In this document: positions 1 to 64,000 of the stretch, one piece after another
How the letters are laid out: each line of letters begins with the position of its first letter
Position numbering within the stretch: the first letter of the stretch is position 1
DNA from: Candidatus Magasanikiibacteriota bacterium
GTDB lineage: Bacteria; Patescibacteriota; Patescibacteriia; Magasanikbacterales; UBA922
Assembly (NCBI GenBank): GCA_018651085.1
Contig: JABIEQ010000014.1
Span: 15,178-79,177 of the forward strand
DNA: 64,000 nucleotides
Direction: 5' to 3'
Made by a program: the position numbers and the translations under genes
The notes under the pieces: model-generated
What the model was told of the DNA's origin: nothing
Seen by the model: only the letters and a program-made list of their open reading frames with translations
Database searches by the model: none

Positions 1-305
1 CCAGCCTGGAACGCCACTTCGAGCATACTCGAGATGGCCTCGAGGGTGTGACGCTGAAGATCCTTAGCTGAGAGATCCGACAACTTGAACCTCCCGATGA
101 TGCGCATGAGGATCAAGAAGTCAGGGCCCTTCTTGATAAACTCAGTGAGAAACTCAGCTACGGGCCCCTCTGTGACCTCAAAAATACCAATGAGGCCTGT
201 CTCATTGATTTTTCCCACCGTAGGAGGTTCATCTGCATTTTCCCAGACCGGGAGGACCCGCCAGCCATGATCTCTACTCCGTATGATTGCAAATTCCCTT
301 TTCAC
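1..305 (-). CDS. hypothetical protein, 5' part only (runs off window start); G+C-rich relative to neighbours
   Basis: Open frame on the minus strand from GTG at 303-305 to the window edge, with an AAGGAG Shine-Dalgarno 5 nt upstream (rc of 311-316). Not in the ORF track because no stop lies in the window. Translation VKREFAIIRSRDHGWRVLPVWENADEPPTVGKINETGLIGIFEVTEGPV... has no family I recognise. Confidence 0.4.
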   Translation of the reverse strand, partial: MKREFAIIRSRDHGWRVLPVWENADEPPTVGKINETGLIGIFEVTEGPVAEFLTEFIKKGPDFLILMRIIGRFKLSDLSAKDLQRHTLEAISSMLEVAFQA

Positions 306-392
306 AACTTCTCCTTGGCTCGTTGAGCCTACCGCCTTGGTCAGGAAATGGGCGGATATAAAAATATACTATAATAAGGGAAAAAGATCAAT

Positions 393-821
393 ATGTCTAT
401 AAAAACAGTAACTATTCTCGGATGTCTTACTCTTGCAATGCTCGGGTTTGGGTGTACCCCTGTAGAAGACACAAAGATAGTAGAAAAGGAGGTTCTTTTA
501 GAGTATTCTCGAGTTGGAGGCATTGCAGGGTTTTTAGACAACATAATCATTTTTTCAAACGGTGATGTTGAAGGAGAAACCCGTAAGGGGAAACATACGA
601 CATCTTTAGGGTTAGAAGATATTCAAGCATTAACAGTGTTTGTAAAAGGGAAACACTACACAAAGGAACCTCCACAAGTAGAGCAAGATGTTTGTTGTGA
701 TATCTTATATGTAGACTATTATGTGTATGATAAAAACCAAAAGGTGCGCATCAAAGAAGAAGAAAACATACGCTTGTTAATAGCAAAAATAGTTGAAGAA
801 CCTTTAAAAGATATTAATTAA
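393..821 (+). CDS. small putative lipoprotein (signal peptide ending MLGFGC), paralog of the next gene
   Basis: N-terminus MSIKTVTILGCLTLAMLGFGC resembles a lipobox. A TATAAT -10 at about 370-375 and a purine-rich RBS lie upstream. There is a CC motif near the C-terminus. Confidence 0.5.
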   Translation: MSIKTVTILGCLTLAMLGFGCTPVEDTKIVEKEVLLEYSRVGGIAGFLDNIIIFSNGDVEGETRKGKHTTSLGLEDIQALTVFVKGKHYTKEPPQVEQDVCCDILYVDYYVYDKNQKVRIKEEENIRLLIAKIVEEPLKDIN

Positions 822-834
822 AAAAGAAAATGCT

Positions 835-1290
835 ATGTCTATAAAAACATCCATAGTAGTAGGAATATGTGCAATTGTTATGCTCGGATTTGGGTGTGCG
901 CCAGTAGAACAAAAAGAAGTCATTATGATGCTTGAGGTTTCTGCTGCAGTCGGATTTCCTGATCTCGTCAAGATTTATTCAGATGGAGAAACAAGGTGGC
1001 ACGGAAGAGCCTCTGGGTATCACACAACCGAATTAACACAAGAAGATATAAAAGAAATTAAAAGACTCATAAAAGAAAAAGACTATACAAAAGAAGACCC
1101 AACGATAAAAGGCGGAGAAAGCTGTTGTGAAGAAAATTTCCATGTACGTTATCAGGTCCTTGAAGGAGAGGAAAAAATACAAATAGAAAAAAATGAACTA
1201 CTCGAAAGAATAATGGAAGACATATATAGACAACGGTCAGAGGACATATTTAATCCAGATACAGGTACGTGGGAAAAAGCAAGCAAGTAA
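835..1290 (+). CDS. small putative lipoprotein, tandem paralog of 393..821
   Basis: It has the same MSIKT...MLGFGC N-terminus and a YTKE-P...CC motif shared with the upstream gene. Confidence 0.5.
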   Translation: MSIKTSIVVGICAIVMLGFGCAPVEQKEVIMMLEVSAAVGFPDLVKIYSDGETRWHGRASGYHTTELTQEDIKEIKRLIKEKDYTKEDPTIKGGESCCEENFHVRYQVLEGEEKIQIEKNELLERIMEDIYRQRSEDIFNPDTGTWEKASK

Positions 1291-1297
1291 TACTGCT

Positions 1298-2049
1298 ATG
1301 GATACTATTTCAATAATACTTGTCATCCTTCTTGGGCTTTCTTGTGGAAGTTTTATCAATGCTTGGATATATAGGACAGAAAAGAAAGAATCTCTGTTAG
1401 GACGCTCACACTGTCCTACATGTAATATAGAACTAAGTTGGAGGGATAATATTCCTGTGATAAGTTTTATTGTTTTAAAAAAACAATGTAGACATTGCAA
1501 GAAGAGTATCTCTTGGCAATACCCCATAATAGAATTATGGACCATGTTTGCTTTTATCTATACATTTGTGACACATGATCTACAGTTTACGCCAGAACTC
1601 GTAAGAGATGGGTATATCGTTATTCTCCTCACCTTTATATTTGTATATGATCTTAAGTATCAGTACATTTTAGATAAAATCACACTTCCAGCCATTAGTA
1701 TTCTTATTGTATTAAACCTCATATTTTCATGGATGAGCCCTACAAACATGCTTATATCAATTGCTGTCGGTGGTGGGTTTTTTCTGTTACAATATGTGGT
1801 ATCAAAGGGGCGGTGGATTGGTGGAGGAGATATTCGTCTAGGTGTACTTATGGGCGTTATATTGGGGTGGCCATACGTCATCGTTGGTATATTTTTAGCC
1901 TATATCATCGGCCTTATTACTGTTACGCCACTACTTCTCGCTCGTAAGAAACATATGGGGGAACAAATTCCCTTTGGAACATATCTAAGTGTAGCAACAC
2001 TTATTTGTATGTTTCATGGGGAATATTTACTTACCACATATCTTTCATT

Positions 2050-2062
<13 letters not shown>
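1298..2062 (+). CDS. pilD: type IV prepilin leader peptidase (A24 family)
   Basis: N-terminal zinc-binding CPTC...CRHC tetracysteine, polytopic membrane body and a GGGDIRLG motif typical of PilD/A24 peptidases. Confidence 0.8.
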
Positions 2063-4558
<2,496 letters not shown>

Positions 4559-4569
4559 AATAAACAAAA

Positions 4570-4590
4570 CCACCAGCCCAAAGCTGGTGG
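4570..4590 (+). terminator. stem-loop after ligA (ccaccagc-ccaaa-gctggtgg)
   Basis: An 8-bp perfect GC-rich stem lies immediately after the ligA stop, followed by T-rich sequence. Confidence 0.5.
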
Positions 4591-4601
4591 TCTATTATAT
4601 A

Positions 4602-4751
4602 GGGGGCTCAGTGTGCTGAATTGGACCCCCATTTCCAATCAAGCCTTGGAGGACAGGGCAGAGCGATCGCGAGGATCACGTGCAATTCGGAGAGATCCAC
4701 CATAAGGAGGAGATACCGAGGGGCATTATTTAAGACCTGAGCACACTGAAC
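4602..4751 (+). ncRNA. G+C-rich structured element of unknown class between ligA and gatC
   Basis: No ORF. The 5' segment gctcagtgtgctgaa (4606-4620) is complementary to cctgagcacactgaac (4736-4751), which closes a ~130-nt domain containing GGGGG/CCCCC, a gcgatcgc palindrome and paired ggatc/gatcc segments. It is G+C-rich against an A+T-rich background. No SRP, 6S or tmRNA signature motifs were found. Confidence 0.4.
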
Positions 4752-4838
4752 GTATATGTACAATAGCAATGTAGAATAAGGTCTGTCAAGGAAATATCAC
4801 ACCTTGTAAGTAAGAAGAATGTCTAGTATACTTTTCAT

Positions 4839-5144
4839 ATGAAACTAACAGAAAAAGACATCGAAAAGATCGCTTTACTAGCAAGATTAGAACTTAGTGA
4901 AGAAGAAAAGACCATGTACGCCGGGCAACTCTCGGTGGTTTTAGATTATGTAGAAATGCTAAATGAAGTGGATACAACCATGGTAGAAGAAACCTGTCAG
5001 GTGACAGGATTAGAAGATGTGTTTAGAGAAGACGAAGTAGAAGAAGAAAGTAATGAAACAAAAGAAAAAATTATTGAACAATTTCCACAAAAAGTAGGCC
5101 GACTTTTAAAAGTACAAGCAGTATTTGATAAAAGAAAGAAATAG
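4839..5144 (+). CDS. gatC: Asp-tRNA(Asn)/Glu-tRNA(Gln) amidotransferase subunit C
   Basis: About 100 aa, beginning MKLTEKDIEKIALLARLELSEEEK, with the characteristic GatC length and sequence, immediately upstream of gatA. Confidence 0.85.
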   Translation: MKLTEKDIEKIALLARLELSEEEKTMYAGQLSVVLDYVEMLNEVDTTMVEETCQVTGLEDVFREDEVEEESNETKEKIIEQFPQKVGRLLKVQAVFDKRKK

Positions 5145-5150
5145 ATAAAG

Positions 5151-6584
5151 ATGGAACTTAATGCACTTACAATCAAACAAGCCACTACAGGACTCCAAAA
5201 TAAGGAGTTTTCTTCAGTTGAATTGACATCTGCATGCATTAATCGCATTAAAAAGAGAAATAGTGACATTAATGCATTTATTAGTGTGACTGAAGATGAA
5301 GCGATGGACGCTGCAAAAAAAGCGGATGAAGCAATAAAAAATGGAAGTAGTAAAACCCTTACAGGTATCCCATTTGGAGTAAAGGACGCCATTTGTGTTA
5401 AAGACATCCGGTCAACTGGAGGCGCAAAAATTCTTGATACCTATACACCTCCACATACAGCAACCGTTATAGAAAAGATTTTATCTGAAGGTGCTGTTCT
5501 CGTTGGAAAGCAAAACTGCGATGCTTTTGGGCATGGAGCAAGTAATGAGAACTCCATGTATGGGCCAGTTAAAAATCCTCATGATACAACAAAGGTAGCC
5601 GGAGGTTCTTCAGGTGGCTCAGCTGCCGCACTTGCTGACAATCAATGCCTTTTTTCTATTGCAGAAGACACTGGTGGATCAATTCGTCAACCAGCGAGTC
5701 TTTGTGGTGTTGCGGGTCTTCGCCCAAGTTATGGGAGAAATTCGAGGTACGGGATCATGCCAATGGCAAGTTCTTTAGATACTGTGGGACCAATGGCAAA
5801 AACAATAGAGGATATTGCTATATTGATGGAAGTTATGGCCGGAAACGATAAAAAAGACGCCACAACGGTAAATCAAGAAGTGCCAATGTACACAAAAGAG
5901 ATAATAAAAGACATTTCAGGCATGAAAATTGGGGTTCCAAAAGAATACATGGAACTTGAAGGTATGGATGAAGAAGTGAAACATATCATTGAAAAACAAA
6001 TTGAAGCATTAAAAAAGATGGGATGTAAGATAGAGCCCATTTCTTTACCACATACAAAATATGCTGTTCCTGTGTATTACATTGTAGTTCCGAGTGAAGA
6101 CAGTTCAAACATGGGAAGACTTGATGCTATTAGATATGGGGTTCAAGAAAAAGGGGATTCTCTTTATGACGTATATGCAAACAGTAGACGTAATGGTTTT
6201 CCAGAAGAAGTAAAAAGACGGATCATGGTTGGAACATATGCCCTTTCAGCTGGATACTATGATGCGTATTATAAAAAAGCACAAAAAGTACGAACCCTTA
6301 TTAGACAAGATTTTGAGAATGCCTTTTCAAAGGTAGACCTTTTAGTAACACCAACGTCTCCTTTTCCTGCATTTGGTCTTGGTGAAAAAAAAGATGATAT
6401 TATTTCAATGTATTTAGCTGATGTGTTTGTAAGTCCAGGGGCAGTTGCTGGTATCCCAGGATTATCTGTTCCCGTTGGGAACACTAAAGCAAGACTTCCT
6501 GTGGGTCTTCAAGTAATGGGACCACGGTTAGCAGAAGGAAGAGTATTACAACTTGGGCACCATATTCAACAAGCACAATCATAA
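5151..6584 (+). CDS. gatA: Asp-tRNA(Asn)/Glu-tRNA(Gln) amidotransferase subunit A
   Basis: Amidase signature GGSSGGSAAALA and a Ser-cisSer-Lys region, 477 aa, adjacent to gatC. Confidence 0.9.
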   Translation: MELNALTIKQATTGLQNKEFSSVELTSACINRIKKRNSDINAFISVTEDEAMDAAKKADEAIKNGSSKTLTGIPFGVKDAICVKDIRSTGGAKILDTYTPPHTATVIEKILSEGAVLVGKQNCDAFGHGASNENSMYGPVKNPHDTTKVAGGSSGGSAAALADNQCLFSIAEDTGGSIRQPASLCGVAGLRPSYGRNSRYGIMPMASSLDTVGPMAKTIEDIAILMEVMAGNDKKDATTVNQEVPMYTKEIIKDISGMKIGVPKEYMELEGMDEEVKHIIEKQIEALKKMGCKIEPISLPHTKYAVPVYYIVVPSEDSSNMGRLDAIRYGVQEKGDSLYDVYANSRRNGFPEEVKRRIMVGTYALSAGYYDAYYKKAQKVRTLIRQDFENAFSKVDLLVTPTSPFPAFGLGEKKDDIISMYLADVFVSPGAVAGIPGLSVPVGNTKARLPVGLQVMGPRLAEGRVLQLGHHIQQAQS

Positions 6585-6591
6585 ACATACT

Positions 6592-7941
6592 ATGAAAAAA
6601 GACGACATTAAAAAAATGGAAGAACAAGCAATTCGGACATTTGGGTATACACTTAATGAAAATAAAGATTATAGAGAGCCATGGAGAATTTTTCGTATCA
6701 TGGCGGAGTTTGTAGAAGGGTATGAGTTTTTAACAAATTTAGAAAAAGAAGTAACCATTTTAGGATCAGCAAGGCTTCCAGAAGGAAGTAAATATTATGA
6801 ACTTGCAAGAGAACTCGGAGGAATACTCGCAAAAAACGGATTTACCACACTCACTGGTGGTGGGCCTGGAATTATGGAAGCAGGGAATAGGGGAGCCTTT
6901 GAAGCTGGTGGAAATTCAGTTGGATTAAATATTCAACTTCCTTTTGAACAAGTAATAAATCCTTACGTTAAAAAATCAACGTCATTTAATTACTTTTTTA
7001 CAAGAAAAGTAATGTTAACGTCCCCTGCACATGCGTTTGTCTATTTTCCAGGAGGATTTGGAACACTTGATGAGTTATTTGAAGTAGTAGATAACATAGA
7101 GCTTCGATTTATGGAGAGTGCGCCTATTATTCTTGTAGGAAAAGAATTTTGGGAACCAGTTATTGAGTTTCTTCTAGGCAGTTGTGGAAGTGTTGGGTCA
7201 GTACCAAAAGAAGAAGTGGAAAAATGGCACATCGTTGATACTGCTGAAGAAGCGTTTGAATTTATTAAGGATGTAAAAGAAGTGAAAACATGTTCACTTT
7301 CACCAACAAGTTTTCATTGTGAAAAAAATATTGATTGGAAAATTTTTAGAATCATGTCAGAACTAGTTGAAGGGTTTGAGTTTGTTACAGGAAAGACAAA
7401 TGCTGTGACAGTTCTTGGAACAAAAAGTATTACTCCTGATAATGAGTATTATGAAGCAGCGTATCGTGTAGGGAAAACACTCGCAGAACACAAATATGAT
7501 GTGTTAACTGGGGGGAAAACTGGTGTGGCAGAAGGGACAAATAAAGGAGCCTTTGAAGCAGGGGGAAATTCTGTTGGCATCGGTATGCGCGTTGCGGGGC
7601 ATGATATGGTAAATCCATATCTAAGTAGCTCAATTCTTTTCAATTTCCCATTTACAAGAAAGCTGATTATTACTGCGCCAACAAAAGCCTTCGTATTTTT
7701 TCCAGGAGGATTTGGAACACTCCATCAGTTATTTGAAATACTTACACTGATTCAAACAAAGAAAATGGAGAAAATTCCAATCATTCTTTTTAATCATAAG
7801 TTTTGGGAACCAATGCATAAGTTTATTAAAGAAACATTGGTGCATAAAATGAAGACTGTGGGGGATAAAGACGACGAATTATATCAAATTGTAGATAATG
7901 AAGAAAGTATTATAAGGGTAATAGAAGAATACTACGCATAA
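6592..7941 (+). CDS. tandem-duplicated LOG-family (TIGR00730, Rossmann-fold lysine-decarboxylase-like) protein
   Basis: Two consecutive copies of the LOG motifs: GGGPGIMEAGNRGAFEAGG...PGGFGTLDELFE and GGKTGVAEGTNKGAFEAGG...PGGFGTLHQLFE. Start set at the ATG just after the gatA stop. Confidence 0.7.
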   Translation: MKKDDIKKMEEQAIRTFGYTLNENKDYREPWRIFRIMAEFVEGYEFLTNLEKEVTILGSARLPEGSKYYELARELGGILAKNGFTTLTGGGPGIMEAGNRGAFEAGGNSVGLNIQLPFEQVINPYVKKSTSFNYFFTRKVMLTSPAHAFVYFPGGFGTLDELFEVVDNIELRFMESAPIILVGKEFWEPVIEFLLGSCGSVGSVPKEEVEKWHIVDTAEEAFEFIKDVKEVKTCSLSPTSFHCEKNIDWKIFRIMSELVEGFEFVTGKTNAVTVLGTKSITPDNEYYEAAYRVGKTLAEHKYDVLTGGKTGVAEGTNKGAFEAGGNSVGIGMRVAGHDMVNPYLSSSILFNFPFTRKLIITAPTKAFVFFPGGFGTLHQLFEILTLIQTKKMEKIPIILFNHKFWEPMHKFIKETLVHKMKTVGDKDDELYQIVDNEESIIRVIEEYYA

Positions 7942-7943
7942 AT

Positions 7944-8708
7944 ATGATTCCTTGGATTCACTACAACGTTATTAACATTGGCCCTCTACCTATTCAGGTA
8001 TGGGGGTTGTTTGTTGCTATAGGCCTTATTGTATCAGTAGCAATCATTACAAAACGTGCCCCAAAAATGGGACTACAAAAAGAACAAATCCTTGATATGG
8101 TTATTTGGGCTTTGTTTGGTGGATTTATTATGTCGAGAATATTTCACATTGCTTTATATGAACCAGGCTTTTATATTGCCAACCCTCTAGAAATGGTAAA
8201 AGTATGGCAAGGAGGATTATCTTCCTTTGGTGGTGTCGCAGGTGCAGCCTTGGGTATCCTTCTTTACGCAAAAAGAAAAGGAATAGTCATAAAAACATTA
8301 CTCCCAACGATAGATCTATTGAGTTTTTCAGCCCTTTTTGGATGGATCTTTGGGCGGATTGGATGCTTTTTAATTCATGATCATCCTGGAACGCTTTCTC
8401 ATAGCTTTCTTGCTGTGAAAAATCCAAATGGATCAAGGTTAGACATGGCATTTTTAGAAATATTGGCACTGTTGCCGTTAGTTGTATTTTTTATACTAAC
8501 AAGAAAGAAAAAATACCCAGAAGGATTCTATACAGCTATACTATTTATATACTACGGCATAACACGCATAGTATTAGATTTTTTTAGAGCAACTGATGTC
8601 TCTCATGCTGATGTACGCTATCTTGGATTGACGCCTGGGCAATACATTGCTATTGTCATGGTACTTTTTGGTATAGCAATATACATAAGAAAAGTACATA
8701 AAAAGTAG
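7944..8708 (+). CDS. lgt: prolipoprotein diacylglyceryl transferase
   Basis: Polytopic membrane protein with the Lgt-like N-terminus (IGPLPIQVWGLFVAIG) and a GRIGCFLIHDHPG motif, 254 aa. Confidence 0.7.
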   Translation: MIPWIHYNVINIGPLPIQVWGLFVAIGLIVSVAIITKRAPKMGLQKEQILDMVIWALFGGFIMSRIFHIALYEPGFYIANPLEMVKVWQGGLSSFGGVAGAALGILLYAKRKGIVIKTLLPTIDLLSFSALFGWIFGRIGCFLIHDHPGTLSHSFLAVKNPNGSRLDMAFLEILALLPLVVFFILTRKKKYPEGFYTAILFIYYGITRIVLDFFRATDVSHADVRYLGLTPGQYIAIVMVLFGIAIYIRKVHKK

Positions 8709-8798
8709 GGAAGGATGGCTGAGTGGTCGAAAGCGCTTGCTTGGAAAGCAAGTGTACGAGAAATCGTACCGTGGGTTCGAATCCCGCTCCTTCCGCCA
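8709..8798 (+). tRNA. tRNA-Ser (anticodon GGA), CCA encoded
   Basis: Cloverleaf readable: acceptor GGAAGGA/TCCTTCC, anticodon loop TTGGAAA, long variable arm, T-loop GGTTCGAATCC, 3' GCCA. Confidence 0.9.
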
Positions 8799-8807
8799 AT
8801 ATAGAAT

Positions 8808-9395
8808 ATGAATATCACTTTATACCAAATTATATTTGACTGGGGAGGAGTATTAGCTCCAGATGATTCTTTGCTTGCCGCAGAACACCTTTCAAAAAAG
8901 TACAAATGTGATTATGAAGAATTACGAAAAGTGCTCTGGGATGAAGAGGGCTTTTCTGAAGGAAAAAATGAAGAAGGATATTTTAAAAAAATACTAGAGA
9001 AATTTCCTATACCAAAAGAAGAGATTATAGAATGGAAAAACAAAGCGCTTCCAAATGACACCTTCACTTTTTGTCATAAGTTGAAAAAGAAAGGATATAC
9101 AGTACACCTTCTATCAGACCAGATGCAATGGAGAGCTGACTTTATAAGAAATAACTTTGATTTGCAATGTTTTGATCAAATAATGTTTTCTTCTGAAATT
9201 GGACATATAAAAAAAGAAAAGGAAGCATTTTTGTGTATGATAAATGCAGGAAGAATAGATCTTAAAAAAGCAGTATTTGTTGATGATTCTAAATGTAAAA
9301 TAGCCGTAGCAAAAGAAGTTGGGTTAGATGCTATTTTGTATATAAATCTACCTGATTTGAAAAAACAATTACATAAAAGAGGGATTACTATATAA
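8808..9395 (+). CDS. HAD-superfamily hydrolase-like protein
   Basis: Motif I-like FDWGGVL at the N-terminus and a VFVDDS motif near the C-terminus. The second Asp of DxD is replaced, so the call is tentative. Confidence 0.45.
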   Translation: MNITLYQIIFDWGGVLAPDDSLLAAEHLSKKYKCDYEELRKVLWDEEGFSEGKNEEGYFKKILEKFPIPKEEIIEWKNKALPNDTFTFCHKLKKKGYTVHLLSDQMQWRADFIRNNFDLQCFDQIMFSSEIGHIKKEKEAFLCMINAGRIDLKKAVFVDDSKCKIAVAKEVGLDAILYINLPDLKKQLHKRGITI

Positions 9396-9499
9396 GGTGA
9401 TTCTTTTTTAAATATAAGATATTTTGTATACTAAGGGAGTCTTTAATTATGTACAAGAAAATAAATAAAATATAGAGTTTAATAAATTATTTTATCCAT

Positions 9500-10216
9500 A
9501 TGAAAAATAAAGTAAGCATTATCCTTGGAATGTGTGCTATCACATTATTTGTAGGGGTTGGTTGTAATTGGCATTTTGAGGTAGGAAAAGATCTAAACCA
9601 AGAAGAAAATGATGAAGAAATTGTAGAGAGCCTGAAAGAAGAACCTCAAGCCATAGAAGAAAACATAGTAATACCAGAAAATGAAGTAATAAAAGAAATA
9701 ATACAAGAAGCTGTTAAAGAAGAAAATGTAGAAATCAAAAATGCAGTATGTAAAACATTAGATTGTTTTATGGAATTGGCAAACGATTGTAAAAAAGGGG
9801 AAGTTACTCATTATTATAGCGTGCCATTTTTACTAGGTGATGGGGTAAATATGACAGGTATAAATAGATACGTACTTCATGGGAGAGATAAAAACAAACA
9901 ATGTACCTTTACACAGCAATCACAAGGTTCTGAAGCTAAAATTTCAATAGAAGGTAGAGAAAAGGCTTTAGCCGAAGGATTCACAAACGAAGAAGTTGAT
10001 GCTCAAATAGAAGCCATAAATGGAGCATTAAATGATCCGGCTCTTTTAGAGAGTATTATGACATGTAGAGGAGCAGAAAAAGACATCATTACTTACTTAC
10101 AAAATACACAACAAGGGATTGGGAAAACCTCTTGTTCATTTGATTTTGGAAAAGACGAAACAGTATGTATTGTAGAACCTAATTTATCGTGTATTACAAA
10201 GATAACAACAAAATAG
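9500..10216 (+). CDS. Cys-rich putative lipoprotein, hypothetical
   Basis: Signal peptide with lipobox-like FVGVGC, an acidic low-complexity linker and several Cys residues. Confidence 0.5.
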   Translation: MKNKVSIILGMCAITLFVGVGCNWHFEVGKDLNQEENDEEIVESLKEEPQAIEENIVIPENEVIKEIIQEAVKEENVEIKNAVCKTLDCFMELANDCKKGEVTHYYSVPFLLGDGVNMTGINRYVLHGRDKNKQCTFTQQSQGSEAKISIEGREKALAEGFTNEEVDAQIEAINGALNDPALLESIMTCRGAEKDIITYLQNTQQGIGKTSCSFDFGKDETVCIVEPNLSCITKITTK

Positions 10217-10241
10217 AAGGTGGACTCTAACAGTAAGAAAC

Positions 10242-10547
10242 ATGAAGTATAATAAGCTTGTACGAGATAATATTCCAGAAATTATTAAAGCAAATGGGGA
10301 GGCTTCAATGATTCACATCGCAGGAGAAACAGAATATAAAGAAAAACTCATTGAAAAACTACAAGAAGAAGTAGATGAATTTATAAAAGATAACTCAAAA
10401 GAAGAGCTTGCTGACATTCTTGAAGTTATTTATGCCTTAGGAGATCTGTATGAGATTAAAAAAGAAGAACTTGAAAAAATACGACAGATTAAAGCAGAAA
10501 AAAGAGGAACATTCACAAAAAGAATCATTTTAGAAGAAACAACATAA
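10242..10547 (+). CDS. MazG-like nucleoside triphosphate pyrophosphohydrolase (small all-alpha NTP-PPase)
   Basis: N-terminus KLVRDNIPEII and EExxE/D acidic helices typical of ~100-aa MazG/HisE-like pyrophosphohydrolases. Confidence 0.55.
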   Translation: MKYNKLVRDNIPEIIKANGEASMIHIAGETEYKEKLIEKLQEEVDEFIKDNSKEELADILEVIYALGDLYEIKKEELEKIRQIKAEKRGTFTKRIILEETT

Positions 10548-10566
10548 GTATTAAAAAGAGTAAAGT

Positions 10567-11376
10567 ATGAAAAAAACGATACTTATCACCGGGGCATCAA
10601 CTGGTATTGGAAAAGAAGTGGCCTTATATTTTGCTAAAAAAGGTTGGCATGTTGCGGCAACCATGAGAAGTCCAGAAAAACATTCTTTTAAACATACAAC
10701 AATTAAAAAATACAAACTAGATGTTACAGACCAACATTCTATAAAAGATACAATACAAAAAGTAATTCAGGAATTAGGTTCTATTGATGTTATTGTAAAC
10801 AATGCTGGTTACGGAGCACTTGGTATTTTCGAAAAAGCAACGACAGAACAAATTCAAAAACAATTTGAAGTAAACGTTTTTGGGGTCATGAATGTGATTC
10901 GTCATACATTACCACATTTCAAAAAGAAAAAAGCAGGTCTTATTATAAACATTTCTTCAATGGCTGGATTATTAGGTATACCAATGTACAGTGTATATCA
11001 TGGATCTAAATGGGCACTTGAAGGATTTACTGAATCATTACAATTTGAACTACAACCATTTAATATACAGGTTAAAAACGTAGAACCCGGAGCAATTAAA
11101 ACAGACTTTTATACACGTTCTCAAGAAGTATTCACCAATGAGAGTATTAAAGGGTATGATACCTATGAAGCAATAATTAAAGGTGTGATAAAAAAAACAG
11201 GAGAAACTGCCCCAGGACCAAAAACGGTAGCAGAAGTAGTATATAAAGCCGCAACTGATGGAAAAAATCGTTTGCGGTACCCCGTAGGAAAAAAAATCTG
11301 GTCGCTATTACTTGCAAAAAAATTATTGCCAAATCGAGTATTCTTTTTTATAGTGAAACAAATGATGAGGAGATGA
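10567..11376 (+). CDS. short-chain dehydrogenase/reductase (SDR)
   Basis: TGASTGIG Rossmann motif, NNAG, and the catalytic YxxxK (YHGSK). Confidence 0.85.
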   Translation: MKKTILITGASTGIGKEVALYFAKKGWHVAATMRSPEKHSFKHTTIKKYKLDVTDQHSIKDTIQKVIQELGSIDVIVNNAGYGALGIFEKATTEQIQKQFEVNVFGVMNVIRHTLPHFKKKKAGLIINISSMAGLLGIPMYSVYHGSKWALEGFTESLQFELQPFNIQVKNVEPGAIKTDFYTRSQEVFTNESIKGYDTYEAIIKGVIKKTGETAPGPKTVAEVVYKAATDGKNRLRYPVGKKIWSLLLAKKLLPNRVFFFIVKQMMRR

Positions 11377-11540
11377 AAGACGTAAAAAACGTCGTGAAAT
11401 GGATACAAAAAAATCATCACAAGATACTTTAAAGAAAAAGGATGCTCTGTTGTTTTTATAACTTTATGGTATACTTATCCCATTAGTATAAAATTAATCA
11501 TTCTCTAAAGAACCCTCTTTAGCTTTTTAAATACACCTAT

Positions 11541-14384
11541 ATGGCATATATGAGAAGACATCTCCTCGCATTTATTATCATGGCAGTGGTTATTGGGGCC
11601 GCTAGTATTTCTGCATTAGCAGTAAATGCACAAATAGACATATTAAGTAATATTAACAATGCACAAAGTTGTACAGAAATAGAAGGACAAAGCCCTGTCA
11701 TTGATCCATTTACAGGAGAAGCCGAATGTCGATGTGAGTCCGGCCATGAAGTCAATGAAAAAGGGACAAAATGTGTCAAAGTTGAGATTACAACATGTCC
11801 AAGTGGAGAAGAAAAGAACATATTTGGAGAATGTATTCCAATTGTAGAACAAGATCCTGAACCAACTAGTTGTGAAAATAAAACATATAATCAAGGGGTG
11901 TACGACAATGTATATGATCTAGATGGGGACTGTCATATGTCAGAAGGGCCAGAGAATCTTCCAACAGGATATCCAATTGATTGTGATGATTCACTTCCTG
12001 ATGGAGCAGATAGATTTGAAAACTGTGAAGAAGTTGTAGAAACTTCTGAATGTCCAGAAGGACAAGAAATAAACCCAAACGGTGCTTGTGTACCTGTAAT
12101 TCAGGAAACACAAGGATGCCCAGAAGGGGAAGAGTTAAATCCTAATGGGGCATGTGTTCCTGTCGTAACAGAAGAAGATTGTGGAACAGAGCTATATAAC
12201 GTCGGGATCTATAACAATGTATATGATCTAGACGGGGATTGTCATATGTCAGAAGGCCCAGAGAATCTTCCAACAGGATATCCAATTGATTGTGATGATT
12301 CACTTCCTGATGGAGCAGATAGATTTGAAAACTGTGAAGAAGAAACAACTGACGAATGTCCAGATGGAACACATCTTGGCGTAACTGGGCCAAACGATAA
12401 AACACCAGCGTGTGTGCCGGACGAAGAAGGATGTGAAGAAGGTTTTGTTGTTGTTCCAGGGTATTCACCAAATGGATTACCAATAACAACATGTATTGAA
12501 GAAGAAGTAGGGTGTCCAGATGGAACACATCTTGGTGTAACTGGACCAAACGATAAAACACCAGCATGTGTACCAAACGTAGAACTAAGTGGGGAAGAAT
12601 GTGCTGAAGGAGAAGTATTACTACTTGCGTATGACGAAAATGGTGTTCCGGTAACGCAGTGTGTCACACAATGTGAAATAGGAACGACGCTACAACAAAC
12701 ACAAGTGGCTGGTGACACCGTATACACCTGTGTAGAGGTAGATACTGCATGTACGCCAGGACAAGTAACACAATTTTCTCAAACATCTATTACCCATGCA
12801 CTTCTTGAAGAATGTACAAATAGAGAAGACGTTTGTACAGGTTCAGGTGAAGTAGCAGAGTATAGTGTGACTGGATTATTCTTAGGATGTAATACCGGAT
12901 GCCCAGATGGACAAATTGTAATTAGTTATACAACAGACGATGGATTGAGTTATGAAGAGTGTGCAAATCCATCAGAAGATGATGTTTGCGATCCAAATGA
13001 ACATCCTGGGTTTCAAAGCACATCAATTATTGTGAACCAAACAACAGGAGAAGGACGTTGTTTAGAAGAAGATGAAGATATCTGCGAAGAAGGACAAGTT
13101 ATTGGGTACACATTTTCAGGATTACCAACATGTGTAGATCAATGTGCTGACGGAGAAATTATCTATGAGTGGACTGGAAAAGACGGTGAAGTGTATCAAG
13201 AATGTTATAGTCCAGAAGAAAATAACGACGAAGGCTATGACGATGTTTGTGAAGAAGATCAAGTACTGACTATTCAAAGTACAAATGTAGAAAATCATCA
13301 AATCATTGCAGAATGCTTAGATGAAGATCTTATTTGTGAAGAAGGACAAGAAGTCATTTATGATGGATCTGGTCTTGCAAGTTGTGCTGATAGGTGTGAA
13401 AACGGAGAAGTACCAATATTAGGATACGATCCAAATGGTCTACCAACAAGCATTTGTGTAGAAGAAAATGAAGACATTTGTGAAGATGGAGAAATATTAG
13501 GATATGATGCCAACGGTCTTCCTTTAGGTGATGGTGAATGTGTAGAGGAAGAAGAAGTATGTGCAGACGGAGAAATATTAGTACACACTACAACTGGCTA
13601 TGGAGTCTGCCAAGAAGAAGAAGTTGGTTGTCCAGCGGGATACGTGGCTTTCTATGATGGTTCAGGAGCACTCTTTTGTGAAGTACCAGAAGCAGGATGT
13701 GTAGACGGACAAGTATCAGCTCCGGTACAAACAATTGTTATCCAACAAGCAAATACTAGTTACGAAGAAACAATTTATAGTTGTTATGAACCAGAAGATG
13801 CCTGTACAGATAGTGAAAGTGGAGCATTATTTAGCCAAGCAGCAACAACTGGACTTGGTGGATGTCAAGAAAACTGTCCAGCAGGGCAATTGCTCGTAGA
13901 AGCACAAAGTGCGACAGGTGAACCGTACCTAACTTGCGAAAGTCCAATTGAACCGGCATTTTTCCAACAATACAGTGGAGAAGGGAATACTGATGACGAT
14001 GAAGAAAATCAAGATGGACAGGTGTTTGTGGCAATATCATCTGGATCAGGAGCAGATGCTGACGAAACAGTATACGTAAAGAAAAACAAAGAAGAGGCTT
14101 GCCCTGCAGGAACAAGCTTGTTACTAGATCAATCAAATAGAGCAAGTTGTGTAAGAGAATGTCCAGTGGATCACATTAGAACAGAAAGACGATTACGTGG
14201 AACAAAGTTCCAAGAGTGTGTACCACTCACAAGCCTTACAGAAAGAGAACAACGCCAAGCACTAAGAAGTACAAATGCAAATGATAAACGAGTATATGTA
14301 CTTGTCGGAATTGCAATAGTACTTGTAGCATTGCTAGTCGGATTATTCACTCAAGCAAAAAAGAAAGAAGAAATCGGACAATAA
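11541..14384 (+). CDS. large secreted/surface Cys-rich acidic repeat protein with a C-terminal transmembrane anchor
   Basis: Signal peptide, about 947 aa, dozens of CP(D/E)G...C repeats, internal near-identical nucleotide duplications, and a C-terminal hydrophobic helix VYVLVGIAIVLVALLVGLF followed by a KKKEE tail. Confidence 0.7.
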   Translation: MAYMRRHLLAFIIMAVVIGAASISALAVNAQIDILSNINNAQSCTEIEGQSPVIDPFTGEAECRCESGHEVNEKGTKCVKVEITTCPSGEEKNIFGECIPIVEQDPEPTSCENKTYNQGVYDNVYDLDGDCHMSEGPENLPTGYPIDCDDSLPDGADRFENCEEVVETSECPEGQEINPNGACVPVIQETQGCPEGEELNPNGACVPVVTEEDCGTELYNVGIYNNVYDLDGDCHMSEGPENLPTGYPIDCDDSLPDGADRFENCEEETTDECPDGTHLGVTGPNDKTPACVPDEEGCEEGFVVVPGYSPNGLPITTCIEEEVGCPDGTHLGVTGPNDKTPACVPNVELSGEECAEGEVLLLAYDENGVPVTQCVTQCEIGTTLQQTQVAGDTVYTCVEVDTACTPGQVTQFSQTSITHALLEECTNREDVCTGSGEVAEYSVTGLFLGCNTGCPDGQIVISYTTDDGLSYEECANPSEDDVCDPNEHPGFQSTSIIVNQTTGEGRCLEEDEDICEEGQVIGYTFSGLPTCVDQCADGEIIYEWTGKDGEVYQECYSPEENNDEGYDDVCEEDQVLTIQSTNVENHQIIAECLDEDLICEEGQEVIYDGSGLASCADRCENGEVPILGYDPNGLPTSICVEENEDICEDGEILGYDANGLPLGDGECVEEEEVCADGEILVHTTTGYGVCQEEEVGCPAGYVAFYDGSGALFCEVPEAGCVDGQVSAPVQTIVIQQANTSYEETIYSCYEPEDACTDSESGALFSQAATTGLGGCQENCPAGQLLVEAQSATGEPYLTCESPIEPAFFQQYSGEGNTDDDEENQDGQVFVAISSGSGADADETVYVKKNKEEACPAGTSLLLDQSNRASCVRECPVDHIRTERRLRGTKFQECVPLTSLTEREQRQALRSTNANDKRVYVLVGIAIVLVALLVGLFTQAKKKEEIGQ

Positions 14385-14392
14385 GACAATAA

Positions 14393-14432
14393 AAAAAGAA
14401 CCCCATTAACGGGGTTCTTTTTTTGACCATGG
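14393..14432. terminator. bidirectional rho-independent terminator
   Basis: The sequence aaaaaaagaaccccattaacggggttcttttttt is a perfect hairpin flanked by an A-run and a T-run. Confidence 0.7.
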
Positions 14433-14489
14433 TATTTCCTCATGGGTATGGTATACTAATTACTATCATTTTTTTAAGAAAAGATTCAT

Positions 14490-15938
14490 ATGAAAAAAGA
14501 TATTATAGTAATACTATCTGGGATATGTATTTTGATTATAATAGGAGTCTCTATTTTTCTGGTACACGAAAAAAGAGAAAACACACAAGGTGATTCGTTA
14601 GTAGAACAGATAGATAATGCCACTTCAATACATGAAGAAAATAACGTGAAAAGAAAATTTAGAGAGTTCAACATAGATCTTTCGATGCATTCTATTGATC
14701 TTAATGCTATTCTCGACGGAGGACCGGGGAAAGATGGCATTCCAGCACTTACAAATCCAAAAACTGTATCGCTTGATGATGTTGATACAAAGGAAGATAT
14801 TCTTGGTATTTTGGTAGAAATAAATGATGAGAAAAAATATTATCCATACAATGTGCTAGTATGGCATGAAATTATTAATGATACTTTAGGTGGAAAAGAA
14901 ATAGCCGTAACATTCTGTCCATTATGTGGATCAGCAATTGTATTTGATAGGGACGTAGAAGGAGAAATACTTGATTTTGGTGTAAGTGGTAAATTGTTTG
15001 AGTCAAATCTACTTATGTATGATACACAAACAGATTCTCTATGGTCTCAAGCAAAGGGAGAAGCTGTAGTAGGAGAAAAGACAGACACAAAGCTTACACG
15101 TATTCCATTTCAACTATTATCGTTTAAACAAATTCGTGAAAAAGAGGAAAACCTTGATGTTGTAAGTACAGACACAGGGTTTAAAAGAGACTATAGTGTG
15201 TACCCATATGGTGATTACGAAGAAAATGACAGTATGGTATTTCCTGTAAGCGTCAATGATAAAAGATATTTTGCAAAAGAAATAATGTATGTATTTTCTC
15301 TAAAAGATACATCAATAAGTTTCCCCGTTAATACGATAGAAAACGGCCTCTTTTCTTTTACAATAGAGGATAAAGAGATATACATTAAAAAAGATGGTGG
15401 AGAAATTTTTATTACAGATAATGGATCTGTCATACCCGGATATTACGAAATGTGGTTTTCTTGGGCAACGCACCATCAATTAGATGGCATAGTTTTGCCT
15501 AATCATGAATTTACACAAGGACATAATGAAGAAGAGAAAGAAACTGAGAAAAATAAAGAAACCACCTATAGTGGGGAAGTACTTGCAGGAAAAACGGCAT
15601 TAGTTATTGATTTTAATCAAGAAGATTACAACAAAGCAAAAGAAGAAGAAAAAAACATCATGCTCTATTTTTATGCAACCTGGTGCCCTCTTTGTAAGGA
15701 AGAGTTGAAAGATCTATATGCGGCATTTAACGATATAGAAAAAGAAAATATAATTGCATTTAGAGTGAATTATAAAGATGGAGAAACACAAAAGGAAGAA
15801 AAACAGTTAGCAAAAGAATTCGGTGTGGCATATCAACACACCAAGATTTTCATAAAAGATGGAGAAAGAATACACAAAACACCCGAAACCTGGAATAAAG
15901 TACAATATGAAGAAGAAGTAATACGTATTTTTAATTAA
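14490..15938 (+). CDS. membrane-anchored DUF3179-like domain fused to a C-terminal thioredoxin-like domain
   Basis: N-terminal TM helix. A central CPLCG-containing domain resembling DUF3179. A C-terminal thioredoxin fold with WCPLC (ATWCPLCKEE). Confidence 0.55.
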   Translation: MKKDIIVILSGICILIIIGVSIFLVHEKRENTQGDSLVEQIDNATSIHEENNVKRKFREFNIDLSMHSIDLNAILDGGPGKDGIPALTNPKTVSLDDVDTKEDILGILVEINDEKKYYPYNVLVWHEIINDTLGGKEIAVTFCPLCGSAIVFDRDVEGEILDFGVSGKLFESNLLMYDTQTDSLWSQAKGEAVVGEKTDTKLTRIPFQLLSFKQIREKEENLDVVSTDTGFKRDYSVYPYGDYEENDSMVFPVSVNDKRYFAKEIMYVFSLKDTSISFPVNTIENGLFSFTIEDKEIYIKKDGGEIFITDNGSVIPGYYEMWFSWATHHQLDGIVLPNHEFTQGHNEEEKETEKNKETTYSGEVLAGKTALVIDFNQEDYNKAKEEEKNIMLYFYATWCPLCKEELKDLYAAFNDIEKENIIAFRVNYKDGETQKEEKQLAKEFGVAYQHTKIFIKDGERIHKTPETWNKVQYEEEVIRIFN

Positions 15939-15943
15939 CATAT

Positions 15944-16654
15944 ATGGGAGATATATCAATCATCTTTGCTTTTTTAGGGGGAGTCGTATCCTTTCTTTCT
16001 CCATGTGTATTACCAATAATCCCTGGTTTTTTAGCATATCTCGCTGGGTCATCATTAGAAAATCCAAGTAGAGAAGAGCGAAGAGAAATGTTTATAAATA
16101 GTCTTTTCTTCGTATTAGGGTTTTCTCTTATATTTGCCATCCTTGGAGTCCTTTTAAATACTGTGCTAGAAGCAATTGCGTATGATGTACAAAACTGGTT
16201 AGCACGCATTGGAGGAATCATTATTATATTTTTTGGGATCTATCTTACCGGAATTATTAAAGTACCTTTTTTAGAAAAAGAGCATAAGGTACTTATTAAA
16301 AGAAAATTTAAATCAAAATATCTAACCTCATTTATATTTGGCCTTGCATTTGCCGTGGGTTGGACTCCTTGTGTAGGAGCAGCACTCGGAGCAATTTTAG
16401 GACTTGCCGCATCTCAACCAGGAGCAGCATTTATATTATTATTTGCATATTCTTTAGGGCTTGGGTTACCATTTATTATTACCGCAATATTTGCGGCGGG
16501 AGCAACAAAACTCATAAAAAAGGTAGGCCCTTGGCTTAAATACGTTATGATTATCTTTGGAATTATCCTTATCATCTTAGGAGTACTGGTATTTACCCAA
16601 TTACTGAGTCGTGTTGCGGATTTTAGTATACTTACCATGCTTTTATCTCGATAA
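15944..16654 (+). CDS. ccdA: cytochrome c biogenesis / thiol-disulfide electron transfer protein CcdA (DsbD family)
   Basis: Conserved Cys-containing TM motifs LSPCVLPIIPG and GWTPCVGAALGAIL, six predicted TM helices. Confidence 0.8.
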   Translation: MGDISIIFAFLGGVVSFLSPCVLPIIPGFLAYLAGSSLENPSREERREMFINSLFFVLGFSLIFAILGVLLNTVLEAIAYDVQNWLARIGGIIIIFFGIYLTGIIKVPFLEKEHKVLIKRKFKSKYLTSFIFGLAFAVGWTPCVGAALGAILGLAASQPGAAFILLFAYSLGLGLPFIITAIFAAGATKLIKKVGPWLKYVMIIFGIILIILGVLVFTQLLSRVADFSILTMLLSR

Positions 16655-16710
16655 ATGTGCTTGAGAAGAGAAAAAACTAATGGTACAATAAGGCTATTAA
16701 CATAGATCAT

Positions 16711-17427
16711 ATGGAGTTTGGACACTCACTCGTCATCATTGCTGTACTTACATTAAGTTTATTACGATACAAAACAGGGAGCCTTTGTCTTGCCTGTACA
16801 AAGCATGGAAATAAAATCATGTCTTTTATCATTGGGGCGGCAATCATGCTTATCTTTTTGCATCTTCTCAGTGTCGTTTATTTTGAAATTGGTTCCCTTC
16901 ATCCCTTTCTTATTTTATTACTCCCAATAGGATTTTGTACGTTTTTGTTTATCGAGCAACACGTGCAACATCACAAGAGAAAAGATATACAAACAGAAGA
17001 AGCACGAACAGTGCATCTAGTGCTTTCAGCAATAACGGGTATATTAGTAGGATTTGCACTTATTCAAAATACACAAAGTAGTTTAGTAGATGGAATACTC
17101 CTTATTTTCGTCTTTGTGTTATATGATCTTATTGATACGATAACGTTACATTCGTTGCATCATAGAAAAGAAGTTGTTTCAATGAAGCATAAGCTAAGAC
17201 GTGTATTGTTTAGTCTTGCTCCAGTATACGGATACGTCATTGGTCTGTTAATTAATATCCCACGAGTCATTCACTTTGGTATTGTGGCATTTCTTACCGG
17301 AATTATCTTACATGCTATCTTTAGAGAGATTATTCCAGAAGAAAAACGTATCCTCCCATTATACTTCAGTATAGGTGTACTATTTTTTGTAGGGTTATTT
17401 TTCCTTGATGCTTTTCTTGTTTCATAA
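16711..17427 (+). CDS. polytopic membrane protein, possibly a ZIP-family metal transporter
   Basis: Multiple TM helices, a His-rich loop HVQHHKRKD, and a HAIFREIIPEE segment reminiscent of the ZIP HxxxE...PE motif. The assignment is weak. Confidence 0.35.
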   Translation: MEFGHSLVIIAVLTLSLLRYKTGSLCLACTKHGNKIMSFIIGAAIMLIFLHLLSVVYFEIGSLHPFLILLLPIGFCTFLFIEQHVQHHKRKDIQTEEARTVHLVLSAITGILVGFALIQNTQSSLVDGILLIFVFVLYDLIDTITLHSLHHRKEVVSMKHKLRRVLFSLAPVYGYVIGLLINIPRVIHFGIVAFLTGIILHAIFREIIPEEKRILPLYFSIGVLFFVGLFFLDAFLVS

Positions 17428-17429
17428 AT

Positions 17430-17795
17430 ATGAAACTAAATTTCAATAAAGAATATACAAAAAGACCAGAAGCTCTTATCCGTGTATGTGGGTATGGGAA
17501 ACTTATAAGTCCAAGGACAGGGCAGGTCAGTTACGCAAGACATCTACGTCGTGGAGCGCGATATCCGCGTTTTCATTGTTATATAGATGAAAAGGATACA
17601 ACCTTTACCATAAACCTTCACCTTGATCAAAAACAAGCCTCCTACGGTACACATACAGCCCATGGCGGAGATTATGATGGGCAAGCAGTAGAAGAAGAAG
17701 CAAAACGAATACAAGAAGTGATAGATGAACACCTGATAGAAAAAAAAGAAGTGCCCGTAGACACCCCAACATATGATCTTTCAATGTTTGGTTAA
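17430..17795 (+). CDS. hypothetical protein
   Basis: A 121-aa ORF in frame with good coding appearance. No recognisable family. Confidence 0.4.
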   Translation: MKLNFNKEYTKRPEALIRVCGYGKLISPRTGQVSYARHLRRGARYPRFHCYIDEKDTTFTINLHLDQKQASYGTHTAHGGDYDGQAVEEEAKRIQEVIDEHLIEKKEVPVDTPTYDLSMFG

Positions 17796-18631
17796 CGACG
17801 AAAAGGAATAGACAAGATAAACACAATAATAAAATGAATTAAGGAAATAATAAGTGCATAGGTAAATAGTGCAATAAAGATTCCTAAGAAATGGTTGGTG
17901 CTTACTATAAAGTCAGTAATATTAACACCAATAAGGATAGCAGCGATATTAATAAGCAAAAGTACAACAAGAAGCCATAAAAAACCATGTATCATCACCT
18001 TTTGATCTTGGCGACTCGGAGCAAGGTGAGAAGCAACACAAAAAGAAAGATATAAAAATAACCAAAATTGCCACGTAGAAAAAGAAGAGAGTGTTAATAG
18101 ACCTGAAAGGGTCTGTTTTATGGTAGAAAAAATAAGAGAAAGAGAAGAATCAGTATAAAGAGGTAAGTCTAAAAAAGTTGTACCAGGTAAAAGAAAACGA
18201 AACAATAGATAAAGCACAAGAGATCCAAAGATCATAGGAGCAGCTCCTATGAAAAAGTTTCCAATACGAGCCCATAGATTCCATTTATGATACGTATGGT
18301 CAACATGACCAAGCCCGCCAGTCCTTTTATTAGGCTTAAATAATGATATTGAAGTCACTCTATGCATAAAGAGTTTTGCCATTAAGGCGTGACTCAATTC
18401 ATGTATTGGAGTACCTAACCATGCTGTCCACAAAATACCCTTCCAACCAACAGTACGCTGATATAGGTTTTGTGTTTGTTGTTGAAACATAGATAGAAGA
18501 AAACCAAAAACAAAAAAGATGCCAAAGACACCAATGATTTGTATGGTCACTGCACTAACCAAAGGAAAAATAAATTCTGAAAGAAAAGTATTATCCATAA
18601 ATAACAACACCAATGGCAACAAGAAGATCAA
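17792..18631 (-). CDS. membrane protein with an HExxH motif (putative intramembrane zinc metallopeptidase-like)
   Basis: Polytopic membrane protein containing IHELSHAL followed by GHVDH. The start may be the internal ATG (MDNTF). Confidence 0.4.
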   Translation of the reverse strand: MIFLLPLVLLFMDNTFLSEFIFPLVSAVTIQIIGVFGIFFVFGFLLSMFQQQTQNLYQRTVGWKGILWTAWLGTPIHELSHALMAKLFMHRVTSISLFKPNKRTGGLGHVDHTYHKWNLWARIGNFFIGAAPMIFGSLVLYLLFRFLLPGTTFLDLPLYTDSSLSLIFSTIKQTLSGLLTLSSFSTWQFWLFLYLSFCVASHLAPSRQDQKVMIHGFLWLLVVLLLINIAAILIGVNITDFIVSTNHFLGIFIALFTYALIISLIHFIIVFILSIPFRR

Positions 18632-18926
18632 TTAAGAACCATAAAAAGGCACTAGCGATAATAGGTTTTTCTTTATGTAAAAAACCGTACATCATCCAAG
18701 TCATGTTCATAAAGGCATTAAAGGCAAAGGTAGTAAAAGAAACTCCTGCTGCCGTTTGATCATGATAGATTTTATATACCTGTGTGCTTGCGATAAGTGG
18801 TCCAGCAATACCAATCACGTACACAAACTTGTCCATGAATCGTTTGAAAGGATGGTTGTGAGGGTAGGGTTCCATTTTTTTCTTTTTTCGCTTGCGTTTA
18901 TGGATGTGATGAATTGGGGTAGACAT
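18591..18926 (-). CDS. small membrane protein, hypothetical
   Basis: Basic N-terminus and 3 predicted TM helices. It overlaps the start of the downstream minus-strand gene. Confidence 0.35.
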   Translation of the reverse strand: MSTPIHHIHKRKRKKKKMEPYPHNHPFKRFMDKFVYVIGIAGPLIASTQVYKIYHDQTAAGVSFTTFAFNAFMNMTWMMYGFLHKEKPIIASAFLWFLIDLLVAIGVVIYG

Positions 18927-19063
18927 AGATAAAGTTAATATATATAGAAGTATAACATGTTTAAGAAAGCTACTCTATAATACAGTTGACAAAACAATGT
19001 GAAAAAGATAGGTTTGAGATAAGAAACTACAGAAGCCAACACGCTTCGAACCAAGAGGAGGGA

Positions 19064-19306
19064 ATGAGAGTACGTGCAAATATGGGGCTTGAGGAGTGGA
19101 ACAACCTGAAAGTCGGGGATACGATCGAGGACAACATCCGGAATACCTGGGAGGTCATTAAAGAAAGTGAAAAGTCCTTAGGTCAGTCAAAGGTGTTCAC
19201 CTTCAAGACTTCTGAGGGGGATATGCAGGATCTCGTGATGGCTCGAGGTATCATCATTGCCTTTGAAAGCATTGACGCCTTCCTCGACCTGAACACCCTG
19301 CAGTAA
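19064..19306 (+). CDS. small G+C-rich hypothetical protein (81 aa)
   Basis: AGGAGG RBS 6 nt upstream of the ATG. Its composition is clearly more G+C-rich than the neighbouring genes. It is followed by a GC-rich hairpin. Confidence 0.45.
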   Translation: MRVRANMGLEEWNNLKVGDTIEDNIRNTWEVIKESEKSLGQSKVFTFKTSEGDMQDLVMARGIIIAFESIDAFLDLNTLQ

Positions 19307-19347
19307 CCCCGCCGCAGGTCGACCCGCCGAAAAGTCCCACCAAACCT

Positions 19348-19383
19348 ACTCGTCCGGGCCTTCGAAAAGAGGTCCGGACGAGT
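19348..19383 (+). terminator. GC-rich stem-loop (actcgtccgg...ccggacgagt)
   Basis: A 10-bp perfect stem with a 16-nt loop immediately after the GC-rich small ORF. Confidence 0.5.
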
Positions 19384-19402
19384 AAAGAAAAAAATAAAAA
19401 AT

Positions 19403-20074
19403 ATGACAGAATTAATTAGTACAAGAGATATTAAAAATCTCAAAGAAAAACTACCTACGGATAGGCATGATTTTTATACTTCACAATTTAAAAAAATAGA
19501 TGAAGGTGGAAAAGCCGACAGAGCTGTTGATGTTGTAGCTCTACTTTTGTTTACATCAGATGGACATATCATTTTACAAAAAAGATCTCATACAAAAAGA
19601 CATAACCCTTACTTAATAGATAAATCAGTGGGTGGACATATTAAATACGGAGACACCCCACTATATACTCTGATGGTAGAAACTGTACAAGAGTTACAAG
19701 TGCCTTCAATTGTTCTTCGTACCTATAATGATTTTATAAAAACATATACGCTTTTACACACCTATTTAGATAGCATAGCCATTGTGAAAGAACTTGATAG
19801 AAAAGTATATGCCATGAATAGAGTCGTTGATGGAAAAAAATACCAAATGCTAAATAACGCTTACGTATATATAGGAGTATACGGAGGAGCTACTAAACCG
19901 GTAGACCAAGAAGCTAGTGGTATACTTTTTTATGATCTAGATGTATTAAAAAAAGAGATGGAAAAAAAACCCGAATCATTTACCTATGATTTGAGGTTCT
20001 ATCTAGAAAAATATCAATACGAGATACAAACATTTCTCAACTATCTTTCTCAACCACAATTACTCACAAAATAA
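19403..20074 (+). CDS. Nudix-fold protein with a degenerate Nudix box, hypothetical
   Basis: Nudix-like beta strand VDVVALLLFTSDGHIILQKRS and a degenerate box GGHIKYGDTPLYTLMVETVQEL. Confidence 0.35.
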   Translation: MTELISTRDIKNLKEKLPTDRHDFYTSQFKKIDEGGKADRAVDVVALLLFTSDGHIILQKRSHTKRHNPYLIDKSVGGHIKYGDTPLYTLMVETVQELQVPSIVLRTYNDFIKTYTLLHTYLDSIAIVKELDRKVYAMNRVVDGKKYQMLNNAYVYIGVYGGATKPVDQEASGILFYDLDVLKKEMEKKPESFTYDLRFYLEKYQYEIQTFLNYLSQPQLLTK

Positions 20075-20076
20075 AA

Positions 20077-20100
20077 AACCCCTTACGGGGATTTTTATTT
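20077..20100. terminator. bidirectional terminator (aaaacccc-ttac-ggggatttt)
   Basis: The hairpin sits between the convergent gene 19403..20074 and rpmA. Confidence 0.65.
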
Positions 20101-20387
20101 TAGACAGTTGTTTCTGGAATCACGTTGATAAACTTTGCAAGTTTGAGTGATCCATCAAAGCGAAGCTTCTTTCTTTGATTGTATTTAACCTTTCCAGTTG
20201 CTACAGCGTATAAGGTATCATCCTTTCCACGCTTCACATTCTTTCCTGGTCGAATTTTTGTTCCTCGTTGTCTAATGAGGATTGTTCCGGGTGTAACAGT
20301 TTGACCGTCACCAACCTTAGGACCTAGGTACTTAGGATTGGAATCTCGGCCCAATCTGGTCGATCCACCCGCCTTTTTATGTGCCAT
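20100..20387 (-). CDS. rpmA: 50S ribosomal protein L27
   Basis: [22 protein letters not shown]...[11 protein letters not shown] matches the L27 N-terminus almost residue for residue. Start set at the ATG of MAHKK rather than the upstream GTG. Confidence 0.9.
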
Positions 20388-20493
20388 ACAAATGCATGTA
20401 GTCACTTAAGCCGTCCACCCTCACCTCCCATGAGTGCGTCGCTAACCATACCGTAAATTGAAATCAAAAGAAGTATAGGAGATTTTGGTTGTC

Positions 20494-20522
20494 TTGTCAA
20501 GAGAGAAAGGTTTGGGTATACT
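20494..20522 (+). promoter_or_regulatory. sigma70-like promoter (TTGTCA-17-TATACT)
   Basis: A -35 TTGTCA at 20494-20499 and a -10 TATACT at 20517-20522 with 17-nt spacing, upstream of the gene at 20566. Confidence 0.4.
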
Positions 20523-20565
20523 ACTCATGTTTTTGGCTCTATAAACGTTAATAATTCTTATTTTT

Positions 20566-20928
20566 GTGTCAGACACCATCTATCCAATCAAACTATATAT
20601 CAAGCACCTCCCAATTGCTATTATGGGAGGCGCATCAATACTTGCAAATCTTCTTACGTGGGGATGGCTATTATGGTATATTCAGCCACAAGATGGGTTT
20701 ATTTTCCTTCACTATAATATCCTTTTTGGGGTAGATTATTCAGGAGAGTGGTGGCGAGTGCTTTATTTACCACTTATTGGCTTTCTTATCTTTTGTGTAA
20801 ATGCAATCTTGGCATGGCTTCTTTTTCATAAAGATAAGTTTATTGCTCAACTTCTACATGCAGTTTCGCTATTTTGTCAGATTTTCCTATTTATCATTGC
20901 GCAAATTTTGATCTTCTTAAACGTGTAG
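20566..20928 (+). CDS. hypothetical membrane protein
   Basis: 120 aa with 3-4 predicted TM helices. Confidence 0.4.
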   Translation: MSDTIYPIKLYIKHLPIAIMGGASILANLLTWGWLLWYIQPQDGFIFLHYNILFGVDYSGEWWRVLYLPLIGFLIFCVNAILAWLLFHKDKFIAQLLHAVSLFCQIFLFIIAQILIFLNV

Positions 20929-20932
20929 TATT

Positions 20933-22042
20933 ATGGCGACTACCAATAAAAAAGCAGATCACACCCTCCTTTTATGCTTTTGTGGTCTTTTATTATTTGG
21001 ACTAATCATCCTTGCGTCAGCAAGTGCACCATTTGCCTACACTAAATTTGGTGATAATTACTTTTTTATAAAAAGACAACTCCTTTTTGGGGTTCTTCCT
21101 GGAATGATGCTATTTTTTATATTAGCAAAAACAGACTATCGTGTACTTCAAAAAACAAGCCTGGCAATCTTTGGAGCAGTAATCGTTTCACTTATTTTAG
21201 TATTTGTTCCAGGAATAGGAAGTAACTTAAATACAGGAGCCAATAGTTGGTTAGTATTTGCTGGTAATTCTATTCAACCAGCAGAGTTTGCAAAAATAGG
21301 AGTTATCATATTTTTAGCGGCAGTGCTTGCAAAAAAAGGGGATGGGATCCGTTCGCTAAAAGAAGGGTTTCTTCCGGTATTAGCTATTGGGCTTATTCCT
21401 GTAGTACTTATTATCTTACAACCAGACATTGGAACCGTATCAATTCTTTTTGTAATTGTATTTGGAATGTTGTTTATTGGAAAAGCAAAAGGAACCCATC
21501 TTGCAGGGCTTGCTGTAGCAGGAATCATTGCCTTACTTATTCTTGTTGTAGTAGCACCATATAGAGCAAACAGACTCATTGCTTTTTTGCAGCCAGAACT
21601 AGATCCAAGTGGTATTGGGTATCATATCGATCAAGCGGAACTCGCCATTGGGTCAGGAGGTATATTAGGACTCGGGCTTGGGCATTCTATTCAAAAGTTT
21701 CAATATCTTCCAGAAGTTCATGCAGACAGTATCTTTGCTGTTCTTGCAGAAGAGATGGGCTTTATTTTTGCTATTGCTTTTATCATACTTTTATTGTTTA
21801 TTTATTATAGAGGACTATTTGTAGCAAAACATGCCCCAGACGAATTTGGGAGACTTGTCGGAGGAGGAATTATTATATGGTTTGCAGCACAATCATTTGT
21901 GAACATTGGCGCTATGGTAGGTATCATGCCGGTAACAGGAGTTCCATTACCATTTGTAAGCCATGGAGGGACATCTCTTATGATTGCAATGGGCGCAGTG
22001 GGTATCCTTATAAATATTAGTAAACAGCGTATAAACGCATAA
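20933..22042 (+). CDS. ftsW: SEDS-family peptidoglycan glycosyltransferase (FtsW/RodA)
   Basis: 10-TM protein with conserved SEDS segments (QPAEFAKIGVIIFLAA, QPDIGT, PFVSHGGTS). Confidence 0.85.
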   Translation: MATTNKKADHTLLLCFCGLLLFGLIILASASAPFAYTKFGDNYFFIKRQLLFGVLPGMMLFFILAKTDYRVLQKTSLAIFGAVIVSLILVFVPGIGSNLNTGANSWLVFAGNSIQPAEFAKIGVIIFLAAVLAKKGDGIRSLKEGFLPVLAIGLIPVVLIILQPDIGTVSILFVIVFGMLFIGKAKGTHLAGLAVAGIIALLILVVVAPYRANRLIAFLQPELDPSGIGYHIDQAELAIGSGGILGLGLGHSIQKFQYLPEVHADSIFAVLAEEMGFIFAIAFIILLLFIYYRGLFVAKHAPDEFGRLVGGGIIIWFAAQSFVNIGAMVGIMPVTGVPLPFVSHGGTSLMIAMGAVGILINISKQRINA

Positions 22043-22044
22043 AT

Positions 22045-23121
22045 ATGAAAGTTATTTTTTCTGGCGGGGGAACTTTAGGGCCAGTGACACCCTTACTTGC
22101 AATAAAAGACATTATAGAAACAACATATAAGGAGGCCTCATTTTTTTGGGTTGGAACAAGACATGGACCAGAAAAGATGCTGGTGGAGAAAAAAGGTATA
22201 CCATTTCAAACAATTAGTGCCGGAAAATTTAGACGGTACAAATCATTTCAAAATGTCCTTGCTCCATTTCGTCTAAGCTTTGGTTTTCTACAGTCTCTTA
22301 TAATTATGTGGAAAGAAAAACCAGACATGTGTATCTCTGTCGGAGGATTTGTATCAGTCCCACTTCACGCTGCTGCCTGGCTGTTTGGGGTAAAAACATG
22401 GATTCATCAACAAGATGTACAAGTGGGCCTATCAAATAAACTCATGGCGCCAATAGCAACGATAATAACAATTGCCCTAAAGGCACATACCGCAAGTTTT
22501 CCTAAAAGAAAAACAACATGGATTGGGAACCCTATAAGACAAGACATTCTCACAGGGGACAAGGAAAAAGCAAGAACATTATTTCACTTAAAAAAAGAGA
22601 TTCCCGTAGTGTTTGTCACTGGTGGAGGAACAGGATCCCAACGAGTAAATCAACTTGTCGTTGAAGCAGTGGGGGATTTAGAAGGAATTTGTCAGGTTAT
22701 TCACTTATCTGGAAAAAACAGACCACAAGAGTTAGTCAATAATGCAGAAAGACATTTTGATTATTATCAAGTGCACCAGTTTTTTACGAATGAAATGAAA
22801 GAAGCCTACGCCATTGCAGACATTGTTATTTCTCGAGGAGGATTTGGTACCATTGCAGAAGTTGCAGCTCTTAAAAAACCAACTATTCTTATACCAAAGC
22901 CAGGGCATCAAGAAGAAAATGTCCAGTTTCTAGCAGATCAAGACGCGGTTATCCTTATGAACGAAACAACATCAGATGGGCATGGATTAGCAAAAGTAAT
23001 AAAGGAACTATTAGCACATAAAAAAGAAACAAAAGAGATGGGAGAAAGATTCTCCAAAGTGTTACCACAAGCAAAAGAAAAAGAAATTATACATGTAATA
23101 AAAGAGTTATATGGAACATAG
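22045..23121 (+). CDS. murG: undecaprenyldiphospho-muramoylpentapeptide beta-N-acetylglucosaminyltransferase
   Basis: N-terminal GGGTLGPVTP loop and C-terminal VFVTGGGTGSQ, GT28 family, adjacent to ftsW. Confidence 0.85.
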   Translation: MKVIFSGGGTLGPVTPLLAIKDIIETTYKEASFFWVGTRHGPEKMLVEKKGIPFQTISAGKFRRYKSFQNVLAPFRLSFGFLQSLIIMWKEKPDMCISVGGFVSVPLHAAAWLFGVKTWIHQQDVQVGLSNKLMAPIATIITIALKAHTASFPKRKTTWIGNPIRQDILTGDKEKARTLFHLKKEIPVVFVTGGGTGSQRVNQLVVEAVGDLEGICQVIHLSGKNRPQELVNNAERHFDYYQVHQFFTNEMKEAYAIADIVISRGGFGTIAEVAALKKPTILIPKPGHQEENVQFLADQDAVILMNETTSDGHGLAKVIKELLAHKKETKEMGERFSKVLPQAKEKEIIHVIKELYGT

Positions 23122-23902
23122 AAAACATAGAGAAAAAGAGGGCCAAATATATGAACAATTAAAAGAAAATGCCTCATTTAAACGAGTTGCTCGTAGTTTT
23201 GAAATATACCAAAAAGCATTACAAGAAGAAGGTGCTGACATAGAAGCACTAAAAAATCGGATGCATGAAGTATATCAGGCAAAGATAAGTACAGATACAA
23301 TAAAAGAAAAAGGAAAGACAAGAGCATTGGAATACACTGAGTCAAATATTCCATTTTTTACGTACGCACTTACACAAGCAGAACAAGGAACTTTCACAAT
23401 GGAGGAATTTACAAAAGAAAGTATTCGTATGGGGGTAGCAGAAACTCTGTTAGAAAATTGGGCACCCAAAATTGGAAAAGGGGAGGGTGGAGAAATACAT
23501 ATAAATGAACTAATGTACTATACAGAAGAAAAAGACGGCAAAGTGTCAGTGCATATAAATCCAAGTGGGGTGAAAAGTGAAAACCTCATCCCTAAAGTGT
23601 TAGAAGGATTTCAAATGATCGCAAAATCTATAAAAGAAGGAACTCTTACATCAGACACCGTATCAATGACTTCTTGGCTTTTAAACAAGGGATTTGAACC
23701 TACAGTCAAAATGCTATTTCCAAAGGCCAATCTTCATTTTGAAGAACTACCTGACGAAGAGAGAGGAGTTGCTAACATACAAAACTTAGCACTTACCTTT
23801 AATGGAAGATCTCTTAATGAATTTTTAAAAACAGGACAACGTCCACCAGTACGAAGACTTACCCTCTCAGCAGATGAATTTGTAGGGGCATTAGCAGCAT
23901 AA
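23111..23902 (+). CDS. hypothetical protein
   Basis: A 263-aa ORF. No motif recognised. Confidence 0.4.
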   Translation: MEHRKHREKEGQIYEQLKENASFKRVARSFEIYQKALQEEGADIEALKNRMHEVYQAKISTDTIKEKGKTRALEYTESNIPFFTYALTQAEQGTFTMEEFTKESIRMGVAETLLENWAPKIGKGEGGEIHINELMYYTEEKDGKVSVHINPSGVKSENLIPKVLEGFQMIAKSIKEGTLTSDTVSMTSWLLNKGFEPTVKMLFPKANLHFEELPDEERGVANIQNLALTFNGRSLNEFLKTGQRPPVRRLTLSADEFVGALAA

Positions 23903-23999
23903 AATACGCTTAATGTAGTCAATATTTAGCAAACTAGACATATACCCCTTGACAAACATAGTTAAGTGTGCTATATTCTTATATCGATGAATGAAGCAG

Positions 24000-24690
24000 C
24001 TGTGTGATTACCTTTTGGTGCTTGTATAAAGAAGCCTCAAAAGGTAGTCGCACGTATGCGGTTGCCTCTCGGTGTGGGAGCTGGTCCTAATAAAACCCCA
24101 AAGAGGGTATCGACCTGACCTATCCTTCCCCGGGATTATGCTAATAGTTAAGGTGAGAGATGAATCTCTCTTTCCACAGTCTCGACTCCTCGCCAAGGAG
24201 TTCGTTGCTGAAAAAGGCTTTTTCTACATTGTGCTCGCGAGCACTCTAAGTAGGGATTGCACGTAATCCAGAATCCACTACTGGCTTCATGCCCGTTGAT
24301 CTTCCCGATCCTGGGAAAGAGAGTGGACTGGGACCTATCAGTTGTTTTTAGGTCAGTGCCTGGCACTGAACAACTGATTTGTACTCTGAAAAGGCGTCGA
24401 GGGAGAGCCGATCTCTCGAACCAATAGCCAGTGAGTATAGTCGAAGAGATAAGGACTTGGCAGTCCGATGCTCCGTTGGCCCGTGGCTCTTGTTCTTTGT
24501 TATCCTGGCGGTATTTGACCTACTGCTGGAAGGTACTATTACTGTGGAGCGTTTGCTCTCGAGCGTCGTGGGGTTTCAATACCCTCCGAAACTCTCGAGG
24601 TTGTAACGTGGTCAACGGCGGTGGGGGAAGCGCAAGCTTTCTCCGCCGTCTCCGCTCATCTCTTTTGTATATCTCAAAGTGAGGTACATA
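24000..24690. ncRNA. large G+C-rich non-coding region, candidate structured RNA of unknown class
   Basis: About 690 nt with stop codons in all six frames (longest ORFs under 85 aa, mutually overlapping). It is strongly G+C-rich compared with its surroundings and dense in palindromes and hairpins (e.g. 24331-24371, two CTCGAG copies bracketing a T-arm-like GGGGTTTCAATACCCTCC). It is bounded by a perfect palindromic terminator at 24701-24728. No RNase P, tmRNA, group I or group II signature motifs were found on either strand. Confidence 0.45.
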
Positions 24691-24700
24691 AAAGAAAGTA

Positions 24701-24728
24701 AAAAAACATGAATATATTCATGTTTTTT
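24701..24728. terminator. perfect palindromic bidirectional terminator (aaaaaacatgaatat/atattcatgtttttt)
   Basis: A 14-bp perfect inverted repeat flanked by an A-run and a T-run. It lies downstream of tRNA-Lys (minus) and of the GC-rich RNA region. Confidence 0.7.
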
Positions 24729-24792
24729 TGTTTTTAATATTATAATCATTTCAAAAGAAAAACACATCAAATATCTTGATGTGTTTTTTCAG

Positions 24793-24865
24793 TGACCCCG
24801 CTGGGGCTCGAACCCAGGACCATTAGCTTAAAAGGCTACTGCTCTACCAGCTGAGCTACAGGGTC
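24793..24865 (-). tRNA. tRNA-Lys (anticodon UUU)
   Basis: The reverse complement folds as acceptor GACCCTG/CGGGGTC, D-arm TAGCTCAGCTGGTAGAGCA, anticodon loop CTTTTAA, T-arm CTGGGTTCGAGCCCCAG. No CCA is encoded. Confidence 0.85.
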
Positions 24866-24927
24866 ACGTCGTATTAATAAAATAGACAGTATCATGATAT
24901 ACTATTTAAAAAAAGAAGTCAATCTAT

Positions 24928-27576
24928 ATGCAAAGATACCGTCAATCAATAGACACCATTTATCGAGAACTCCATAGCTCAAAGCATGGACTCTCCTCAG
25001 TTGATGCAAAAGAAAAAAAACAAACCTACGGAGAAAATACGCTCAAAACAAAAGGACAAACACAAGGAGCATTATATATATTTTTTCTTCAATGGAAAAG
25101 CCCTCTCATTATTCTTTTAGTATTTGCTGGAGTAGTAAGCGGATCATTAGGGGAATACATTGATAGCGCTGTTATTTTAATAACGGCTTTTTTAAATGTA
25201 TGTATTGGTTTTTTTCAGGAATACAAAGCAAATAAAGCCCTTAAGAATTTAAAAAAACTTGTAAGCTATAAAGCTGTGGTGCTTAGAGATGGGAAAAGAA
25301 CCATTATAGAAAGCCAAGATATTGTACCTGGAGACATTTTATTTCTTGAAGCAGGAAATCATATCCAAGCTGATGGGAGAATCATTAAAGCAAAGGAACT
25401 ATTTATAAAAGAATCAGTGTTAACAGGAGAAGCCGAAGATCAAAAGAAAGAAGTGACAAGTATAGATAAAGAAGTTGCCATAGGGGATAGGACAAATATG
25501 GTGTATCGCGGAACCATAGTGACAAATGGGGTTGGGATGATAATCGTAACCGCAACAGGAAAAGATACAGAAATTGGACACATTGCATCTCTTGTAAGTG
25601 AAACAAAAGAAGAGCCAACGCCACTTCAAATGCAATTAAAAAAACTTGCAAGAAACATTACGATTGTCGTTGTATTTATTGCTATTGGTATTGTGCTTAT
25701 CAGTGTACTGTTACAAAACAACGAAGAGGGGCTTCTTCTTGCCTTTGAAACAGCTGTAGCAGTTGCTGTCGCTGCAATTCCAGAAGGACTTGTTATTTCT
25801 CTTACCGTTATTCTTGCTATAGGCATGCAATTTATTTTAAAAAGAAATGCCTTAGTAAGAAAATTAGTAGCAGCAGAGACCCTAGGATCAGTCAGTGTCA
25901 TTTGTACAGACAAAACAGGGACACTCACAAAAGGAAGCATGCAGGTTGTTGAAATTACCACGATCACACAAACGTATAAAGAAAATGAATTCAAAGGGGT
26001 ACAAGATAATGCAGCCTTATATACTGCCCTTAAAATAGGGCTTCTTTGTAATAATGCCGTGTTAGAAAAAGATGGAAAAGGTATAGGAGACACGACAGAG
26101 GTAGCATTACTTCAAGCAGTAGAAGAAGCGGCATTAGAAAAAGAACAAATAGAATGGAAAGAAAAACGTATTGATGAAATTCCATTTGATAGTAAAAGAA
26201 AATACATGGCAACGCTTCATAAGACAGAAAAAGGTGAAGCAATCTATGTAAAAGGAGCCTTAGAAAAACTTATTCCACACATCACTTATATTAAAGGGGC
26301 AACGAAAAAACGCATTACAAAAAAACAAATACAACATATTATTGATCAAGAGAAAGAATATGCACAAAAAGGGTTACGTCTTCTTGCCTTAGCATACAAA
26401 GAAGACAAGCATGGCTGGGGAAACATTCAAGAAGAACACATAGAAGGGCTTACCTTTGCAGGACTCGTTGTCATAAAAGATCCACTGAGAAAAGATGTAA
26501 AAGAAACATTGAAAGTTGCAAAAAAAGCAGGAATACGAGTGATGATGATTACGGGGGATCACGCAAAGACAGCAAAAGCTATTGGGGAAGAACTTGGACT
26601 TATTACAAGAGATGGACAAGTTCTTGAAGGTGTCGACATAGAAAACATGAGTGATGATGAGCTTAAACAGAGTATTACAACAATAAATATCTTTGCACGA
26701 GTTGACCCTAAGCATAAACTACGTATCGTACGAGCCCTTCAGGCACACGACCACGTCGTTGCTATGACTGGAGACGGCGTAAATGACGCTCCAGCAATTA
26801 AAGCTGCTGATATTGGGATTGCTGTCGGATCTGGGACAGATGTTGCTAAAAGCACCGCAGACATGGTTATTCTTGACGATAAATTTCCAACCATTGTTGC
26901 TGCAGTAGAAGAAGGTCGAGGCATTTATGAAAATATTAAAAAAGTAGTGACGTATTTACTTGCAGGAAGTTTTTCTGAAGTTGTTCTTGTTGTAGGAAGT
27001 ATTGTTGCAGGACTTCCTGTTGCAGCACTCCCAGCACAGATTCTTTGGGTAAATATCATTGAGGATGCTTTTCCAACCATGGCACTTGCCTTTGAGAAAA
27101 AAGAAAAAGGGTTAATGAATGAACCACCAAGAAAAAGAAATGCTCCAATCATGGGCAAAGAAGTGCGTACCATGATTATAATGAAAAGCATTATTGGAAA
27201 TATCATCCTCTTTGCAATCTTTGTATACTTTTATAAGACAACAGGAGACATACACCTTACAAGAACGATTGTCTTTGTAGGTTTCGCAATAGATGCACTC
27301 TTTTTCATCTTCTCTGTACGGAGTTTACGTCACATGATCTGGCAAATTCCAATGAATAACTTTTATCTTATTGGTGCTGTAGTATTTGGGTGGGTTATGC
27401 TCCTTTTAGCCGTCTATTGGCCACCATTACAGATCCTCTTGAGAACTGTCCCACTTGCATGGTATCATTGGGTAGTTATGATTATGTTTGGAATAACAGA
27501 CATTATCCTTATAGAAGGGATAAAATGGGCTTTTTTAGTACGAAGACAAAAAAAATATAATTACGCTAGAAAGTAA
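24928..27576 (+). CDS. P-type cation-transporting ATPase (P2-type, Ca/Mg-like)
   Basis: DKTGTLT phosphorylation motif, MITGDH, TGDGVNDAPA hinge, 882 aa with 10 TM helices. Confidence 0.9.
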   Translation: MQRYRQSIDTIYRELHSSKHGLSSVDAKEKKQTYGENTLKTKGQTQGALYIFFLQWKSPLIILLVFAGVVSGSLGEYIDSAVILITAFLNVCIGFFQEYKANKALKNLKKLVSYKAVVLRDGKRTIIESQDIVPGDILFLEAGNHIQADGRIIKAKELFIKESVLTGEAEDQKKEVTSIDKEVAIGDRTNMVYRGTIVTNGVGMIIVTATGKDTEIGHIASLVSETKEEPTPLQMQLKKLARNITIVVVFIAIGIVLISVLLQNNEEGLLLAFETAVAVAVAAIPEGLVISLTVILAIGMQFILKRNALVRKLVAAETLGSVSVICTDKTGTLTKGSMQVVEITTITQTYKENEFKGVQDNAALYTALKIGLLCNNAVLEKDGKGIGDTTEVALLQAVEEAALEKEQIEWKEKRIDEIPFDSKRKYMATLHKTEKGEAIYVKGALEKLIPHITYIKGATKKRITKKQIQHIIDQEKEYAQKGLRLLALAYKEDKHGWGNIQEEHIEGLTFAGLVVIKDPLRKDVKETLKVAKKAGIRVMMITGDHAKTAKAIGEELGLITRDGQVLEGVDIENMSDDELKQSITTINIFARVDPKHKLRIVRALQAHDHVVAMTGDGVNDAPAIKAADIGIAVGSGTDVAKSTADMVILDDKFPTIVAAVEEGRGIYENIKKVVTYLLAGSFSEVVLVVGSIVAGLPVAALPAQILWVNIIEDAFPTMALAFEKKEKGLMNEPPRKRNAPIMGKEVRTMIIMKSIIGNIILFAIFVYFYKTTGDIHLTRTIVFVGFAIDALFFIFSVRSLRHMIWQIPMNNFYLIGAVVFGWVMLLLAVYWPPLQILLRTVPLAWYHWVVMIMFGITDIILIEGIKWAFLVRRQKKYNYARK

Positions 27577-27587
27577 ACAAAAGACCT

Positions 27588-28160
27588 ATGTTACAAAAAA
27601 CCTATCTCACAAAGCTTAAAAAGGAAATGCTCGGATACGCAGAAAAAAGAAGAGCTATTATCAAGACATCAGACGATGGCTTATATTTATCAAAACGATC
27701 AATTTTTGCAATGCATAGAGGAAACATGAAAGAAGCAAAACAAAAAATCGACGAAGCAGAAAAAAAATTAAAAGCGGTTGCACTAAAATACAAAAAAGGA
27801 TCCGGAGCAAAAAAAGAAGGATCATATAAAGCAGCGCTTGAAGAATATGTTGAAGCAAAGCTCTTATATCAATTTATCTCTAAAGGAAAGATAGGACAAA
27901 TTAAAGAGATAAATGTACCTACAAGTATCTATATTGCTGGGCTATGTGATGTTCCAGGGGAACTGTATCGCTATGCAATAAAAGCAGCAACAAACAATGA
28001 TATAAAGACTGTTCATGCATGTTCTGAAATGGCACAAGAAATCATTGGAGAACTTATTGAATTTAACCTCACAAGTTATTTACGAAATAAATTTGATCAA
28101 GCAAAAGGAGCTGTTCGAAAAATCGAGCATGTTGTATATGAAGTGAGCTTAAGAAAATGA
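27588..28160 (+). CDS. hypothetical helical protein
   Basis: 190 aa, lysine-rich and helical. Family not recognised. Confidence 0.35.
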   Translation: MLQKTYLTKLKKEMLGYAEKRRAIIKTSDDGLYLSKRSIFAMHRGNMKEAKQKIDEAEKKLKAVALKYKKGSGAKKEGSYKAALEEYVEAKLLYQFISKGKIGQIKEINVPTSIYIAGLCDVPGELYRYAIKAATNNDIKTVHACSEMAQEIIGELIEFNLTSYLRNKFDQAKGAVRKIEHVVYEVSLRK

Positions 28161-29530
28161 TAGAAAGATATACTATGATCAACATTAAAGGCATACTTAA
28201 AAAAGTACTTCCTAAACGCCTATACTGCCTTCGACACAAATACATTGAATGGAAAAGCGCAAAACACTATAGGTTCCCCTCAGAGGAACTTATTGTTATT
28301 GGTATTACTGGAACAAGTGGAAAATCAACAACCACGATGCTTTTACGAAAACTTTTAGAAAAAGCTGGCCACACAGTTGCCTCACTTTCAACTATTGATT
28401 TTTATATTGCAGGGGACAATCAATTAAATGATCAAAAAATGACCATGCTCGGGAGAGGGCAAAGTCAGAAATTTTTACGTAAAGCAATAAAAAAAGAATG
28501 TACCATAGCCATTATTGAGAGCACTTCAGAGGGAGTATTACAATATCGCCATCAATACATTAACTACGACATGATGGTATTAACAAATCTCTATGCAGAA
28601 CATATTGATTCGCATGGCAGTTTTGAAAACTACAAAAAAGCAAAACAGGTATTATTTTCTCACCTTGCAAAAGGAAAAAGAAAAAATATAAAAGGAATCA
28701 ATATACCAAAAACTATTATTGTAAACGGAGAAGTAAAAGAAGCAGATGAATTTCTAGATGTAGGAGGAGATCAGATAGGTGTATTTGCAAGAAACGATAA
28801 AGAGCTTCATATAGAAAAAAGTAGATTAGATCAAGCCAAACACCTCATTCTAGGAAGAGATGTCATTGCAAATAAGGAAGGATTACATTTTTTTGTTGAT
28901 AAAAAAGAATTTCATGCGCCAATGTATGGGGAGCATAACGTTATGAATATTTTAACAGCAATGACTATAGCAAGATCTTTAGATATCTCCTGGGAAGACA
29001 TTGAAAAGACCGTAAAAGCCTATACGAATGTTCCAGGAAGGATGGAACAAATACAAGAAGCAGATCAACATGGATTTAAAGTCATTGTGGATTATGCCTT
29101 TGAACCTGTTGCCATGGCCAAATTATATGACATATTACCACTATTTACCCCAAAGCAAATTATCCACGTATTAGGAGCGACTGGAGGAGGCAGAGACATT
29201 GAACGCCGGTTTACTGTAGGAAAGTTTGTAGGTGAAAAAGCAGATATTGTTATCGTAACAGACGAAGATCCATATGATGATGATCCACGGGAAATTATGG
29301 ACGATGTTGCAAGTGCGGTAAGAAAAACAGGGAAAAAAGACAATGAAACACTCTATATTATAGAAAAAAGAGATGAGGCTATAGTAAAGGCTATAACCTT
29401 AGCAAAAGAAGGAGACCTTGTTGTTATCACAGGAAAAGGAAGCGAACAAGCAATGGTAGTAAAAGGGGAGCTTATTCCATGGGACGACAGATCAATTGCA
29501 AGAAAAGCAATTAAAAAGACGTATACATAG
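28157..29530 (+). CDS. Mur ligase family protein (MurE/MurF/MurT-like)
   Basis: ATP-binding GITGTSGKSTTT about 50 residues from a short N-terminus, and a C-terminal Mur ligase domain (TGKGSEQAM). The exact specificity cannot be assigned. Confidence 0.65.
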   Translation: MIERYTMINIKGILKKVLPKRLYCLRHKYIEWKSAKHYRFPSEELIVIGITGTSGKSTTTMLLRKLLEKAGHTVASLSTIDFYIAGDNQLNDQKMTMLGRGQSQKFLRKAIKKECTIAIIESTSEGVLQYRHQYINYDMMVLTNLYAEHIDSHGSFENYKKAKQVLFSHLAKGKRKNIKGINIPKTIIVNGEVKEADEFLDVGGDQIGVFARNDKELHIEKSRLDQAKHLILGRDVIANKEGLHFFVDKKEFHAPMYGEHNVMNILTAMTIARSLDISWEDIEKTVKAYTNVPGRMEQIQEADQHGFKVIVDYAFEPVAMAKLYDILPLFTPKQIIHVLGATGGGRDIERRFTVGKFVGEKADIVIVTDEDPYDDDPREIMDDVASAVRKTGKKDNETLYIIEKRDEAIVKAITLAKEGDLVVITGKGSEQAMVVKGELIPWDDRSIARKAIKKTYT

Positions 29531-29576
29531 TAGATAGGGGAAGCAAAACAAAGTAAAAAGTGGTATACTCTAATGC

Positions 29577-29972
29577 ATGAAAAGAGAACAAAAACAGCAC
29601 AGCATTAAGCGGTTTTTTAGCTCACCGCTATTTGTTATTTGTACAAGTATCCTTGCCTGTATTTTTATTTTTTCATACATCAGATCATACAAAAAAGAAT
29701 ATGATATAAAAAAAGAAATCAAAGAACTCGAATATGAAGTACAAAGCTTAGAGCATAAAAAAATAGAATCACTAGAAATACTTGAATATGTACTAAGCGA
29801 AGATTTTGTTGAAGAAAAAGCACGCACAGAGTTACAATTAAAAAAACCAGGGGAACAAGTCGTTCGAATTTTGAACCCTAAAGAAGATACCAATATTGAA
29901 GGAGATAGCCTAGAAAAAACATTCCCCTTGAATAATCCTGTCCATTGGTGGTATTATTTCACCCACAAATAA
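29577..29972 (+). CDS. cell division protein FtsB/DivIC-like (septum formation initiator)
   Basis: A single TM helix followed by a coiled-coil EIKELEYEVQSLEHKK, about 130 aa. Confidence 0.5.
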   Translation: MKREQKQHSIKRFFSSPLFVICTSILACIFIFSYIRSYKKEYDIKKEIKELEYEVQSLEHKKIESLEILEYVLSEDFVEEKARTELQLKKPGEQVVRILNPKEDTNIEGDSLEKTFPLNNPVHWWYYFTHK

Positions 29973-29985
29973 ATAATATATTTTT

Positions 29986-30996
29986 ATGGAAGAACAAAAA
30001 AAGGAATCAAAAAAAACAGCTAAACAACCAAATCTAGGAACATTATTTTTACTTGGGATTGTTGGAGCGTTGCTTATAGCAATCATCATTGCTGTAGGTA
30101 TTGTTTCAACCCAAACAAAAAATCATTCAAGAAATGGGGCTGTCCTTTTAGGGGCAAGCATTTTTAATACACCTGCATTAAAAATAGACGGAAATAAAGT
30201 AACCTATACAGATTACATTAAAGATCTTGAAGCACTAGAGCTATTTTACAGCCAAAACCCAGAAGAGCTTGCTGCTCTTGGAATTACAGTAGATGATATC
30301 CCAGGACAAATACTTGTTCGACTTGCTGCAAATACTATTTTTGAACAAGAAGCAAAGGATTTAAACATCCAAATAGAAAATGCAGAAATTGATGTTGAAT
30401 TACAAAAACTTATTGAATCATTTCCAAGTGAAGACCCAACAACAAAAAGAGCTGGACTAGAAAAAGACATGCAAGACTTATACGGATGGGACTTAGAAAC
30501 CTTTAAAGAAAGAATCTTGTATTATCTTGTTCTTGAAAGAAAATTAGCCGAAGCAATTGAAAGCGGAGAGGTAATAGAAGGAGAAGGAATAGAAGAAAGA
30601 GAAGGAAAACATATTCTTTTTAGAATTCAAGAAGGTGACGACAAGGCAACAATTAAACAAACCGCACAAGAATCCTTAAATCGAATTCAAAGTGGAGAAG
30701 AATTAAGTCTTGTCGGAGAAGAGGTCAAAACAGAAGAAGGTACGGTTCTTTTTGAAGAGCTTGGATGGTTTCCAAGAGATGTTATGGTACCAGCTTTTGA
30801 AGAGGCTGCCTTTAACACAGAGCCAGGAACCGTACACAGTGAGTTAGTAGAAACAGAATTCGGATTCCATATTATACAAATTCTCAATAAAAATACCCGA
30901 GCAGACTTCTTAACATTCATGGATCAAGTATGGAAAAATGCTGATATTGATCTTAAAATAGAAATAAAAAATAATCCTTTTGAAGGATTACAATAA
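29986..30996 (+). CDS. membrane-anchored parvulin-type peptidyl-prolyl cis-trans isomerase (PrsA/SurA-like)
   Basis: N-terminal TM helix and a C-terminal PpiC domain (HILFRIQEGD...GWFPRDVMVPAFEEAAF...FGFHIIQI). Confidence 0.75.
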   Translation: MEEQKKESKKTAKQPNLGTLFLLGIVGALLIAIIIAVGIVSTQTKNHSRNGAVLLGASIFNTPALKIDGNKVTYTDYIKDLEALELFYSQNPEELAALGITVDDIPGQILVRLAANTIFEQEAKDLNIQIENAEIDVELQKLIESFPSEDPTTKRAGLEKDMQDLYGWDLETFKERILYYLVLERKLAEAIESGEVIEGEGIEEREGKHILFRIQEGDDKATIKQTAQESLNRIQSGEELSLVGEEVKTEEGTVLFEELGWFPRDVMVPAFEEAAFNTEPGTVHSELVETEFGFHIIQILNKNTRADFLTFMDQVWKNADIDLKIEIKNNPFEGLQ

Positions 30997-31010
30997 GATC
31001 GAGGTGTACA

Positions 31011-31038
31011 GTGATCCGCTCCTCCTAGGGCGGACCAC
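31011..31038. repeat. GC-rich hairpin with GGAGGA-containing loop, copy 1 (gtgatccgc-tcctcctagg-gcggaccac)
   Basis: Imperfect 9-bp stem in the 60-nt gap between convergent ppiC and the GC-rich gene 31057..31887. Its sequence is related to the hairpin at 32095-32120. Confidence 0.5.
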
Positions 31039-31056
31039 TGAACCTCACGTACAGTA

Positions 31057-31887
31057 TCAGATGATGCCGTAAACCAACTCTTCGTAGACAGAGGTCATGG
31101 CATGAGTGACCTCACCGACCTGATCCGCTCGCAGGCCAAAGAGCGGTGCTGCCGCAAAGATCCCCCAGAGTCGCAGGTAGAGATCGGTGTGGGCAATCGT
31201 CACTTCGTCTGCTTGAAGGCCAAAGAAGGCCTCAACGAAGATCTCGATCGACCCAAGACGAAGCGCCTTGACGTGTTCAACCGAAACCGTACGCGGATCT
31301 GAGTAATCGTAGAGTTTCTTCGCTACGATTGTTTGTTGATCTTGGGCAAAAAGCCATTCCCCGAACTCCTCGGGGTCCACAAGTTCCCCACTAGGAATCT
31401 TCCTAGTCTGCTGGAAGGAAGTTAACTTCATCTGTAGATTCCGAAAGGTCTCGAAGAGAAGTTCTTGCGGAGTGAAGTCAAAGAGTGTTGCTCGATCCAT
31501 CATGAGGAGTGCCGTTTCACCGGCAACCGCGTCGGCGTGATCCACATGGTACAGCCCGTCGACAGACCTGTTTTCAAGAAGGCAAGCAAGACGAGCAAGA
31601 TCAGTCTGATCGAGACCAAACTGGATGAGATCGACTCCGTTGAGCCCAAAGGACGTCTTCAACTCTCTCAGCTCCCTTCTTGTCAGATGCTCAGGAGCAA
31701 AGAGATTCTTGTAGTGCGCCGCCGCCGCCTCTGCCGCCGCCCTTTCTTCCTCGAGCGTAGAGACCTCTTTTTCCTTGTGGAAGTAGACTCCTACGGTCGT
31801 CGAAAGAAAAAACAGGGCCAGCAAAGAAGCCAGGACAGCGATGACGAGAGTGATGATGGTGATGGGGGCCATGGGGGGTGTCTCCAA
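31057..31887 (-). CDS. G+C-rich single-pass membrane protein, hypothetical (276 aa)
   Basis: Clean ORF with a GGAGA RBS and an N-terminal TM helix (ITIITLVIAVLASLLALFFL). Its composition is markedly more G+C-rich than the genome background. No known domain. Confidence 0.6.
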   Translation of the reverse strand: METPPMAPITIITLVIAVLASLLALFFLSTTVGVYFHKEKEVSTLEEERAAAEAAAAHYKNLFAPEHLTRRELRELKTSFGLNGVDLIQFGLDQTDLARLACLLENRSVDGLYHVDHADAVAGETALLMMDRATLFDFTPQELLFETFRNLQMKLTSFQQTRKIPSGELVDPEEFGEWLFAQDQQTIVAKKLYDYSDPRTVSVEHVKALRLGSIEIFVEAFFGLQADEVTIAHTDLYLRLWGIFAAAPLFGLRADQVGEVTHAMTSVYEELVYGII

Positions 31888-32054
31888 ATGTGAAGTTGGG
31901 CCATTGTACTGTACGAGAGATACTTAAATAGTACTTATTTAAGACATTTTGTCAAGGAAAAGCTAACAATATAAGAAAATTGTTGTAAAATATAAGTCTA
32001 GGATTTAATCCCCAAGATAAGTCAGTTTCTCATTTAATATGAGAACTTTTTTTA

Positions 32055-32081
32055 TAAAAAAAAACCCATAAGGGTTTGCGT
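32055..32081 (-). terminator. rho-independent terminator of the 32165..32953 gene (minus orientation: aaaccc-ttat-gggttt then a T-run)
   Basis: Hairpin followed by a 9-nt T-run when read on the minus strand. Confidence 0.6.
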
Positions 32082-32094
32082 AGTATCAAGGTAT

Positions 32095-32120
32095 GTGGTC
32101 CGTTCCTCCGGACGGACCAC
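32095..32120. repeat. GC-rich hairpin with GGAGGA-containing loop, copy 2 (gtggtccgt-tcctccgg-acggaccac)
   Basis: A perfect 9-bp stem. It is nested in a larger inverted repeat (atcaagg...ccttgat) and a gtgtc...gacac hairpin, and is related to copy 1 at 31011-31038. Confidence 0.5.
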
Positions 32121-32164
32121 GTGTCACACAGACACTGCCTTGATCTGATTGTTGCGCTAGAGCC

Positions 32165-32953
32165 CTACGATGAGGGAGTATCCTCGTCGAGGTCAATCAT
32201 GGGAAGTTCCTCCTCGGGGGCAAATTCCGTGTCGGCCATGGTGACACGGTAGACCACGCTGAGAAACAGCTGAACTTTCTCTTTCTCGAGAAGCTCAAGC
32301 GAGGACAACATAAGCCCCGAGAGGCCTCCTGCCCTGTATCGAGCCGCCGTCTTGAAGTAGCGTTCGAACTGTGAGGCCGTAAGGGGGGCGATCGGCGAAA
32401 GCCCGTACCATTGCCGAGCCAGAGCCTCTTCCCGCTTTGAGCGGTAGGCATCAAGTTCCTCAGGGGTGAAGCTCGTCGCCGTGTATCTGCCCGGCTTTCC
32501 AGTTCGCTCCTCCATGTTTCTGATCTTGGCCAGTTCCTCGGCGTCCTTGTCCGTAAGGTAGGAAGCCATCTCTTCCGAGAGGGGATACTTCCCTTTGAAC
32601 CTGCCTCGGTATTGACTCATGCAGACGTAGAGAAAGCCCAGGAGTTCGTCCCCTGAGAGCCCTTTCGAACCGGCGGTGTCCATCGCGAGAAGAACTGTCC
32701 CCAGGAGTCCTTCACCCTGCATCTTCTTTGAGACAGGGCCGCCATGAGACAATGTCTCGTTCGCTTGCTCCAGGCGCCGGATTTCCCCTCTCATCCAATC
32801 GGCGTCCTTTTCAAGGGACGCGTAAGAGGCCTCAAGAGGATCAATAGTAGCTCTTAGTTGTTCGAGCCCCGGTTTGTACCAGAGGTAGTACGCAACCACC
32901 GCTTGCAACGCACCGAAGCCGAGGACGACCAAGATGGCCATTGTAATGCTCAT
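32165..32953 (-). CDS. G+C-rich single-pass membrane protein with a coiled-coil, hypothetical (262 aa)
   Basis: N-terminal TM helix (MAILVVLGFGALQAVVAYYLWY) and a coiled-coil region. G+C-rich. No known domain. Confidence 0.6.
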   Translation of the reverse strand: MSITMAILVVLGFGALQAVVAYYLWYKPGLEQLRATIDPLEASYASLEKDADWMRGEIRRLEQANETLSHGGPVSKKMQGEGLLGTVLLAMDTAGSKGLSGDELLGFLYVCMSQYRGRFKGKYPLSEEMASYLTDKDAEELAKIRNMEERTGKPGRYTATSFTPEELDAYRSKREEALARQWYGLSPIAPLTASQFERYFKTAARYRAGGLSGLMLSSLELLEKEKVQLFLSVVYRVTMADTEFAPEEELPMIDLDEDTPSS

Positions 32954-33111
32954 GTCTGAACCTTCAGGCTGGGGGAATATGAACGATAATTCCCGGTGTT
33001 GTGTGACTTATAAATAATACACTTTATTTGACTTTTGTCAATAGGAAGTATACAAAAAAAATGTAAAAGAATATTCAGAAAAAAAAGAATTTATGATATA
33101 CTTAATCCATT

Positions 33112-33792
33112 ATGATTTCTCTCACTGGCGTAACCAAAGCATATACAAAACAAAGTATTGGACTAGATAATATCCACCTGCACATTGAAGCAGGTGAATT
33201 TGTGTCTATTGTAGGACAAAGTGGTAGTGGAAAAACAACCCTTGTAAAACTACTTATCGCAGAAGAAACACCGTCGTCTGGAAATATAGAAATAGGTGGA
33301 TGGGATATTACCAACATTAAAAGAAAAGAAATCCCTACACTACGACGTCAAATCGGTGTTATTTTTCAAGATTTCAAACTCCTTCCTAAAAAAACCGTAC
33401 GAGAAAATGTAGCCTTTGCCTTACAAGTAGCAGGGGAGTCACACAAACGTATCAAAGACATTGTCCCAAGAGTACTTCATATCGTAGGACTTGGTCACAA
33501 AATGGAAAGATATCCTAATCAGCTTTCAGGGGGAGAGCAACAACGCGTGGTCATTGCACGATCATTAGTTCATCGACCTAAAATTCTTGTAGCAGATGAG
33601 CCTACAGGAAATCTTGATACGTTAAATACAAAAGAAATTATAGAAATATTAAAAAAGATTAATCAATTTGGGACAACGGTTGTACTCGTTACACATAATA
33701 GAGAAGTAGTGAATCATCTTAAAAAACGAGTGATTGCTATTGATGAAGGGAAAATTTTGTCTGACGAAAAACATGGAAAATATCGCTTATAA
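33112..33792 (+). CDS. ftsE: cell division ATP-binding protein FtsE
   Basis: Walker A GQSGSGKTT, ABC signature LSGGEQQRV, Walker [13 protein letters not shown], 226 aa, followed by ftsX. Confidence 0.85.
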   Translation: MISLTGVTKAYTKQSIGLDNIHLHIEAGEFVSIVGQSGSGKTTLVKLLIAEETPSSGNIEIGGWDITNIKRKEIPTLRRQIGVIFQDFKLLPKKTVRENVAFALQVAGESHKRIKDIVPRVLHIVGLGHKMERYPNQLSGGEQQRVVIARSLVHRPKILVADEPTGNLDTLNTKEIIEILKKINQFGTTVVLVTHNREVVNHLKKRVIAIDEGKILSDEKHGKYRL

Positions 33793-33794
33793 AT

Positions 33795-34703
33795 ATGCTT
33801 GGATTTTTACGCATCATTAAATTTACTTTTCAGAACATTGGACGAAATGTCGGTCTTTCAGTTATGACAGTACTTATTTTAGTACTGATGCTTTTGTCTG
33901 TGAATAGTCTTATTACTGTTCGTGCACTAACACAAGAAGCATCAGACGCAGTAAAAGAACAAATTGATATTAGTGTATATTTTGATCAAGAAGTAAAAGA
34001 TGAAGAAGTAGCAGAGGTAGAAGCATATGTAAATTCTTTTGAAGAAGTCAAAGAAGTCACACTCTTCTCTCGCGACGAAGTACTTACAGAATTCACAGAT
34101 AAACATAAAGATAACCAAGATATTATTTCTTCCATTGAAGAATTAGGAGAAAATCCATTTGGCCCAAGAATGACTATCAAAACCCATGAGACAGAAGATT
34201 ACGCAACGATAACAGAAGCGCTTAGTGTGCCAGAATACGATCAAGTCATTGAAGCTAAAACATTCGCTGATACAGAAAAGACTATTCAAAAAATTCAACT
34301 TATCACTTCTCAAGTAGAACGATTTAGTGCACTTCTAAGTGGTCTCTTTGGTGCCATTGCATTTATTGTTATATTTAACACCATCCGTATTGCTATTTAT
34401 ACACAACGCACAGAAATAAGTATTAAAAAGCTGGTAGGAGCAACAGATTGGTTTGTAAAAGGCCCATATATGCTCTCATCGCTCTTTTTTTCACTCTTGA
34501 GCGTCATTATAAGTTTTGCCCTTACACTCCTTGCTATACGCTTTTTAGACCCATATATAATGAGTATATTTAATGATCCACACTTCTTGACAAACTACTA
34601 CTTTTCCCATATACTAGTGCTCGCTGGGATTGAGCTCGGTGCAGTACTTATCCTCACGATTCTTTCGAGTTCTCTAGCAATGCGAAAATACCTTCGGGTA
34701 TAA
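33795..34703 (+). CDS. ftsX: cell division permease-like protein FtsX
   Basis: FtsX topology: a TM helix, a large periplasmic domain and three C-terminal TM helices. Immediately downstream of ftsE. Confidence 0.8.
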   Translation: MLGFLRIIKFTFQNIGRNVGLSVMTVLILVLMLLSVNSLITVRALTQEASDAVKEQIDISVYFDQEVKDEEVAEVEAYVNSFEEVKEVTLFSRDEVLTEFTDKHKDNQDIISSIEELGENPFGPRMTIKTHETEDYATITEALSVPEYDQVIEAKTFADTEKTIQKIQLITSQVERFSALLSGLFGAIAFIVIFNTIRIAIYTQRTEISIKKLVGATDWFVKGPYMLSSLFFSLLSVIISFALTLLAIRFLDPYIMSIFNDPHFLTNYYFSHILVLAGIELGAVLILTILSSSLAMRKYLRV

Positions 34704-34708
34704 ATTAT

Positions 34709-34779
34709 TCGGGGATCGTCTAATGGTAGGACACCAGGTTTTGGTCCTGGGTATCGGGGTTCGAATCCCTGTCCCCGAG
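34709..34779 (+). tRNA. tRNA-Gln (anticodon UUG)
   Basis: Acceptor TCGGGGA/TCCCCGA, anticodon stem CCAGG/CCTGG with loop TTTTGGT, T-arm CGGGGTTCGAATCCCTG, discriminator G. No CCA. Confidence 0.8.
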
Positions 34780-34809
34780 CAGGCGTTTACGCCTTAACAA
34801 CATAGATAT

Positions 34810-35204
34810 TCGGCGGTAGCTCAGTGGTAGAGCAGTTGGCTGTAAAAATACTTGTATGGATGTATCCATATGAACGACTAGCAGCTCTTTGTAGGAATAC
34901 AAAGATGAATAACAAGGTGAATTGCTGGAAACCCTAACAGGAGGAGCTGAGGGTAATCAGCAGCCAAGTCTGTTTTTTCCGTATCGTTTAGTATACATTC
35001 GTGTACTGACATCGGTTACAGAAAGGTTCAGAGACTATCCCTTTTGGGAGTACTGCATAACAGTTGTTATGTGGGAAGCGCCTTGCACCCCACCGTCTTA
35101 GCATGACTAAGTATTACGAGGGTGATGATATAGTCCACACTTTAGTGAAAAACTAGAGATAATGTGTAACCAATTGGTCGCCAGTTCGAATCTGGCCCGC
35201 CGAG
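34810..35204 (+). tRNA. tRNA (most likely Asn-GUU, alternatively Thr-UGU) interrupted in the anticodon loop by a group I intron
   Basis: The 5' half TCGGCGG-TA-GCTCAGTGGTAGAGC-A-GTTGG-CTGT is followed by a ~323-nt insertion, then TAA-CCAAT-TGGTC-GCCAGTTCGAATCTGGC-CCGCCGA-G. The acceptor and T arms pair perfectly. The reconstituted loop CUGUUAA equals the canonical tRNA-Asn loop. Confidence 0.8.
34844..35166 (+). other. group I self-splicing intron (no ORF) within the tRNA anticodon loop
   Basis: Canonical R element GTTCAGAGACTA (35028-35039) and S element GATATAGTCC (35127-35136) forming P7. The 5' exon ends in U. The intron ends in G. A candidate internal guide sequence GCAGCU (about 34881-34886) pairs with the exon end GGCUGU to form P1. 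The exact splice boundaries are inferred. Confidence 0.75.
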
Positions 35205-35314
35205 CAACGATGTTAGAACCATTAAAATCCGTTATATTTAGCGGATTTTTTGGAAAGTGAAATAATGTAGTATATCTAGACAAATAGGCTTTTTTTTGTT
35301 AGGATCAAGTATCT

Positions 35315-36358
35315 ATGTATATAAATCGAGAACAATCTATTTTGAAGTTTTTTCCAGGTATTAAGCGGTTTCGTTTTGATCAAATAAACAAAGCCTTTTT
35401 TGATGGTACACGTTCATCTTGGAATGATGTAACAACACTTCCCAAAACTATGAAGTCTACTCTTGATAAGCAAATTTCTTGGTTGTCTTTTGAAAATAAA
35501 AAAGTATACGTGAGTAAAAAACAAGACACATACAAGGGAATATTTAAAACACAAGATGGTCAATTTTTTGAATCTGTATTAATGGCAAATAGAAAAGGAC
35601 AATGGACCATTTGTGTGTCTTCCCAAATAGGCTGTGCCATGCGTTGTACTTTTTGTGCTACTGGAACTATGGGATTGAAAAGGAATTTGCATAGTGATGA
35701 AATTATTGATCAATATAGATTTTGGCAACAGTTTTTAGTTGAACGACCAAAGCTTCCACAACGGATTTCAAACATTGTATTTATGGGCATGGGTGAGCCT
35801 CTTGCCAATTATGATAATGTGAAAAATTCTATTAATACTTTGTTGAAATATACAGATTTGGGCCCAACAAAAATCATGCTATCAACAGTTGGTATTTTGC
35901 CGCAAATGCAAAAGTTGTTAACAGATCCAGATTGGCCTAAGGTACGGATTGCCATTTCACTGCATAGTGCTAATCAAGAGAAGCGTAAAGAAATTGTACC
36001 AACAACAGTTCCGGATTTTCTTAAAAAATTGGCAGTTTGGTCACATGAATATCAACGACTCTTGGGAAATAGAAATCATAAGCTCACTTTTGAATATACA
36101 CTTATTTCTCATGTAAATGACACGCCTGAACTTGCCCAAAAGTTGGCCAAATATATTGTAAAAACAGCTGTGAGTAAAATTAATGTCATCCCTTACAATC
36201 CTGTTAAAGGAAAAATATTCAATCGGGCAGAGCAAGAGAGGGTTGATGCATTTAAAAATATTCTTCGGGATCATAATATTAATGTAACAGAGCGAACCAC
36301 AATGGGAGCTGATATTGATGCTGCCTGTGGGCAATTGGCTATTGACGCTACAATATAG
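35315..36358 (+). CDS. rlmN: 23S rRNA (adenine2503-C2)/tRNA methyltransferase, radical SAM
   Basis: Radical-SAM CxxxCxxC (GCAMRCTFCATG), GMGEPLAN and a C-terminal Cys. 347 aa. Confidence 0.85.
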   Translation: MYINREQSILKFFPGIKRFRFDQINKAFFDGTRSSWNDVTTLPKTMKSTLDKQISWLSFENKKVYVSKKQDTYKGIFKTQDGQFFESVLMANRKGQWTICVSSQIGCAMRCTFCATGTMGLKRNLHSDEIIDQYRFWQQFLVERPKLPQRISNIVFMGMGEPLANYDNVKNSINTLLKYTDLGPTKIMLSTVGILPQMQKLLTDPDWPKVRIAISLHSANQEKRKEIVPTTVPDFLKKLAVWSHEYQRLLGNRNHKLTFEYTLISHVNDTPELAQKLAKYIVKTAVSKINVIPYNPVKGKIFNRAEQERVDAFKNILRDHNINVTERTTMGADIDAACGQLAIDATI

Positions 36359-36385
36359 AAAAGACAGTTCGAAAGTCGTTCCAGT

Positions 36386-36415
36386 AGAGAAACAAAAAAA
36401 TGTCATCCTTTAGGG
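36386..36415 (+). terminator. rho-independent terminator after rlmN (aatgtcatcc-ttta-gggtgacatt then a T-run)
   Basis: A 10-bp stem followed by a T-run. Confidence 0.65.
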
Positions 36416-36486
36416 TGACATTTTTTATTAGTAACTACTATCAAATAGGATATGCTATACTAAACACCTAATTATTATAGATACAT

Positions 36487-36846
36487 ATGACTGAAAATCC
36501 TGAAAACAATCATGAAAAACCCAAAGAATATATCCCTAGTCCAGAAGAAGTAAAGAATCTATTAGAAAGATTTATTGAAGGAAAGGAATATGAAGTATTA
36601 ACGAAGCGAGAAGACAAGAAAGGACTTTGCCTATGGGAAGTCAAAGTTCCTACTGGTGAGGGTGAACATACCGAGTACGCATATATCAGAAAAGGACGAC
36701 ATGACGTAGGTCAACAAGGAGAATATGACGTAGGTGAACAAAGTATGTTTAGCGCAATTAATATGACCTTTTTTCAAAATGATATCCCGGTAGGCGGATG
36801 GTCAGTCGCCAAATGTATTGATGGAAAATGGAAAGAAACCCCTTAA
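36487..36846 (+). CDS. hypothetical protein
   Basis: A 119-aa ORF. No motif recognised. Confidence 0.35.
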   Translation: MTENPENNHEKPKEYIPSPEEVKNLLERFIEGKEYEVLTKREDKKGLCLWEVKVPTGEGEHTEYAYIRKGRHDVGQQGEYDVGEQSMFSAINMTFFQNDIPVGGWSVAKCIDGKWKETP

Positions 36847-36950
36847 AACGGTTTTCTTACCTTGAAGAGGACATATTCCTATTGACATTTTGGCATATTT
36901 ATATAAAGATAGGATATCTCCTATATCATTAACTCAATAATATTGAAAAT

Positions 36951-37145
36951 ATGCTTAACAAAGTACTAAAAAAGATGAAAGAGGCCGAAAAAAAAGCTGG
37001 AAATGACATGAATACACCTGAAAGCAAGTATCAAGACATGCAAATAAACAGCAAAGCAGGGTTCCATGCAAAGAAAGATAGCTCTTTAGGAGCTAAAAGA
37101 GCGCGAAGTATTGGAAATAGAAACAATAAAAGAACAACTAAATAA
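36951..37145 (+). CDS. small basic hypothetical protein
   Basis: 64 aa, lysine and arginine rich. The coding status is uncertain. Confidence 0.25.
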   Translation: MLNKVLKKMKEAEKKAGNDMNTPESKYQDMQINSKAGFHAKKDSSLGAKRARSIGNRNNKRTTK

Positions 37146-37148
37146 TGT

Positions 37149-37604
37149 ATGAGAAGTATATCTAGAGATATTGTATCAGCAATTATTATATCAAAAGATA
37201 ATAAGATATTTTTAGGAAGAAAAGATCCTTCAAAAGGAGGCGTTTACAAAGATTGTTGGCATCTTCCCGGAGGTGGTATAGAAAAAGGAGAGACAGATGA
37301 AGATGCTCTTATTAGAGAAATACAAGAAGAAACAGGAATTGACATCACAACATATAATAAAGATCTTCTAAGCGACACAAGAAGAGGACAATCTACGAAA
37401 ATTCTACCAAACAAAGAAGAAGTGCTTTGTACTATGTGTTTTAAAGAGTATAAAGTATCTATTCATGATAAAGAGGCTTTACATATTGAGGTTCGTGTAG
37501 AAGATGATTTAGCTGAATACCAATGGGTAGACATTAATGATATAAAAAACATACAACTCACACCACCATCAAAGGAACTTTTTTTAGAATTAGGATACCT
37601 ATAA
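37149..37604 (+). CDS. NUDIX hydrolase
   Basis: Nudix box GGGIEKGETDEDALIREIQEETGI. Confidence 0.75.
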   Translation: MRSISRDIVSAIIISKDNKIFLGRKDPSKGGVYKDCWHLPGGGIEKGETDEDALIREIQEETGIDITTYNKDLLSDTRRGQSTKILPNKEEVLCTMCFKEYKVSIHDKEALHIEVRVEDDLAEYQWVDINDIKNIQLTPPSKELFLELGYL

Positions 37605-37609
37605 AAAAT

Positions 37610-38392
37610 ATGATAGACCATATCATAACCGCCGCAAAACTTGGTGGAGAACAAATCAATAAATACTTTGGAGAAATATTAGAGATTTCTAGAAAATCTT
37701 CTCTTGCTGATTTTAGAACACAAGCAGATCTTGCATCAGAAAAAGCAATACTAAATGAATTGCAGAAATATTTTCCTAATTATAATTATTTAGCAGAAGA
37801 AAGTGGTTGGAAAAAAAATGATTCACCATTCACATTTGTGATAGACCCACTTGATGGTACAAACAATTTTTCTTTAGGTATAAGTAATTTTTCTGTTTCT
37901 ATCGGCCTTCAAAAAGGAGATGAAACTATTGCTGGTGTGATATATAATCCAACAACACATCAAGTATATTATGCAGAAAAAGGAAAAGGAGCATATCTTG
38001 ATGGGATAAAAATACAGACAAATAATGTATCGGACATACAAAATGCAACAATTTCATACGTCTGTGGATACGATAATGATGGTACGATTTATGAAGATTT
38101 AGTAAGCGGGATGAATATACGAAAAGGGAAACGTTTGCTCACTAACTGGTCAGTAGCCTTAGACCATTGTTTGCTTGCAAATGGAAGGATAGAAGCCATC
38201 ATTTGTAATGGCACTGAAGTATACGATAACATTGCAGGAAAAATAATTGTAAAAGAAGCTGGCGGAATAATCACTAAATTTAACGGACAAAAGGAAGAAA
38301 ATGACGAAAATGCTTACTTTATTGTATCAAACAATCAAATATTTCATAAAGAAATTGTAGATCTTTGTAGCTCCATAAAAAACTTAAAATAA
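37610..38392 (+). CDS. inositol monophosphatase family protein (SuhB-like)
   Basis: Metal-binding motifs EESG and VIDPLDGTNNF, plus a WSVALD-like C-terminal motif. Confidence 0.8.
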   Translation: MIDHIITAAKLGGEQINKYFGEILEISRKSSLADFRTQADLASEKAILNELQKYFPNYNYLAEESGWKKNDSPFTFVIDPLDGTNNFSLGISNFSVSIGLQKGDETIAGVIYNPTTHQVYYAEKGKGAYLDGIKIQTNNVSDIQNATISYVCGYDNDGTIYEDLVSGMNIRKGKRLLTNWSVALDHCLLANGRIEAIICNGTEVYDNIAGKIIVKEAGGIITKFNGQKEENDENAYFIVSNNQIFHKEIVDLCSSIKNLK

Positions 38393-38400
38393 GAATAACA

Positions 38401-38430
38401 AAAAATCCCGCAAAAGCGGGATTTTTTTAT
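38401..38430. terminator. bidirectional terminator (aaaaatcccgc-aaaa-gcgggattttttt)
   Basis: A perfect hairpin between the convergent suhB-like gene and the RRM protein gene. Confidence 0.75.
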
Positions 38431-38438
38431 ACAAAGTA

Positions 38439-38690
38439 TTAAGCCTTAGGGCGAGCAACATTTACCATAATATTTCGTCCCATCATATCTGATTCATGAA
38501 GGGCCTCAATTGCAGCTTGTGCTTGTTCATCAGTTGCCATCTCAACAAAACCAAATCCTTTACTTCTATTACTCATAGTGTCAATAATAACTTTTGCAGA
38601 TACAACTTCACCGTGAGCGGCAAAGAGACTAGCAAGATCTTGGTCAGTAACAGCATATGGCAAGCTCCCAACAAAAAGTTTATTTTTCAT
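38439..38690 (-). CDS. RRM-type RNA-binding protein
   Basis: RNP-2 LFVGSL and RNP-1 KGFGFVEM motifs. 83 aa. Confidence 0.85.
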   Translation of the reverse strand: MKNKLFVGSLPYAVTDQDLASLFAAHGEVVSAKVIIDTMSNRSKGFGFVEMATDEQAQAAIEALHESDMMGRNIMVNVARPKA

Positions 38691-38864
38691 ATAATGAAAA
38701 GAGTCGTTAATTTTTAAACTGTTATTTTTCCTTTTTATGTAAAAATAACCCTTAAATAATACTATACTTATTAAAATACTGTCAAGAAAGATTAGGGGTA
38801 TTTACTTTTTCAAAATATACGTTACACTACAAACATGTTAAATAATCATTTCTAATACACAAAT

Positions 38865-39422
38865 ATGAAGAAATACCTCCTCCTATCATTCGCTCTCCTA
38901 TTACTTATTGGTGGTGGTTGCGCTTCAATAGAGTATAATGAAGACGTATATAATGAAGACATAAACGAAGACGCAGATGGAAGTGAAGAAAGTGAAGAAA
39001 GAGAAATCCCACCAAATTATGAGGAAGAGAAAACCGAGACCACAGAAGCTAATCAAGAAGAAGATTTGGAAGAAGAGGTTGAATTAATAGAAGAGGTTGA
39101 ATTAATAGAAGAAACCGAACTTAATGATGATTCCAGTGAAGCCGCATCTATTTCATTTGATGTGAGTGGAAAAAACTTTGAGTTTAGCCAAACAGAAGTT
39201 CGAGTTAAAAAAGGGGATAGTGTCACTATCAATTTCACAAGTGAAGACGGGCTTCACGATTGGGTTGTTGAAGGAATCAGTGATGCAAAAACAGATCGAG
39301 TACGAACAGGAGAAAGTACAAGCGTTACATTCGTTGCTAGTGAAACTGGAGAATTTGAATACTTTTGTTCAGTAGGGTCTCATAGAGCAGCAGGCATGAT
39401 TGGGCGATTAATTGTAGAGTAA
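38865..39422 (+). CDS. cupredoxin-like (type 1 blue copper) lipoprotein with an acidic repeat linker
   Basis: Signal peptide plus lipobox (IGGGC). An acidic linker carries a 2x 21-nt tandem repeat (EEVELIE). The C-terminal domain has the spacing His(HDW)...Cys-x4-His-x4-Met (YFCSVGSHRAAGM), as in azurin-like cupredoxins. Confidence 0.55.
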   Translation: MKKYLLLSFALLLLIGGGCASIEYNEDVYNEDINEDADGSEESEEREIPPNYEEEKTETTEANQEEDLEEEVELIEEVELIEETELNDDSSEAASISFDVSGKNFEFSQTEVRVKKGDSVTINFTSEDGLHDWVVEGISDAKTDRVRTGESTSVTFVASETGEFEYFCSVGSHRAAGMIGRLIVE

Positions 39423-39452
39423 AAAAGTTCAAGATAAAATAGCACCTCTACG

Positions 39453-40145
39453 GTGCTATTTTATCTTTTCATACATATACATATCTATATGAATACACAC
39501 ATAGGAGGAGTAAAACGAAAAAAGACCTCAATAAAAGCACTTATAGCCGTAAATATATTTACGATTGTTCTTGCTATTATTCAAGGATGGGACATTACAC
39601 TCGTCCTGTTCATCTATTGGTGTCAGAGCATTATGATAGGAGGCGCAACGGTTGTAAAAATGCTTCGATTAAAAAAATTCTCTACAGAAGGCTACCTTAT
39701 AGACGAAAAGCCAGTTCTTCCAACAAAAAAAACCAAACAAAAATCAGCAACGGCTTTCATTATCCACTATGGTGCATTTCACGCAGCCTATCTTTTTGTC
39801 ATATTAAACAGCTTTAAAGAGAAAAATATTCCTATAACAGATCTATTAAGTATCTCTGTTATAATAACTTTATTATTTTTCCTTATAAATCACACGTACT
39901 CATATTTTATAAATAGAGAAGAAGACGAGAAAAAAGTAAAAAACATTGGAACAATGATGCTCTTCCCATATGCAAGAATCATTCCAATGCACCTCGCCAT
40001 GATGTTTGGAATACATTCAGCAGGGATTATAGGCATTATTATATTCTTACCACTAAAAACATTTGCAGACACCCTCATGCACAACATTGAACATTATCGA
40101 AAACCAAAAAACATTAGGATAAAGAAAAAGGTAAAGAGCATATGA
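39453..40145 (+). CDS. hypothetical polytopic membrane protein
   Basis: Several TM helices. The true start is possibly an internal ATG. Confidence 0.35.
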   Translation: MLFYLFIHIHIYMNTHIGGVKRKKTSIKALIAVNIFTIVLAIIQGWDITLVLFIYWCQSIMIGGATVVKMLRLKKFSTEGYLIDEKPVLPTKKTKQKSATAFIIHYGAFHAAYLFVILNSFKEKNIPITDLLSISVIITLLFFLINHTYSYFINREEDEKKVKNIGTMMLFPYARIIPMHLAMMFGIHSAGIIGIIIFLPLKTFADTLMHNIEHYRKPKNIRIKKKVKSI

Positions 40146-41716
40146 AGATTTTACATATTGCCGCAGAAGTATCTCCCTTTGTCTCTGTGGGAGGGTTATC
40201 ACAAGTGATGTATTTTTTGCCGTCTGCATTAATAAAAAAAGGCCATGACGCAAGGGTATTCACCCCAAAATATGGAACAAGCAAAATAAAAAAAAGATGG
40301 AAGAAAAAAAAACAAATAGCAATACATGTTCCAATAGGAGATAATGCTGAAACAAAAAAAGCTAAACGAGGAGAAACCATACCATGTGAAGTCTCTTTTT
40401 ATATACCAGAAACAAAAGAACCACCAGTATATTTTATAGAAAATAGAGAATATTACACTTTAAGAGAAAATGTCTTCGGCTACGCAGATGATCACACCAG
40501 ATTTGCTCTTTTATCTAAAGGAGCTCTTGAATGGATGCTCGAAGAATCTAAAAAAGAAAATGGATGGATACCAGACATTATTCATTGCCATGATTGGCAC
40601 ACGGGGTATTTTGTTGAGCTTGCTAAAAGGGATAAAAAATACAAGGATCTTCTTTTAGATATACCTATTGTGTTTACAATACATAACTTTAAATACCAAG
40701 GAAACGGATCCTTTAAATATGTACAAAAAGAAGATAAAGATAGTGGCAAAACAACTCTTGCACCCCTTGGAACACAGACACTAAAAAAACAAAATGCTCT
40801 TAAACGAGGTCTTATTTATGCTGATGCTATTAATACGGTAAGCCAAGCACATGCGCTTGAAGTACTCACTCCAGAATACGCAGAAGGATTAGAAGATACT
40901 TTAGAAAAAGTAAAAGGAAAATTTATTGGCATATTAAATGGTCTTGATACAAAAACCTTCAATCCCAAAAAAGATCTCCGCATTAAAAAAAGATTTACCC
41001 ATAAAAATTTCAAAGAAGCCAGACGAGAAAATAAAAAGGATCTTCAAAAAGTATTTCATCTTCCTATTGATGCAAGTAAACCACTCATTGCGTACTCTGG
41101 AAGACTTGCCCAACAAAAAGGATGGGATATTCTTCTTGAAACACTTCCACAGGTATTAAAACATACCCCAAACACACAACTTATTGTTCTTGGTGGGGGA
41201 GACGAAAAATACAGACATGGATTACAGCAATTACAACGGGAATACCCAAAACGAGTAGGTCTTCATCTCATGCCAGATTTTGAACTTCCACGAAAAATAT
41301 TTGCAGGAGCAGATATGCTTCTGTTACCAAGTATTTTTGAACCTGGTGGCATAGTAGCACTTGAAGCGCTTAGATACGGCGCAGTGCCACTCGTGCGTCA
41401 TACGGGAGGACTTGGAGACATCATTGATCACTTTGATCCTGAGACAAAAAGAGGAAATGGATTTTCTTTTGTAGAAAAGGATCCTTGGGCACTCTATGGT
41501 ATTATAATAGAAGCGATTACTCTATATAATCAAAAAAACCTGTGGAACTCTCTTGTAAAAAATTGCTTGCGATGTGACTTTTCTTGGGAAAACGTTGCTG
41601 GGATTTATGACATTTGGTACAAACAAATCCTTCAAACAGATAATACAACAAGAAAAAGAAAAGGACCTCTGTATAGTATTCAAAAAATTACAAACATGCT
41701 TGCAAATAAAACATAG
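40142..41716 (+). CDS. glgA: glycogen/starch synthase (GT5)
   Basis: N-terminal MKILHIAAEVSPFVSVGGLSQV, equivalent to the KTGGL ADP-glucose binding motif, and a C-terminal GT-B domain. Confidence 0.8.
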   Translation: MKILHIAAEVSPFVSVGGLSQVMYFLPSALIKKGHDARVFTPKYGTSKIKKRWKKKKQIAIHVPIGDNAETKKAKRGETIPCEVSFYIPETKEPPVYFIENREYYTLRENVFGYADDHTRFALLSKGALEWMLEESKKENGWIPDIIHCHDWHTGYFVELAKRDKKYKDLLLDIPIVFTIHNFKYQGNGSFKYVQKEDKDSGKTTLAPLGTQTLKKQNALKRGLIYADAINTVSQAHALEVLTPEYAEGLEDTLEKVKGKFIGILNGLDTKTFNPKKDLRIKKRFTHKNFKEARRENKKDLQKVFHLPIDASKPLIAYSGRLAQQKGWDILLETLPQVLKHTPNTQLIVLGGGDEKYRHGLQQLQREYPKRVGLHLMPDFELPRKIFAGADMLLLPSIFEPGGIVALEALRYGAVPLVRHTGGLGDIIDHFDPETKRGNGFSFVEKDPWALYGIIIEAITLYNQKNLWNSLVKNCLRCDFSWENVAGIYDIWYKQILQTDNTTRKRKGPLYSIQKITNMLANKT

Positions 41717-41721
41717 TCTTT

Positions 41722-43401
41722 ATGACAAAAAAACAAGAAAACCTTGAATGGTTCGATACTTTTTACCAAAATAATGCCTATAGTGGTTTACAAGAAAGGC
41801 CTATTGCTTATTTTTGTGCAGAGTATGGAATTTCACAAAAAATGCCAATTTATGCTGGTGGTCTTGGTATTTTAGCAGGGGATGTTATGAAAGAAGCCGG
41901 AGACAGAAAGATTCCCATGGTTGGAATTGGTCTATACTACTACGAAGGGTATGTATGTAATACAAGTGAGATGAGTAATACCTGTAGTACGAAAGATCCA
42001 GAAAGTGTCGGCCTTAAAGCAGTATTAAACGATAAACAAGAACCATTAAAGATTTCTATTCCATTTTGTGATGCAACCCTTACAATAAAAGCCTGGGAAT
42101 GGAAATGTGGAGATAATAGTGTCTATTTTTTAGATACTAATGTAGACGAAAATAGTAAAAAAGACAGACAAATAACGAATAGACTCTACACAAGTGACAA
42201 AGAAATGCGACTAAAACAAGAAATTGTTCTCGGTATTGGGGGATTAAGACTCCTTGAAACTCTTGGTATTCACCCTTCAGTCTACCACTTGAATGAAGGA
42301 CACTCTGCTTTTTTAATGTTCGAACTTATCCATCACGAGATGAAAGAACGAAAAATATCTTTTGATCAAGCAAAGCAATATGCCAAAAGACGAGCTGTCT
42401 TTACAAATCACACCCTCGTTGCAGCTGGAAACGAAGTCTATAGTAATGACTTAGTCACATTATTATTAAGTGCGTACGCTGCTGAAATTGGGGTTCCCAC
42501 AAAAGAGCTTGTAGAACTTGGACTTGTGCAAGAATCATCAACTTTCTCTATGACCATGCTCCCATTACGCATGGCGGGTATTATTAATGCTGTAAGTAAG
42601 CTTCATGCCATTAAAGCAAAAGATATTTGGACAAGTCATCCAATGATTGGCATAACAAACGGGATCCATATTCCATCATGGGATCACATTAAAAAAGATA
42701 CCGACACAAAAGGGGGGCTTTTTGCAATTCACCAAGAGAAGAAGAAAGAACTACTTGCTTACATTAAAGAAAAAACCGGCGAAGAATGGAATGAAAATCA
42801 TCTTCTTGTCGGATGGGCAAGAAGATTTGTGCAATATAAAAGACCTATGGCTCTTTTAGAAGATCCAGAAGGATTTAAACGAATGGCAGAAAATAAAGAT
42901 AAGCCAGTTCGTGTCGTATATGCTGGAAGACCTCATCCAGACGATGTAAAAGGAAACGAAATGAGAGACAAACTAAAAGAACTTATTGCGGGGCCACTAA
43001 AAGGACTTGTCGTCTACCTTCCTAATTACGATATCGACGTTGCCCAAAAACTTATATCAGGATGCGATCTATGGATTAATACACCCATTGTTGGGTTTGA
43101 AGCATGTGGAACAAGTGGCATGAAAGCAGCCTTAAATGGAGTACTTCCATGGAGTACAAAAGATGGATGGATAGCAGAAGTAGAACTTGCTCAGGTAGGA
43201 TGGGAAATAAGTGACACCAATATCACAAAAAACATCCTTGAAACATGCCAAAATACCATTGTGCCACTCTATTACGAAAGAAATGAACACAATGTACCTG
43301 TAACATGGGAAAACTATATGAAAAATGCACGAGAAAAAATTCTAGGAGACTTTAGCGCCACAAGAATGATCAAAGAATATATAGAGATGCTTTATAGTTA
43401 A
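41722..43401 (+). CDS. glgP: alpha-glucan phosphorylase (GT35, short form)
   Basis: YAGGLGILAGD motif and the pyridoxal-phosphate lysine region EACGTSGMKAALNG. Confidence 0.8.
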   Translation: MTKKQENLEWFDTFYQNNAYSGLQERPIAYFCAEYGISQKMPIYAGGLGILAGDVMKEAGDRKIPMVGIGLYYYEGYVCNTSEMSNTCSTKDPESVGLKAVLNDKQEPLKISIPFCDATLTIKAWEWKCGDNSVYFLDTNVDENSKKDRQITNRLYTSDKEMRLKQEIVLGIGGLRLLETLGIHPSVYHLNEGHSAFLMFELIHHEMKERKISFDQAKQYAKRRAVFTNHTLVAAGNEVYSNDLVTLLLSAYAAEIGVPTKELVELGLVQESSTFSMTMLPLRMAGIINAVSKLHAIKAKDIWTSHPMIGITNGIHIPSWDHIKKDTDTKGGLFAIHQEKKKELLAYIKEKTGEEWNENHLLVGWARRFVQYKRPMALLEDPEGFKRMAENKDKPVRVVYAGRPHPDDVKGNEMRDKLKELIAGPLKGLVVYLPNYDIDVAQKLISGCDLWINTPIVGFEACGTSGMKAALNGVLPWSTKDGWIAEVELAQVGWEISDTNITKNILETCQNTIVPLYYERNEHNVPVTWENYMKNAREKILGDFSATRMIKEYIEMLYS

Positions 43402-43463
43402 AAAGGTTTACATTGAGGTAAAAAAAGAGTATACTTTTCCCAGAAACAACCAATAAAATATCT

Positions 43464-45290
43464 ATGAAAAAACTAGGAAAAAGAAAAAATATCATCATCA
43501 TTATTTCAGTAATTATTGTTATTCTTATTATTGCCCTTATCGTAGGAAAAGGGGAAGAAATCAAAGAATATTCAAGCATCGACGTTGAACGAAGTGATCT
43601 TATTCAATCAGTAAATGAAACGGGTTCAGTTACTGCTGAGACAGACATCCGTTATGGATGGGAAGTATCAGGAAGAATCGTAGATATTAAAAAGAAAGCT
43701 GGAGATGAGGTAAAAAAAGGTGACATTGTTGCATTTCTTGCTGGAGGAAAACAACAAGCTCGTTTAAATGAAGCCTTTGCAGCATATCGTTCAGCTCAAG
43801 CAAAATTAAATTTAGAAATTACAGGCGTGAGCAATGAAGAGAAAAGAAAAGCCGAAGCATCAGTAACCCAAGCAGAAGCAGGGTTAACTCAAGCAAGAGC
43901 ACAAAAAGAGAAAACCGTAGCAAAAGTACAACTTGATATTGATAATGCGCAAAAAGCATTAGAAGATGCTAAAAATGATCTACAACTCGTTGAAGGAGGA
44001 TTAAACAGTCAGCTGGTAAAAAATAGTTACAACGACCTTTTAAACACACTCAAATCAGCTATCAACAAACTCGATGAAACACTCACTGAGTCAGACAATA
44101 TTTTAGGCGTTGATAATATTTTTGCAAATGATGAGTTTCAAAATGTATTAGGTATTGAAAGCGGAGGAAGTTTACAAACAGCGATAAGCTCTTATAACAC
44201 TGCCAAATTAATAAAACAGACCGCTGACAGTAACGTCATTCAATTAACAGAAGACACTCCTCAAAGTGATATTGATAGCGCTGCTATTGTTGTACAAAGT
44301 GCTCTTACAACCATGCAAACTCATCTATTTAATACACAACAAGTTTTAAATGGGACAATCCCTGTAGGGAACCTCTCTCAAAGCGAATTAGAAACATTAC
44401 AAGCAAACATCACAACAGCAAGAACAACCATTAACACCTCTCAAACAAATACCACAGGAGACATTCAAGCCGTACAAAATGCTAAAAATTCATTGTTTTC
44501 ATTTGAAATAGCATATACAAAAGCAGAGTTAACATTAGAAAACACCATAAGACAAGGAGATGCCGATAAAATTATTGCGGATGCAACGATTCAAACAGAA
44601 GAAGCAAAATTAGCGCAAGCACAAGCATCATATGATCTTCTTATTGCACCACCAAGAAATGTAGATATTGCATCACTTCAAGCAGATGTAAATCGCCAAG
44701 GAGCAAATGTTCAAGCGCTTCAAGACGATGTAAACAAAACAAAACTCATAGCCCTTGCTGACGGAATTATTGCAAATCTTAATATTGAAGTTGGAGAAAA
44801 TGTTACAGCAAATCAAGAAGTGATAACACTTATTTCTTCACAACTTACAATAGAAGTTGATGTATCAGAATCAGATATTGCAAAAGTATCTATTGGTGAT
44901 AATGTTAACATTACACTTGACGCCTTTGGTGACGACACAATCTTTAATGGAAGTGTTGTATCAGTTGAACCGGGAGAAACAGAAATATCAGGAGTAATCT
45001 ACTATAAAACAGACATTGTTCTTGAAGAAATAACAGAGGTAGATGTTCGATCAGGAATGACCGCAAACATCGATATCATCACAAACATGAAGGAACAGGC
45101 ACTTACAGTTCCACAACGAGCAATCATCAAAAAAGATGGTAAACAAATCGTGAGAATACTTACCAATGAAAAAACAGGTGAATTTTTTGAACGAGAAGTA
45201 GTAAGCGGCATTCGAGGAGATGCAGGACAAACTGAAATCATTTCAGGTATTGAAGAAGGAGAAAAAATCATTACATTCATCAAAGAATAA
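43464..45290 (+). CDS. efflux pump periplasmic adaptor (HlyD/MacA family) with a long coiled-coil
   Basis: N-terminal TM anchor, a beta-barrel/lipoyl-like segment and a roughly 300-aa coiled-coil. It precedes the ABC ATPase and permeases. Confidence 0.7.
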   Translation: MKKLGKRKNIIIIISVIIVILIIALIVGKGEEIKEYSSIDVERSDLIQSVNETGSVTAETDIRYGWEVSGRIVDIKKKAGDEVKKGDIVAFLAGGKQQARLNEAFAAYRSAQAKLNLEITGVSNEEKRKAEASVTQAEAGLTQARAQKEKTVAKVQLDIDNAQKALEDAKNDLQLVEGGLNSQLVKNSYNDLLNTLKSAINKLDETLTESDNILGVDNIFANDEFQNVLGIESGGSLQTAISSYNTAKLIKQTADSNVIQLTEDTPQSDIDSAAIVVQSALTTMQTHLFNTQQVLNGTIPVGNLSQSELETLQANITTARTTINTSQTNTTGDIQAVQNAKNSLFSFEIAYTKAELTLENTIRQGDADKIIADATIQTEEAKLAQAQASYDLLIAPPRNVDIASLQADVNRQGANVQALQDDVNKTKLIALADGIIANLNIEVGENVTANQEVITLISSQLTIEVDVSESDIAKVSIGDNVNITLDAFGDDTIFNGSVVSVEPGETEISGVIYYKTDIVLEEITEVDVRSGMTANIDIITNMKEQALTVPQRAIIKKDGKQIVRILTNEKTGEFFEREVVSGIRGDAGQTEIISGIEEGEKIITFIKE

Positions 45291-45292
45291 CT

Positions 45293-46009
45293 ATGGGGCA
45301 CCTTATAGATATTCAAGGAATAAAAAAGGTCTATACTAATGAGGAAGTGATTACAAAAGTACTCCACGGTATTTCATGTACCATTGATAAAGGAGAATTT
45401 ATTGGAATCATGGGACCAAGTGGATCAGGAAAATCAACACTGATGCATATTTTAAGTTTTCTTGATACGGCAACCGAAGGGACATATTTATTTGATGGTC
45501 AGGATGTATCAAACCTTACTGCTGACGAACTTGCTAAAAAAAGAAATGAAAATATTGGATTTGTATTTCAATCATTTAATCTACTTCCAAGAACAAGCGT
45601 TATAGACAATGTCGCATTACCTCTAATCTATAGTAAAGGAGGAATGGATATGAAAAAAGTAATGAAAGCCATTACCTCTGTCGGCTTAGCACATCGTGCT
45701 GAGAATCTATCAAATCAACTCTCAGGTGGAGAAAAACAACGGGTAGCCATAGCAAGAGCAATTGTAAATAATCCAGATATTGTTTTTGCGGATGAGCCAA
45801 CAGGAAACCTTGATTCTGTTTCAGGAAATCAAGTACTTAAAATTCTTCAAAATTTAAGTGATGAAGGAAGAACCATTATTATGGTCACTCACGAACAAGA
45901 TACAGCAGATCATGCCAAAAGAATCATTCGTATCAGAGATGGACAAATTGAAGACGACAAAAAAGTGCTTAAAAGAAGGTTCGCAAAAGAAGGAAGACTC
46001 AATAAATAA
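45293..46009 (+). CDS. ABC transporter ATP-binding protein (MacB/LolD-like)
   Basis: Walker [10 protein letters not shown], signature [14 protein letters not shown], Walker [13 protein letters not shown]. Confidence 0.85.
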
Positions 46010-46012
46010 CCT

Positions 46013-47239
46013 ATGCGAGGGACTTACGCATGGAAAATGGCCTATAAAAACCTTCTCGTAAATAAAAGAAGGTCTTTTTTAACTATGCTTGGTATTATTA
46101 TAGGAATAATGTCTGTAGTACTCGTTATGTCAGTTGGAGCAGGAGCACAAAGCCTTATTTTAAACCAAATACAACAACGTGGAACTGATCAGATTGCTAT
46201 CCTTGCCGGAGCCTCAGAAGAAAATGGTCCACCAGCACAAGCACTTGGTATTGTCGTAACAACACTTACGTACGACGATGGGTTAGCCTTATTAAAAAAG
46301 AATAATGTAAAACACGTAGAAGCCGTTGCTGGATACTTATCAGGAAATGACGTATTGAGTTGGGAAAACCAAGAAGAATCTGTTAATTTCACAGGAACAA
46401 CAGCAAGCTATAAAGAAGTAGAAAAAATAGAAATGAAAACAGGACGATTCTTTACTGATGAAGAAGACACCTCAGGAATACGTGTTGTCGTACTCGGTTC
46501 AACCATTGCAGAGAATGTATTTGGAAATCAAAATCCAATAGGAGAATCTGTCAAAATTCAAAAAAAGAAATTTAAAGTAATTGGAGTCATGGAAGAAAAA
46601 GGCACAAGTGTCTTTGAAAACCCTGATGAAGCAGTACTTATTCCACTTACCGTAACTCAAAGAGATCTGTTAGGTGTAAGACATGTGTCTTTTTTACGAT
46701 TAAAAATAGAAGGGGAGTCATATATCAGTCAAACAGTGGAAGAAATTAAACAAACACTTATCGAACGACACGGTGAAGAAGACTTTTCCATACGAAACAT
46801 TGCGGATGCCCTTACTATTTTAGAAAATATTACAAACGCCCTACGCTTTTTCCTTGTTGCCATAGCAGGAGTTGCTCTTTTTGTTGGAGGCGTTGGTATT
46901 ATGAATATCATGCTTATTGCTGTAAAAGAAAAAACAAGAGAAATTGGCCTGAGAAAATCAGTTGGCGCAAAAAATAAAGATATACTAAATCAATTCCTTA
47001 TTGAAACATTTCTCATTACCTGTGTTGGAACGGTCGTTGGTATTTTAGGAGGAGTGATTATAGCTTTTTTTATAGCCTTAATTGTAAAATCCCAAGGATT
47101 TAACTATGACTTTGTTGTATCCCCAGTTACAATGATCGTATCATTTGTTCTTGCAGGAATAATCAGCATATTATTTGGTATTGTGCCTGCAAAAAAAGCC
47201 GCATCTCTTGATCCTATCACTGCTCTTCGATATGAATAA
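46013..47239 (+). CDS. ABC transporter permease, FtsX/MacB-type
   Basis: MacB-type topology: TM1, a large periplasmic domain and three C-terminal TM helices. Conserved ending KAASLDPITALRYE. Confidence 0.8.
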   Translation: MRGTYAWKMAYKNLLVNKRRSFLTMLGIIIGIMSVVLVMSVGAGAQSLILNQIQQRGTDQIAILAGASEENGPPAQALGIVVTTLTYDDGLALLKKNNVKHVEAVAGYLSGNDVLSWENQEESVNFTGTTASYKEVEKIEMKTGRFFTDEEDTSGIRVVVLGSTIAENVFGNQNPIGESVKIQKKKFKVIGVMEEKGTSVFENPDEAVLIPLTVTQRDLLGVRHVSFLRLKIEGESYISQTVEEIKQTLIERHGEEDFSIRNIADALTILENITNALRFFLVAIAGVALFVGGVGIMNIMLIAVKEKTREIGLRKSVGAKNKDILNQFLIETFLITCVGTVVGILGGVIIAFFIALIVKSQGFNYDFVVSPVTMIVSFVLAGIISILFGIVPAKKAASLDPITALRYE

Positions 47240-48476
47240 CATCAAACAAGCAATCAGTATTGCATTACAAAGCATGAAAAAAAACAAAATGAGAAGTCTC
47301 ATGACGGTCTTTGGCATTATGATTGGTATCGCTATGGTAGTCATAGTACTTTCAGCAGGAAACGGAATAAAAGGACTAATTCTAGAGGAGATTTCTTCAT
47401 TTGGTGATGATTGGATAAATGTAGAAATTAAAATACCTTCAACACAAAAAAATTCAACAGAAAATTCAAGTGCAATTGCAAGAGGAGTACAAATCACAAC
47501 ACTTACCGAGCAAGATCAAAAAGCGATAGAAGGGCTTGATAATATAAAAAATACTTATGCAGGTGTTACCACACAAGTCGTTATCTCGCATGATGGAGAA
47601 AAAAAACGACCAACCGTATTTGGCGTTTCAAATGGATATGCCGATATTGCAAAGGTAACACTCTCAGAAGGACGTTTCTATACAGAAGAAGACAAAAATG
47701 CACAAGTCGTTGTTCTAGGATCAGAAGTAAAAAAATCCTTATTTGGAGAAAATAAAGCAGTCGGGGAGGTGGTAAAAATAGAAGGAAAAAATTACAGAGT
47801 ATCAGGAGTAATGGAACCCATTGGTTCAACAGGGTTTGTAAACATGGATGAAATTATTTACATTCCACTTCGGACAACACAAAAACGCATCATGGGAATT
47901 GATCATGTATTATGGCTAATTGCTCAAACAAAAGATAACAGTAAAGCCGAAGCAACCGCCGAAGAAATGCGCTGGCTCATTCGGGATAGACATGGTATTA
48001 CGGATATTGATAAAGATGATTTTGCCGTAACAACCTTAGCTGAAGCAATTTCAATAGTAAATGTCATTATTACTGGGATTACTTGGTTACTCATAGGTCT
48101 TGCAGCCATATCGTTACTTGTTGGAGGCGTTGGTATTATGAACGTTATGTACGTTTCTGTTGCTGAAAGAACCTTTGAAATAGGACTAAGAAAATCAGTT
48201 GGCGCAACAAAACAAAATATCATGCAACAATTCCTGACAGAAGCAACGGTCATGACTCTTTTAGGTGGAATTATTGGCGTTTGTGTTGGTGGATTTATTT
48301 CTCTTATGATCAGCCTTATTGCAACTCAACTTGGATATGTATGGACATTTAAAATATCTATTCTTTCAATAATATTAAGTACAACATTTTCAGCACTTGT
48401 TGGAATAGGATTTGGATTGTACCCAGCAAGAAAAGCAGCGTCACTTGATCCAATTGTTGCTATTCGTCAAGAATAA
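47232..48476 (+). CDS. ABC transporter permease, FtsX/MacB-type (second copy)
   Basis: Same architecture, with the ending KAASLDPIVAIRQE. Start set at the ATG that overlaps the upstream stop. Confidence 0.8.
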   Translation: MNNIKQAISIALQSMKKNKMRSLMTVFGIMIGIAMVVIVLSAGNGIKGLILEEISSFGDDWINVEIKIPSTQKNSTENSSAIARGVQITTLTEQDQKAIEGLDNIKNTYAGVTTQVVISHDGEKKRPTVFGVSNGYADIAKVTLSEGRFYTEEDKNAQVVVLGSEVKKSLFGENKAVGEVVKIEGKNYRVSGVMEPIGSTGFVNMDEIIYIPLRTTQKRIMGIDHVLWLIAQTKDNSKAEATAEEMRWLIRDRHGITDIDKDDFAVTTLAEAISIVNVIITGITWLLIGLAAISLLVGGVGIMNVMYVSVAERTFEIGLRKSVGATKQNIMQQFLTEATVMTLLGGIIGVCVGGFISLMISLIATQLGYVWTFKISILSIILSTTFSALVGIGFGLYPARKAASLDPIVAIRQE

Positions 48477-48568
48477 TACTAGAGAAAAAGAAAAAAATAG
48501 GCTATACTTTATATACTATTATTAAATAGACATAGAAGATGCTTTTATGTCACTAATACAATAATTCT

Positions 48569-48991
48569 ATGGAGATGAACTATCTTGCAATCCTTGTTGC
48601 TGCGCTTGCAGCAATGGTCTTAGGGGCCCTTTGGTATGGTAAACCATTATTTGGAAGCATCTGGATGAAACTTGTTGGTATGACAGAAAAAGATGGAGAA
48701 GCCGCAAAAAAAAGCATGGGGAAATACATGCTTGTAGGATTCATTAGTCAATTAGTAATGGCTTATGTTCTTTCATGGTTCATCACTGCTGCAGGGCTCG
48801 TTATGGTTGACTCAAGTGCCCTTATGGTAGGACTTTCAACTGCATTCTGGCTATGGCTTGGATTCGTTGCAACAGTCACACTAGGAAGAGTATTATGGGA
48901 AAAAAGTTCATGTAAATTGTATGTATTAAATAATGCATATACACTTATTTCTCTTCTTATTATGGCAGCAATTCTTTCAAGTTGGAAATAA
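48569..48991 (+). CDS. DUF1761-like membrane protein
   Basis: 140 aa, 4 TM helices, N-terminus LAILVAALAAMVLGALWYG typical of DUF1761. Confidence 0.45.
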   Translation: MEMNYLAILVAALAAMVLGALWYGKPLFGSIWMKLVGMTEKDGEAAKKSMGKYMLVGFISQLVMAYVLSWFITAAGLVMVDSSALMVGLSTAFWLWLGFVATVTLGRVLWEKSSCKLYVLNNAYTLISLLIMAAILSSWK

Positions 48992-48995
48992 AAAA

Positions 48996-49030
48996 GACAT
49001 TACCAAAAAAAGCTACACATTGTAGCTTTT
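48996..49030. terminator. bidirectional terminator (aaaaaaagctacacattgtagctttttttt)
   Basis: Perfect hairpin with flanking A and T runs. Confidence 0.7.
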
Positions 49031-49083
49031 TTTTATTTGTATATCTTCATGATATACTCTTATACATAAACATAAAAAAATAT

Positions 49084-49578
49084 ATGGAACTTCATCCCAA
49101 ACAGAAAAAAGAACACGCATCACCAAAAGATTTTTTCTTACATCTTTTGATGATTATAACACTCTATGGAAGTGCTATTAGTATTATTATTATCGTATTT
49201 CAAATAATTAATATTTATCTCCCTGACACATTATATAATACAAATAATTACGGTGGTGTAGATAGATATAAAGATACCCTCCGAGGGGCACTTGCAACGC
49301 TTATTGTCATGTTCCCAGTATACATTGTAACAATGAAACATCTTAAAAAGATGTACATACAAATGCCAGGAAAACTTAATCTTACAATTAGAAAATGGCT
49401 CATCTACTTTACACTTTTTGTAGGAAGTATTATTACCATTATTGATCTCATTAGTATCTTAAATAATCTTCTAAGTGGAGAACTTACTGTTCGATTCACC
49501 CTCAAAGTGTTAACAGTACTCGTAGTTGTAGGAACAATTCTGTGGTATTATCTTCTTGAAATTAAAAAAAACAAGTAA
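49084..49578 (+). CDS. hypothetical membrane protein
   Basis: Start placed at the ATG after the terminator. 4 predicted TM helices. Confidence 0.4.
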   Translation: MELHPKQKKEHASPKDFFLHLLMIITLYGSAISIIIIVFQIINIYLPDTLYNTNNYGGVDRYKDTLRGALATLIVMFPVYIVTMKHLKKMYIQMPGKLNLTIRKWLIYFTLFVGSIITIIDLISILNNLLSGELTVRFTLKVLTVLVVVGTILWYYLLEIKKNK

Positions 49579-50041
49579 TATGAAAATGCTACCACACATC
49601 ACAATTGGAATTGTTGTGATACTTATTATTGTAAGTATTGTTGTAGTTGGATCTCCTCAGGAAGCAAGAAAAGTAAAATTCGATGAAAAACGAGTACAAG
49701 ACTTAGAATCTATGTACTTTGAAATAATAAATTCCTATAGTGACGAAGAAGAATTACCCAAAAATGTAGAAGAACTAACACAAATACGAAACATTCATGG
49801 ACAAAGAGCATTAATAGATCCAGAAACCGGAGAACCATACGAATATATCAAAACCGGAGAAAAAACATTTACTATATGTGCATCATTTACTACAAAAAAT
49901 AAGGAAAAGAACAAAGAACATGGGTATTCATTCTCTAGAAGAAATATTGAATGGATCCATGATACCGGACGGGTGTGCTTTGAAAAAAGTATAGATACTA
50001 ATAACGAAGGACCTCTTATAAAAAGAGAAACTCAAATATAA
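49556..50041 (+). CDS. hypothetical membrane-anchored protein
   Basis: N-terminal TM helix followed by a soluble domain. 161 aa. Confidence 0.4.
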   Translation: MKLKKTSNMKMLPHITIGIVVILIIVSIVVVGSPQEARKVKFDEKRVQDLESMYFEIINSYSDEEELPKNVEELTQIRNIHGQRALIDPETGEPYEYIKTGEKTFTICASFTTKNKEKNKEHGYSFSRRNIEWIHDTGRVCFEKSIDTNNEGPLIKRETQI

Positions 50042-50051
50042 CAACAAACAA

Positions 50052-50078
50052 AAAGACATCAGATAAACTGATGTCTTT
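50052..50078 (+). terminator. rho-independent terminator (aaagacatcag-ataaa-ctgatgtcttt)
   Basis: An 11-bp perfect stem followed by T-rich sequence. Confidence 0.65.
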
Positions 50079-50139
50079 TAGTATGAAGACGATGCAGCGT
50101 GTCGACACACTCCCTTTCGGGGATGGAATCTCCATCGTC

Positions 50140-50397
50140 TTAGCCGATCTTTTGCACCGACTGGCGACCTCCGTCAATGAGCTCAAAGGTACGCAAAGAC
50201 TCAACCGCCGACTCCAACTTTGCGACAGCTTCGCCGGGGCTATCACCCCTGTAGCGAGTCTTCGCACCGAGCGCTTGCAGAATCGCGGGGTGAGTCTTCT
50301 TCCGGTCAAACCGGCAGACCCAATCCGTATCATCATGCCTTATCTTGAGACCAAAATCTCTTCTGTGCACTAGAACCTCCTTAGGTGGATCCACCAC
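50140..50397 (-). CDS. small G+C-rich hypothetical protein, weakly HicB/UPF0150-like
   Basis: The 85-aa ORF is the most protein-like of three overlapping ORFs in a G+C-rich patch. The segment GDSPGEAVAKLESAVESL resembles the GdT-eEAl-n-reA helix of HicB-type antitoxins, but the preceding PGC motif is absent. Confidence 0.3.
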   Translation of the reverse strand: MVDPPKEVLVHRRDFGLKIRHDDTDWVCRFDRKKTHPAILQALGAKTRYRGDSPGEAVAKLESAVESLRTFELIDGGRQSVQKIG

Positions 50398-50476
50398 TCC
50401 CTGTGATAGAAACCTTATACACTATAAAGAGAAAAATTGTCTTTGTCAATGCTGTTTGCTACAATTGAGCCACCAT

Positions 50477-53404
50477 ATGAGCAAAAACACCCTAAATAAA
50501 GAACAAAAAGAGGCAGTAGAGTATACTGACGGTCCTCTTTTAATTGTGGCTGGAGCAGGAACCGGAAAAACGACAGTTATTACAAAAAAGATAGCAACCC
50601 TTATTCAGACAGGAAAAGCAAAGCCAGAAGAGATATTAGCCCTTACCTTTACAGATAAAGCAGCAGGGGAGATGGAAGAACGCGTTGATGCCTTATTAAA
50701 AGAAGGCTACCTTGATTTACATATCTCAACATTTCATACATTTTGCCAAAGAATACTCGAACAGCATGGATTAGATGTTGGTATTCCAAATACATCAAAA
50801 CTCTTGTCTCAAACAGACAGTTGGCTTCTCATGAGAAAACATATATATGATTTTAATCTCAACTATTACAGACCACTTGGAAATCCCGCAAAGCATATCC
50901 ATGAACTCATCAAGCATTTTAGTAAATGCAAGGACGAATTAATTTCTCCAGAAGAATATATTGACTATGCTAAAAGTGTTCGTGTAGATACAGATCAAAT
51001 TCACACAGAAGAAAAAGAAAGAGTAGAAGAATTAGCAAACACATACAGTGCATATAACCAACTCCTATTAGATAACGAATCTTTAGATTTTGGAGATCTT
51101 ATTTATTACGCAGTGAAACTATTAGAAAAAAGACCAAATATAAAAGAAAAACTTCAGCAACGATTTAAATATATTTTGGTAGATGAATTTCAAGATGTAA
51201 ACTGGGCTCAATATAAATTAGTACAATTACTTTCAGAAAAAAATCAGCTTACTGTTGTAGGAGACGATGATCAAAGCATTTATGCTTTTAGAGGAGCAAA
51301 CGTTGCAAACATTTTACGATTTAAAAAAGATTACAAAGATGCGAAAGAAATTGTGCTCAATAAAAATTACCGATCAGGGCAAACAATATTAGATACATCA
51401 TATACATCTATCACACATAACAATCCAAATCGACTAGAAGTGAAACTTAGTATCAATAAAAAACTAGACATAGGGACAAAAGAACAAGGAACAGGGGAAG
51501 TAGTGCGTTTACATTGCGAAAGCCTTCATGACGAAGTGTATATAACAGGAGAACACATTCTAAAACTTCAAGAAAAAGAAGATATAACCTGGAGTGATAT
51601 CGCTATATTAGTGCGAGCAAACAACCACGCCGAACCATTTTTACAAATGCTAGAAAAAAAAGGGATACCTTATGAATTCCTTGCATCAAATGGATTATAT
51701 CGTCAACCTATCGTGCTTGATGCTATAAACTTTTTTAAATTGCTTGATTCATATAGAGAATCTCACGCTGTGTATAGATTGCTTTGTCTACCATTTTTAT
51801 CAATGTCAGAAAATGACATACATAAACTTACGGGCTTTGCCAAAAGAAAAAGTGTCTCATATTACGAAGCACTAAAAAGAGGAAAAGAATATCACCTTTC
51901 AGAAGAAGGAGTAAAAATATCTGACAAGCTTCTTTCTCTTATCCATACGGGAATGAAACATGCAAGAGACAAAAAACCTTCAACAGTACTGTATGAATTT
52001 TTAGATCAAAGCGGATACTTGGCGTATCTTACAAAAGAAGAAGAAAAAGAAAATAAAAAAGTTATCCATCAAATCTATCAACTCAACACTTTTCTTGAGA
52101 TGCTTAACACCTTCGAAGAAGCAAACCCGGAAGCAGATGTCCGTGCTTTTGTTGATCAATTTGAACATATCACCAATTCAGGAGATAAAGGAAAAATGAG
52201 CCAATCCTTAGAACAACATGATGGGGTACAAGTTATGACTGTACACGGATCAAAAGGATTAGAATTTAAACATGTATTTATCGTGAACCTTGTAGAGGGG
52301 AGATTCCCAGCAAGAAAAAGAGGGCAAGGCATTCCATTGCCAGAAGTATTTATAAAAGAACAACTAGAAGAAGGAGATACCCACCTAGAAGAAGAACGGC
52401 GATTATTTTATGTTGCCCTAACAAGAGCAAAGGAAGCAGTATATCTCGTAAGTGGAGAAAACTATGGTGGCGTAAGAAAAAAGAAAATAAGTAGATTTAT
52501 CCAAGAATTACATGATGACGTGCAAGCACCACAAAAAGCAAACGAACAACATAGCACCAAAAAAGAAAATGAAACAGAACCTATGATCTATAACACCCCA
52601 AAGGCCTTTTCTTTTTCTCAAATAAAACGATACGAAACCTGCCCATATCAATATAAACTTGCTCACATATTACACATCCCTACAAAAAGTGGGCCAGCAC
52701 TAAGCTTTGGGTCAACCATACACAATACACTTCAGAAATTTTACGAACAAATTCAAGAAAAAAATAATATAAGCCAACAGTCATTGTTTGATATCACTCC
52801 GAAAAAACCAGAACCAAAAGACCCAAACGTCATTGAAGTTCCAACACTTGAAGAATTACTCACAATCTATACATCTTGTTGGATCAATGATTGGTATCAA
52901 TCAAAAACACAACGAGAATCATATAAGAAAAAAGGAGAAGACATTCTAAAAACCTTTTATGAAACACATACAGGAAAATGGCAAGTTCCAGTAACACTTG
53001 AAGGATCCTTTAAAATTGTAGTAGGGGACAGTGTCATACGAGGAAGAATCGACAGGATTGATCAAAAAGAAGATGGATCTCTTGAAATCATTGATTATAA
53101 AACCGGAAAAACAAAAGAAAAACTTAAAGCAGAAGATAAAGAACAGCTACTCATATATCAAATTGCCACAAAAACATTGCCAGCCTATCGTCATCTTGGA
53201 GAAACGAGCATGTTAACATTTTATTATCTTAATGATAATATAAAGACCTCCTTTCTAGGAACGGATAAAGAACTAGAAAAAATAGAGCAAAAAATTCAAA
53301 CCATAACAAAAAATATTAAAGATAATATTTTTCCACCAAAACCAAACAGCCATACTTGTGGCTATTGTGACTTTAAAAACATTTGTGAATATAAAGCAAC
53401 ATAA
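50477..53404 (+). CDS. UvrD/PcrA-family DNA helicase fused to a C-terminal Cas4/AddB-like Fe-S PD-(D/E)XK nuclease domain
   Basis: The start was moved to the internal ATG (MSKNTLNKEQKEAVE). Walker A GAGTGKTT and the UvrD motifs up to about residue 700. The C-terminal domain has one upstream Cys (ETCPYQY), the RecB motif IDYKTG, and a terminal C-x2-C-x5-C (CGYCDFKNIC). Confidence 0.8.
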   Translation: MSKNTLNKEQKEAVEYTDGPLLIVAGAGTGKTTVITKKIATLIQTGKAKPEEILALTFTDKAAGEMEERVDALLKEGYLDLHISTFHTFCQRILEQHGLDVGIPNTSKLLSQTDSWLLMRKHIYDFNLNYYRPLGNPAKHIHELIKHFSKCKDELISPEEYIDYAKSVRVDTDQIHTEEKERVEELANTYSAYNQLLLDNESLDFGDLIYYAVKLLEKRPNIKEKLQQRFKYILVDEFQDVNWAQYKLVQLLSEKNQLTVVGDDDQSIYAFRGANVANILRFKKDYKDAKEIVLNKNYRSGQTILDTSYTSITHNNPNRLEVKLSINKKLDIGTKEQGTGEVVRLHCESLHDEVYITGEHILKLQEKEDITWSDIAILVRANNHAEPFLQMLEKKGIPYEFLASNGLYRQPIVLDAINFFKLLDSYRESHAVYRLLCLPFLSMSENDIHKLTGFAKRKSVSYYEALKRGKEYHLSEEGVKISDKLLSLIHTGMKHARDKKPSTVLYEFLDQSGYLAYLTKEEEKENKKVIHQIYQLNTFLEMLNTFEEANPEADVRAFVDQFEHITNSGDKGKMSQSLEQHDGVQVMTVHGSKGLEFKHVFIVNLVEGRFPARKRGQGIPLPEVFIKEQLEEGDTHLEEERRLFYVALTRAKEAVYLVSGENYGGVRKKKISRFIQELHDDVQAPQKANEQHSTKKENETEPMIYNTPKAFSFSQIKRYETCPYQYKLAHILHIPTKSGPALSFGSTIHNTLQKFYEQIQEKNNISQQSLFDITPKKPEPKDPNVIEVPTLEELLTIYTSCWINDWYQSKTQRESYKKKGEDILKTFYETHTGKWQVPVTLEGSFKIVVGDSVIRGRIDRIDQKEDGSLEIIDYKTGKTKEKLKAEDKEQLLIYQIATKTLPAYRHLGETSMLTFYYLNDNIKTSFLGTDKELEKIEQKIQTITKNIKDNIFPPKPNSHTCGYCDFKNICEYKAT

Positions 53405-53407
53405 CCT

Positions 53408-53926
53408 ATGCTTCTTATTATCATAGACCTTCTTTTCCTTGCCTTACTTTTTGTCATGGTGCTCTTTTTTGTATATAACACCGTTGCCCTAAAAACAGGC
53501 GCTCCGTACGTTCCAACCAAGAAAACAACGATTGATACCATGATCAAGCTTTCAAAGCCGCAAAAAGGAGAACAGGTGGTAGATCTTGGATCAGGGGACG
53601 GTCGTATGCTCTTTGCTGTAGCAAAAACAGGAGCAACATGCATAGGAATAGAAATAAACCCTGTATTATGCTTTTATGCAAACATGAAGGCCCGTATAAA
53701 AGGAATAGAAAATGTTCACACCAAAAAAGAAAATCTCTGGAAAACTGATCTTCAACACACAAATGTACTCATGTTATATTTTTGGCCAACAAAAATGGAT
53801 GATCTCCAAAAGAAGATAGAAAAAGAAATGAAACCAGGAAGCAGGGTCATCTCTCATGCCTTTCATTTCCCAAACTGGAAACCAGAAGAGAAATCTGGTA
53901 ATGTATATTTGTATATTGTTAAATAA
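53408..53926 (+). CDS. class I SAM-dependent methyltransferase with an N-terminal TM helix
   Basis: Motif I VVDLGSGDG and a motif II region. N-terminal hydrophobic helix. Confidence 0.65.
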   Translation: MLLIIIDLLFLALLFVMVLFFVYNTVALKTGAPYVPTKKTTIDTMIKLSKPQKGEQVVDLGSGDGRMLFAVAKTGATCIGIEINPVLCFYANMKARIKGIENVHTKKENLWKTDLQHTNVLMLYFWPTKMDDLQKKIEKEMKPGSRVISHAFHFPNWKPEEKSGNVYLYIVK

Positions 53927-53931
53927 TATAA

Positions 53932-54240
53932 GTGATGGTTATGTCCCTTACCCCTCTTGGAGATGCATTAAAAGAAAAATTAGGAAAAAAAGGCCCACTA
54001 CAACAACAAGTAGAATCAGCTCAGGCGATTGAATATGCTACAGCGGTCTTTGAAGAGTTATTCGAAAAAGAGCTTGCAGCAGAAGCAAAACCACTTTTTT
54101 TGAAAAATAGAACCCTCACTGTAACGTGTGGAAGTTCAGCATTAGCGCAAGAAATACGCCTAAATCAAGCACAAATTGTAAAAAAGATTAACCAGAAACT
54201 TGGAAAAAAAGAAGTTGACCGAATACGGTACCTCGTATAA
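53932..54240 (+). CDS. DUF721 / DciA-like protein
   Basis: About 100 aa. The C-terminal pattern LKNRTLTVTCGSSALAQEIRLNQAQIVKKIN matches the DUF721 (DciA) consensus (G-L-v-v-ssaw-qEl-f-k-ll-kln). Confidence 0.5.
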   Translation: MMVMSLTPLGDALKEKLGKKGPLQQQVESAQAIEYATAVFEELFEKELAAEAKPLFLKNRTLTVTCGSSALAQEIRLNQAQIVKKINQKLGKKEVDRIRYLV

Positions 54241-54262
54241 GAGCATATATAGATAAATATAA

Positions 54263-54290
54263 GCCTCGTATTTTTACGAGGTTTTGCTGT
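54263..54290 (+). terminator. rho-independent terminator (cctcgta-ttttt-acgagg then a T-run)
   Basis: Hairpin followed by a T-run after the DUF721 gene. Confidence 0.55.
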
Positions 54291-54363
54291 ATATAGAGCA
54301 AAATTACACTCTTGCCAAGGAAGATGGAATATACTACACTACCCACGCAAATATCTCCTTTTT

Positions 54364-54753
54364 ATGACCCTCAAACAATACCTCATAACGATGGCACTTG
54401 CCACGATCCTATGTTGGACATCATGGGTTTTTGTTATTATGAATGTTAATCCCCTGGAGGGTGGACTTATTGCCTTTATATTTTTTTATGTCACCCTAGG
54501 CTTTTCTTGTTTAGGCACAAGTGCCGTGGTGATATTCGCGGTGTATCGCTTTTTCTTAGGAAAAAGTATGCCCATGTTTAGATATGTTCAAAAAAGCTTC
54601 CGAGACGCTCTTTGCTTTTCCACATTTATTATTCTCTTACTCTTTTTACAAGGGAATAACTGGTTAAGCCTTTGGACAACAGGATTACTTGTTGGATGTA
54701 TCATCTTTATTCGATTGTTTCTTTTATCAATTAAAAGAGAACAAGCTCACTAA
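54364..54753 (+). CDS. hypothetical membrane protein
   Basis: 129 aa with 4 predicted TM helices. Confidence 0.4.
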   Translation: MTLKQYLITMALATILCWTSWVFVIMNVNPLEGGLIAFIFFYVTLGFSCLGTSAVVIFAVYRFFLGKSMPMFRYVQKSFRDALCFSTFIILLLFLQGNNWLSLWTTGLLVGCIIFIRLFLLSIKREQAH

Positions 54754-54761
54754 ACAACCAT

Positions 54762-56003
54762 ATGCGTCAATCACAATTATTTACCAAAACACAAAAACAC
54801 GCACCTAAAGATGAAGTTAGTAAAAATGCACAACTCCTGATTCGGGCTGGATTTATAGATAAGCTATTCGCTGGAGTATATAGCATTCTACCACTTGGTC
54901 TTCGGGTATTTTATAAGATAGAACAGATTGTTCGAGAAGAAATGAATGCTATTGGTGGACAAGAAGTCCTTCTTCCAGCTCTTTGCCCAATAGAAAATTA
55001 CCAAAAAACAAAGAAAGAGGACCTAGATATCTTATTTCACACTAAAATGAATAACGGCCAGGACCTCGTGCTTGGAATGAGCCATGAAGAAGTCATTACA
55101 CCACTCCTTCAAAAATATGTTTCTTCATACAAGCAACTACCACAAGCGGTTTATCAATTTCAAACAAAGTTTAGAAATGAACTACGGGCAAAGTCAGGAA
55201 TCATGCGTGGGCGAGAATTTACCATGAAAGACATGTATTCGTTCCACACATCTCAAGAAAATCATGATGCATTCTACAAAAAAGCAGAAGATGCATACGC
55301 AAGAATTTTTGAACGCCTAGGCCTTGGAAACGGGAAAACCCTTAAAACCTACGCGTCAGGAGGAAGTTTCTCAAAATATTCTCATGAGTACCAAACCATT
55401 ACTGATGTTGGAGAAGATCTTATCTATACATGTAAAGGGTGTAAGGTTGCTATTAATAAAGAAATTATTGAAGAGCTTAAACGAGAATGCCCAGAATGTG
55501 GAAGTAATGTTCTTGAAGAAAAGAAAGCTATTGAAGTTGGAAACATCTTTAAGCTAGCTACTAAATTTAGTGATGCATTTAATTACACATACACAGACGA
55601 ACAGGGGAAAGAACAACCTGTTATCATGGGGTGCTATGGTATTGGGATCACAAGAGCAATTGGAACAATCGTAGAAACACATCATGATGATAAGGGAATC
55701 ATCTGGCCAGAAAGTGTTGCGCCATTTCAAGTACATCTTGTTTCTCTTTGCCAAGAAGACAGTGATGTAGAAAAAGCAAATGCCCTCTACGAAGAATTAC
55801 AAGCCAAAGGAATAGAAGTCCTCTATGACGATCGAGAAGGAGTGCGAGCAGGAGCAAAGTTTGCAGATAGCGATCTTATCGGTATCCCAACACGACTTGT
55901 CGTAAGTAAAAAAACGTTAGAAAACGAAACCATAGAAATCAAAAAAAGAACACAAGAAGAACCTGTCATAGTAAATCAAAGTGACCTCATGACTCATTTA
56001 TAA
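54762..56003 (+). CDS. proS: prolyl-tRNA synthetase, bacterial type, lacking the INS editing domain (a zinc ribbon takes its place)
   Basis: The N-terminus MRQSQLF...LLIRAGFI aligns with ProRS. Class II motif 2 FRNELRAKSGIMRGREFTMKDMYSFH, motif 3 and the anticodon-binding C-terminus (HHDDKGIIWP) are present. Only 413 aa. CKGC...CPEC lies where the INS domain normally sits. Confidence 0.8.
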   Translation: MRQSQLFTKTQKHAPKDEVSKNAQLLIRAGFIDKLFAGVYSILPLGLRVFYKIEQIVREEMNAIGGQEVLLPALCPIENYQKTKKEDLDILFHTKMNNGQDLVLGMSHEEVITPLLQKYVSSYKQLPQAVYQFQTKFRNELRAKSGIMRGREFTMKDMYSFHTSQENHDAFYKKAEDAYARIFERLGLGNGKTLKTYASGGSFSKYSHEYQTITDVGEDLIYTCKGCKVAINKEIIEELKRECPECGSNVLEEKKAIEVGNIFKLATKFSDAFNYTYTDEQGKEQPVIMGCYGIGITRAIGTIVETHHDDKGIIWPESVAPFQVHLVSLCQEDSDVEKANALYEELQAKGIEVLYDDREGVRAGAKFADSDLIGIPTRLVVSKKTLENETIEIKKRTQEEPVIVNQSDLMTHL

Positions 56004-56009
56004 ACAACT

Positions 56010-57062
56010 ATGTTCAACCGGTTTTTCGGAAAATTCAGTAAAGACATTGCTATAGATCTTGGAACAGCCAATACCCTTGTATACGTAAAAGACAAGGGTA
56101 TTGTCATTAACGAACCAACAGTGGTAGCAATTAATCTTCGGACAGAACAAATTCTTGCAGTGGGCCAAGAAGCAAAAAACATGCTTGGAAAGACACCACC
56201 ACACATTTTGGTAACAAGACCATTATCAAAAGGAATCATTTCAGATTACGAAGTAGCAGAAAAAATGCTGAAATATTTCATTGATAAAGTGCACGAAGAT
56301 GGTATCTCTGTTATGGCTCGCCCTCGTATTATTATTTGCGTTCCACTTGAAGTGACAGAAGTAGAAATGAAAGCCGTTGAAGACGGGGCTATTAGTGCGG
56401 GTGCCCGCGAAGTTATTGTTGTACAAGAACCTATGGCAGCGGCAATTGGAGCAAGAATGCCTATTCAAGACCCTGTAGGAAATATGATTGTAGACATTGG
56501 TGGAGGAAATACTGAAGTAGCGGTTATTTCACTTAGTGGTATTGTAACCTGGAAATCCATTCCTATAGCAGGCGACGAGATGAACAGAAACATCATTCAA
56601 TATGCAAGAGAAGTATTTAATCTTTTTGTTGGTGAAGGGCATGCGGAACAAATTAAAATAAAAATCGGTTCAGCAGGAGCAATGGACGAAAAAACAGAAT
56701 TCCCAATGAGAGGACGAGATGTTATTACAGGTCTTCCAAAAGAAATAATGATTTCAAGTGAACACATAAAAGAAGCATTAAGCCGATCAGTAAGAGAAAT
56801 CGTTGATAGTATTAAAATGACACTAGAGGTAACTCCACCAGAGTTAACTGCTGACATTCATGAGCGTGGCATTTTATTAACGGGTGGGGGATCATTACTC
56901 CGAGGGCTTAATAATGTTATTTCTCATGCTACTGAAATTCCGGTACGTATTGCTGACGACCCATTAACCTCAGTGGTAAGAGGAACCGGAGCACTTCTTG
57001 AAGCAGATGAACTCCTCGCAGAAATCATTCTCCCATCTGCAAGAAATAGTAGAAAAAGATAG
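56010..57062 (+). CDS. mreB: rod shape-determining protein MreB
   Basis: Actin-fold motifs DLGTANTLVYV and DIGGGNTEVAV. 350 aa. Confidence 0.9.
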   Translation: MFNRFFGKFSKDIAIDLGTANTLVYVKDKGIVINEPTVVAINLRTEQILAVGQEAKNMLGKTPPHILVTRPLSKGIISDYEVAEKMLKYFIDKVHEDGISVMARPRIIICVPLEVTEVEMKAVEDGAISAGAREVIVVQEPMAAAIGARMPIQDPVGNMIVDIGGGNTEVAVISLSGIVTWKSIPIAGDEMNRNIIQYAREVFNLFVGEGHAEQIKIKIGSAGAMDEKTEFPMRGRDVITGLPKEIMISSEHIKEALSRSVREIVDSIKMTLEVTPPELTADIHERGILLTGGGSLLRGLNNVISHATEIPVRIADDPLTSVVRGTGALLEADELLAEIILPSARNSRKR

Positions 57063-57065
57063 GAT

Positions 57066-57866
57066 ATGCGACCTTCACGCATAAAAAAAACTGGCATCGT
57101 TGGAACAATCATCGGTCTGCTTATTATTTTTCATTATATTGGATGGCTTGCCCCAATAGAAAAAGCTATTATTAAAATAGTAAGCCCAACATCAGAACAA
57201 ATATACTCACTTGGAGTATCTATTGAAGAACGAAAAAATCTAAACAATCCAGATGAACTCTATAAAGCATATAAAGAACTAGAAAAAACATATCAAGAGG
57301 CACAAGTAGATAATGTTACGCAAGCGCTATTACAAGAAGAAAATGAAGAATTAAGACAGCAACTTTCTTTTTTTGCAACGAGCTCATATACCCACATAGG
57401 GGCAGAAGTAATAGGACGAAACATCGATCCAATTGCAAGCACTCTTACCATAAATAAAGGAAAAGAAGACCATATCGAAGCTGGGCAACCAGTGATCATT
57501 GGAAAAGGAATTTTAATAGGAAAAATTGCAAGAGCAAATGAAAAAACGGCAATCATTCGTCTCATGAATGACAGTAAAAGCAAAATTGCGGGAACGATTA
57601 GAAATCAGGACAAAAGTATTGGCATTGTTGAAGGAGGATATGGGATTAGTGTTCGAATGAATTTCATTCCACAAAACGAAAAAATAGATATTGACGACAT
57701 TATTGTTACATCAGGATTAGAAGAACATGTTTCAAGAGGACTCATTATAGGAACTGTTGAAGCTATAGAAAAAGAAGCCTATCAACCATTCCAACGGGCA
57801 ATCATCACCCCGACGGTACGATTTAATGACATCATTACTGTTTCTATTATTACTGGCACACCATAA
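57066..57866 (+). CDS. mreC: rod shape-determining protein MreC
   Basis: N-terminal TM helix, a coiled-coil and a beta-rich domain, immediately after mreB. Confidence 0.7.
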   Translation: MRPSRIKKTGIVGTIIGLLIIFHYIGWLAPIEKAIIKIVSPTSEQIYSLGVSIEERKNLNNPDELYKAYKELEKTYQEAQVDNVTQALLQEENEELRQQLSFFATSSYTHIGAEVIGRNIDPIASTLTINKGKEDHIEAGQPVIIGKGILIGKIARANEKTAIIRLMNDSKSKIAGTIRNQDKSIGIVEGGYGISVRMNFIPQNEKIDIDDIIVTSGLEEHVSRGLIIGTVEAIEKEAYQPFQRAIITPTVRFNDIITVSIITGTP

Positions 57867-57868
57867 AT

Positions 57869-58405
57869 ATGCTCCGTATTGCATTAAAATGTATTCTCGT
57901 AATCGGCAGTATTTTTTTACTCACCTTTCTTCAGACAAGCGCATCATTTTTACTACCACACCCATTCGTAAAAATAAACATCGTGTTTCTTGCCATGATT
58001 TTTGCAATACTCCTTTATGAATCCGGAAACATTGTTTGGATTTCTGCAATTGCTCATTTTTTTATAGAACTTTTTGCAAGTACACCTTTTGGTATTATTC
58101 TATTTTCAAGTACTATGAGTATTCTTGCTGCTTTTTGGCTCTATCAAACAATCTTCACAAATAGATCCTGGTATGCCGCTATGGCCATGACAGCCATTGC
58201 CCTTATCATGTATAGAATACTCTATCTTTTCATATTCATAATGATTGAAATCATCACCGAAGCAACACTTAGCCTTGTAAACTGGGGAGCTATTGCAAAG
58301 ACCATCTTTTGGGAAGTAAGTATGACAACCATAGCTATGGGAATACTCTATGTATTGTTATCAGGTATATTTAAAAAACTCAATCATCACGTTATCTATT
58401 CATAA
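57869..58405 (+). CDS. mreD: rod shape-determining protein MreD-like membrane protein
   Basis: Small polytopic membrane protein between mreC and mrdA. Confidence 0.55.
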   Translation: MLRIALKCILVIGSIFLLTFLQTSASFLLPHPFVKINIVFLAMIFAILLYESGNIVWISAIAHFFIELFASTPFGIILFSSTMSILAAFWLYQTIFTNRSWYAAMAMTAIALIMYRILYLFIFIMIEIITEATLSLVNWGAIAKTIFWEVSMTTIAMGILYVLLSGIFKKLNHHVIYS

Positions 58406-58408
58406 CAC

Positions 58409-60415
58409 ATGAACGATAAAAAAGATGACAATAAATTTTTCGCGTTTGGGGATATAAAATTCCCTAAAATACGCCTAAAAAACCGCCAAAAGAAATCCTG
58501 GACAGAGGATTCATTTGTGTTTGAAGTGGATACAGGGAAACAAATCGCGACACCAAATGCAGGAAGATACATTGGTAGTAGTTTTTCTTCAAAAAGAGTG
58601 AAACAATTTAGTACAGCTATTATCATTATATTTGCTCTTATTTCAGGAAGAGTCATTCAATTACAAGTAGTAAAAGGAGCTGAGTATAAAAATATTGCAG
58701 ATAGAAATAGTCAAAGATATATTCCAATCCCAGCAGAACGAGGACTTATTTATGATAGAAATGGCATACAACTTACCAAAAATGTTCCCAACTTTTCTCT
58801 TGCCCTTATCCCACAAGACCTTCCAAGAGAACGACGAGGAGAAAAAAATGAAGCACGCGAACAAGTGATAAGCACATTAGCAAACCTTGTTGAAGCAGAT
58901 CAAGAAAGTATTAGAAACACATTAAGGGAATATGGGGCATATAGTTATGAGTCCATAGTTATTGAAGAAGACATTGATTATGAGACGGCTCTTTCAATTG
59001 AAATTGCTTCAGCTGACCTTCCTGGTATTAACATTAAAAGAGGAAGTAAACGACTATATCTCACAACCACATCAACAGGGGACATTGATACAACATCCCT
59101 TTCACATATTTTAGGGTACCAAGGGAAATTAAATAAAGAGGAATTAGACAGACTCTATACAAAAGGGTATCTTCCGTCAGACTCCATTGGAAAATCTGGA
59201 ATAGAAAAAGAATATGAATCAAACGTTCGTGGCACATACGGCACAAAACAAATTGAGGTAAATGCACTTGGAAAAGAACAAGCAGTCCTTTCAGAAGAGG
59301 CCCCAATACCCGGAAACCATCTATACCTTACCATTGATGCCAACATGCAAGAGGCCCTTGAGCAAATCATGCATAAAAAATTAAAAAAATATAAAAAAAC
59401 ACGGGCGGTCGGTATTGTTACAAATGTACGAAATGGAGAAATTCTAGCAATGGTAAGCCTTCCAACATTTGATAATAATGATTTTTCTGGAGGTATTGAT
59501 TATAAAACATACGACAATTACATCACAAACGAAGATAGACCATTATTTAACCGAGCCATTAGTGGAGGATACCCATCAGGGTCAAGCATTAAACCCATCA
59601 TGGCAGCCATTGCCCTAGAAGAAGGAATCATTACAAAAAATACGTCCATTTTAAGTACTGGTGGTGTAAGCATTGGCGCATCATTTTTCCCAGATTGGCT
59701 TAATGGTGGTCATGGACCTACAAACGTAAGAAGATCACTTGCTCAATCTATTAATACATTCTATTACTATATAGGAGGAGGATACAAAAACTTCGTAGGG
59801 CTCGGTGTAGATAAAATGAATGAACACCTTCGCTTATTTGGCTTTGCAGAGCAACTCGGGATAGACATTCCAGGAGAAATTGCTGGATTTATTCCTACAA
59901 AAGAATGGAAGAAAGAAAAAAAAGGAGAACCTTGGTACATAGGGGATACCTATAATCTCTCTATCGGACAAGGATTCTTTCTAACAAGTCCACTTCAGAT
60001 TGCTAATATCACTGCAAGCATTGCAAATGGGGGCACCGTATACACCCCACACATTGGACGACAAACATTAAACCCAATTACAAAAGAGATCACACCAATA
60101 GAAAAAGAACCCATAGCAAAAAATATCATTAATATTGCACACTTAGACACGGTAAAGCTTGGTATGCGAGATTGTGTCACCTATGGATCATGTAAAATAT
60201 TAAGTAACCTCCCATTTTCTACTGGAGCAAAGACAGGAACCGCCCAATGGAACAAAAATAAAGATCACCATGCTTGGTTTACATCATTTGCGCCATTTAC
60301 TAATCCAGAAATAAGTGTGACGGTCTTAATAGAAGAAGGTGGAGAAGGAGGAATCGTTTCAGCCCCAATTGCCTATGAATTTTATAAATGGTGGTGGAGC
60401 TATACCAACACTTGA
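58409..60415 (+). CDS. mrdA: penicillin-binding protein 2 (elongation transpeptidase)
   Basis: N-terminal TM helix and dimerisation domain, then the transpeptidase motifs SGSSIKP (SxxK), SIN-like SxN and KTGTA. Confidence 0.85.
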   Translation: MNDKKDDNKFFAFGDIKFPKIRLKNRQKKSWTEDSFVFEVDTGKQIATPNAGRYIGSSFSSKRVKQFSTAIIIIFALISGRVIQLQVVKGAEYKNIADRNSQRYIPIPAERGLIYDRNGIQLTKNVPNFSLALIPQDLPRERRGEKNEAREQVISTLANLVEADQESIRNTLREYGAYSYESIVIEEDIDYETALSIEIASADLPGINIKRGSKRLYLTTTSTGDIDTTSLSHILGYQGKLNKEELDRLYTKGYLPSDSIGKSGIEKEYESNVRGTYGTKQIEVNALGKEQAVLSEEAPIPGNHLYLTIDANMQEALEQIMHKKLKKYKKTRAVGIVTNVRNGEILAMVSLPTFDNNDFSGGIDYKTYDNYITNEDRPLFNRAISGGYPSGSSIKPIMAAIALEEGIITKNTSILSTGGVSIGASFFPDWLNGGHGPTNVRRSLAQSINTFYYYIGGGYKNFVGLGVDKMNEHLRLFGFAEQLGIDIPGEIAGFIPTKEWKKEKKGEPWYIGDTYNLSIGQGFFLTSPLQIANITASIANGGTVYTPHIGRQTLNPITKEITPIEKEPIAKNIINIAHLDTVKLGMRDCVTYGSCKILSNLPFSTGAKTGTAQWNKNKDHHAWFTSFAPFTNPEISVTVLIEEGGEGGIVSAPIAYEFYKWWWSYTNT

Positions 60416-60466
60416 CACCTCTCAGATTTGTCCATATACTACCAGTCTCATTAAGGAGAGAACCAT

Positions 60467-60931
60467 ATGAACATACAGTTTTTAACACAAGATAAATTTG
60501 ACGCTCTAGGAATTGAACGAACAGAGCTCAAAAAAGAAAAAATACCGGCACTTGCACGGCGTATTGATGAAGCAAGACAAATGGGTGATTTGTCAGAAAA
60601 TGCAGAGTATCATGCCGCAAGAGAAGATATGGGCTGGGCAAAAGGACGCATCCAAAAAATTGATGCTATCTTGCAAAATGCAGAAATTATTAGTACAAAT
60701 GACAAAAATAGTGATGGTATGATTGAGATTGGTTCAACCATTACTGTTGAAGTAAACAAAAAAGAGCGCACCTACACCATCGTAGGAGCACAAGAAGCTG
60801 ACCCATTTGAAGGGAAGATCTCAAACGAATCGCCATTAGGCAAGTCTTTTATCGGAAAAAAGAAAAACGATAAGGTTGAGGTTAAGGTGCCAGCAGGAAT
60901 CCAAACCTATACCATTAAGGCTATAAAATAG
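60467..60931 (+). CDS. greA: transcription elongation factor GreA
   Basis: GDLSENAEYHAAREDMGW coiled-coil tip with the conserved acidic residues. FKBP-like C-terminal domain. 154 aa. Confidence 0.9.
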   Translation: MNIQFLTQDKFDALGIERTELKKEKIPALARRIDEARQMGDLSENAEYHAAREDMGWAKGRIQKIDAILQNAEIISTNDKNSDGMIEIGSTITVEVNKKERTYTIVGAQEADPFEGKISNESPLGKSFIGKKKNDKVEVKVPAGIQTYTIKAIK

Positions 60932-60965
60932 CCTCTACCTAGACAAAAATAACAAAAATATCCCT

Positions 60966-60995
60966 GCATAAGAGGGATATTTGTATTTTTAGGCT
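60966..60995 (+). terminator. rho-independent terminator after greA (atatccct-gcataa-gagggatat then a T-run)
   Basis: A 9-bp stem followed by ttgtattttt. Confidence 0.6.
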
Positions 60996-61060
60996 AATTT
61001 TGGTAAAATTTAGCTAAAATAAAGACCTTTTTTACCACTTTTGTCAATATAACCACGCAT

Positions 61061-63172
61061 ATGGAAGAAAAAAATATAAACATTAATGACGAAAGGGATG
61101 TTCGTCTCAACAAACTACAGACCCTTATAAAAGAGGGGATTAACCCATACCCAGCAAGAGTACATAGAACGCATACTCTAAAAGAAGCTCTTGAAGAAAA
61201 AGAAGGACAAGAAATGACTGTTACAGGACGTCTCATGACAAAAAGAGACATGGGGAAACTTACGTTTGCTCATCTTCAGGATGGAACAGGACGAATGCAG
61301 ATTGCGTTAAAAAAGGATGAAATTGACGAAGCAGCCTACAAGCATTTTCTTAAAAAAATAGACAGTGGTGACATTATTGAAGTTACTGGAGAAAAATTTA
61401 TTACACATAAAAAAGAACCATCAGTATTAGTACGATCGTTTACATTACTATCAAAAGCACTGCTTCCACTACCAGATAAATTTCATGGACTCAATGACGA
61501 AGAAACACGCTATAGAAAACGATACTTAGATTTTCTTATAAATGAAGGTCAAAAAGAAAAAATCATCGTACGATCTCGCATTTTAAAATACATGCGAGAC
61601 TATTTAGATAATGCTGGATTTATTGAAGTAGAGACACCAAGCTTAGAAGTTGTTGCATCAGGTGCACTTGCTCAAACTTTTGATACCCATTTAAATGCTT
61701 TTGATCTCCCAGTACACATGCGTATTTGTATGGGAGAATTATGGCAAAAAAGATTATTGATTGGTGGTTTTGAAAAAACATACGAAATTGGGCGCGCGTA
61801 TAGAAACGAAGGCGTGGATCACTCACACAACCCAGAATTCACCATGATGGAATTCTACTGGGCATATGCTGACATTAACGACAACATCAAACTTCATGAA
61901 GAAATGATGCCCTTCATTGTAGAAAAAAGTGTTGGCACACTTAAAATAGAAAACGATGGAGACATTATCAATTTTACAACACCATATCCACGCATCACAT
62001 TTCACGATGCCGTATTAGAGCATAGTGGTATTGATATTAATAACTACGACGATGCAACTTCTTTAGGAAAGGCAATGAAAGAAAAAGGATATGACGTAGA
62101 AAAAGGAGCTGAGCGAGGAAAACTCTTAGATAATCTCTACAAACAATCAACAAGACTACATATTATTCAACCAACCTTTGTATTAAACTACCCAGTTGAA
62201 TTAAAACCCCTTGCTAAAAAGGCAGAAGACCCTCGTTACACAGAAATGTTCCAACTTGTTATTAAAGGATTTGAATTAAGTAACTCATACACTGAACTTA
62301 ATGATCCAATTGATCAACGAGAACGATTCGAAGAGCAAGCAAGACTTGCTGAAGCCGGTGAAGAAGAAGTCATGGGATATGATCACGATTACGTTGAAGC
62401 ATTAGAATACGGCATGCCCCCAGCAACAGGGACTGGCATTGGAATTGATCGGCTTGCAGCATTAATCACAAATTCACACACCCTTCGAGAAGTAACAGCA
62501 TTTCCACTCATGAAACCAGAACAAGGAAGTACTTCTCAAAAGAAAAAAACAACAACACCAAAAAAAGAAGACAGTGCTCCTAGAACAGTAAATGAACTTC
62601 CCATGAGTCGCGACGAAGCCTGGGAACTTGTTCTTAAACACAACAGCGCAACACCAGACTTACAACACTATAGAGAAAGCGAAGTAATCCTTCGTGCCCT
62701 TGCAAAACGTCTTGGACGAGATGTTGAATACTGGGGAATGCTTGGTATGCTTCATGATATTGATTGGGGGCTTACAAAAGAAGAACCAAAGACACACCTA
62801 ACAAAAATGCCTGCCATCTTACGTGAAGCTGGATTTAATGATCAATTTATTGAAGATGTATTGTCTCACGGATATGGCTGTGAATGTGCAGATCTCGATA
62901 ATATGACAAGAGACTGTGAAATCCAATATGCACTTGCCTGTGGAGAAACAGTAACTGGACTTGTATACGCTGCAGCAAGAATGCGACCAGAAAAAATTGC
63001 ATCATTAGAATTACGTTCATTAAAGAAAAAATTCAAAAACAAGAAATTTGCAGAAAAAGTGAATAGGGATGTTATCCGTGAATGTGAAAAACTCGGTATT
63101 GAACTCGACGAATTTTTACAACTGGCAATTGATGCTATGAAAGAAATTGCTGAAGAAATTGACCTTGCCTAA
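61061..63172 (+). CDS. lysS: lysyl-tRNA synthetase (class II) fused to a C-terminal YqeK-like HD-domain phosphohydrolase
   Basis: Residues 1-490 are a complete LysRS: OB anticodon-binding domain, motif 2 FRNEGVDHSHNPEFTMMEFY, motif 3 GIGIDRL. After a K/T-rich linker, residues about 515-703 carry H...LHDIDW...H...D spacing typical of YqeK/HD-family hydrolases. Confidence 0.8.
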   Translation: MEEKNININDERDVRLNKLQTLIKEGINPYPARVHRTHTLKEALEEKEGQEMTVTGRLMTKRDMGKLTFAHLQDGTGRMQIALKKDEIDEAAYKHFLKKIDSGDIIEVTGEKFITHKKEPSVLVRSFTLLSKALLPLPDKFHGLNDEETRYRKRYLDFLINEGQKEKIIVRSRILKYMRDYLDNAGFIEVETPSLEVVASGALAQTFDTHLNAFDLPVHMRICMGELWQKRLLIGGFEKTYEIGRAYRNEGVDHSHNPEFTMMEFYWAYADINDNIKLHEEMMPFIVEKSVGTLKIENDGDIINFTTPYPRITFHDAVLEHSGIDINNYDDATSLGKAMKEKGYDVEKGAERGKLLDNLYKQSTRLHIIQPTFVLNYPVELKPLAKKAEDPRYTEMFQLVIKGFELSNSYTELNDPIDQRERFEEQARLAEAGEEEVMGYDHDYVEALEYGMPPATGTGIGIDRLAALITNSHTLREVTAFPLMKPEQGSTSQKKKTTTPKKEDSAPRTVNELPMSRDEAWELVLKHNSATPDLQHYRESEVILRALAKRLGRDVEYWGMLGMLHDIDWGLTKEEPKTHLTKMPAILREAGFNDQFIEDVLSHGYGCECADLDNMTRDCEIQYALACGETVTGLVYAAARMRPEKIASLELRSLKKKFKNKKFAEKVNRDVIRECEKLGIELDEFLQLAIDAMKEIAEEIDLA

Positions 63173-63177
63173 GCACT

Positions 63178-63594
63178 ATGAAAACTGTAATGATTTTTGG
63201 AACATTTGATATTCTTCACCAAGGCCATTTGTCTGTGTTTAAGGCCGCAAGACGTGCTGGAGATCATGTCATTACTGTCGTAGCAAGAGACACCACGGTA
63301 AAAAAACACAAACAACATCCCATCCACACAGAACTTGAAAGAAAACGAATGCTTGAGTGTATTTCACTTATCGATGAAGTTGTTCTTGGCTGCAAAAAGA
63401 ATCCATATAAAATCATAAAAAACAAACAACCAGATATTATCCTTCTCGGATATGATCAAAAAGTTTTTGTAGATCAACTCAAAGAAAAATTAAAAGAATT
63501 TGGCCTATCAACAAAAGTGAAACGATTGCCCTCGTATAAACCAAAAACATATAAATCAAACAAGATTAGACAAAAAATGGAGAAATCCATGTAA
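63178..63594 (+). CDS. cytidylyltransferase-like (HxGH nucleotidyltransferase) protein
   Basis: FGTFDILHQGH motif and the size (138 aa) typical of small CTP:glycerol-3-P / FAD-synthetase-like nucleotidyltransferases. Confidence 0.6.
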   Translation: MKTVMIFGTFDILHQGHLSVFKAARRAGDHVITVVARDTTVKKHKQHPIHTELERKRMLECISLIDEVVLGCKKNPYKIIKNKQPDIILLGYDQKVFVDQLKEKLKEFGLSTKVKRLPSYKPKTYKSNKIRQKMEKSM

Positions 63595-63611
63595 CTAAAA
63601 AATCACGTCAT

Positions 63612-64000
63612 ATGTTAGACATTAAATTTATACGAGAAAACAAAGAACTAATAAAACAAAATAATACGAATAGAAAAGTAACCGTTGATGTTGACCGTCT
63701 TTTAGAGCTTGATGAGAAAAAAAGAGCAATGACTACAGACATCGAAACGCTAAGAGCAAAGAGGAATCAAGGATCAAAAGGAAAACCAACAGAAGAAGAA
63801 ATAACACAAATGCGAGAAGTGGGGGAGAGCATTAAAAAACAAGAAGAAGACATGTTGGCAGTTACTACCGAATACATGGACATTCTTCTACAAATTCCAA
63901 ATCTCACACACGAAAAATCACCTGTTGGAGGAGAAGAAGATTTCAGTGTTCTTGAGACAAGAGGAGATACCCCAAACTTCCCATTTACCCCAAAGGATCA
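63612..64000 (+). CDS. serS: seryl-tRNA synthetase, N-terminal part (runs off window end)
   Basis: An ATG at 63612 opens a frame reading MLDIKFIRENKELIKQ... with the long coiled-coil arm typical of the SerRS N-terminus. No stop lies in the window, so it is absent from the ORF track. Confidence 0.75.
   Translation, partial: MLDIKFIRENKELIKQNNTNRKVTVDVDRLLELDEKKRAMTTDIETLRAKRNQGSKGKPTEEEITQMREVGESIKKQEEDMLAVTTEYMDILLQIPNLTHEKSPVGGEEDFSVLETRGDTPNFPFTPKD

Follow-up and report, generated by a model that had tools for sequence, protein, structure and literature searches.

Among Patescibacteria, the predominant site of tRNA introns is tRNA-Asn(GUU), between positions 35 and 36 (PMC13011429; preprint 10.1101/2025.07.03.662931). 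According to PMC13011429, this class was named 'Asn.4Ug' in the tFind preprint of Williams 2020 (10.1101/2020.01.27.920355). The tRNA-Asn intron of the Saccharimonadia genome GCA_016700035.1 was spliced in vitro and the sequenced product corresponds to the 35/36 junction (PMC13011429, mSystems 2026), and in four cases tRNA-Asn 35/36 introns of Patescibacteria bear an HNH endonuclease (PMC13011429). The classical bacterial tRNA introns (cyanobacteria, Azoarcus, Agrobacterium) are located in tRNA-Leu(UAA) at 34/35, in tRNA-fMet at 33/34 and in tRNA-Ile(CAU) and tRNA-Arg(CCU) at 36/37. Phage introns of subgroup IA (T4 td/nrdB type) split protein-coding genes in phage genomes.

The window analysed here, a stretch of 64 kb, very probably contains a tRNA-Asn(GUU) gene that is split at 35/36 by a 323-nt group I intron of subgroup IA (Table 1); the genome is probably that of a Magasanikbacteria-like member of the Patescibacteria. 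The split gene has in common with the Patescibacteria tRNA-Asn 35/36 class the tRNA (U1-A72, G73, anticodon GUU), the insertion site, the P1 helix (GGCUGU with GCAGCY), the terminal ...GUG/UAA, the IA-type core with P7.1 and P7.2, probably the phylum, and the way in which standard tools tend to overlook it or to call it Thr(UGU). The initial annotation had considered Asn an unusual host; this view is out of date, 35/36 of tRNA-Asn being the predominant site in the phylum (PMC13011429).

Several differences were nevertheless observed. The assayed intron of GCA_016700035.1 is 234 nt long with a P1 loop (L1) of 5 nt, whereas L1 measures 37 nt here and contains a hairpin, P6a carries a 46-nt extension, and overall identity between the two introns is only about 43%. 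The lineage is probably Magasanikbacteria-like instead of Saccharimonadia. The published survey covers complete genomes only, whereas the present locus belongs to a draft MAG (GCA_018647845.1) that is absent from the listed part of its table (PMC13011429). The HNH-bearing introns have the same ribozyme core and site, but they carry their ORF in the P1 loop, at the place of the 37-nt insert of the present intron, which has no endonuclease ORF. The classical tRNA introns are likewise self-splicing group I ribozymes in a bacterial anticodon loop, with a P1 U.G wobble and a terminal G, but they are of subgroup IC3, lack P7.1 and P7.2 and occupy other tRNAs and loop positions. Phage IA introns have core elements of the same IA type, and segments of P3-P6 or P7-P8 match introns of phages such as Shewanella phage 1/4, the Alteromonas AD45 phages and the Lak phages with 71-80% identity, but the gene split here is a chromosomal tRNA gene. 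Introns of this kind were already catalogued in 2020 and their splicing was demonstrated in 2025-26; the copy described here is an ordinary further example. The class had been described from complete genomes, and this copy contributes a draft-genome, Magasanikbacteria-like case; it opens no new biological question.

Detection of the split gene

The initial annotation had proposed that a group I intron splits a tRNA anticodon loop, with tRNA arms flanking an insert of ~323 nt that contains the P7 halves, follows an exon U and ends in G; as checks, it had named the Rfam Intron_gpI model, an intron-aware tRNA search and the folding of P1-P9. All of this was borne out. The insert is located at 34844-35166, between U35 and U36, and G35166 is its last base. 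Rfam RF00028 (Intron_gpI) recovered it with 68 bits (gathering score 50, E 4e-15), the match spanning positions 1-253 of the 253 of the model without truncation. The core motifs GTTCAGAGACTA and GATATAGTCC are found at 35026-35037 and 35129-35138, respectively. ARAGORN -i reported tRNA-Asn(GUU) with i(35,323), i.e. an intron between positions 35 and 36, and a perfect cloverleaf from the two exons; the ligated exons were also called tRNA-Asn by ARAGORN. The CCA end is not encoded, the bases after 35204 being CAA.

Neither default ARAGORN nor the Rfam tRNA model detected the split gene. Default tRNA finders miss it and the genome therefore appears to be devoid of tRNA-Asn; intron-aware tools often miscall such split genes as tRNA-Thr(UGU). 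Annotation is the practical point, as tRNA counts enter MAG quality scores.

Table 1. Coordinates of the split tRNA-Asn gene, its intron and neighbouring elements (positions of the window).
Feature	Coordinates	Strand	Description and evidence
Promoter-like site TTGACA-17-TATACT	34587..34615	+	11/12 consensus match, within ftsX 3' end, upstream of tRNA-Gln; candidate
tRNA-Gln(UUG), uninterrupted	34709..34780	+	ARAGORN; Rfam tRNA 59.8 bits
tRNA-Asn 5' exon	34810..34843	+	Positions 1-35 (U1 ... C32 U33 G34 U35), final U35 is the U.G wobble partner in P1; TCGGCGG/TA/GCTC-AGTGGTA-GAGC/A/GTTGG/CTGT
Group I intron, subgroup IA-like, 323 nt	34844..35166	+	Rfam RF00028, ARAGORN -i, covariation; after exon U35, terminal omega-G at 35166
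P1	34838..34886	+	Exon GGCUGU (34838-34843) with guide sequence GCAGCU (34881-34886), U.G at splice site
P2 hairpin CUUUGUA-GGAA-UACAAAG	34887..34904	+	Compensatory changes in 6/7 pairs
P3 5' strand CAAGGUG	34913..34919	+	Partner 35079-35085; 98% of cells paired, 4 compensatory pairs
P4 (UGCUG/CAGCA) around P5 (CCCU/AGGG)	34923..34962	+	J4/5 GAAA, J5/4 UAAU; Rfam, fold, covariation
P6 (GC/GU) and P6a (UCUG/CAGA)	34963..35027	+	46-nt terminal extension; P6a 4/4 pairs compensatory
P7 5' strand GACUA	35033..35037	+	Inside conserved GGUUCAGAGACUA; partner 35131-35135; guanosine-binding helix
P7.1 (UCCC-UUUU-GGGA)	35038..35049	+	Between P7 and P3'; 97% paired, 4/4 compensatory
P7.2 (CUGCAUAAC-AGUU-GUUAUGUGG)	35053..35074	+	Between P7 and P3'; 84% paired, 8/8 compensatory
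P3 3' strand CGCCUUG	35079..35085	+	Covariation with P3 5' strand
P8 (CACCC...GGGUG; inner CGU/ACG and CUUAG/CUAAG stem)	35086..35124	+	Outer helix 90% paired, 4 compensatory pairs
P7 3' strand UAGUC	35131..35135	+	Inside GAUAUAGUCC
P9 hairpin CUUUAGU-GAAAA-ACUAGAG	35140..35158	+	Rfam, fold; then tail AUAAUGUG ending in omega-G
tRNA-Asn 3' exon	35167..35204	+	U36 A37 A38, 3' anticodon stem CCAAU, variable loop, T arm, acceptor strand CCGCCGA, discriminator G73; TAA/CCAAT/TGGTC/GCCAG-TTCGAAT-CTGGC/CCGCCGA/G
AT-rich hairpin AAAAUCCG...CGGAUUUUUU, then U run	35222..35252	+	Spotted by eye, then folded; probable intrinsic terminator

Fold and covariation of the intron core

A complete P1-P9 fold including P7.1 and P7.2 could be drawn for the intron, and an unconstrained MFE fold recovered most of P1 as well as P2, P3, P4, P5, P6a, P7.1, P7.2, P8 and P9. 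Subgroup IA is marked by the hairpins P7.1 and P7.2, which are inserted here between P7 and the 3' strand of P3. The proposed assignment, here worded as IA-like, is based on this hallmark and not on subgroup covariance models, which served for classification in PMC13011429.

A genome scan yielded 113 homologous intron and tRNA loci, mostly from Patescibacteria, of which 104 are recognisably tRNA-Asn. Covariation was measured on a MAFFT alignment of 57 sequences. In this alignment 83.5% of cells are paired, compared to 71.4% in shuffles, and none of 500 shuffles reached the observed value; sliding the partners as a control lowered pairing to 37-47%. Compensatory changes were found in P2, P3, P5, P6a, P7.1, P7.2 and P8, while no variation was seen in P4, P6, P7 or the CUGU/GCAG pairs of P1. 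This covariation supports a group I core made of the P4-P6 and P3-P8 domains, with a P3/P7 pseudoknot. All 59 invariant columns are common to the present intron, which is thereby a member of the family. As the P7 motifs were required by the pattern with which the family was gathered, their invariance, including that of all five P7 pairs, is partly by construction; it is nevertheless also seen in two published sequences that were not selected in this way. The family count for P9 (47% paired) is uninformative, as MAFFT misaligns this helix.

The P1 pairing predicted in the initial annotation is complementary, has U.G at the splice site and involves a guide that begins 37 nt into the intron. L1 (34844-34880) holds a small hairpin. 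The CUGU/GCAG pairs of P1 are invariant in the 57 sequences, and U.G was found in 44/44 cells with letters; the 13 gap cells at U35 arise where L1 is short and MAFFT misplaces this base. No covariation of the guide with tRNA positions 29-31 was found in the family, GCAGCY being kept whatever base 31 is. Since the guide and the P1 extension (positions 30-31) do not vary together, support for P1 comes from conservation and from the position of the U.G pair, not from compensation. P10 is weak and was not used as evidence: here the 3' exon could form no more than about 2 bp with the bases that precede the guide, and this pairing is not conserved across the family.

A rival reading is that the intron has decayed into a relic that no longer splices, within a tRNA pseudogene, and that an intact tRNA-Asn elsewhere in the genome does the work. 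The lineage-specific inserts (37 nt in L1 and 46 nt in L6a) and the lack of a homing endonuclease ORF would agree with decay, and a second, intron-less tRNA-Asn could lie beyond the 64 kb of genome that were inspected. We consider this reading very unlikely, since every core helix and all 59 family-invariant positions are intact, the exons give a perfect cloverleaf, the Rfam score is far over the gathering score and the same sequence occurs in two independent assemblies. Moreover, an intron of differing length is retained in three FtsE/FtsX-linked relatives (L060, L062 and L079), in a tRNA-Asn with the same anticodon arm.

The split gene was also compared with the assayed case. The GCA_016700035.1 intron, as given in Table S3 of PMC13011429, has the same anticodon arm, the junctions GTTGGCTGT/...GTG/TAACCAATTGG and the P1 GGCUGU/GCAGCC, and the present intron aligns with the two sequences taken from that table through P1, P2 and P3-P9. 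Because this homologue, whose junctions and P1 core are identical, was spliced in vitro, we infer that the present copy is self-splicing.

Identity of the host tRNA

As the initial annotation had pointed out, a second register exists in this copy. With the intron at 34842-35164, between positions 33 and 34, the host would be a tRNA-Thr(UGU) with the loop CUUGUAA. This register likewise has U before the intron and G at its end, so that the U(-1)/G(omega) rule agrees with both. It was chosen by ARAGORN for about half of the homologues, and published tools also make the Thr(UGU) call (PMC13011429).

The Thr reading is nevertheless extremely improbable. Among the 98 loci that fit CUGU/intron/UAA, the intron ends in omega-G in 98/98 in the Asn register but in only 70/98 in the Thr register, 28 homologues being without a terminal G. 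In the conserved P1, U33 pairs with A and the U.G wobble sits at U35. U1-A72 and G73 were each present in 97/97 family members, and both were found in all three tRNA-Gln genes of the fetched loci. They are the usual signature of bacterial tRNA-Asn and tRNA-Gln, for example in E. coli, whereas bacterial tRNA-Thr usually begins with G1-C72. The U1-A72 start, which the initial annotation had regarded as atypical, is hence normal; being invariant in the family, it is evidence for the Asn identity rather than an oddity.

Two further comparisons were made at the level of the tRNA itself. At one locus (L057) an intron-less tRNA-Asn copy adjoins the intron-containing one; its anticodon loop reads CUGUUAA and its junction, CCTGT.TAAGCG, fits the 35/36 register only. 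The tRNA body also matches annotated tRNA-Asn genes. No uninterrupted tRNA-Thr was present among the 8 uninterrupted tRNAs identified with ARAGORN in the fetched Patescibacteria loci, and annotated phage tRNAs were compared instead. Even when queried in the Thr register, the sequence still matched mainly annotated phage tRNA-Asn (17 of the 22 tRNA-annotated rows, among the matches listed). Finally, the sequenced spliced product of the homologue with identical junctions corresponds to 35/36 (PMC13011429). Together, the omega-G counts, U1-A72 and G73, the wobble at U35, the intron-less copy and the identical junctions of the homologue resolve the ambiguity to Asn. A splice site after U35 that would give the loop CUGUUAA, as favoured from the start, is thus supported as the register, in agreement with the covariation and with ARAGORN -i.

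Gene context, proposed splicing pathway and mobility

The split gene lies 29 nt downstream of an uninterrupted tRNA-Gln, with which it is probably co-transcribed, and the genes flanking the pair are ordinary cellular genes. The order FtsE-FtsX-tRNA-Gln-tRNA-Asn(intron) is conserved in L060, L062 and L079, all of which carry FtsE/FtsX, the tRNA-Gln and the split tRNA-Asn; protein identity to the three is 72-78% for FtsE and 44-59% for FtsX, and 59-75% (FtsE/FtsX) to L060 alone, with L062 similar. L060 and L062 are MAGs named Magasanikbacteria. This gene order and these identities point to a probable host among the Patescibacteria, with which the low GC content of about 36% agrees. The candidate promoter of the tRNA-Gln/tRNA-Asn transcript, which lies inside ftsX near its 3' end, is no more than a match to the consensus, and a consensus scan found promoter-like sites across the region in a number not above shuffled expectation. 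Downstream, segment 35219-35262 folds with -15.4 kcal/mol (RNAfold), and the hairpin that it contains probably ends this transcript as an intrinsic terminator. A consensus scan of the region called no terminator near the split gene; this hairpin was missed because its stem has too few G-C pairs.

The split gene has exactly the same sequence in the NCBI MAG contig as in an ENA assembly (ERZ4200974) made independently from another sample. An assembly or binning artefact, in which a phage-type group I intron was chimerically joined to tRNA halves, could be imagined from the local similarity of the core to phage-genome introns (71-80%) and from the metagenomic origin of the genome, but its probability is practically nil, given that the tRNA-Gln/tRNA-Asn region is identical in the NCBI contig (112 kb) and the ENA contig (74 kb), that the arrangement recurs in 104 of the 113 homologous loci and that the flanks are cellular.

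For the tRNA-Asn gene split at 35/36, the following pathway can be proposed. The gene would be transcribed, probably jointly with the upstream tRNA-Gln, and the intron would adopt its P1-P9 core. Exon GGCUGU would pair with the guide GCAGCU, the U.G wobble at U35 marking the 5' splice site, and a free guanosine bound in P7 would attack after U35. G35166 would then take the same P7 site and the 3'-OH of U35 would attack before U36, so that the ligated exons would have the anticodon loop CUGUUAA and the junction ...GGCUGU-UAACCAAU... Ordinary end-processing and CCA addition would follow.

Conditional splicing was raised by Nakagawa et al. as speculation only (PMC13011429). That the 37-nt L1 hairpin and the 46-nt P6a extension make splicing conditional here, and so turn the intron into an RNA-level valve on the supply of tRNA-Asn, appears unlikely. 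If true, the valve would act in a genome from which most protein regulators have been lost and the inserts would not be neutral scars.

No homing endonuclease ORF was found within the intron, the ORF list containing only ORFs of at most 59 aa that cross the structured core. Because it has no endonuclease gene, the intron is probably immobile and vertically inherited; presumably, either it cannot move or its endonuclease has been lost. An ORF of at least 60 codons, located in L1, is present in the intron of 37/98 family members; three of these ORFs were scanned against Pfam and all match HNH. P1-loop ORFs in many relatives, HNH in the three tested, fit past homing. The family as a whole, with 104 tRNA-Asn among its 113 loci, supports the published view that 35/36 of tRNA-Asn is the characteristic tRNA intron site of Patescibacteria. 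On the present copy, the 37-nt L1 hairpin occupies the site where relatives carry the endonuclease gene.

A split tRNA gene with a group I fold

Reading of the sequence over 34500–35500 revealed two tRNA halves separated by 323 nt. The intervening sequence contains the core motifs GTTCAGAGACTA (35026–35037) and GATATAGTCC (35129–35138) as well as GCAGCT (34881–34886), and it matches the full-length Rfam Intron_gpI model over 34870–35158 with 68 bits and an E value of 4e-15, the gathering score being 50. When introns were allowed, ARAGORN predicted a tRNA-Asn(gtt) interrupted after position 35 by a 323-nt intron. The split gene (34810–35204) was found neither by default ARAGORN nor by the Rfam tRNA model; hence, standard annotation would show no tRNA-Asn here. 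The whole tRNA-Gln/tRNA-Asn region of the NCBI MAG contig (GCA_018647845.1, JABGSG010000024.1, 112 kb) recurs without any difference in an ENA assembly made independently from a different sample, indicating that the split gene is no assembly artefact. These data confirm that it is real: the initial annotation had described tRNA halves flanking an insert of about 323 nt with group I P7 halves, and both motifs that it quoted are in place.

A complete P1–P9 fold was drawn on the window sequence and its coordinates were checked. An unconstrained MFE fold finds unaided most of P1 and P2, P3, P4, P5, P6a, P7.1, P7.2, P8 and P9. P7 is followed, before P3', by helices P7.1 and P7.2, an arrangement that typifies subgroup IA, the usual subgroup of phage introns. 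The intron core (34870–35158) is locally similar to introns in phage genomes, with segments 71–80% identical to Shewanella phage 1/4, Alteromonas AD45 phages, Vibrio phages and Lak megaphages; the matching sequences are presumably the IA introns of those phages. In one phage record the match falls under an "HNH endonuclease" annotation. The window intron contains no endonuclease-sized ORF.

Features of the split tRNA-Asn gene and its surroundings (window coordinates)
Feature	Position	Strand	Description
Upstream genes			Mur ligase, SurA-like PPIase, FtsE/FtsX
ORF, 276 aa	31057–31887	-	between SurA-like gene and ftsE
ORF, 262 aa	32165–32953	-	between SurA-like gene and ftsE
Promoter-like site	34587–34615		TTGACA-17-TATACT, 11/12 consensus match, within ftsX end
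tRNA 5' half	34810–34843		acceptor TCGGCGG, D arm GCTC-AGTGGTA-GAGC, anticodon stem GTTGG, then CTGT (sequence reading)
P1			exon GGCUGU with GCAGCU; U35.G wobble; 37-nt L1 holding small hairpin
P2	34887–34904
P3			CAAGGUG with CGCCUUG
P4			UGCUG with CAGCA
P5			CCCU with AGGG
P6 and P6a			46-nt extension
P7			GACUA with UAGUC
P7.1	35038–35049
P7.2	35053–35074
P8	35086–35124
P9	35140–35158
Intron tail			AUAAUGUG, last base G35166
tRNA 3' half	35167–35204		TAA, CCAAT, TGGTC, T arm GCCAG-TTCGAAT-CTGGC, acceptor CCGCCGA, discriminator G (sequence reading)
AT-rich hairpin and U run	about 35222–35252		3' of tRNA-Asn
Downstream genes			radical-SAM protein, NUDIX hydrolase, inositol monophosphatase, glycogen synthase, phosphorylase

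Homologous loci and the splice register

One genome per species was scanned with the pattern TTCARAGACTA...GATATAGTC...GTTCRAWTC, which leaves the tRNA type unspecified. The scan yielded 113 loci, the majority from Patescibacteria MAGs (Saccharibacteria, Paceibacterota/Parcubacteria, Kaiser-, Magasanik-, Uhr-, Falkow-, Moran- and Peregrinibacteria). The arrangement CUGU/intron/UAA with a complementary anticodon stem fits 97 of them; five more fit except for an anticodon-stem mismatch, two of the same type are N-masked, two are Colwellia tRNA(CAU) genes, one is a partial intron and six are truncated by the locus end. ARAGORN calls in the family are divided between Asn(GUU) with the intron at 35/36 and Thr(UGU) at 33/34, which is the two-base ambiguity of the initial annotation.

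All 98 loci (97 homologues and the window) have G as the last intron base (omega-G) in the Asn register, versus only 70 of 98 in the Thr register. U1-A72 and G73 are invariant (97/97 each). Both are features of bacterial tRNA-Asn, and E. coli tRNA-Asn and tRNA-Gln both have them; the acceptor start of the window, mistakenly called atypical before, is thus typical and constitutes evidence for Asn. Exon CUGU pairs with a conserved GCAGCY located about 38 nt upstream of an AAUUGC motif, which places U35 in a U.G wobble and U33 opposite A. When annotated phage genomes were queried with the Thr-register sequence, an adversarial choice, 17 of the 22 tRNA-annotated rows among the matches listed were tRNA-Asn. 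One locus (L057) pairs an intron-containing tRNA-Asn with an intron-less copy of identical exon sequence about 130 nt further downstream; the junction of the latter, CCTGT.TAAGCG, is obtainable only from the 35/36 register. The tRNA-Thr(UGU) 33/34 reading is very unlikely in view of the terminal G, the U1-A72 and G73 features, the U33-A pairing, the phage tRNA matches and this junction. Finally, the tRNA-Asn of GCA_016700035.1 (Nakagawa et al. Table S3) has the anticodon arm and junctions of the window, GTTGGCTGT/...GTG/TAACCAATTGG; its sequenced spliced product established excision at 35/36, and a terminal G to C mutation prevented mature tRNA formation (PMC13011429). A tRNA-Asn(GUU) host gene spliced after U35, the assignment first favoured, is supported by these data. 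By homology, the window intron very probably undergoes guanosine-initiated self-splicing, in which the U35.G wobble of P1 and the terminal G35166 would direct a reaction restoring the GUU anticodon.

In L057 (3192–3777, Saccharibacteria MAG contig), the first copy is N-masked at its 3' end and a short fragment like the 5' exon lies upstream; the pair could be a true tandem duplication or strain variants, differing in the presence of the intron, that were collapsed. The gammaproteobacterial Colwellia genes (L046, L083) are interrupted after U36 (CUCAU/...G/AA) by an intron that shares the IA-type core motifs, in line with the published remark that the tRNA-Asn introns of Patescibacteria stand close to Pseudomonadota tRNA-Ile2/Leu introns. 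In a Peribacteraceae contig (L027, about 1700–2320), only the intron 3' half, from P6/P7 on, is joined to an Asn-type 3' exon; the preceding sequence looks coding or unrelated, and a 5' exon is lacking within 1.3 kb. This locus could represent a gene that is split or holds a large insertion, or else a copy in decay.

Covariation and P1-loop ORFs

The window locus, two published sequences and 54 loci with introns of at most 345 nt (57 sequences) were aligned with MAFFT and scored on the window's own structure, that is, one derived from an aligned sequence. Paired cells amounted to 83.5%, versus 71.4% in shuffles (0/500 reached the observed value) and 37–47% when partners were slid by 1–3 columns. 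Both-side changes occurred at 48 pairs, and compensatory changes were observed in P2 (6/7 pairs), P3 (4/7, 98% paired), P6a (4/4), P7.1 (4/4, 97% paired), P7.2 (8/8), P8 (4/5) and also P5. No variation was seen in P4, P6, P7 or the CUGU/GCAG portion of P1, the P7 motifs being imposed by the search pattern. In this alignment, where MAFFT partly misaligns P9 and U35, no covariation was seen between the P1 extension (positions 30–31) and the guide sequence, the intron GCAGCU of P1. All 59 invariant columns are common to the window, whose intron hence gives no sign of decay.

In 37 of the 98 family members (L006, L010, L017, L020, L023 and about 32 others; introns mostly 548–668 nt), the P1 loop contains an ORF of no fewer than 60 codons, in most cases 100–120 aa, and all three that were scanned match Pfam HNH, just over the curated cut-off. 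In most of these loci the ORF 3' end enters or passes the guide sequence (P1 3' strand) toward P2, which suggests that translation is coupled to ribozyme folding. The window L1 lies in the same place and measures only 37 nt, compatible with the speculation that its endonuclease was lost.

Published class, genomic setting and host lineage

From 95 complete genomes of Patescibacteria, Nakagawa et al. (mSystems 2026, PMC13011429; preprint dated July 2025) described group I introns at 35/36 of tRNA-Asn(GUU) (15 cases) and tRNA-Asp(GUC) (3 cases). These introns escape standard tools or are miscalled Thr(UGU) 33/34, belong almost throughout to subgroup IA, encode HNH endonucleases in four cases and were shown to self-splice precisely in vitro (PMC13011429). 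According to that paper, the tRNA-Asn class is already the "Asn.4Ug" of Williams (bioRxiv 2020, 10.1101/2020.01.27.920355), a study that takes the number of tRNA intron types in bacteria from 4 to 21. The window intron is the same element and lies outside the classical IC3 tRNA introns (Leu-UAA, fMet, Ile-CAU, Arg-CCU); the earlier view of Asn as an unusual insertion site is therefore out of date. Since GCA_018647845.1 is absent from the portion of the PMC13011429 tables covered here and the element itself is described there, the locus is a new example of a published class and no new kind. It is chiefly of practical use, in annotating tRNAs and in estimating how complete Patescibacteria MAGs are, as an overlooked tRNA-Asn depresses apparent genome completeness.

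The window is cellular DNA of about 36% GC. The two minus-strand ORFs upstream of ftsE are annotated as genes in public contigs; our scan gave no Pfam match for the 262-aa ORF, and neither ORF has one recorded in the genome collection. A tRNA-Gln(UUG) ends at 34780, 29 nt upstream of the split tRNA-Asn, and consensus matches to a promoter and a terminal hairpin suggest a two-tRNA transcript or operon. Window FtsE and FtsX are 72–78% and 44–59% identical to those of L060, L062 and L079 (78% and 54% for L079). Each of these loci has tRNA-Gln and a split tRNA-Asn, with introns of 403, 357 and 344 nt, respectively, 59–64% identical to that of the window. L060 and L062 are named Candidatus Magasanikiibacteriota/Magasanikbacteria, and L079 is labelled "uncultured Gammaproteobacteria". 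The protein identities, tRNA linkage and intron identity suggest that the host probably belongs to a Magasanikbacteria-like lineage of Patescibacteria, in which the intron was probably inherited vertically.

The "uncultured Gammaproteobacteria" label is also borne by L034, L068, L029, L022 and L063, which like L079 have the tRNA-Asn 35/36 intron, as does L035, labelled "Woesearchaeota archaeon". Such labels may reflect mis-binning or misnaming of MAG contigs, a point raised for a "Pacearchaeota" contig by Williams (2020; 10.1101/2020.01.27.920355).

Follow-up and report, generated by a model that had tools for sequence, protein, structure and literature searches.

A single-chain PcrA/UvrD-like helicase and iron-sulfur nuclease at a conserved core-gene position in Patescibacteria

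The characterised bacterial machines for end resection are all heteromers (PMC13000450). AdnA and AddB are their Fe-S nuclease subunits and cut the 5' strand (PMC13000450; PMC12094033), carrying a motor-like domain that does not drive the complex; the active motor is AdnB or AddA, whose nuclease is described without an Fe-S cluster, and adnA and adnB share one operon (PMC13000450). UvrD-family helicases often require dimerisation to unwind DNA (PMC11912403). UvrD-Cas4-like fusions were placed in the pfam12705 branch by Hudaiberdiev et al. 2017 ('Phylogenomics of Cas4 family nucleases'), who found them in the context of type III restriction-modification and Dcm-Vsr loci and read them as defence (PMC5704561); the supplementary tree of that paper has a leaf 'Cas4-UvrD Parcubacteria group bacterium'. 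Full-text searches of the literature on CPR recombination genes found nothing specific.

The gene analysed here lies in a 64-kb window, by which we mean the whole stretch of DNA considered, from a member of the Patescibacteria (CPR). Its single-chain UvrD-Cas4-like architecture is of an already known kind, described computationally in 2017, and the gene is otherwise an ordinary CPR gene, already annotated as 'ATP-dependent helicase'. It has the same N-terminal UvrD-like SF1 helicase and C-terminal PF12705 nuclease as the published fusions (PMC5704561), to which we liken it by architecture. The open reading frame begins with the ATG at 50477 and encodes a single chain of 975 aa; this start was preferred to an upstream TTG at 50345 because M1 is nearly invariant among homologue N-termini. 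Pfam assigns residues 6-287 to UvrD-helicase (PF00580, E 6e-82, model positions 1-271 of 271), residues 292-658 to UvrD_C (PF13361, E 2e-48, model positions 1-346 of 350) and residues 711-971 to PDDEXK_1 (PF12705, E 2e-39), with a further match to Cas_Cas4 at residues 855-970 (E 4e-6). The earlier note had described the product as a single-chain UvrD-type helicase joined to a Cas4/AddB-like Fe-S nuclease, and Pfam architecture, motifs and conservation bear this out.

50437..50465, plus strand: TG-extended promoter-like site, TTGTCT-17-TACAAT, 11 nt upstream of the start codon (consensus scan; a pattern match only, such sites there not being enriched over shuffles)
50477..53404, plus strand: helicase-nuclease fusion gene, stop included (ORF list; Pfam UvrD-helicase, UvrD_C and PDDEXK_1; homologues)
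50492..52450, plus strand: SF1A helicase core, residues 6-658, PcrA/UvrD/Rep-like, 1A/1B/2A/2B (Pfam, NCBIfam, PDB, Foldseek)
50549..50572, plus strand: motif I / Walker A AGAGTGKT, residues 25-32 (sequence; A25-T32 invariant, n=53)
51173..51202, plus strand: motif II / Walker B ILVDEFQDVN, residues 233-242 (sequence; D236 to N242 invariant, n=53)
51254..51295, plus strand: motif III VVGDDDQSIYAFRG, residues 260-273 (sequence; F271, R272 and G273 invariant, n=53)
52523..52579, plus strand: flexible, poorly conserved linker between motor and nuclease, residues 683-701 (AlphaFold2 pLDDT, alignment)
52607..53389, plus strand: PD-(D/E)XK nuclease domain, residues 711-971, Fe-S 'iron staple' class
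52640..52642, plus strand: Cys722, first Fe-S ligand, in the context YETCPYQYKL (100% conserved, n=119)
53042..53107, plus strand: catalytic motifs GRID859RID and IID873YK875TG (sequence; D859, D873 and K875 invariant)
53144..53161, plus strand: QLLIYQ (Q890...Y894), RecB-family QxxxY motif (Q890 and Y894 invariant)
53357..53386, plus strand: cysteine triad C961-x2-C964-x5-C970, the other Fe-S ligands (97-99% conserved, n=119)

Helicase motifs I, Ia, II (DExx), III, IV, V and VI are all intact and invariant in 53 homologues, the sequence also showing NYRS, TVHGSKGLEF and EERRLFYVALTRAK, and the N-terminal half has both the motifs and the full 1A/1B/2A/2B fold of the UvrD/PcrA/Rep SF1A superfamily. 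Its helicase motifs and four-subdomain fold are thus shared with PcrA, UvrD and Rep. Within the superfamily, the helicase half is closest to these three and not to AddA, RecB or AdnB: NCBIfam scores for the motor were 476 bits for PcrA, 394 for Rep and 350-367 for UvrD versus 201 for AddA and 172 for RecB, a PDB sequence search returned PcrA (1pjr, E 6e-90), and the fold search agreed, Foldseek placing PcrA/UvrD/Rep at the top for the motor with target TM 0.65-0.69 (G. stearothermophilus PcrA: 32% identity over ~680 residues, target TM 0.69). Because the protein scores under every equivalog cut-off (PcrA TIGR01073, 475.8 bits against 911.2; addA_Gpos, 200.6 against 707.65; recB, 172.4 against 696.05), by the NCBIfam standard it counts as an orthologue of none of the named enzymes. 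The PcrA model match covers positions 3-652 of 725; the C-terminal part, 653-725, is absent from the fusion protein, which has a 290-residue nuclease domain instead. From the alignment of motif III, F271-R272 appear to occupy the position of W325-R326 in AdnB, for which the concept of an aromatic 'ratchet pawl' has been put forward (PMC13000450).

The nuclease half carries the motifs SFGSTIH749, GRID859RID, IDYKTG (872-877) and QLLIY (890-894). GRID859RID and IID873YK875TG align with GRIDAV and LDWKTG of AdnB, and QLLIY with AdnB QLAVY, while the cysteine-triad region was aligned by profile to AddB 1083-1133 and to the ACE1 C-terminus. The ligands, arranged C...C-x2-C-x5-C, flank the PD-(D/E)XK core as in AddB and AdnA and are predicted to hold an Fe-S cluster, and the domain is not of the non-Fe-S RecB type represented by AddA, RecB and AdnB. 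ACE1 (9iab) was the best Foldseek match to the nuclease, and the ranking by Foldseek likewise puts the Fe-S class nearest; the closest fold is that of the Fe-S nucleases AdnA, Dna2, ACE1/Cas4 and AddB. The Cas4 model TIGR00372 scored 51.8 bits, below its cut-off of 65.

More than 120 full-length homologues, all of ~975-1000 aa and with 55-61% identity, were found in Magasanik-, Nomura- and Parcubacteria. An alignment of 53 sequences shows no variation at H749, D859, D873, K875, Q890 and Y894, and the IDYKTG signature with its 1+3 cysteine set, which the earlier note had read directly in the sequence, is present as described, the four cysteines being conserved at 97-100% in 119 aligned homologues. 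In the nuclease, catalytic residues and Fe-S ligands are conserved as strictly as the helicase motifs, indicating that the nuclease is under equal selection. By comparison, linker residues 683-701 have AlphaFold2 pLDDT <50 and no conserved position in the 119-sequence alignment. More widely, a search with the nuclease domain gave 281 matching clusters (clustered at 50% identity, E<=1e-30), and in almost all of the best 150 of these 281 cluster representatives it is C-terminal, tandem-domain proteins aside.

These features distinguish the protein from its better-known relatives. AddB and AdnA have a degenerate, non-driving motor, whereas the ATPase and translocation motifs of the fusion protein are all intact and invariant; AdnAB and AddAB place the active motor and the Fe-S nuclease on separate subunits, whereas here they form one chain with no partner adjacent. 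Cas4 and ACE1 share fold and 1+3 cysteine 'iron staple' with the nuclease domain but stand alone, whereas here a helicase is attached. Dna2 has an N-terminal nuclease and an SF1B motor that runs 5'-to-3'. Dna2 and the bacterial Dna2-like protein Bad combine an Fe-S nuclease with an SF1B helicase (PMC7430649); compared with Dna2, the protein described here has the opposite domain order and another class of motor.

To place the gene in its genomic context we used the best 80 loci, one per species-level Patescibacteria genome, out of 406 species genomes with a match to two family-specific peptides. The order in 75 of these 80 was helicase-nuclease, [methyltransferase], dciA, a small membrane protein, [proS], mreB, mreC, mreD (brackets marking genes not always present), proS usually following the membrane protein and preceding mreBCD, although this agreement may partly reflect kinship of the sampled genomes. 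The same order was found in loci L003-L008, one of them from a distant member whose nuclease domain is only 37% identical, and the core genes around the fixed position are dciA, proS, mreBCD, pbp2 and greA. The gaps are only 3 nt between the gene and the methyltransferase and 5 nt between the methyltransferase and dciA, and dciA is possibly co-transcribed with the helicase-nuclease gene. Elsewhere in the window, the sole large unassigned ORF (11541-14384, 947 aa) had no Pfam match.

53932..54240, plus strand: dciA, downstream neighbour (PF05258, E 1.5e-15; conserved order)

Conserved synteny across CPR genomes, which the earlier note had named, together with a canonical AddB or RecBCD partner elsewhere, as the mark of a housekeeping gene, is thus what we observe. 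Since this is a conserved CPR core gene beside dciA, an ordinary DNA-repair or replication enzyme is most likely, not an anti-phage one, and we consider it probable that the gene is vertically inherited in the Patescibacteria and encodes a housekeeping enzyme of DNA maintenance. The earlier suggestion of an 'AddA/AdnB-like housekeeping' enzyme therefore stands as regards housekeeping, on the strength of synteny, and is imprecise as regards likeness to AddA/AdnB, the motor being PcrA/UvrD-like and the nuclease of the AdnA/AddB Fe-S type.

How such an enzyme would work can be sketched by analogy. The N-terminal 680 residues would form an active, ATP-driven SF1A motor of the PcrA/UvrD type, moving 3'-to-5' on one strand and opening the duplex, with an end, a nick or a gap as its starting point. 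In place of the C-terminal (RNA-polymerase-binding) domain of PcrA/UvrD there would be a tether of ~20 residues and the four-cysteine Fe-S PD-(D/E)XK nuclease. In nucleases of the AdnA/AddB/Dna2/Cas4 class a narrow channel takes up the single-stranded DNA, which is threaded through it, and AdnA and AddB cut the displaced 5' strand; the fusion enzyme would likewise unwind DNA and cut the single strand so made, most probably the 5'-ended one, and after cleavage of that strand a 3' tail would remain for RecA. A single polypeptide would thereby cover the work that in AddAB and AdnAB is shared between an active-motor subunit and an Fe-S-nuclease subunit. Our view of the fusion enzyme's cleavage polarity and oligomeric state is drawn by analogy from these relatives. 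Given its PcrA-like motor and the position of its gene next to dciA, the enzyme may have PcrA/UvrD-type duties too, at replication forks and in excision repair.

A serious possibility, if on the unlikely side, is that the protein is essentially the cell's PcrA/UvrD, acting as accessory replicative helicase and in RecA-filament removal and excision repair, with a minor nuclease and no break resection. Its motor best matches PcrA, UvrD and Rep and its gene is conserved beside the replication gene dciA, both as such a role would have it; yet the strict conservation of the nuclease residues and Fe-S ligands argues against a minor nuclease, and the PcrA model match stops at 652 of 725. Linkage of pcrA and ligA is known in Firmicutes. 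An overlap of the helicase-nuclease gene with ligA in one distant genome (L008) recalls this arrangement, but ligA is adjacent in none of the 80 closest genomes (0/80), and we dropped the linkage as evidence of PcrA orthology.

A more far-reaching form of the housekeeping reading, which we offer tentatively and regard as rather doubtful, is that in many Patescibacteria the fusion is the only UvrD-family helicase and also the only double-strand-break resection enzyme, linked to the replisome through dciA. It would then be a minimal one-chain equivalent of AddAB/AdnAB, with an 'A-type' active motor and a 'B-type' Fe-S strand-splitting nuclease. The host bacteria may also have AddAB, RecBCD or RecJ/RecQ as well as a separate plain PcrA/UvrD.

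That the protein is one subunit of a two-subunit machine of the AddAB/AdnAB type, with the gene for its partner elsewhere in the genome, seems improbable to us. Heteromery of all the characterised bacterial resection complexes (PMC13000450) would favour it, as would the presence of AdnB and AddA among the whole-protein structural matches (Foldseek) and a weak Pfam ADDB_N match to residues 23-259 of the fusion protein. Against this, the intact motor and the Fe-S nuclease that heterodimers split are already in one chain, adnA and adnB share an operon (PMC13000450), and no AddB, RecC/RecD or AdnA partner in the same operon was present in the window or within ~8 kb of the 80 related loci. Nor did the 64-kb window hold a second helicase-nuclease, a paralogue or an AddB-like gene, and the 80 loci with their ~8-kb flanks had one helicase-nuclease each and no paralogue. 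At two loci that appeared to have two matches, these were adjacent fragments of one gene.

The earlier note had also raised an anti-phage (Nhi-like) role, and in this light the methyltransferase directly downstream could be taken to mark self DNA.

53408..53926, plus strand: aKMT-like (protein-lysine) methyltransferase, membrane-anchored, facultative insert (Pfam, PDB, loci)

As that note had it, the product is a class I SAM methyltransferase (Pfam Methyltransf_31/25) with an N-terminal membrane anchor, residues 2-22 being very hydrophobic (Kyte-Doolittle mean 3.2). From its matches it resembles archaeal protein-lysine methyltransferases and not DNA methylases (PDB: aKMT 5jwj/5fa8 and 5bxy, E 1e-18 to 4e-21; NCBIfam protein-lysine N-methyltransferase, E 3e-18, below cut-off). 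Because it is aKMT-like, occurs in 26 of the 80 loci only (absent in 54) and has no (D/N/S)PP(Y/F/W) DNA-methylase motif in a sequence scan, it is not a restriction-modification partner: it is neither like DNA N6, N4 or C5 methylases nor always co-occurring, and it is not part of the helicase-nuclease function. PADLOC gave strong matches to GajB/UvrD models for the whole protein (GajB, E 1e-96) and to Cas4, DruK and Argonaute-associated nuclease models for the nuclease domain, but these are generic UvrD/Cas4 similarity; no Nhi model was among all 20 nuclease-domain matches or the best 25 of 68 full-protein matches, and among the neighbours (methyltransferase, DciA, membrane proteins) PADLOC found no match to GajA, the OLD-family nuclease encoded beside GajB in Gabija systems. 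UvrD-Cas4-like fusions often lie beside type III restriction-modification or Dcm-Vsr loci and were proposed to act in defence (PMC5704561), whereas here the flanks are the dciA-proS-mreBCD core cluster with no restriction-modification, Dcm/Vsr or cas gene adjacent, no Argonaute was found near the gene, and the 64-kb window contains no CRISPR array or CRISPR-like tandem repeats. Viral contigs contain no close relative, the best being phage Cas4-like nucleases of 24-28% identity, and a phage origin was dropped on this account. A core-gene position fixed in 75 of 80 species genomes is the opposite of the defence-island pattern, so that the defence reading, whether Nhi-like, GajB-like or as a restriction-modification-associated UvrD-Cas4, is largely refuted by synteny and in our judgement very unlikely indeed.

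Upstream, the earlier note had seen a G+C-rich orphan gene. The region is indeed G+C-rich (55% at 50085-50400 vs 37% for the window) and without a Pfam, NCBIfam, PADLOC or Rfam match, but the transcription signals lie on the minus strand and do not point to a plus-strand ORF.

50051..50449, minus strand: G+C-rich lineage-specific insertion, a minus-strand unit (promoter, Shine-Dalgarno, ORF and terminator signals)

The insertion is 435 nt long; of 17 related loci that share the upstream gene, 12 have a spacer of just 9-80 nt. Its minus strand has a promoter-like TTGACA-17-TATAGT at 50449-50421 (11/12 matches, consensus scan), an ORF of 76-85 aa (50140-50397) with AAGGAGG before its GTG, and a terminator at 50079-50051, and judging by these signals it is probably expressed from that strand. 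The ORF has no homologue in 5.8 billion proteins and no Pfam or PADLOC match, and a HicB-like fold was supported by no tool. Folding z-scores of -4.4 (minus) and -3.1 (plus) come partly from the terminator hairpin; a non-coding RNA was rejected, Rfam giving nothing at gathering level and noise at E<=10 (BsrF, 19 bits). A diversity-generating retroelement, considered for three A-to-C differences in the island, was dropped for want of a template-repeat copy in the window. The insertion is not part of the helicase-nuclease system.

If the single chain alone resects DNA ends, no simpler bacterial end-processing machine would be known, and the enzyme would show how streamlined genomes (~1 Mb) replace the multi-subunit AddAB, AdnAB or RecBCD. 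It would also offer a tractable model for what an Fe-S 'wedge' nuclease does when joined directly to the motor that drives it. Finally, the 2017 proposal that UvrD-Cas4 fusions act in defence is tempered, as in at least one large CPR clade such a fusion has a core, replication-linked context.

The helicase-nuclease gene encodes an N-terminal motor and a C-terminal nuclease in one chain and is followed by a methyltransferase gene:

50477-53404, plus strand: helicase-nuclease gene, a single open reading frame of 975 codons plus stop
residues 6-287: UvrD-helicase domain (Pfam, E 6e-82)
residues 292-658: UvrD_C domain (Pfam, E 2e-48)
residues 711-971: PDDEXK_1 domain (Pfam, E 2e-39)
53408-53926: methyltransferase gene

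A longer, TTG-started version of the reading frame is possible from 50345. The N-termini of homologues coincide with the methionine at 50477 (in a 53-sequence alignment M1 is nearly invariant and N7 and Q10 are invariant), indicating that the start at 50477 is correct and that the earlier note had placed the gene properly. A weaker Pfam match to Cas_Cas4 was also present. All motifs quoted in that note were found in the sequence; the helicase motifs read as Walker A AGAGTGKT, DEFQD, VGDDDQSIYAFRG, NYRS and motifs V and VI, and those of the nuclease as H749, GRID859RID, IID873YK875TG and Q890xxxY894, with cysteines at C722 and C961-x2-C964-x5-C970. Since the four cysteines are conserved at 97-100% among 119 aligned homologues and the catalytic residues are invariant in the 53-sequence alignment, these motifs are not chance resemblances. 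Residues 683-701, which are disordered in the AlphaFold2 model and unconserved in the homologue alignment, are the tether joining motor to nuclease.

The motor is PcrA/UvrD/Rep-like. Its NCBIfam scores were 476 bits for PcrA, 394 for Rep and 350-367 for UvrD, as against 201 for AddA and 172 for RecB, with every score of the protein below the equivalog cut-off, and the PcrA model aligned only to position 652 of 725, indicating that the C-terminal part of PcrA is missing. PDB sequence searches agreed with this assignment, and a Foldseek search with the whole-protein AlphaFold2 model (mean pLDDT 80.5, pTM 0.75) returned PcrA, UvrD and Rep first (target TM 0.65-0.69), followed by AddA, AdnA/B, AddB and RecB. 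F271-R272 probably lie at the position of the aromatic pawl.

When the nuclease domain was modelled separately (pLDDT 81.7), the top Foldseek matches were ACE1, AdnA and AddB, with AdnB at rank 32; by sequence profile, AddB 1083-1133 aligned with the Cys triad and AdnB/AdnA with the catalytic core. In AdnAB the Fe-S cluster resides in AdnA, the subunit with a motor-like domain; positioned at the Y-junction, AdnA cleaves the 5' strand as it is displaced, and AdnB, the driving subunit, pumps the 3' strand to a nuclease of its own (PMC13000450); AddB has been described in the same terms as AdnA (PMC12094033). From this literature and the fold affinities of the two halves, therefore, one chain unites an intact "A-type" motor with a "B-type" Fe-S nuclease, whereas AdnAB keeps its Fe-S nuclease in AdnA, separate from the driving AdnB. 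The label "AddA/AdnB-like", assigned previously, is only half correct: the motor is closer to PcrA/UvrD, and the nuclease is of the AdnA/AddB Fe-S type and not that of AdnB.

The helicase-nuclease family is large and uniform. The best 120 matches are 55-61% identical, 957-1336 aa long (all but two 957-1034 aa) and of the same Pfam architecture, and their source names are Magasanikbacteria, Nomurabacteria, Parcubacteria or Patescibacteria. The nuclease domain alone matched 281 clusters (50% identity level, E<=1e-30) and was nearly always the protein C-terminus among the 150 best cluster representatives listed, the exceptions being a few tandem-domain proteins. Five metagenomic proteins (P0125, P0142, P0152, P0214 and P0257) consist of 2 to about 5 Fe-S Cas4-like nuclease domains in tandem and have no helicase, P0125 carrying five copies in 1297 aa. 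Some relatives are about 350-400 aa longer (P0024, 1336 aa; P0178, P0186 and P0228, about 1370 aa; a 1365-codon reading frame at locus L026), and the Hint/intein Pfam domains of P0024 suggest intein insertions in the helicase-nuclease.

Two peptides specific to the family gave matches in 406 species-representative genomes, and the best 80 loci were analysed. Each has one helicase-nuclease, and the gene order is helicase-nuclease, methyltransferase (26 of 80), dciA (75 of 80), a 129-aa membrane protein, optionally proS, and then mreB, mreC and mreD. Six further loci with called genes have the same order, most running on into pbp2 and greA, and it is kept in a distant member whose nuclease domain is just 37% identical. 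No paralogue of the helicase-nuclease was found in the 64-kb window. The membrane protein, multi-pass and encoded here at 54364-54753 on the plus strand, is conserved in nearly all related genomes (80 loci), where its gene separates dciA from proS/mreB, and is without any Pfam or PADLOC match. In L008, a very A+T-rich locus of a distant member (27% G+C), ligA (5978-8008) and the helicase-nuclease gene (8001-11045) overlap at the start of the latter; ligA was not seen nearby in any of the 80 closer genomes. Among the GTDB-representative records of the 80 loci (L009-L088), about half bear the title "uncultured Gammaproteobacteria bacterium" and one is called "Candidatus Udaeobacter sp."; these titles look like placeholders or mislabels, because gene content and synteny are CPR-type.

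The earlier note had weighed a housekeeping role against a Nhi-like anti-phage role. Evidence against the latter comes from PADLOC, which gave the helicase-nuclease only generic domain matches (GajB/UvrD or Cas4/DruK), from the lack of GajA, restriction, Dcm/Vsr or cas genes nearby and of a CRISPR array in the window, and from viral contigs, which held nothing closer than 24-28% identity. The downstream gene does encode the TM-anchored SAM methyltransferase proposed, its N-terminus being strongly hydrophobic and its fold that of class I SAM enzymes. The protein is most closely related to archaeal aKMT, a protein-lysine methyltransferase (5jwj, 5fa8), and to 5bxy (E 1e-18 to 4e-21), and an NCBIfam "protein-lysine N-methyltransferase" model also matches, below its cut-off. 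A restriction-modification partner was rejected, since the protein is aKMT-like, has no (D/N/S)PP(Y/F/W) motif and is missing at 54 of the 80 loci; the gene, duplicated at some loci, separates the helicase-nuclease gene from dciA only as an occasional insertion. Because the family is uniform, the gene order conserved across CPR and a defence signal not found, the pattern is that of a core gene inherited vertically, and the protein is probably a housekeeping DNA repair/replication helicase-nuclease. The conserved synteny in CPR genomes that the earlier note had named among the marks of a housekeeping gene was observed; of the two roles it weighed, the housekeeping one is supported and the defence one is not.

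A mechanism can be proposed from the intact SF1A ATPase/translocase, the intact PD-(D/E)XK active site with four Cys ligands, the flexible tether and the dciA-adjacent core-gene context. Like PcrA, UvrD and AdnB, the motor would travel 3'-to-5' on one strand, and the Fe-S nuclease would thread and cut single-stranded DNA. Analogy with AdnA, AddB, Dna2 and Cas4 suggests that the strand cut is most probably the displaced 5' one; RecA would then be offered a 3' tail, and the protein would be a one-chain functional analogue of AddAB/AdnAB. This specific 5'-strand resection model is tentative, and we give it somewhat less than an even chance. PcrA/UvrD-type jobs at forks may be possible as well, because the motor is PcrA-like and the gene dciA-linked.

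The region upstream of the helicase-nuclease gene is G+C-rich (55% versus 37%). The spacer between the upstream gene (homologue of 49556-50041) and the helicase-nuclease gene is 9-80 nt in 12 of the 17 related loci where the upstream gene is kept and 435 nt in the window; the region is an insertion. Its signals, and the reading frames of two further G+C-rich islands in the window, are:

50449-50421, minus strand: promoter-like site TTGACA-17-TATAGT, the best such site of the upstream region
ending at 50140, minus strand: open reading frame of 76-85 codons, AAGGAGG then GTG start
50079-50051, minus strand: strong terminator
31057-31887, minus strand: island open reading frame, 276 aa, N-terminal hydrophobic helix
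32165-32953, minus strand: island open reading frame, 262 aa, N-terminal hydrophobic helix

With a long hairpin also included, the island at 50051-50449 looks, from these signals, like a self-contained minus-strand unit; public records annotate a plus-strand reading frame in the region. The island had no homologue and no Pfam, PADLOC or Rfam match, and is a genuine orphan unrelated to the helicase-nuclease. The G+C-rich orphan gene described from the sequence was borne out in composition and orphan status, and is probably expressed from the minus strand, where its signals are. Over 22.9 kb, contig L002, which is near-identical, departs from the window at only 5 positions, and three of these are A-to-C changes inside the island (50191, 50204 and 50217, exactly 13 nt apart). 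The other two islands have 51-60% G+C versus about 35%, and nearly all other genes are on the plus strand. Their products had no Pfam or PADLOC match and are not similar to each other, and the sole match to the 276-aa protein among 5.8 billion proteins was a 99%-identical copy of itself. The 64 kb therefore hold three compositionally foreign orphan genes.

Elsewhere, ten substitutions relative to locus L001 fall within 64 nt of an HlyD-like adaptor gene (43820-43883), eight at third codon positions and with just two amino-acid changes; the pattern suggests a short tract of recombination between strains. Other features of the window are:

11541-14384, plus strand: open reading frame of 947 aa, no Pfam match at E<=0.001, in a stretch slightly enriched in G+C
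34810-35205, plus strand: tRNA-Asn(GUU), previously unannotated (ARAGORN with intron option), directly downstream of tRNA-Gln (34709-34780), its anticodon loop interrupted by a 323-nt intron
34870-35158, plus strand: Rfam group I intron (68 bits) inside this tRNA gene

The architecture is known from earlier computational work on "UvrD-Cas4" fusions, which form pfam12705's largest branch; most of them lie in type III restriction-modification or Dcm-Vsr contexts, and a defence-related role was proposed for them; one Parcubacteria "Cas4-UvrD" leaf was already in that study's tree (PMC5704561). A full-text literature search found no paper on the biochemistry of the fusion or its role in CPR. In contrast to those contexts, the CPR helicase-nuclease sits in a core, dciA-linked one. 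What is modestly new is the strict conservation of this context in the CPR clade and the pairing of an active motor with an AdnA/AddB-type nuclease.

What the first reader, a model, noticed from the sequence alone, without database searches (positions are those of the whole stretch)
61061..63172. LysRS fused in-frame to a YqeK-like HD phosphohydrolase domain
Seen directly: a complete class II LysRS (about 490 aa) continues without a stop through a K/T-rich linker into about 190 aa containing LHDIDW and the H/D spacing of HD-domain hydrolases. From established knowledge, LysRS is the major cellular source of Ap4A, and YqeK-type HD proteins are Ap4A hydrolases. A covalent synthetase-hydrolase fusion would couple production and removal of the alarmone. 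To my knowledge it is not a standard architecture.
Basis: partly seen in the sequence, partly recalled or inferred. Interest (0 to 1): 0.6.

Follow-up and report, generated by a model that had tools for sequence, protein, structure and literature searches.

The report
LysRS fused to an HD hydrolase
A real, conserved gene in tiny-genome (CPR) bacteria joins the lysine-tRNA charging enzyme to a metal-dependent HD hydrolase from an uncharacterised family; in related bacteria and DPANN archaea the two are neighbouring genes, so the hydrolase most likely works with lysine-tRNA charging, although its substrate is unknown.

Summary
ORF 61061-63172 (+) encodes 703 aa: a bona fide class II LysRS (residues 1-487), a disordered K/T-rich linker, and a 190-aa HD-fold domain. 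It is not an artefact. The identical protein sits on at least 23 contigs, and 16 fusion orthologues (43-68% identity) keep every candidate catalytic residue.

The C-terminal domain is an HD-superfamily hydrolase with an H..HD..H..H..E/D signature, but it is not a YqeK (COG1713) member:
- No YqeK model hit.
- YqeK's catalytic HDxxK lysine is an invariant Trp here.

The main new result concerns this HD subfamily (3,637 clusters, uncharacterised).
- It is genomically tied to LysRS. In 30 of 50 judgeable CPR/DPANN loci, lysS lies just upstream, usually overlapping or fused. Four of these are the unrelated class I LysRS.
- 19 of the top 150 family representatives are LysRS-HD fusions.
- The tail behaves as a labile cassette in Magasanikbacteria: none, HD or DUF2000. 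B3_4 and HAD tails occur in other CPR/DPANN fusions.

Ap4A/Np4N clean-up is the leading hypothesis but is unproven (about 0.35-0.4). An RNA- or tRNA-directed role is a serious rival. I rate this a new variant of a known kind, with moderate to high interest.

The parts
61061..63172 (+). Whole lysS-HD gene (703 codons plus a TAA stop)
   Evidence: Single ORF. The identical product is found on at least 23 contigs. Sixteen aligned fusion proteins, including this one.
61217..61450 (+). LysRS anticodon-binding OB fold (residues 53-130)
   Evidence: Pfam PF01336, E 1e-14.
61496..62512 (+). Class II LysRS catalytic core (residues 146-484), with motif 2 (RNEG 248-251) and motif 3 (G457, G459, R464) intact
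   Evidence: Pfam PF00152, E 2e-76. NCBIfam TIGR00499 scores 528 bits against a 427.6 cut-off. These residues are invariant columns in A1.
62507..62602 (+). Disordered, K/T/S-rich linker (residues ~483-514). Its length (18-36 aa) and sequence are not conserved among the fusions.
   Evidence: Full-length AF2 model: pLDDT <50 for residues 483-507, pTM 0.58. Linker comparison. No Shine-Dalgarno-like sequence before Met515.
62603..63169 (+). HD-superfamily domain (residues 515-703) of an uncharacterised HDIG-type family.

Candidate metal ligands:
- H536 (nt 62666-62668)
- H565-D566 (nt 62753-62758)
- H579 (nt 62795-62797)
- H603 (nt 62867-62869)
- E629 (nt 62945-62947)

It also carries an invariant HDxDW motif and the basic motif LKKKFKNKKFA (nt 63020-63052).
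63178..63594 (+). Downstream 138-aa cytidylyl/adenylyl-transferase-like gene, 5 nt after the stop. This is context only and is not part of the conserved LysRS-HD module.
   Evidence: PF01467, E 1e-20; no NCBIfam equivalog reaches its cut-off. It is present after lysS in relatives with and without the HD tail. It is absent from the genome-derived HD loci L010-L089, which include DPANN and CPR.
60956..60982 (+). Terminator-like hairpin after greA. It suggests that lysS-HD starts its own transcription unit.
   Evidence: Consensus scan only.

Best explanation
The gene encodes a genuine bifunctional protein. A working class II lysyl-tRNA synthetase carries a complete HD-superfamily metal-dependent phosphohydrolase on a flexible, disordered tether of about 30 residues. 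The hydrolase belongs to a widespread, uncharacterised family.

Shown:
- The fusion is real and conserved.
- The HD domain keeps an invariant H..HD..H..H..E/D set, typical of dinuclear HD enzymes.
- This HD subfamily is genomically coupled to LysRS across CPR bacteria and DPANN archaea, through fusions and overlapping lysS-HD operons.

Inferred:
- The HD domain is catalytically active.
- It acts next to LysRS on a phosphorylated product of the lysine-charging reaction.
- The most likely substrates are the dinucleoside polyphosphates (Ap4A, Ap3A, Ap4N) that LysRS makes when lysyl-adenylate is attacked by a nucleotide. The side-product would then be destroyed where it is made, a 'producer plus cleaner' arrangement like NadD-YqeK.
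For: The fusion is real and under selection:
- H536, H565, D566, D568, W569, H579, H603, T632, G633, K656, K657, K659, F663 and R669 are invariant in all 16 fusions. Position 629 is E or D. This holds at 43-68% overall identity.

Linkage to LysRS:
- lysS lies upstream on the same strand in 30 of 50 judgeable CPR/DPANN-type loci.
- In 21 of those it is fused or directly adjacent: the aligned LysRS and HD segments lie no more than 140 nt apart, and the stop-to-start distances measured run from -20 to +46 nt.
- 19 of the top 150 family representatives are LysRS-HD fusions.
- Fusions arose or recombined repeatedly. P0204 versus P0127 shows 48% identity in the LysRS core but 78% in the HD domain, at the same chromosomal locus. 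Fused HDs fall in several HD clades.

HD chemistry and the Ap4A lead:
- The HD fold is confident.
- The only sequence-level PDB hits are YqeK Ap4A hydrolases (hhalign 92%).
- A six-ligand motif is diagnostic of dinuclear HD enzymes such as YqeK (PMC8177086).
- Class II LysRS is the classic Ap4A source (PMC10148737).
- NadD-YqeK is a precedent for a fused adenylyltransferase plus HD diphosphatase that removes erroneous dinucleotides (PMC9426524).
- The family is also fused to, or neighbours, nucleotide house-cleaning enzymes: HD-Ham1p (P0392), LysRS-HAD-HD (P0327), and Ham1p-NUDIX two genes downstream in Magasanikbacteria.
- The domain is acidic (median pI 5.8), which is weak evidence for a small-molecule substrate.
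Against: - It is not a COG1713/YqeK member. YqeK is not the closest fold. YqeK's catalytic Lys62 is replaced by an invariant Trp (PMC11857287).
- The same HD subfamily sits directly after class I LysRS in L029 and L104, and near it in L022 and L103. Class I LysRS activates lysine only with tRNA bound (PMC11961388) and is not a documented Ap4A producer.
- Co-fused or intervening domains point to tRNA or RNA: tRNA_bind plus B3_4 (P0227, L019), DUF2000 (P0271) and NYN (L021). A uS3-HD fusion (L005) points to the ribosome.
- The tail is dispensable. Closely related Magasanikbacteria have plain or DUF2000-tailed LysRS at the same locus.
- Family members in Clostridia and Bacteroidales show no lysS linkage.
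- No biochemical data exist.
Confidence: 0.38

Rival explanations
1. The HD domain acts on RNA rather than on a free nucleotide. It could be a tRNA(Lys)-directed or translation-linked phosphoesterase. Examples are removal of 2',3'-cyclic, 3'- or pyrophosphate groups from a damaged tRNA 3' end, or a nuclease or quality-control step acting on Lys-tRNA. LysRS, or in other lineages ribosomal protein uS3, would recruit it to its substrate.
For: - Linkage to both structurally unrelated LysRS classes implies a tie to tRNA(Lys) or lysine charging rather than to class II chemistry.
- Architectures include LysRS-tRNA_bind-B3_4-HD (P0227), LysRS-B3_4 followed by an HD gene (L019), lysS-NYN-HD (L021), LysRS-DUF2000-HD (P0271), uS3-HD (L005) and HD-FtsY (P0260, L015).
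- There is a weak RNase Y hit.
- HD nucleases and phosphatases that act on RNA exist, such as RNase Y, YhaM and the CCA-adding enzyme HD domain (established knowledge).
- A conserved K-rich motif, KKKFKxKxFA, is present.
- In a Gracilibacteria genome the HD gene precedes a RelA_SpoT-domain gene. Some RelA_SpoT toxins pyrophosphorylate tRNA 3' ends (own knowledge).
Against: - The domain is acidic overall (pI ~5.8).
- No RNA-binding domain is present in the plain fusion.
- Unlike GlyRS beta, the HD doublet is retained. That argues for catalysis but does not identify RNA as the substrate.
- There are HD-Ham1p and HAD fusions, and Nudix genes lie close to fused and plain lysS loci; these point to nucleotides.
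- No known HD enzyme is dedicated to a single tRNA species.
Confidence: 0.3
2. The HD domain hydrolyses another regulatory or non-canonical nucleotide, such as (p)ppGpp/(p)ppApp, cyclic dinucleotides or damaged NTPs. Its link to LysRS would reflect co-expression with translation genes rather than substrate channelling.
For: - Related architectures and contexts: PAS-GGDEF-HD (P0286), HD-Ham1p (P0392), and adjacency to a RelA_SpoT gene (L004).
- About 40% of judgeable CPR/DPANN loci, and all Clostridia/Bacteroidales loci, lack lysS next door.
Against: - The strength and specificity of the lysS linkage (30/50 loci, start/stop overlaps, repeated fusions, both LysRS classes) is hard to explain by co-expression alone.
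- DPANN archaea are not known to use (p)ppGpp (own knowledge).
Confidence: 0.15
3. The HD domain is a non-catalytic appendage. It would be a tRNA-binding or structural module like the degenerate HD domain of bacterial GlyRS beta, or a neutral fusion of neighbouring genes in a compact genome.
For: - The GlyRS-beta HD is the best structural match.
- The tail is frequently lost or swapped among close relatives.
- Overlapping stop/start junctions make accidental fusion easy.
Against: - GlyRS beta has lost the HD doublet (Ser-Lys; PMC8464048). Here all six candidate ligands are invariant across 16 fusions and 41 family members.
- The fusion recurs in many lineages and with different LysRS cores.
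Confidence: 0.05
4. The fusion is an artefact of a frameshift or sequencing error that joined two adjacent genes.
For: In DPANN relatives the two genes are separate and overlap by a few bases, so a single indel could fuse them.
Against: - The identical ORF occurs in at least 23 contigs from different assemblies.
- Sixteen divergent fusions share a 18-36-aa linker region with no stop codon.
- There are 19 fusion clusters among the family representatives.
Confidence: 0.01

Closest known systems
YqeK (COG1713) symmetrical Ap4A hydrolase, including the NadD-YqeK fusions of mycoplasmas
   Same: - HD fold of about 190 aa.
- HDIG-like N-terminal half (hhalign 92% over 55 columns).
- Same order of six candidate ligands, H..HD..H..H..D/E.
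- Same logic: an HD diphosphatase attached to an adenylate-forming enzyme whose by-products it could remove.
   Different: - No hit to the YqeK family model.
- Lower structural similarity than to other HD families.
- The HDxxK catalytic lysine is replaced by HDxDW.
- The last ligand is usually Glu.
- Ligand spacing is different.
- The partner is LysRS, not NadD.
- Distribution is CPR/DPANN plus Clostridia and Bacteroidales, rather than Firmicutes-wide next to nadD.
HD domain of the bacterial GlyRS beta subunit
   Different: - The GlyRS-beta HD has lost the His-Asp doublet and is thought to bind the tRNA acceptor arm. The LysRS-attached HD keeps all catalytic-type residues.
- The LysRS-attached HD hangs on a disordered linker and also exists as a free-standing protein.
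aaRS with appended or trans-acting hydrolytic domains (PheRS beta B3/B4, AlaX, YbaK/ProX), and other LysRS fusions such as LysX (MprF-LysRS)
   Same: A hydrolytic or accessory module is fused to, or encoded next to, a synthetase. In some relatives a B3_4 domain sits between LysRS and the HD domain.
   Different: - Known editing domains are not HD-fold and hydrolyse the aminoacyl ester. HD enzymes are typically phosphohydrolases.
- LysX is fused at the N-terminus to a membrane lipid-lysylation domain. The NF002821 model scores 492 bits against a 742 cut-off here.
HD domain of the bacterial CCA-adding enzyme, RNase Y and YhaM
   Same: These are HDIG-type HD domains that act on RNA 3' ends or RNA, and they sit in tRNA/RNA-processing proteins.
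   Different: There is only marginal sequence similarity (RNase Y model 15 bits against a 454 cut-off). No nucleotidyltransferase, KH or OB partner domains are present.

Membership tests
Class II lysyl-tRNA synthetase (LysS) | Match to the LysS equivalog model above its curated cut-off | tested here: met
   TIGR00499 scores 527.9 bits against 427.6. NF001756 scores 579 bits against 468.
Class II lysyl-tRNA synthetase (LysS) | N-terminal OB anticodon-binding domain plus a class II core with motifs 2 and 3 | tested here: met
   PF01336 at residues 53-130 and PF00152 at 146-484. R248-N249-E250-G251, G457, G459 and R464 are invariant in A1.
HD superfamily (PF01966 / HDIG TIGR00277) | Profile match and a conserved H...HD...D metal-binding pattern | tested here: met
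   - PF01966 scores 22.4 bits against 22 for this domain. Most of the listed homologues carry a precomputed PF01966 hit.
- HDIG scores 27.2 bits against 27.6, just under the cut-off.
- H28, H57-D58 and E121 (A2 numbering) are invariant in 41 sequences.
HD superfamily (PF01966 / HDIG TIGR00277) | All-helical HD fold | tested here: met
YqeK / COG1713 Ap4A hydrolase | Match to the family model that NCBI uses to name YqeK | tested here: not met
   No YqeK model appears among the NCBIfam hits at E<=1.
YqeK / COG1713 Ap4A hydrolase | Six-residue dinuclear motif H..HD..H..H..D | tested here: inconclusive
   Six conserved residues occur in the same order: H536, H565, D566, H579, H603 and E/D629. Their spacing differs and the last residue is usually Glu. 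The geometry could not be checked because no coordinates were available.
YqeK / COG1713 Ap4A hydrolase | Catalytic or ADP-binding lysine three residues after the HD Asp (HDxxK, Lys62 in S. pyogenes) | tested here: not met
   The equivalent position is an invariant Trp (HDIDW) in A1 and A2. The Lys62Ala effect is described in PMC11857287.
YqeK / COG1713 Ap4A hydrolase | YqeK structures are the closest structural relatives | tested here: not met
YqeK / COG1713 Ap4A hydrolase | Clustering or fusion with nadD | tested here: not met
   The downstream nucleotidyltransferase is CTP_transf_like, but nadD models score 16-23 bits against cut-offs of 112-187 or more. It is not conserved next to the HD gene outside Magasanikbacteria.
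YqeK / COG1713 Ap4A hydrolase | Symmetrical hydrolysis of Ap4A to 2 ADP | not testable with these tools
   This needs an enzyme assay.
GlyRS-beta-type non-catalytic HD domain | Loss of the His-Asp doublet | tested here: not met
   H565-D566 are invariant here. GlyRS beta has Ser-Lys at that position (PMC8464048).

The most novel reading that the evidence does not exclude
The HD family is a dedicated partner of lysine-tRNA charging, and its real substrate is tRNA(Lys) or Lys-tRNA(Lys). It would be the first HD-fold tRNA repair or quality-control factor specific to one synthetase. It would be recruited independently by both unrelated LysRS classes and be exchangeable with other tail cassettes (DUF2000, B3_4) at the 3' end of lysS in CPR/DPANN organisms.
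Probability: 0.25. Interest if true: 0.8.

Novelty: new variant of a known kind. Interest (0 to 1): 0.6.

Why it matters
- LysRS is the textbook source of Ap4A, yet no organism was known to couple Ap4A synthesis physically to a hydrolase. If the HD domain degrades Ap4A/Np4N, this fusion is a natural experiment showing that ultra-small genomes treat Ap4A as a by-product to be destroyed at source. That bears on the long-running 'alarmone or damage metabolite' debate.
- Whatever the substrate, the analysis gives a first functional handle on a large uncharacterised HD family: 3,637 clusters at 50% identity, including gut Clostridia and Bacteroidales. The handle is a Rosetta-stone link plus an operon link to LysRS of both classes.
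- The analysis also shows that the C-terminus of CPR LysRS is a hot spot for swapping hydrolytic domains. This is a new facet of synthetase evolution in organisms that cannot be cultured.

Tried and rejected
1. Artefactual fusion. Rejected: the identical ORF is on at least 23 contigs and there are many divergent fusion orthologues.
2. Direct PDB sequence search with the domain found nothing. The family profile gave only sub-significant YqeK hits.
4. Retrieving full-length YqeK sequences for a full profile-profile comparison failed. Seeding with a 60-aa fragment returned only YqeK fragments of up to 104 aa. As a result only the N-terminal half could be compared.
5. The idea that the downstream nucleotidyltransferase is the HD domain's true partner, as with NadD-YqeK. 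Rejected: the gene follows lysS in relatives with and without the HD tail, and is absent from the genome-derived HD loci tested, including DPANN (L010-L089).
6. The idea that the HD domain replaces the neighbouring Ham1p-NUDIX gene. Rejected: fused genomes L170 and L171 carry both.
7. Anti-phage defence or phage origin. No PADLOC or PHROGs hit for the HD domain; no PADLOC hit for DUF2000 or the transferase.
8. Internal translation start giving a free HD protein. There is no SD-like sequence before Met515.
9. A second lysS or HD copy in the window. None found.
10. Literature searches for LysRS+HDIG, COG2316 and DUF2000 found nothing.
11. Overall charge as a discriminator between RNA and nucleotide substrates is uninformative, because the tRNA-binding LysRS core is equally acidic.
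Full report
**1. The observation**

The window contains one uninterrupted ORF at 61061-63172 (+) of 703 codons.

- Residues 53-130 match the OB anticodon-binding domain, and residues 146-484 match the class II D/K/N core (E 2e-76).
- The bacterial LysS equivalog model scores 528 bits against a cut-off of 427.6.
- After the LysRS C-terminal '...FPLMKPE' comes a hydrophilic stretch, QGSTSQKKKTTTPKKEDSAPRTVNELP.
- About 190 residues follow, containing LHDIDW at 564-569.
- Scanned alone, the tail reaches the Pfam HD threshold (22.4 bits against 22). It sits just under the HDIG threshold (27.2 bits against 27.6).

**2. The fusion is not an artefact**

- The identical 703-aa protein is encoded on at least 23 contigs from NCBI (GCA_018647845.1) and ENA assemblies, in the same neighbourhood: MreB-MreC-MreD-PBP2-GreA-lysS/HD-nucleotidyltransferase-SerRS.
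- A search with the full protein returned 15 further full-length fusions of 689-717 aa at 43-68% identity. Those that carry a source name are labelled Candidatus Magasanikbacteria. They align from end to end.
- A full-length AlphaFold model gives two well-folded halves (pLDDT about 90). They are joined by a segment with pLDDT below 50 (residues 483-507), and pTM is only 0.58. This is a flexible tether, not a fixed interface.
- Linkers in the 16 fusions vary from 18 to 36 residues and are not conserved in sequence.

**3. What the C-terminal domain is**

- The domain alone finds 7,567 homologues. The best are free-standing proteins of about 193 aa labelled only 'HDIG/HD domain protein'. They come from DPANN and Asgard archaea and Gracilibacteria, at 53-62% identity.
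- An exhaustive profile search finds 3,637 clusters (50% identity) at E<=1e-3 and 1,420 at E<=1e-10.
- A model built on 41 sequences is very confident (pLDDT 95.8, all-helical).
- Foldseek finds only weak HD-superfamily matches (best E 1e-2).

At the sequence level:
- The family profile hits only two PDB sequences, both YqeK Ap4A hydrolases, at sub-significant E values (0.038 and 0.053).
- hhalign against partial YqeK sequences gives 92% probability over the first 55 columns, up to the HD doublet.
- No YqeK model appears among NCBIfam hits at E<=1.

Residue conservation:
- Invariant in all 16 fusions: H536, H565, D566, D568, W569, H579, H603, T632, G633, K656, K657, K659, F663 and R669. Position 629 is E or D.
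- The family alignment shows the same pattern.
- The ordered set H..HD..H..H..E/D is the signature used to diagnose dinuclear HD enzymes such as YqeK (PMC8177086).
- However, YqeK's Lys62 (HDxxK), whose mutation cripples Ap4A cleavage (PMC11857287), corresponds here to the invariant Trp of HDxDW.

Conclusion: this is a catalytically competent-looking HD hydrolase of its own family. It is distantly HDIG/YqeK-like in its N-terminal half, but it is not a YqeK.

**4. The link to LysRS goes well beyond this gene**

I fetched 160 loci encoding family members, from species-representative genomes and from metagenomes. I then looked for LysRS around them.

- Among the 50 loci of the CPR/DPANN-type subfamily with enough upstream sequence to judge, 30 have lysS upstream on the same strand.
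- In 21 of those, lysS is fused in frame (L023, L090, L125) or directly adjacent. By the counting criterion, the aligned LysRS and HD segments lie no more than 140 nt apart. The stop-to-start distances measured range from -20 to +46 nt, and several show the 4-nt ATGA-type overlap.
- Four of the 30 involve class I LysRS, which is structurally unrelated: L029 (4-nt overlap), L104 (+1 nt), L022 and L103.
- None of the roughly 100 loci from Bacteroidales, Clostridia, Desulfovibrionales and similar groups (35-47% identity to the query) has an upstream lysS. The only LysRS-like match is a weak one (25% identity) about 4 kb downstream in L042.
- Among the 150 best family representatives, 19 are class II LysRS-HD fusions, some truncated by contig ends.

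Domain-wise comparison shows discordant histories:
- P0204 and P0127 share 78% identity in the HD domain but only 48% in the LysRS core. P0176 and P0124 share 70% and 49%.
- Yet type-A fused, type-B fused and plain lysS all occupy the same chromosomal slot.
- On a rough NJ tree of HD domains, fused forms fall in at least four separate clades, interleaved with operon-linked and free forms.
- On a rough NJ tree of the 117 closest LysRS cores, plain (84), HD-tailed (17), DUF2000-tailed (15) and tRNA_bind-B3_4-HD-tailed (1) enzymes are interleaved.

The 3' end of lysS therefore behaves as a slot where accessory domains are gained, lost and swapped.

**5. Other architectures of the same HD family**

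- LysRS-tRNA_bind-B3_4-HD (P0227).
- LysRS-B3_4 followed by an HD gene (L019).
- lysS-NYN-HD (L021).
- LysRS-DUF2000-HD (P0271).
- LysRS-HAD-HD (P0327).
- HD-Ham1p (P0392).
- AMMECR1-HD (P0402, and adjacent in L013).
- HD-FtsY (P0260, L015).
- PAS-GGDEF-HD (P0286).
- A uS3-HD fusion occupying the S3 slot of a Woesearchaeote ribosomal-protein operon (L005).

The partners fall into two themes. One is translation, tRNA and the ribosome. The other is nucleotide house-cleaning.

**6. Mechanism**

Shown:
- The protein is a bona fide LysRS.
- A complete HD domain with invariant catalytic-type residues is tethered to it flexibly.
- The association of this HD subfamily with LysRS is strong and repeated.

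Inferred: the HD domain is active and processes something generated or handled by LysRS.

My leading model (about 0.38) is hydrolysis of dinucleoside polyphosphates made by LysRS. In its favour:
- LysRS is the classic Ap4A source (PMC10148737).
- The nearest sequence relatives with structures are Ap4A hydrolases.
- The ligand pattern is of the dinuclear type.
- NadD-YqeK in mycoplasmas is a precedent for fusing an adenylyltransferase with an HD diphosphatase that clears its wrong products (PMC9426524).
- The Ham1p, HAD and Nudix associations fit nucleotide sanitation.

Against it:
- The failed YqeK membership tests.
- The link to class I LysRS, which needs tRNA for activation (PMC11961388) and is not a documented Ap4A producer.
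- The tRNA-related co-fused domains.
- The dispensability of the tail in sister lineages.

The main rival (about 0.30) is an RNA- or tRNA(Lys)-directed phosphoesterase or quality-control activity. Other nucleotide signals (about 0.15), a non-catalytic role (about 0.05) and an artefact (about 0.01) follow. The GlyRS-beta analogy does not transfer directly, because that domain has lost the HD doublet (PMC8464048).

**7. Comparison with what is known, and novelty**

The two component families, class II LysRS and the HD superfamily, are known. Synthetases with appended hydrolytic domains are also known.

What is not described in the searchable literature:
- this architecture;
- the LysRS linkage of this HD family across both LysRS classes and both prokaryotic domains;
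- the cassette-like behaviour of the LysRS C-terminus in CPR bacteria.

NCBI annotates the fusions simply as 'lysine--tRNA ligase'. I therefore rate it a new variant of a known kind.

**8. Verdict**

- Interest is 0.6. A synthetase or Ap4A specialist would find the recurrent, cross-class LysRS-HD coupling surprising. It also turns 'is Ap4A a by-product to be cleaned up at source?' into a direct experiment with one recombinant protein.

Noticed in passing
L005:5452-6708 (+) (Woesearchaeota GCA_005222965.1, NJBG01000001.1): One 418-aa ORF encodes ribosomal protein uS3 (KH_2 plus Ribosomal_S3_C), an E/K-rich linker and an HD domain of the same family. It sits in the S3 slot between the L22 and L29 genes. 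The public gene call (P0061, 235 aa) starts internally and misses the S3 part. This is a single instance and was not checked in other genomes.
   Followed up: partly
Relatives of the window protein: P0131, P0138, P0146, P0153, P0160, P0173-P0175, P0178, P0188, P0194, P0206, P0213, P0214, P0224: Fifteen of the 117 closest LysRS carry a C-terminal DUF2000 (PF09391) domain instead of HD. They are interleaved with plain and HD-tailed enzymes on the core tree. A LysRS-DUF2000-HD triple fusion (P0271) also exists. DUF2000 has no literature. Its only PDB relative is Atu0240 (2gax); I recall it as peptidyl-tRNA-hydrolase-2-like, but I did not verify this.
   Followed up: partly
P0227 (1072 aa), P0327 (918 aa), L019:3783-5990: Larger LysRS fusions exist: LysRS-tRNA_bind-B3_4-HD, LysRS-HAD-HD, and LysRS-B3_4 followed by a separate HD gene. 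B3_4 is the PheRS editing-domain fold.
   Followed up: partly
L029:4110-5615, L104:4-681, L022:3779-5362, L103: Class I LysRS (PF01921) lies directly upstream of the HD gene in a Woesearchaeote (4-nt overlap) and in a metagenome contig (+1 nt). It lies nearby in a Patescibacteria genome and in another metagenome contig. So the HD family is linked to both unrelated LysRS classes.
   Followed up: yes
L170, L171 versus L008, L172 (Magasanikbacteria lysS loci): Two LysRS core types (motif 3 GTGIGIDR versus GFGFS-ER, about 48% identical) occupy the same syntenic slot and carry nearly the same HD tail (up to 78% identical). This suggests in-situ replacement of the synthetase core, or recombination of the tail.
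   Followed up: partly
window 34809-35200 (+): A tRNA gene appears to be interrupted by a group I intron (Rfam RF00028 at 34870-35158, 68 bits). tRNA halves flank it: 5' TCGGCGGTAGCTCAGTGGTAGAGCAGTTGG and 3' GGTCGCCAGTTCGAATCTGGCCCGCCGA. It lies just downstream of tRNA-Gln (34709-34780). The exact splice sites and the tRNA identity were not resolved.
   Followed up: partly
window 24792-24865 (-): A tRNA-Lys(UUU) gene, the cognate tRNA of the fused synthetase, lies 36 kb upstream. It was not analysed further.
   Followed up: no
window 63178-63594 (+): A 138-aa cytidylyl/adenylyl-transferase-like protein starts 5 nt after the lysS-HD stop. No NCBIfam equivalog reaches its cut-off (best partial matches are RfaE domain II, glycerol-3-P cytidylyltransferase and archaeal PPAT), so its substrate is unknown. 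In relatives it is followed by a Ham1p-NUDIX fusion gene, which this window's locus lacks.
   Followed up: partly
L004:6001-7577 (Gracilibacteria GCA_021736215.1): A free-standing HD gene of the family lies directly upstream of a RelA_SpoT-domain (alarmone-synthetase-like) gene, with Dus, TyrRS and tRNA_bind genes nearby. This could be a hydrolase/synthetase pair.
   Followed up: no
P0260, L015:5671-7506; P0402, L013; P0392; P0286: Other fusion partners of the HD family are FtsY (SRP receptor), AMMECR1 (also adjacent in L013), Ham1p/ITPase and PAS-GGDEF.
   Followed up: partly
P0234 and P0236 (same 344,796-bp ENA contig): Two plain class II LysRS genes lie on one contig in a related organism. 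I do not know whether fusion-bearing genomes also keep a second, plain lysS.
   Followed up: no
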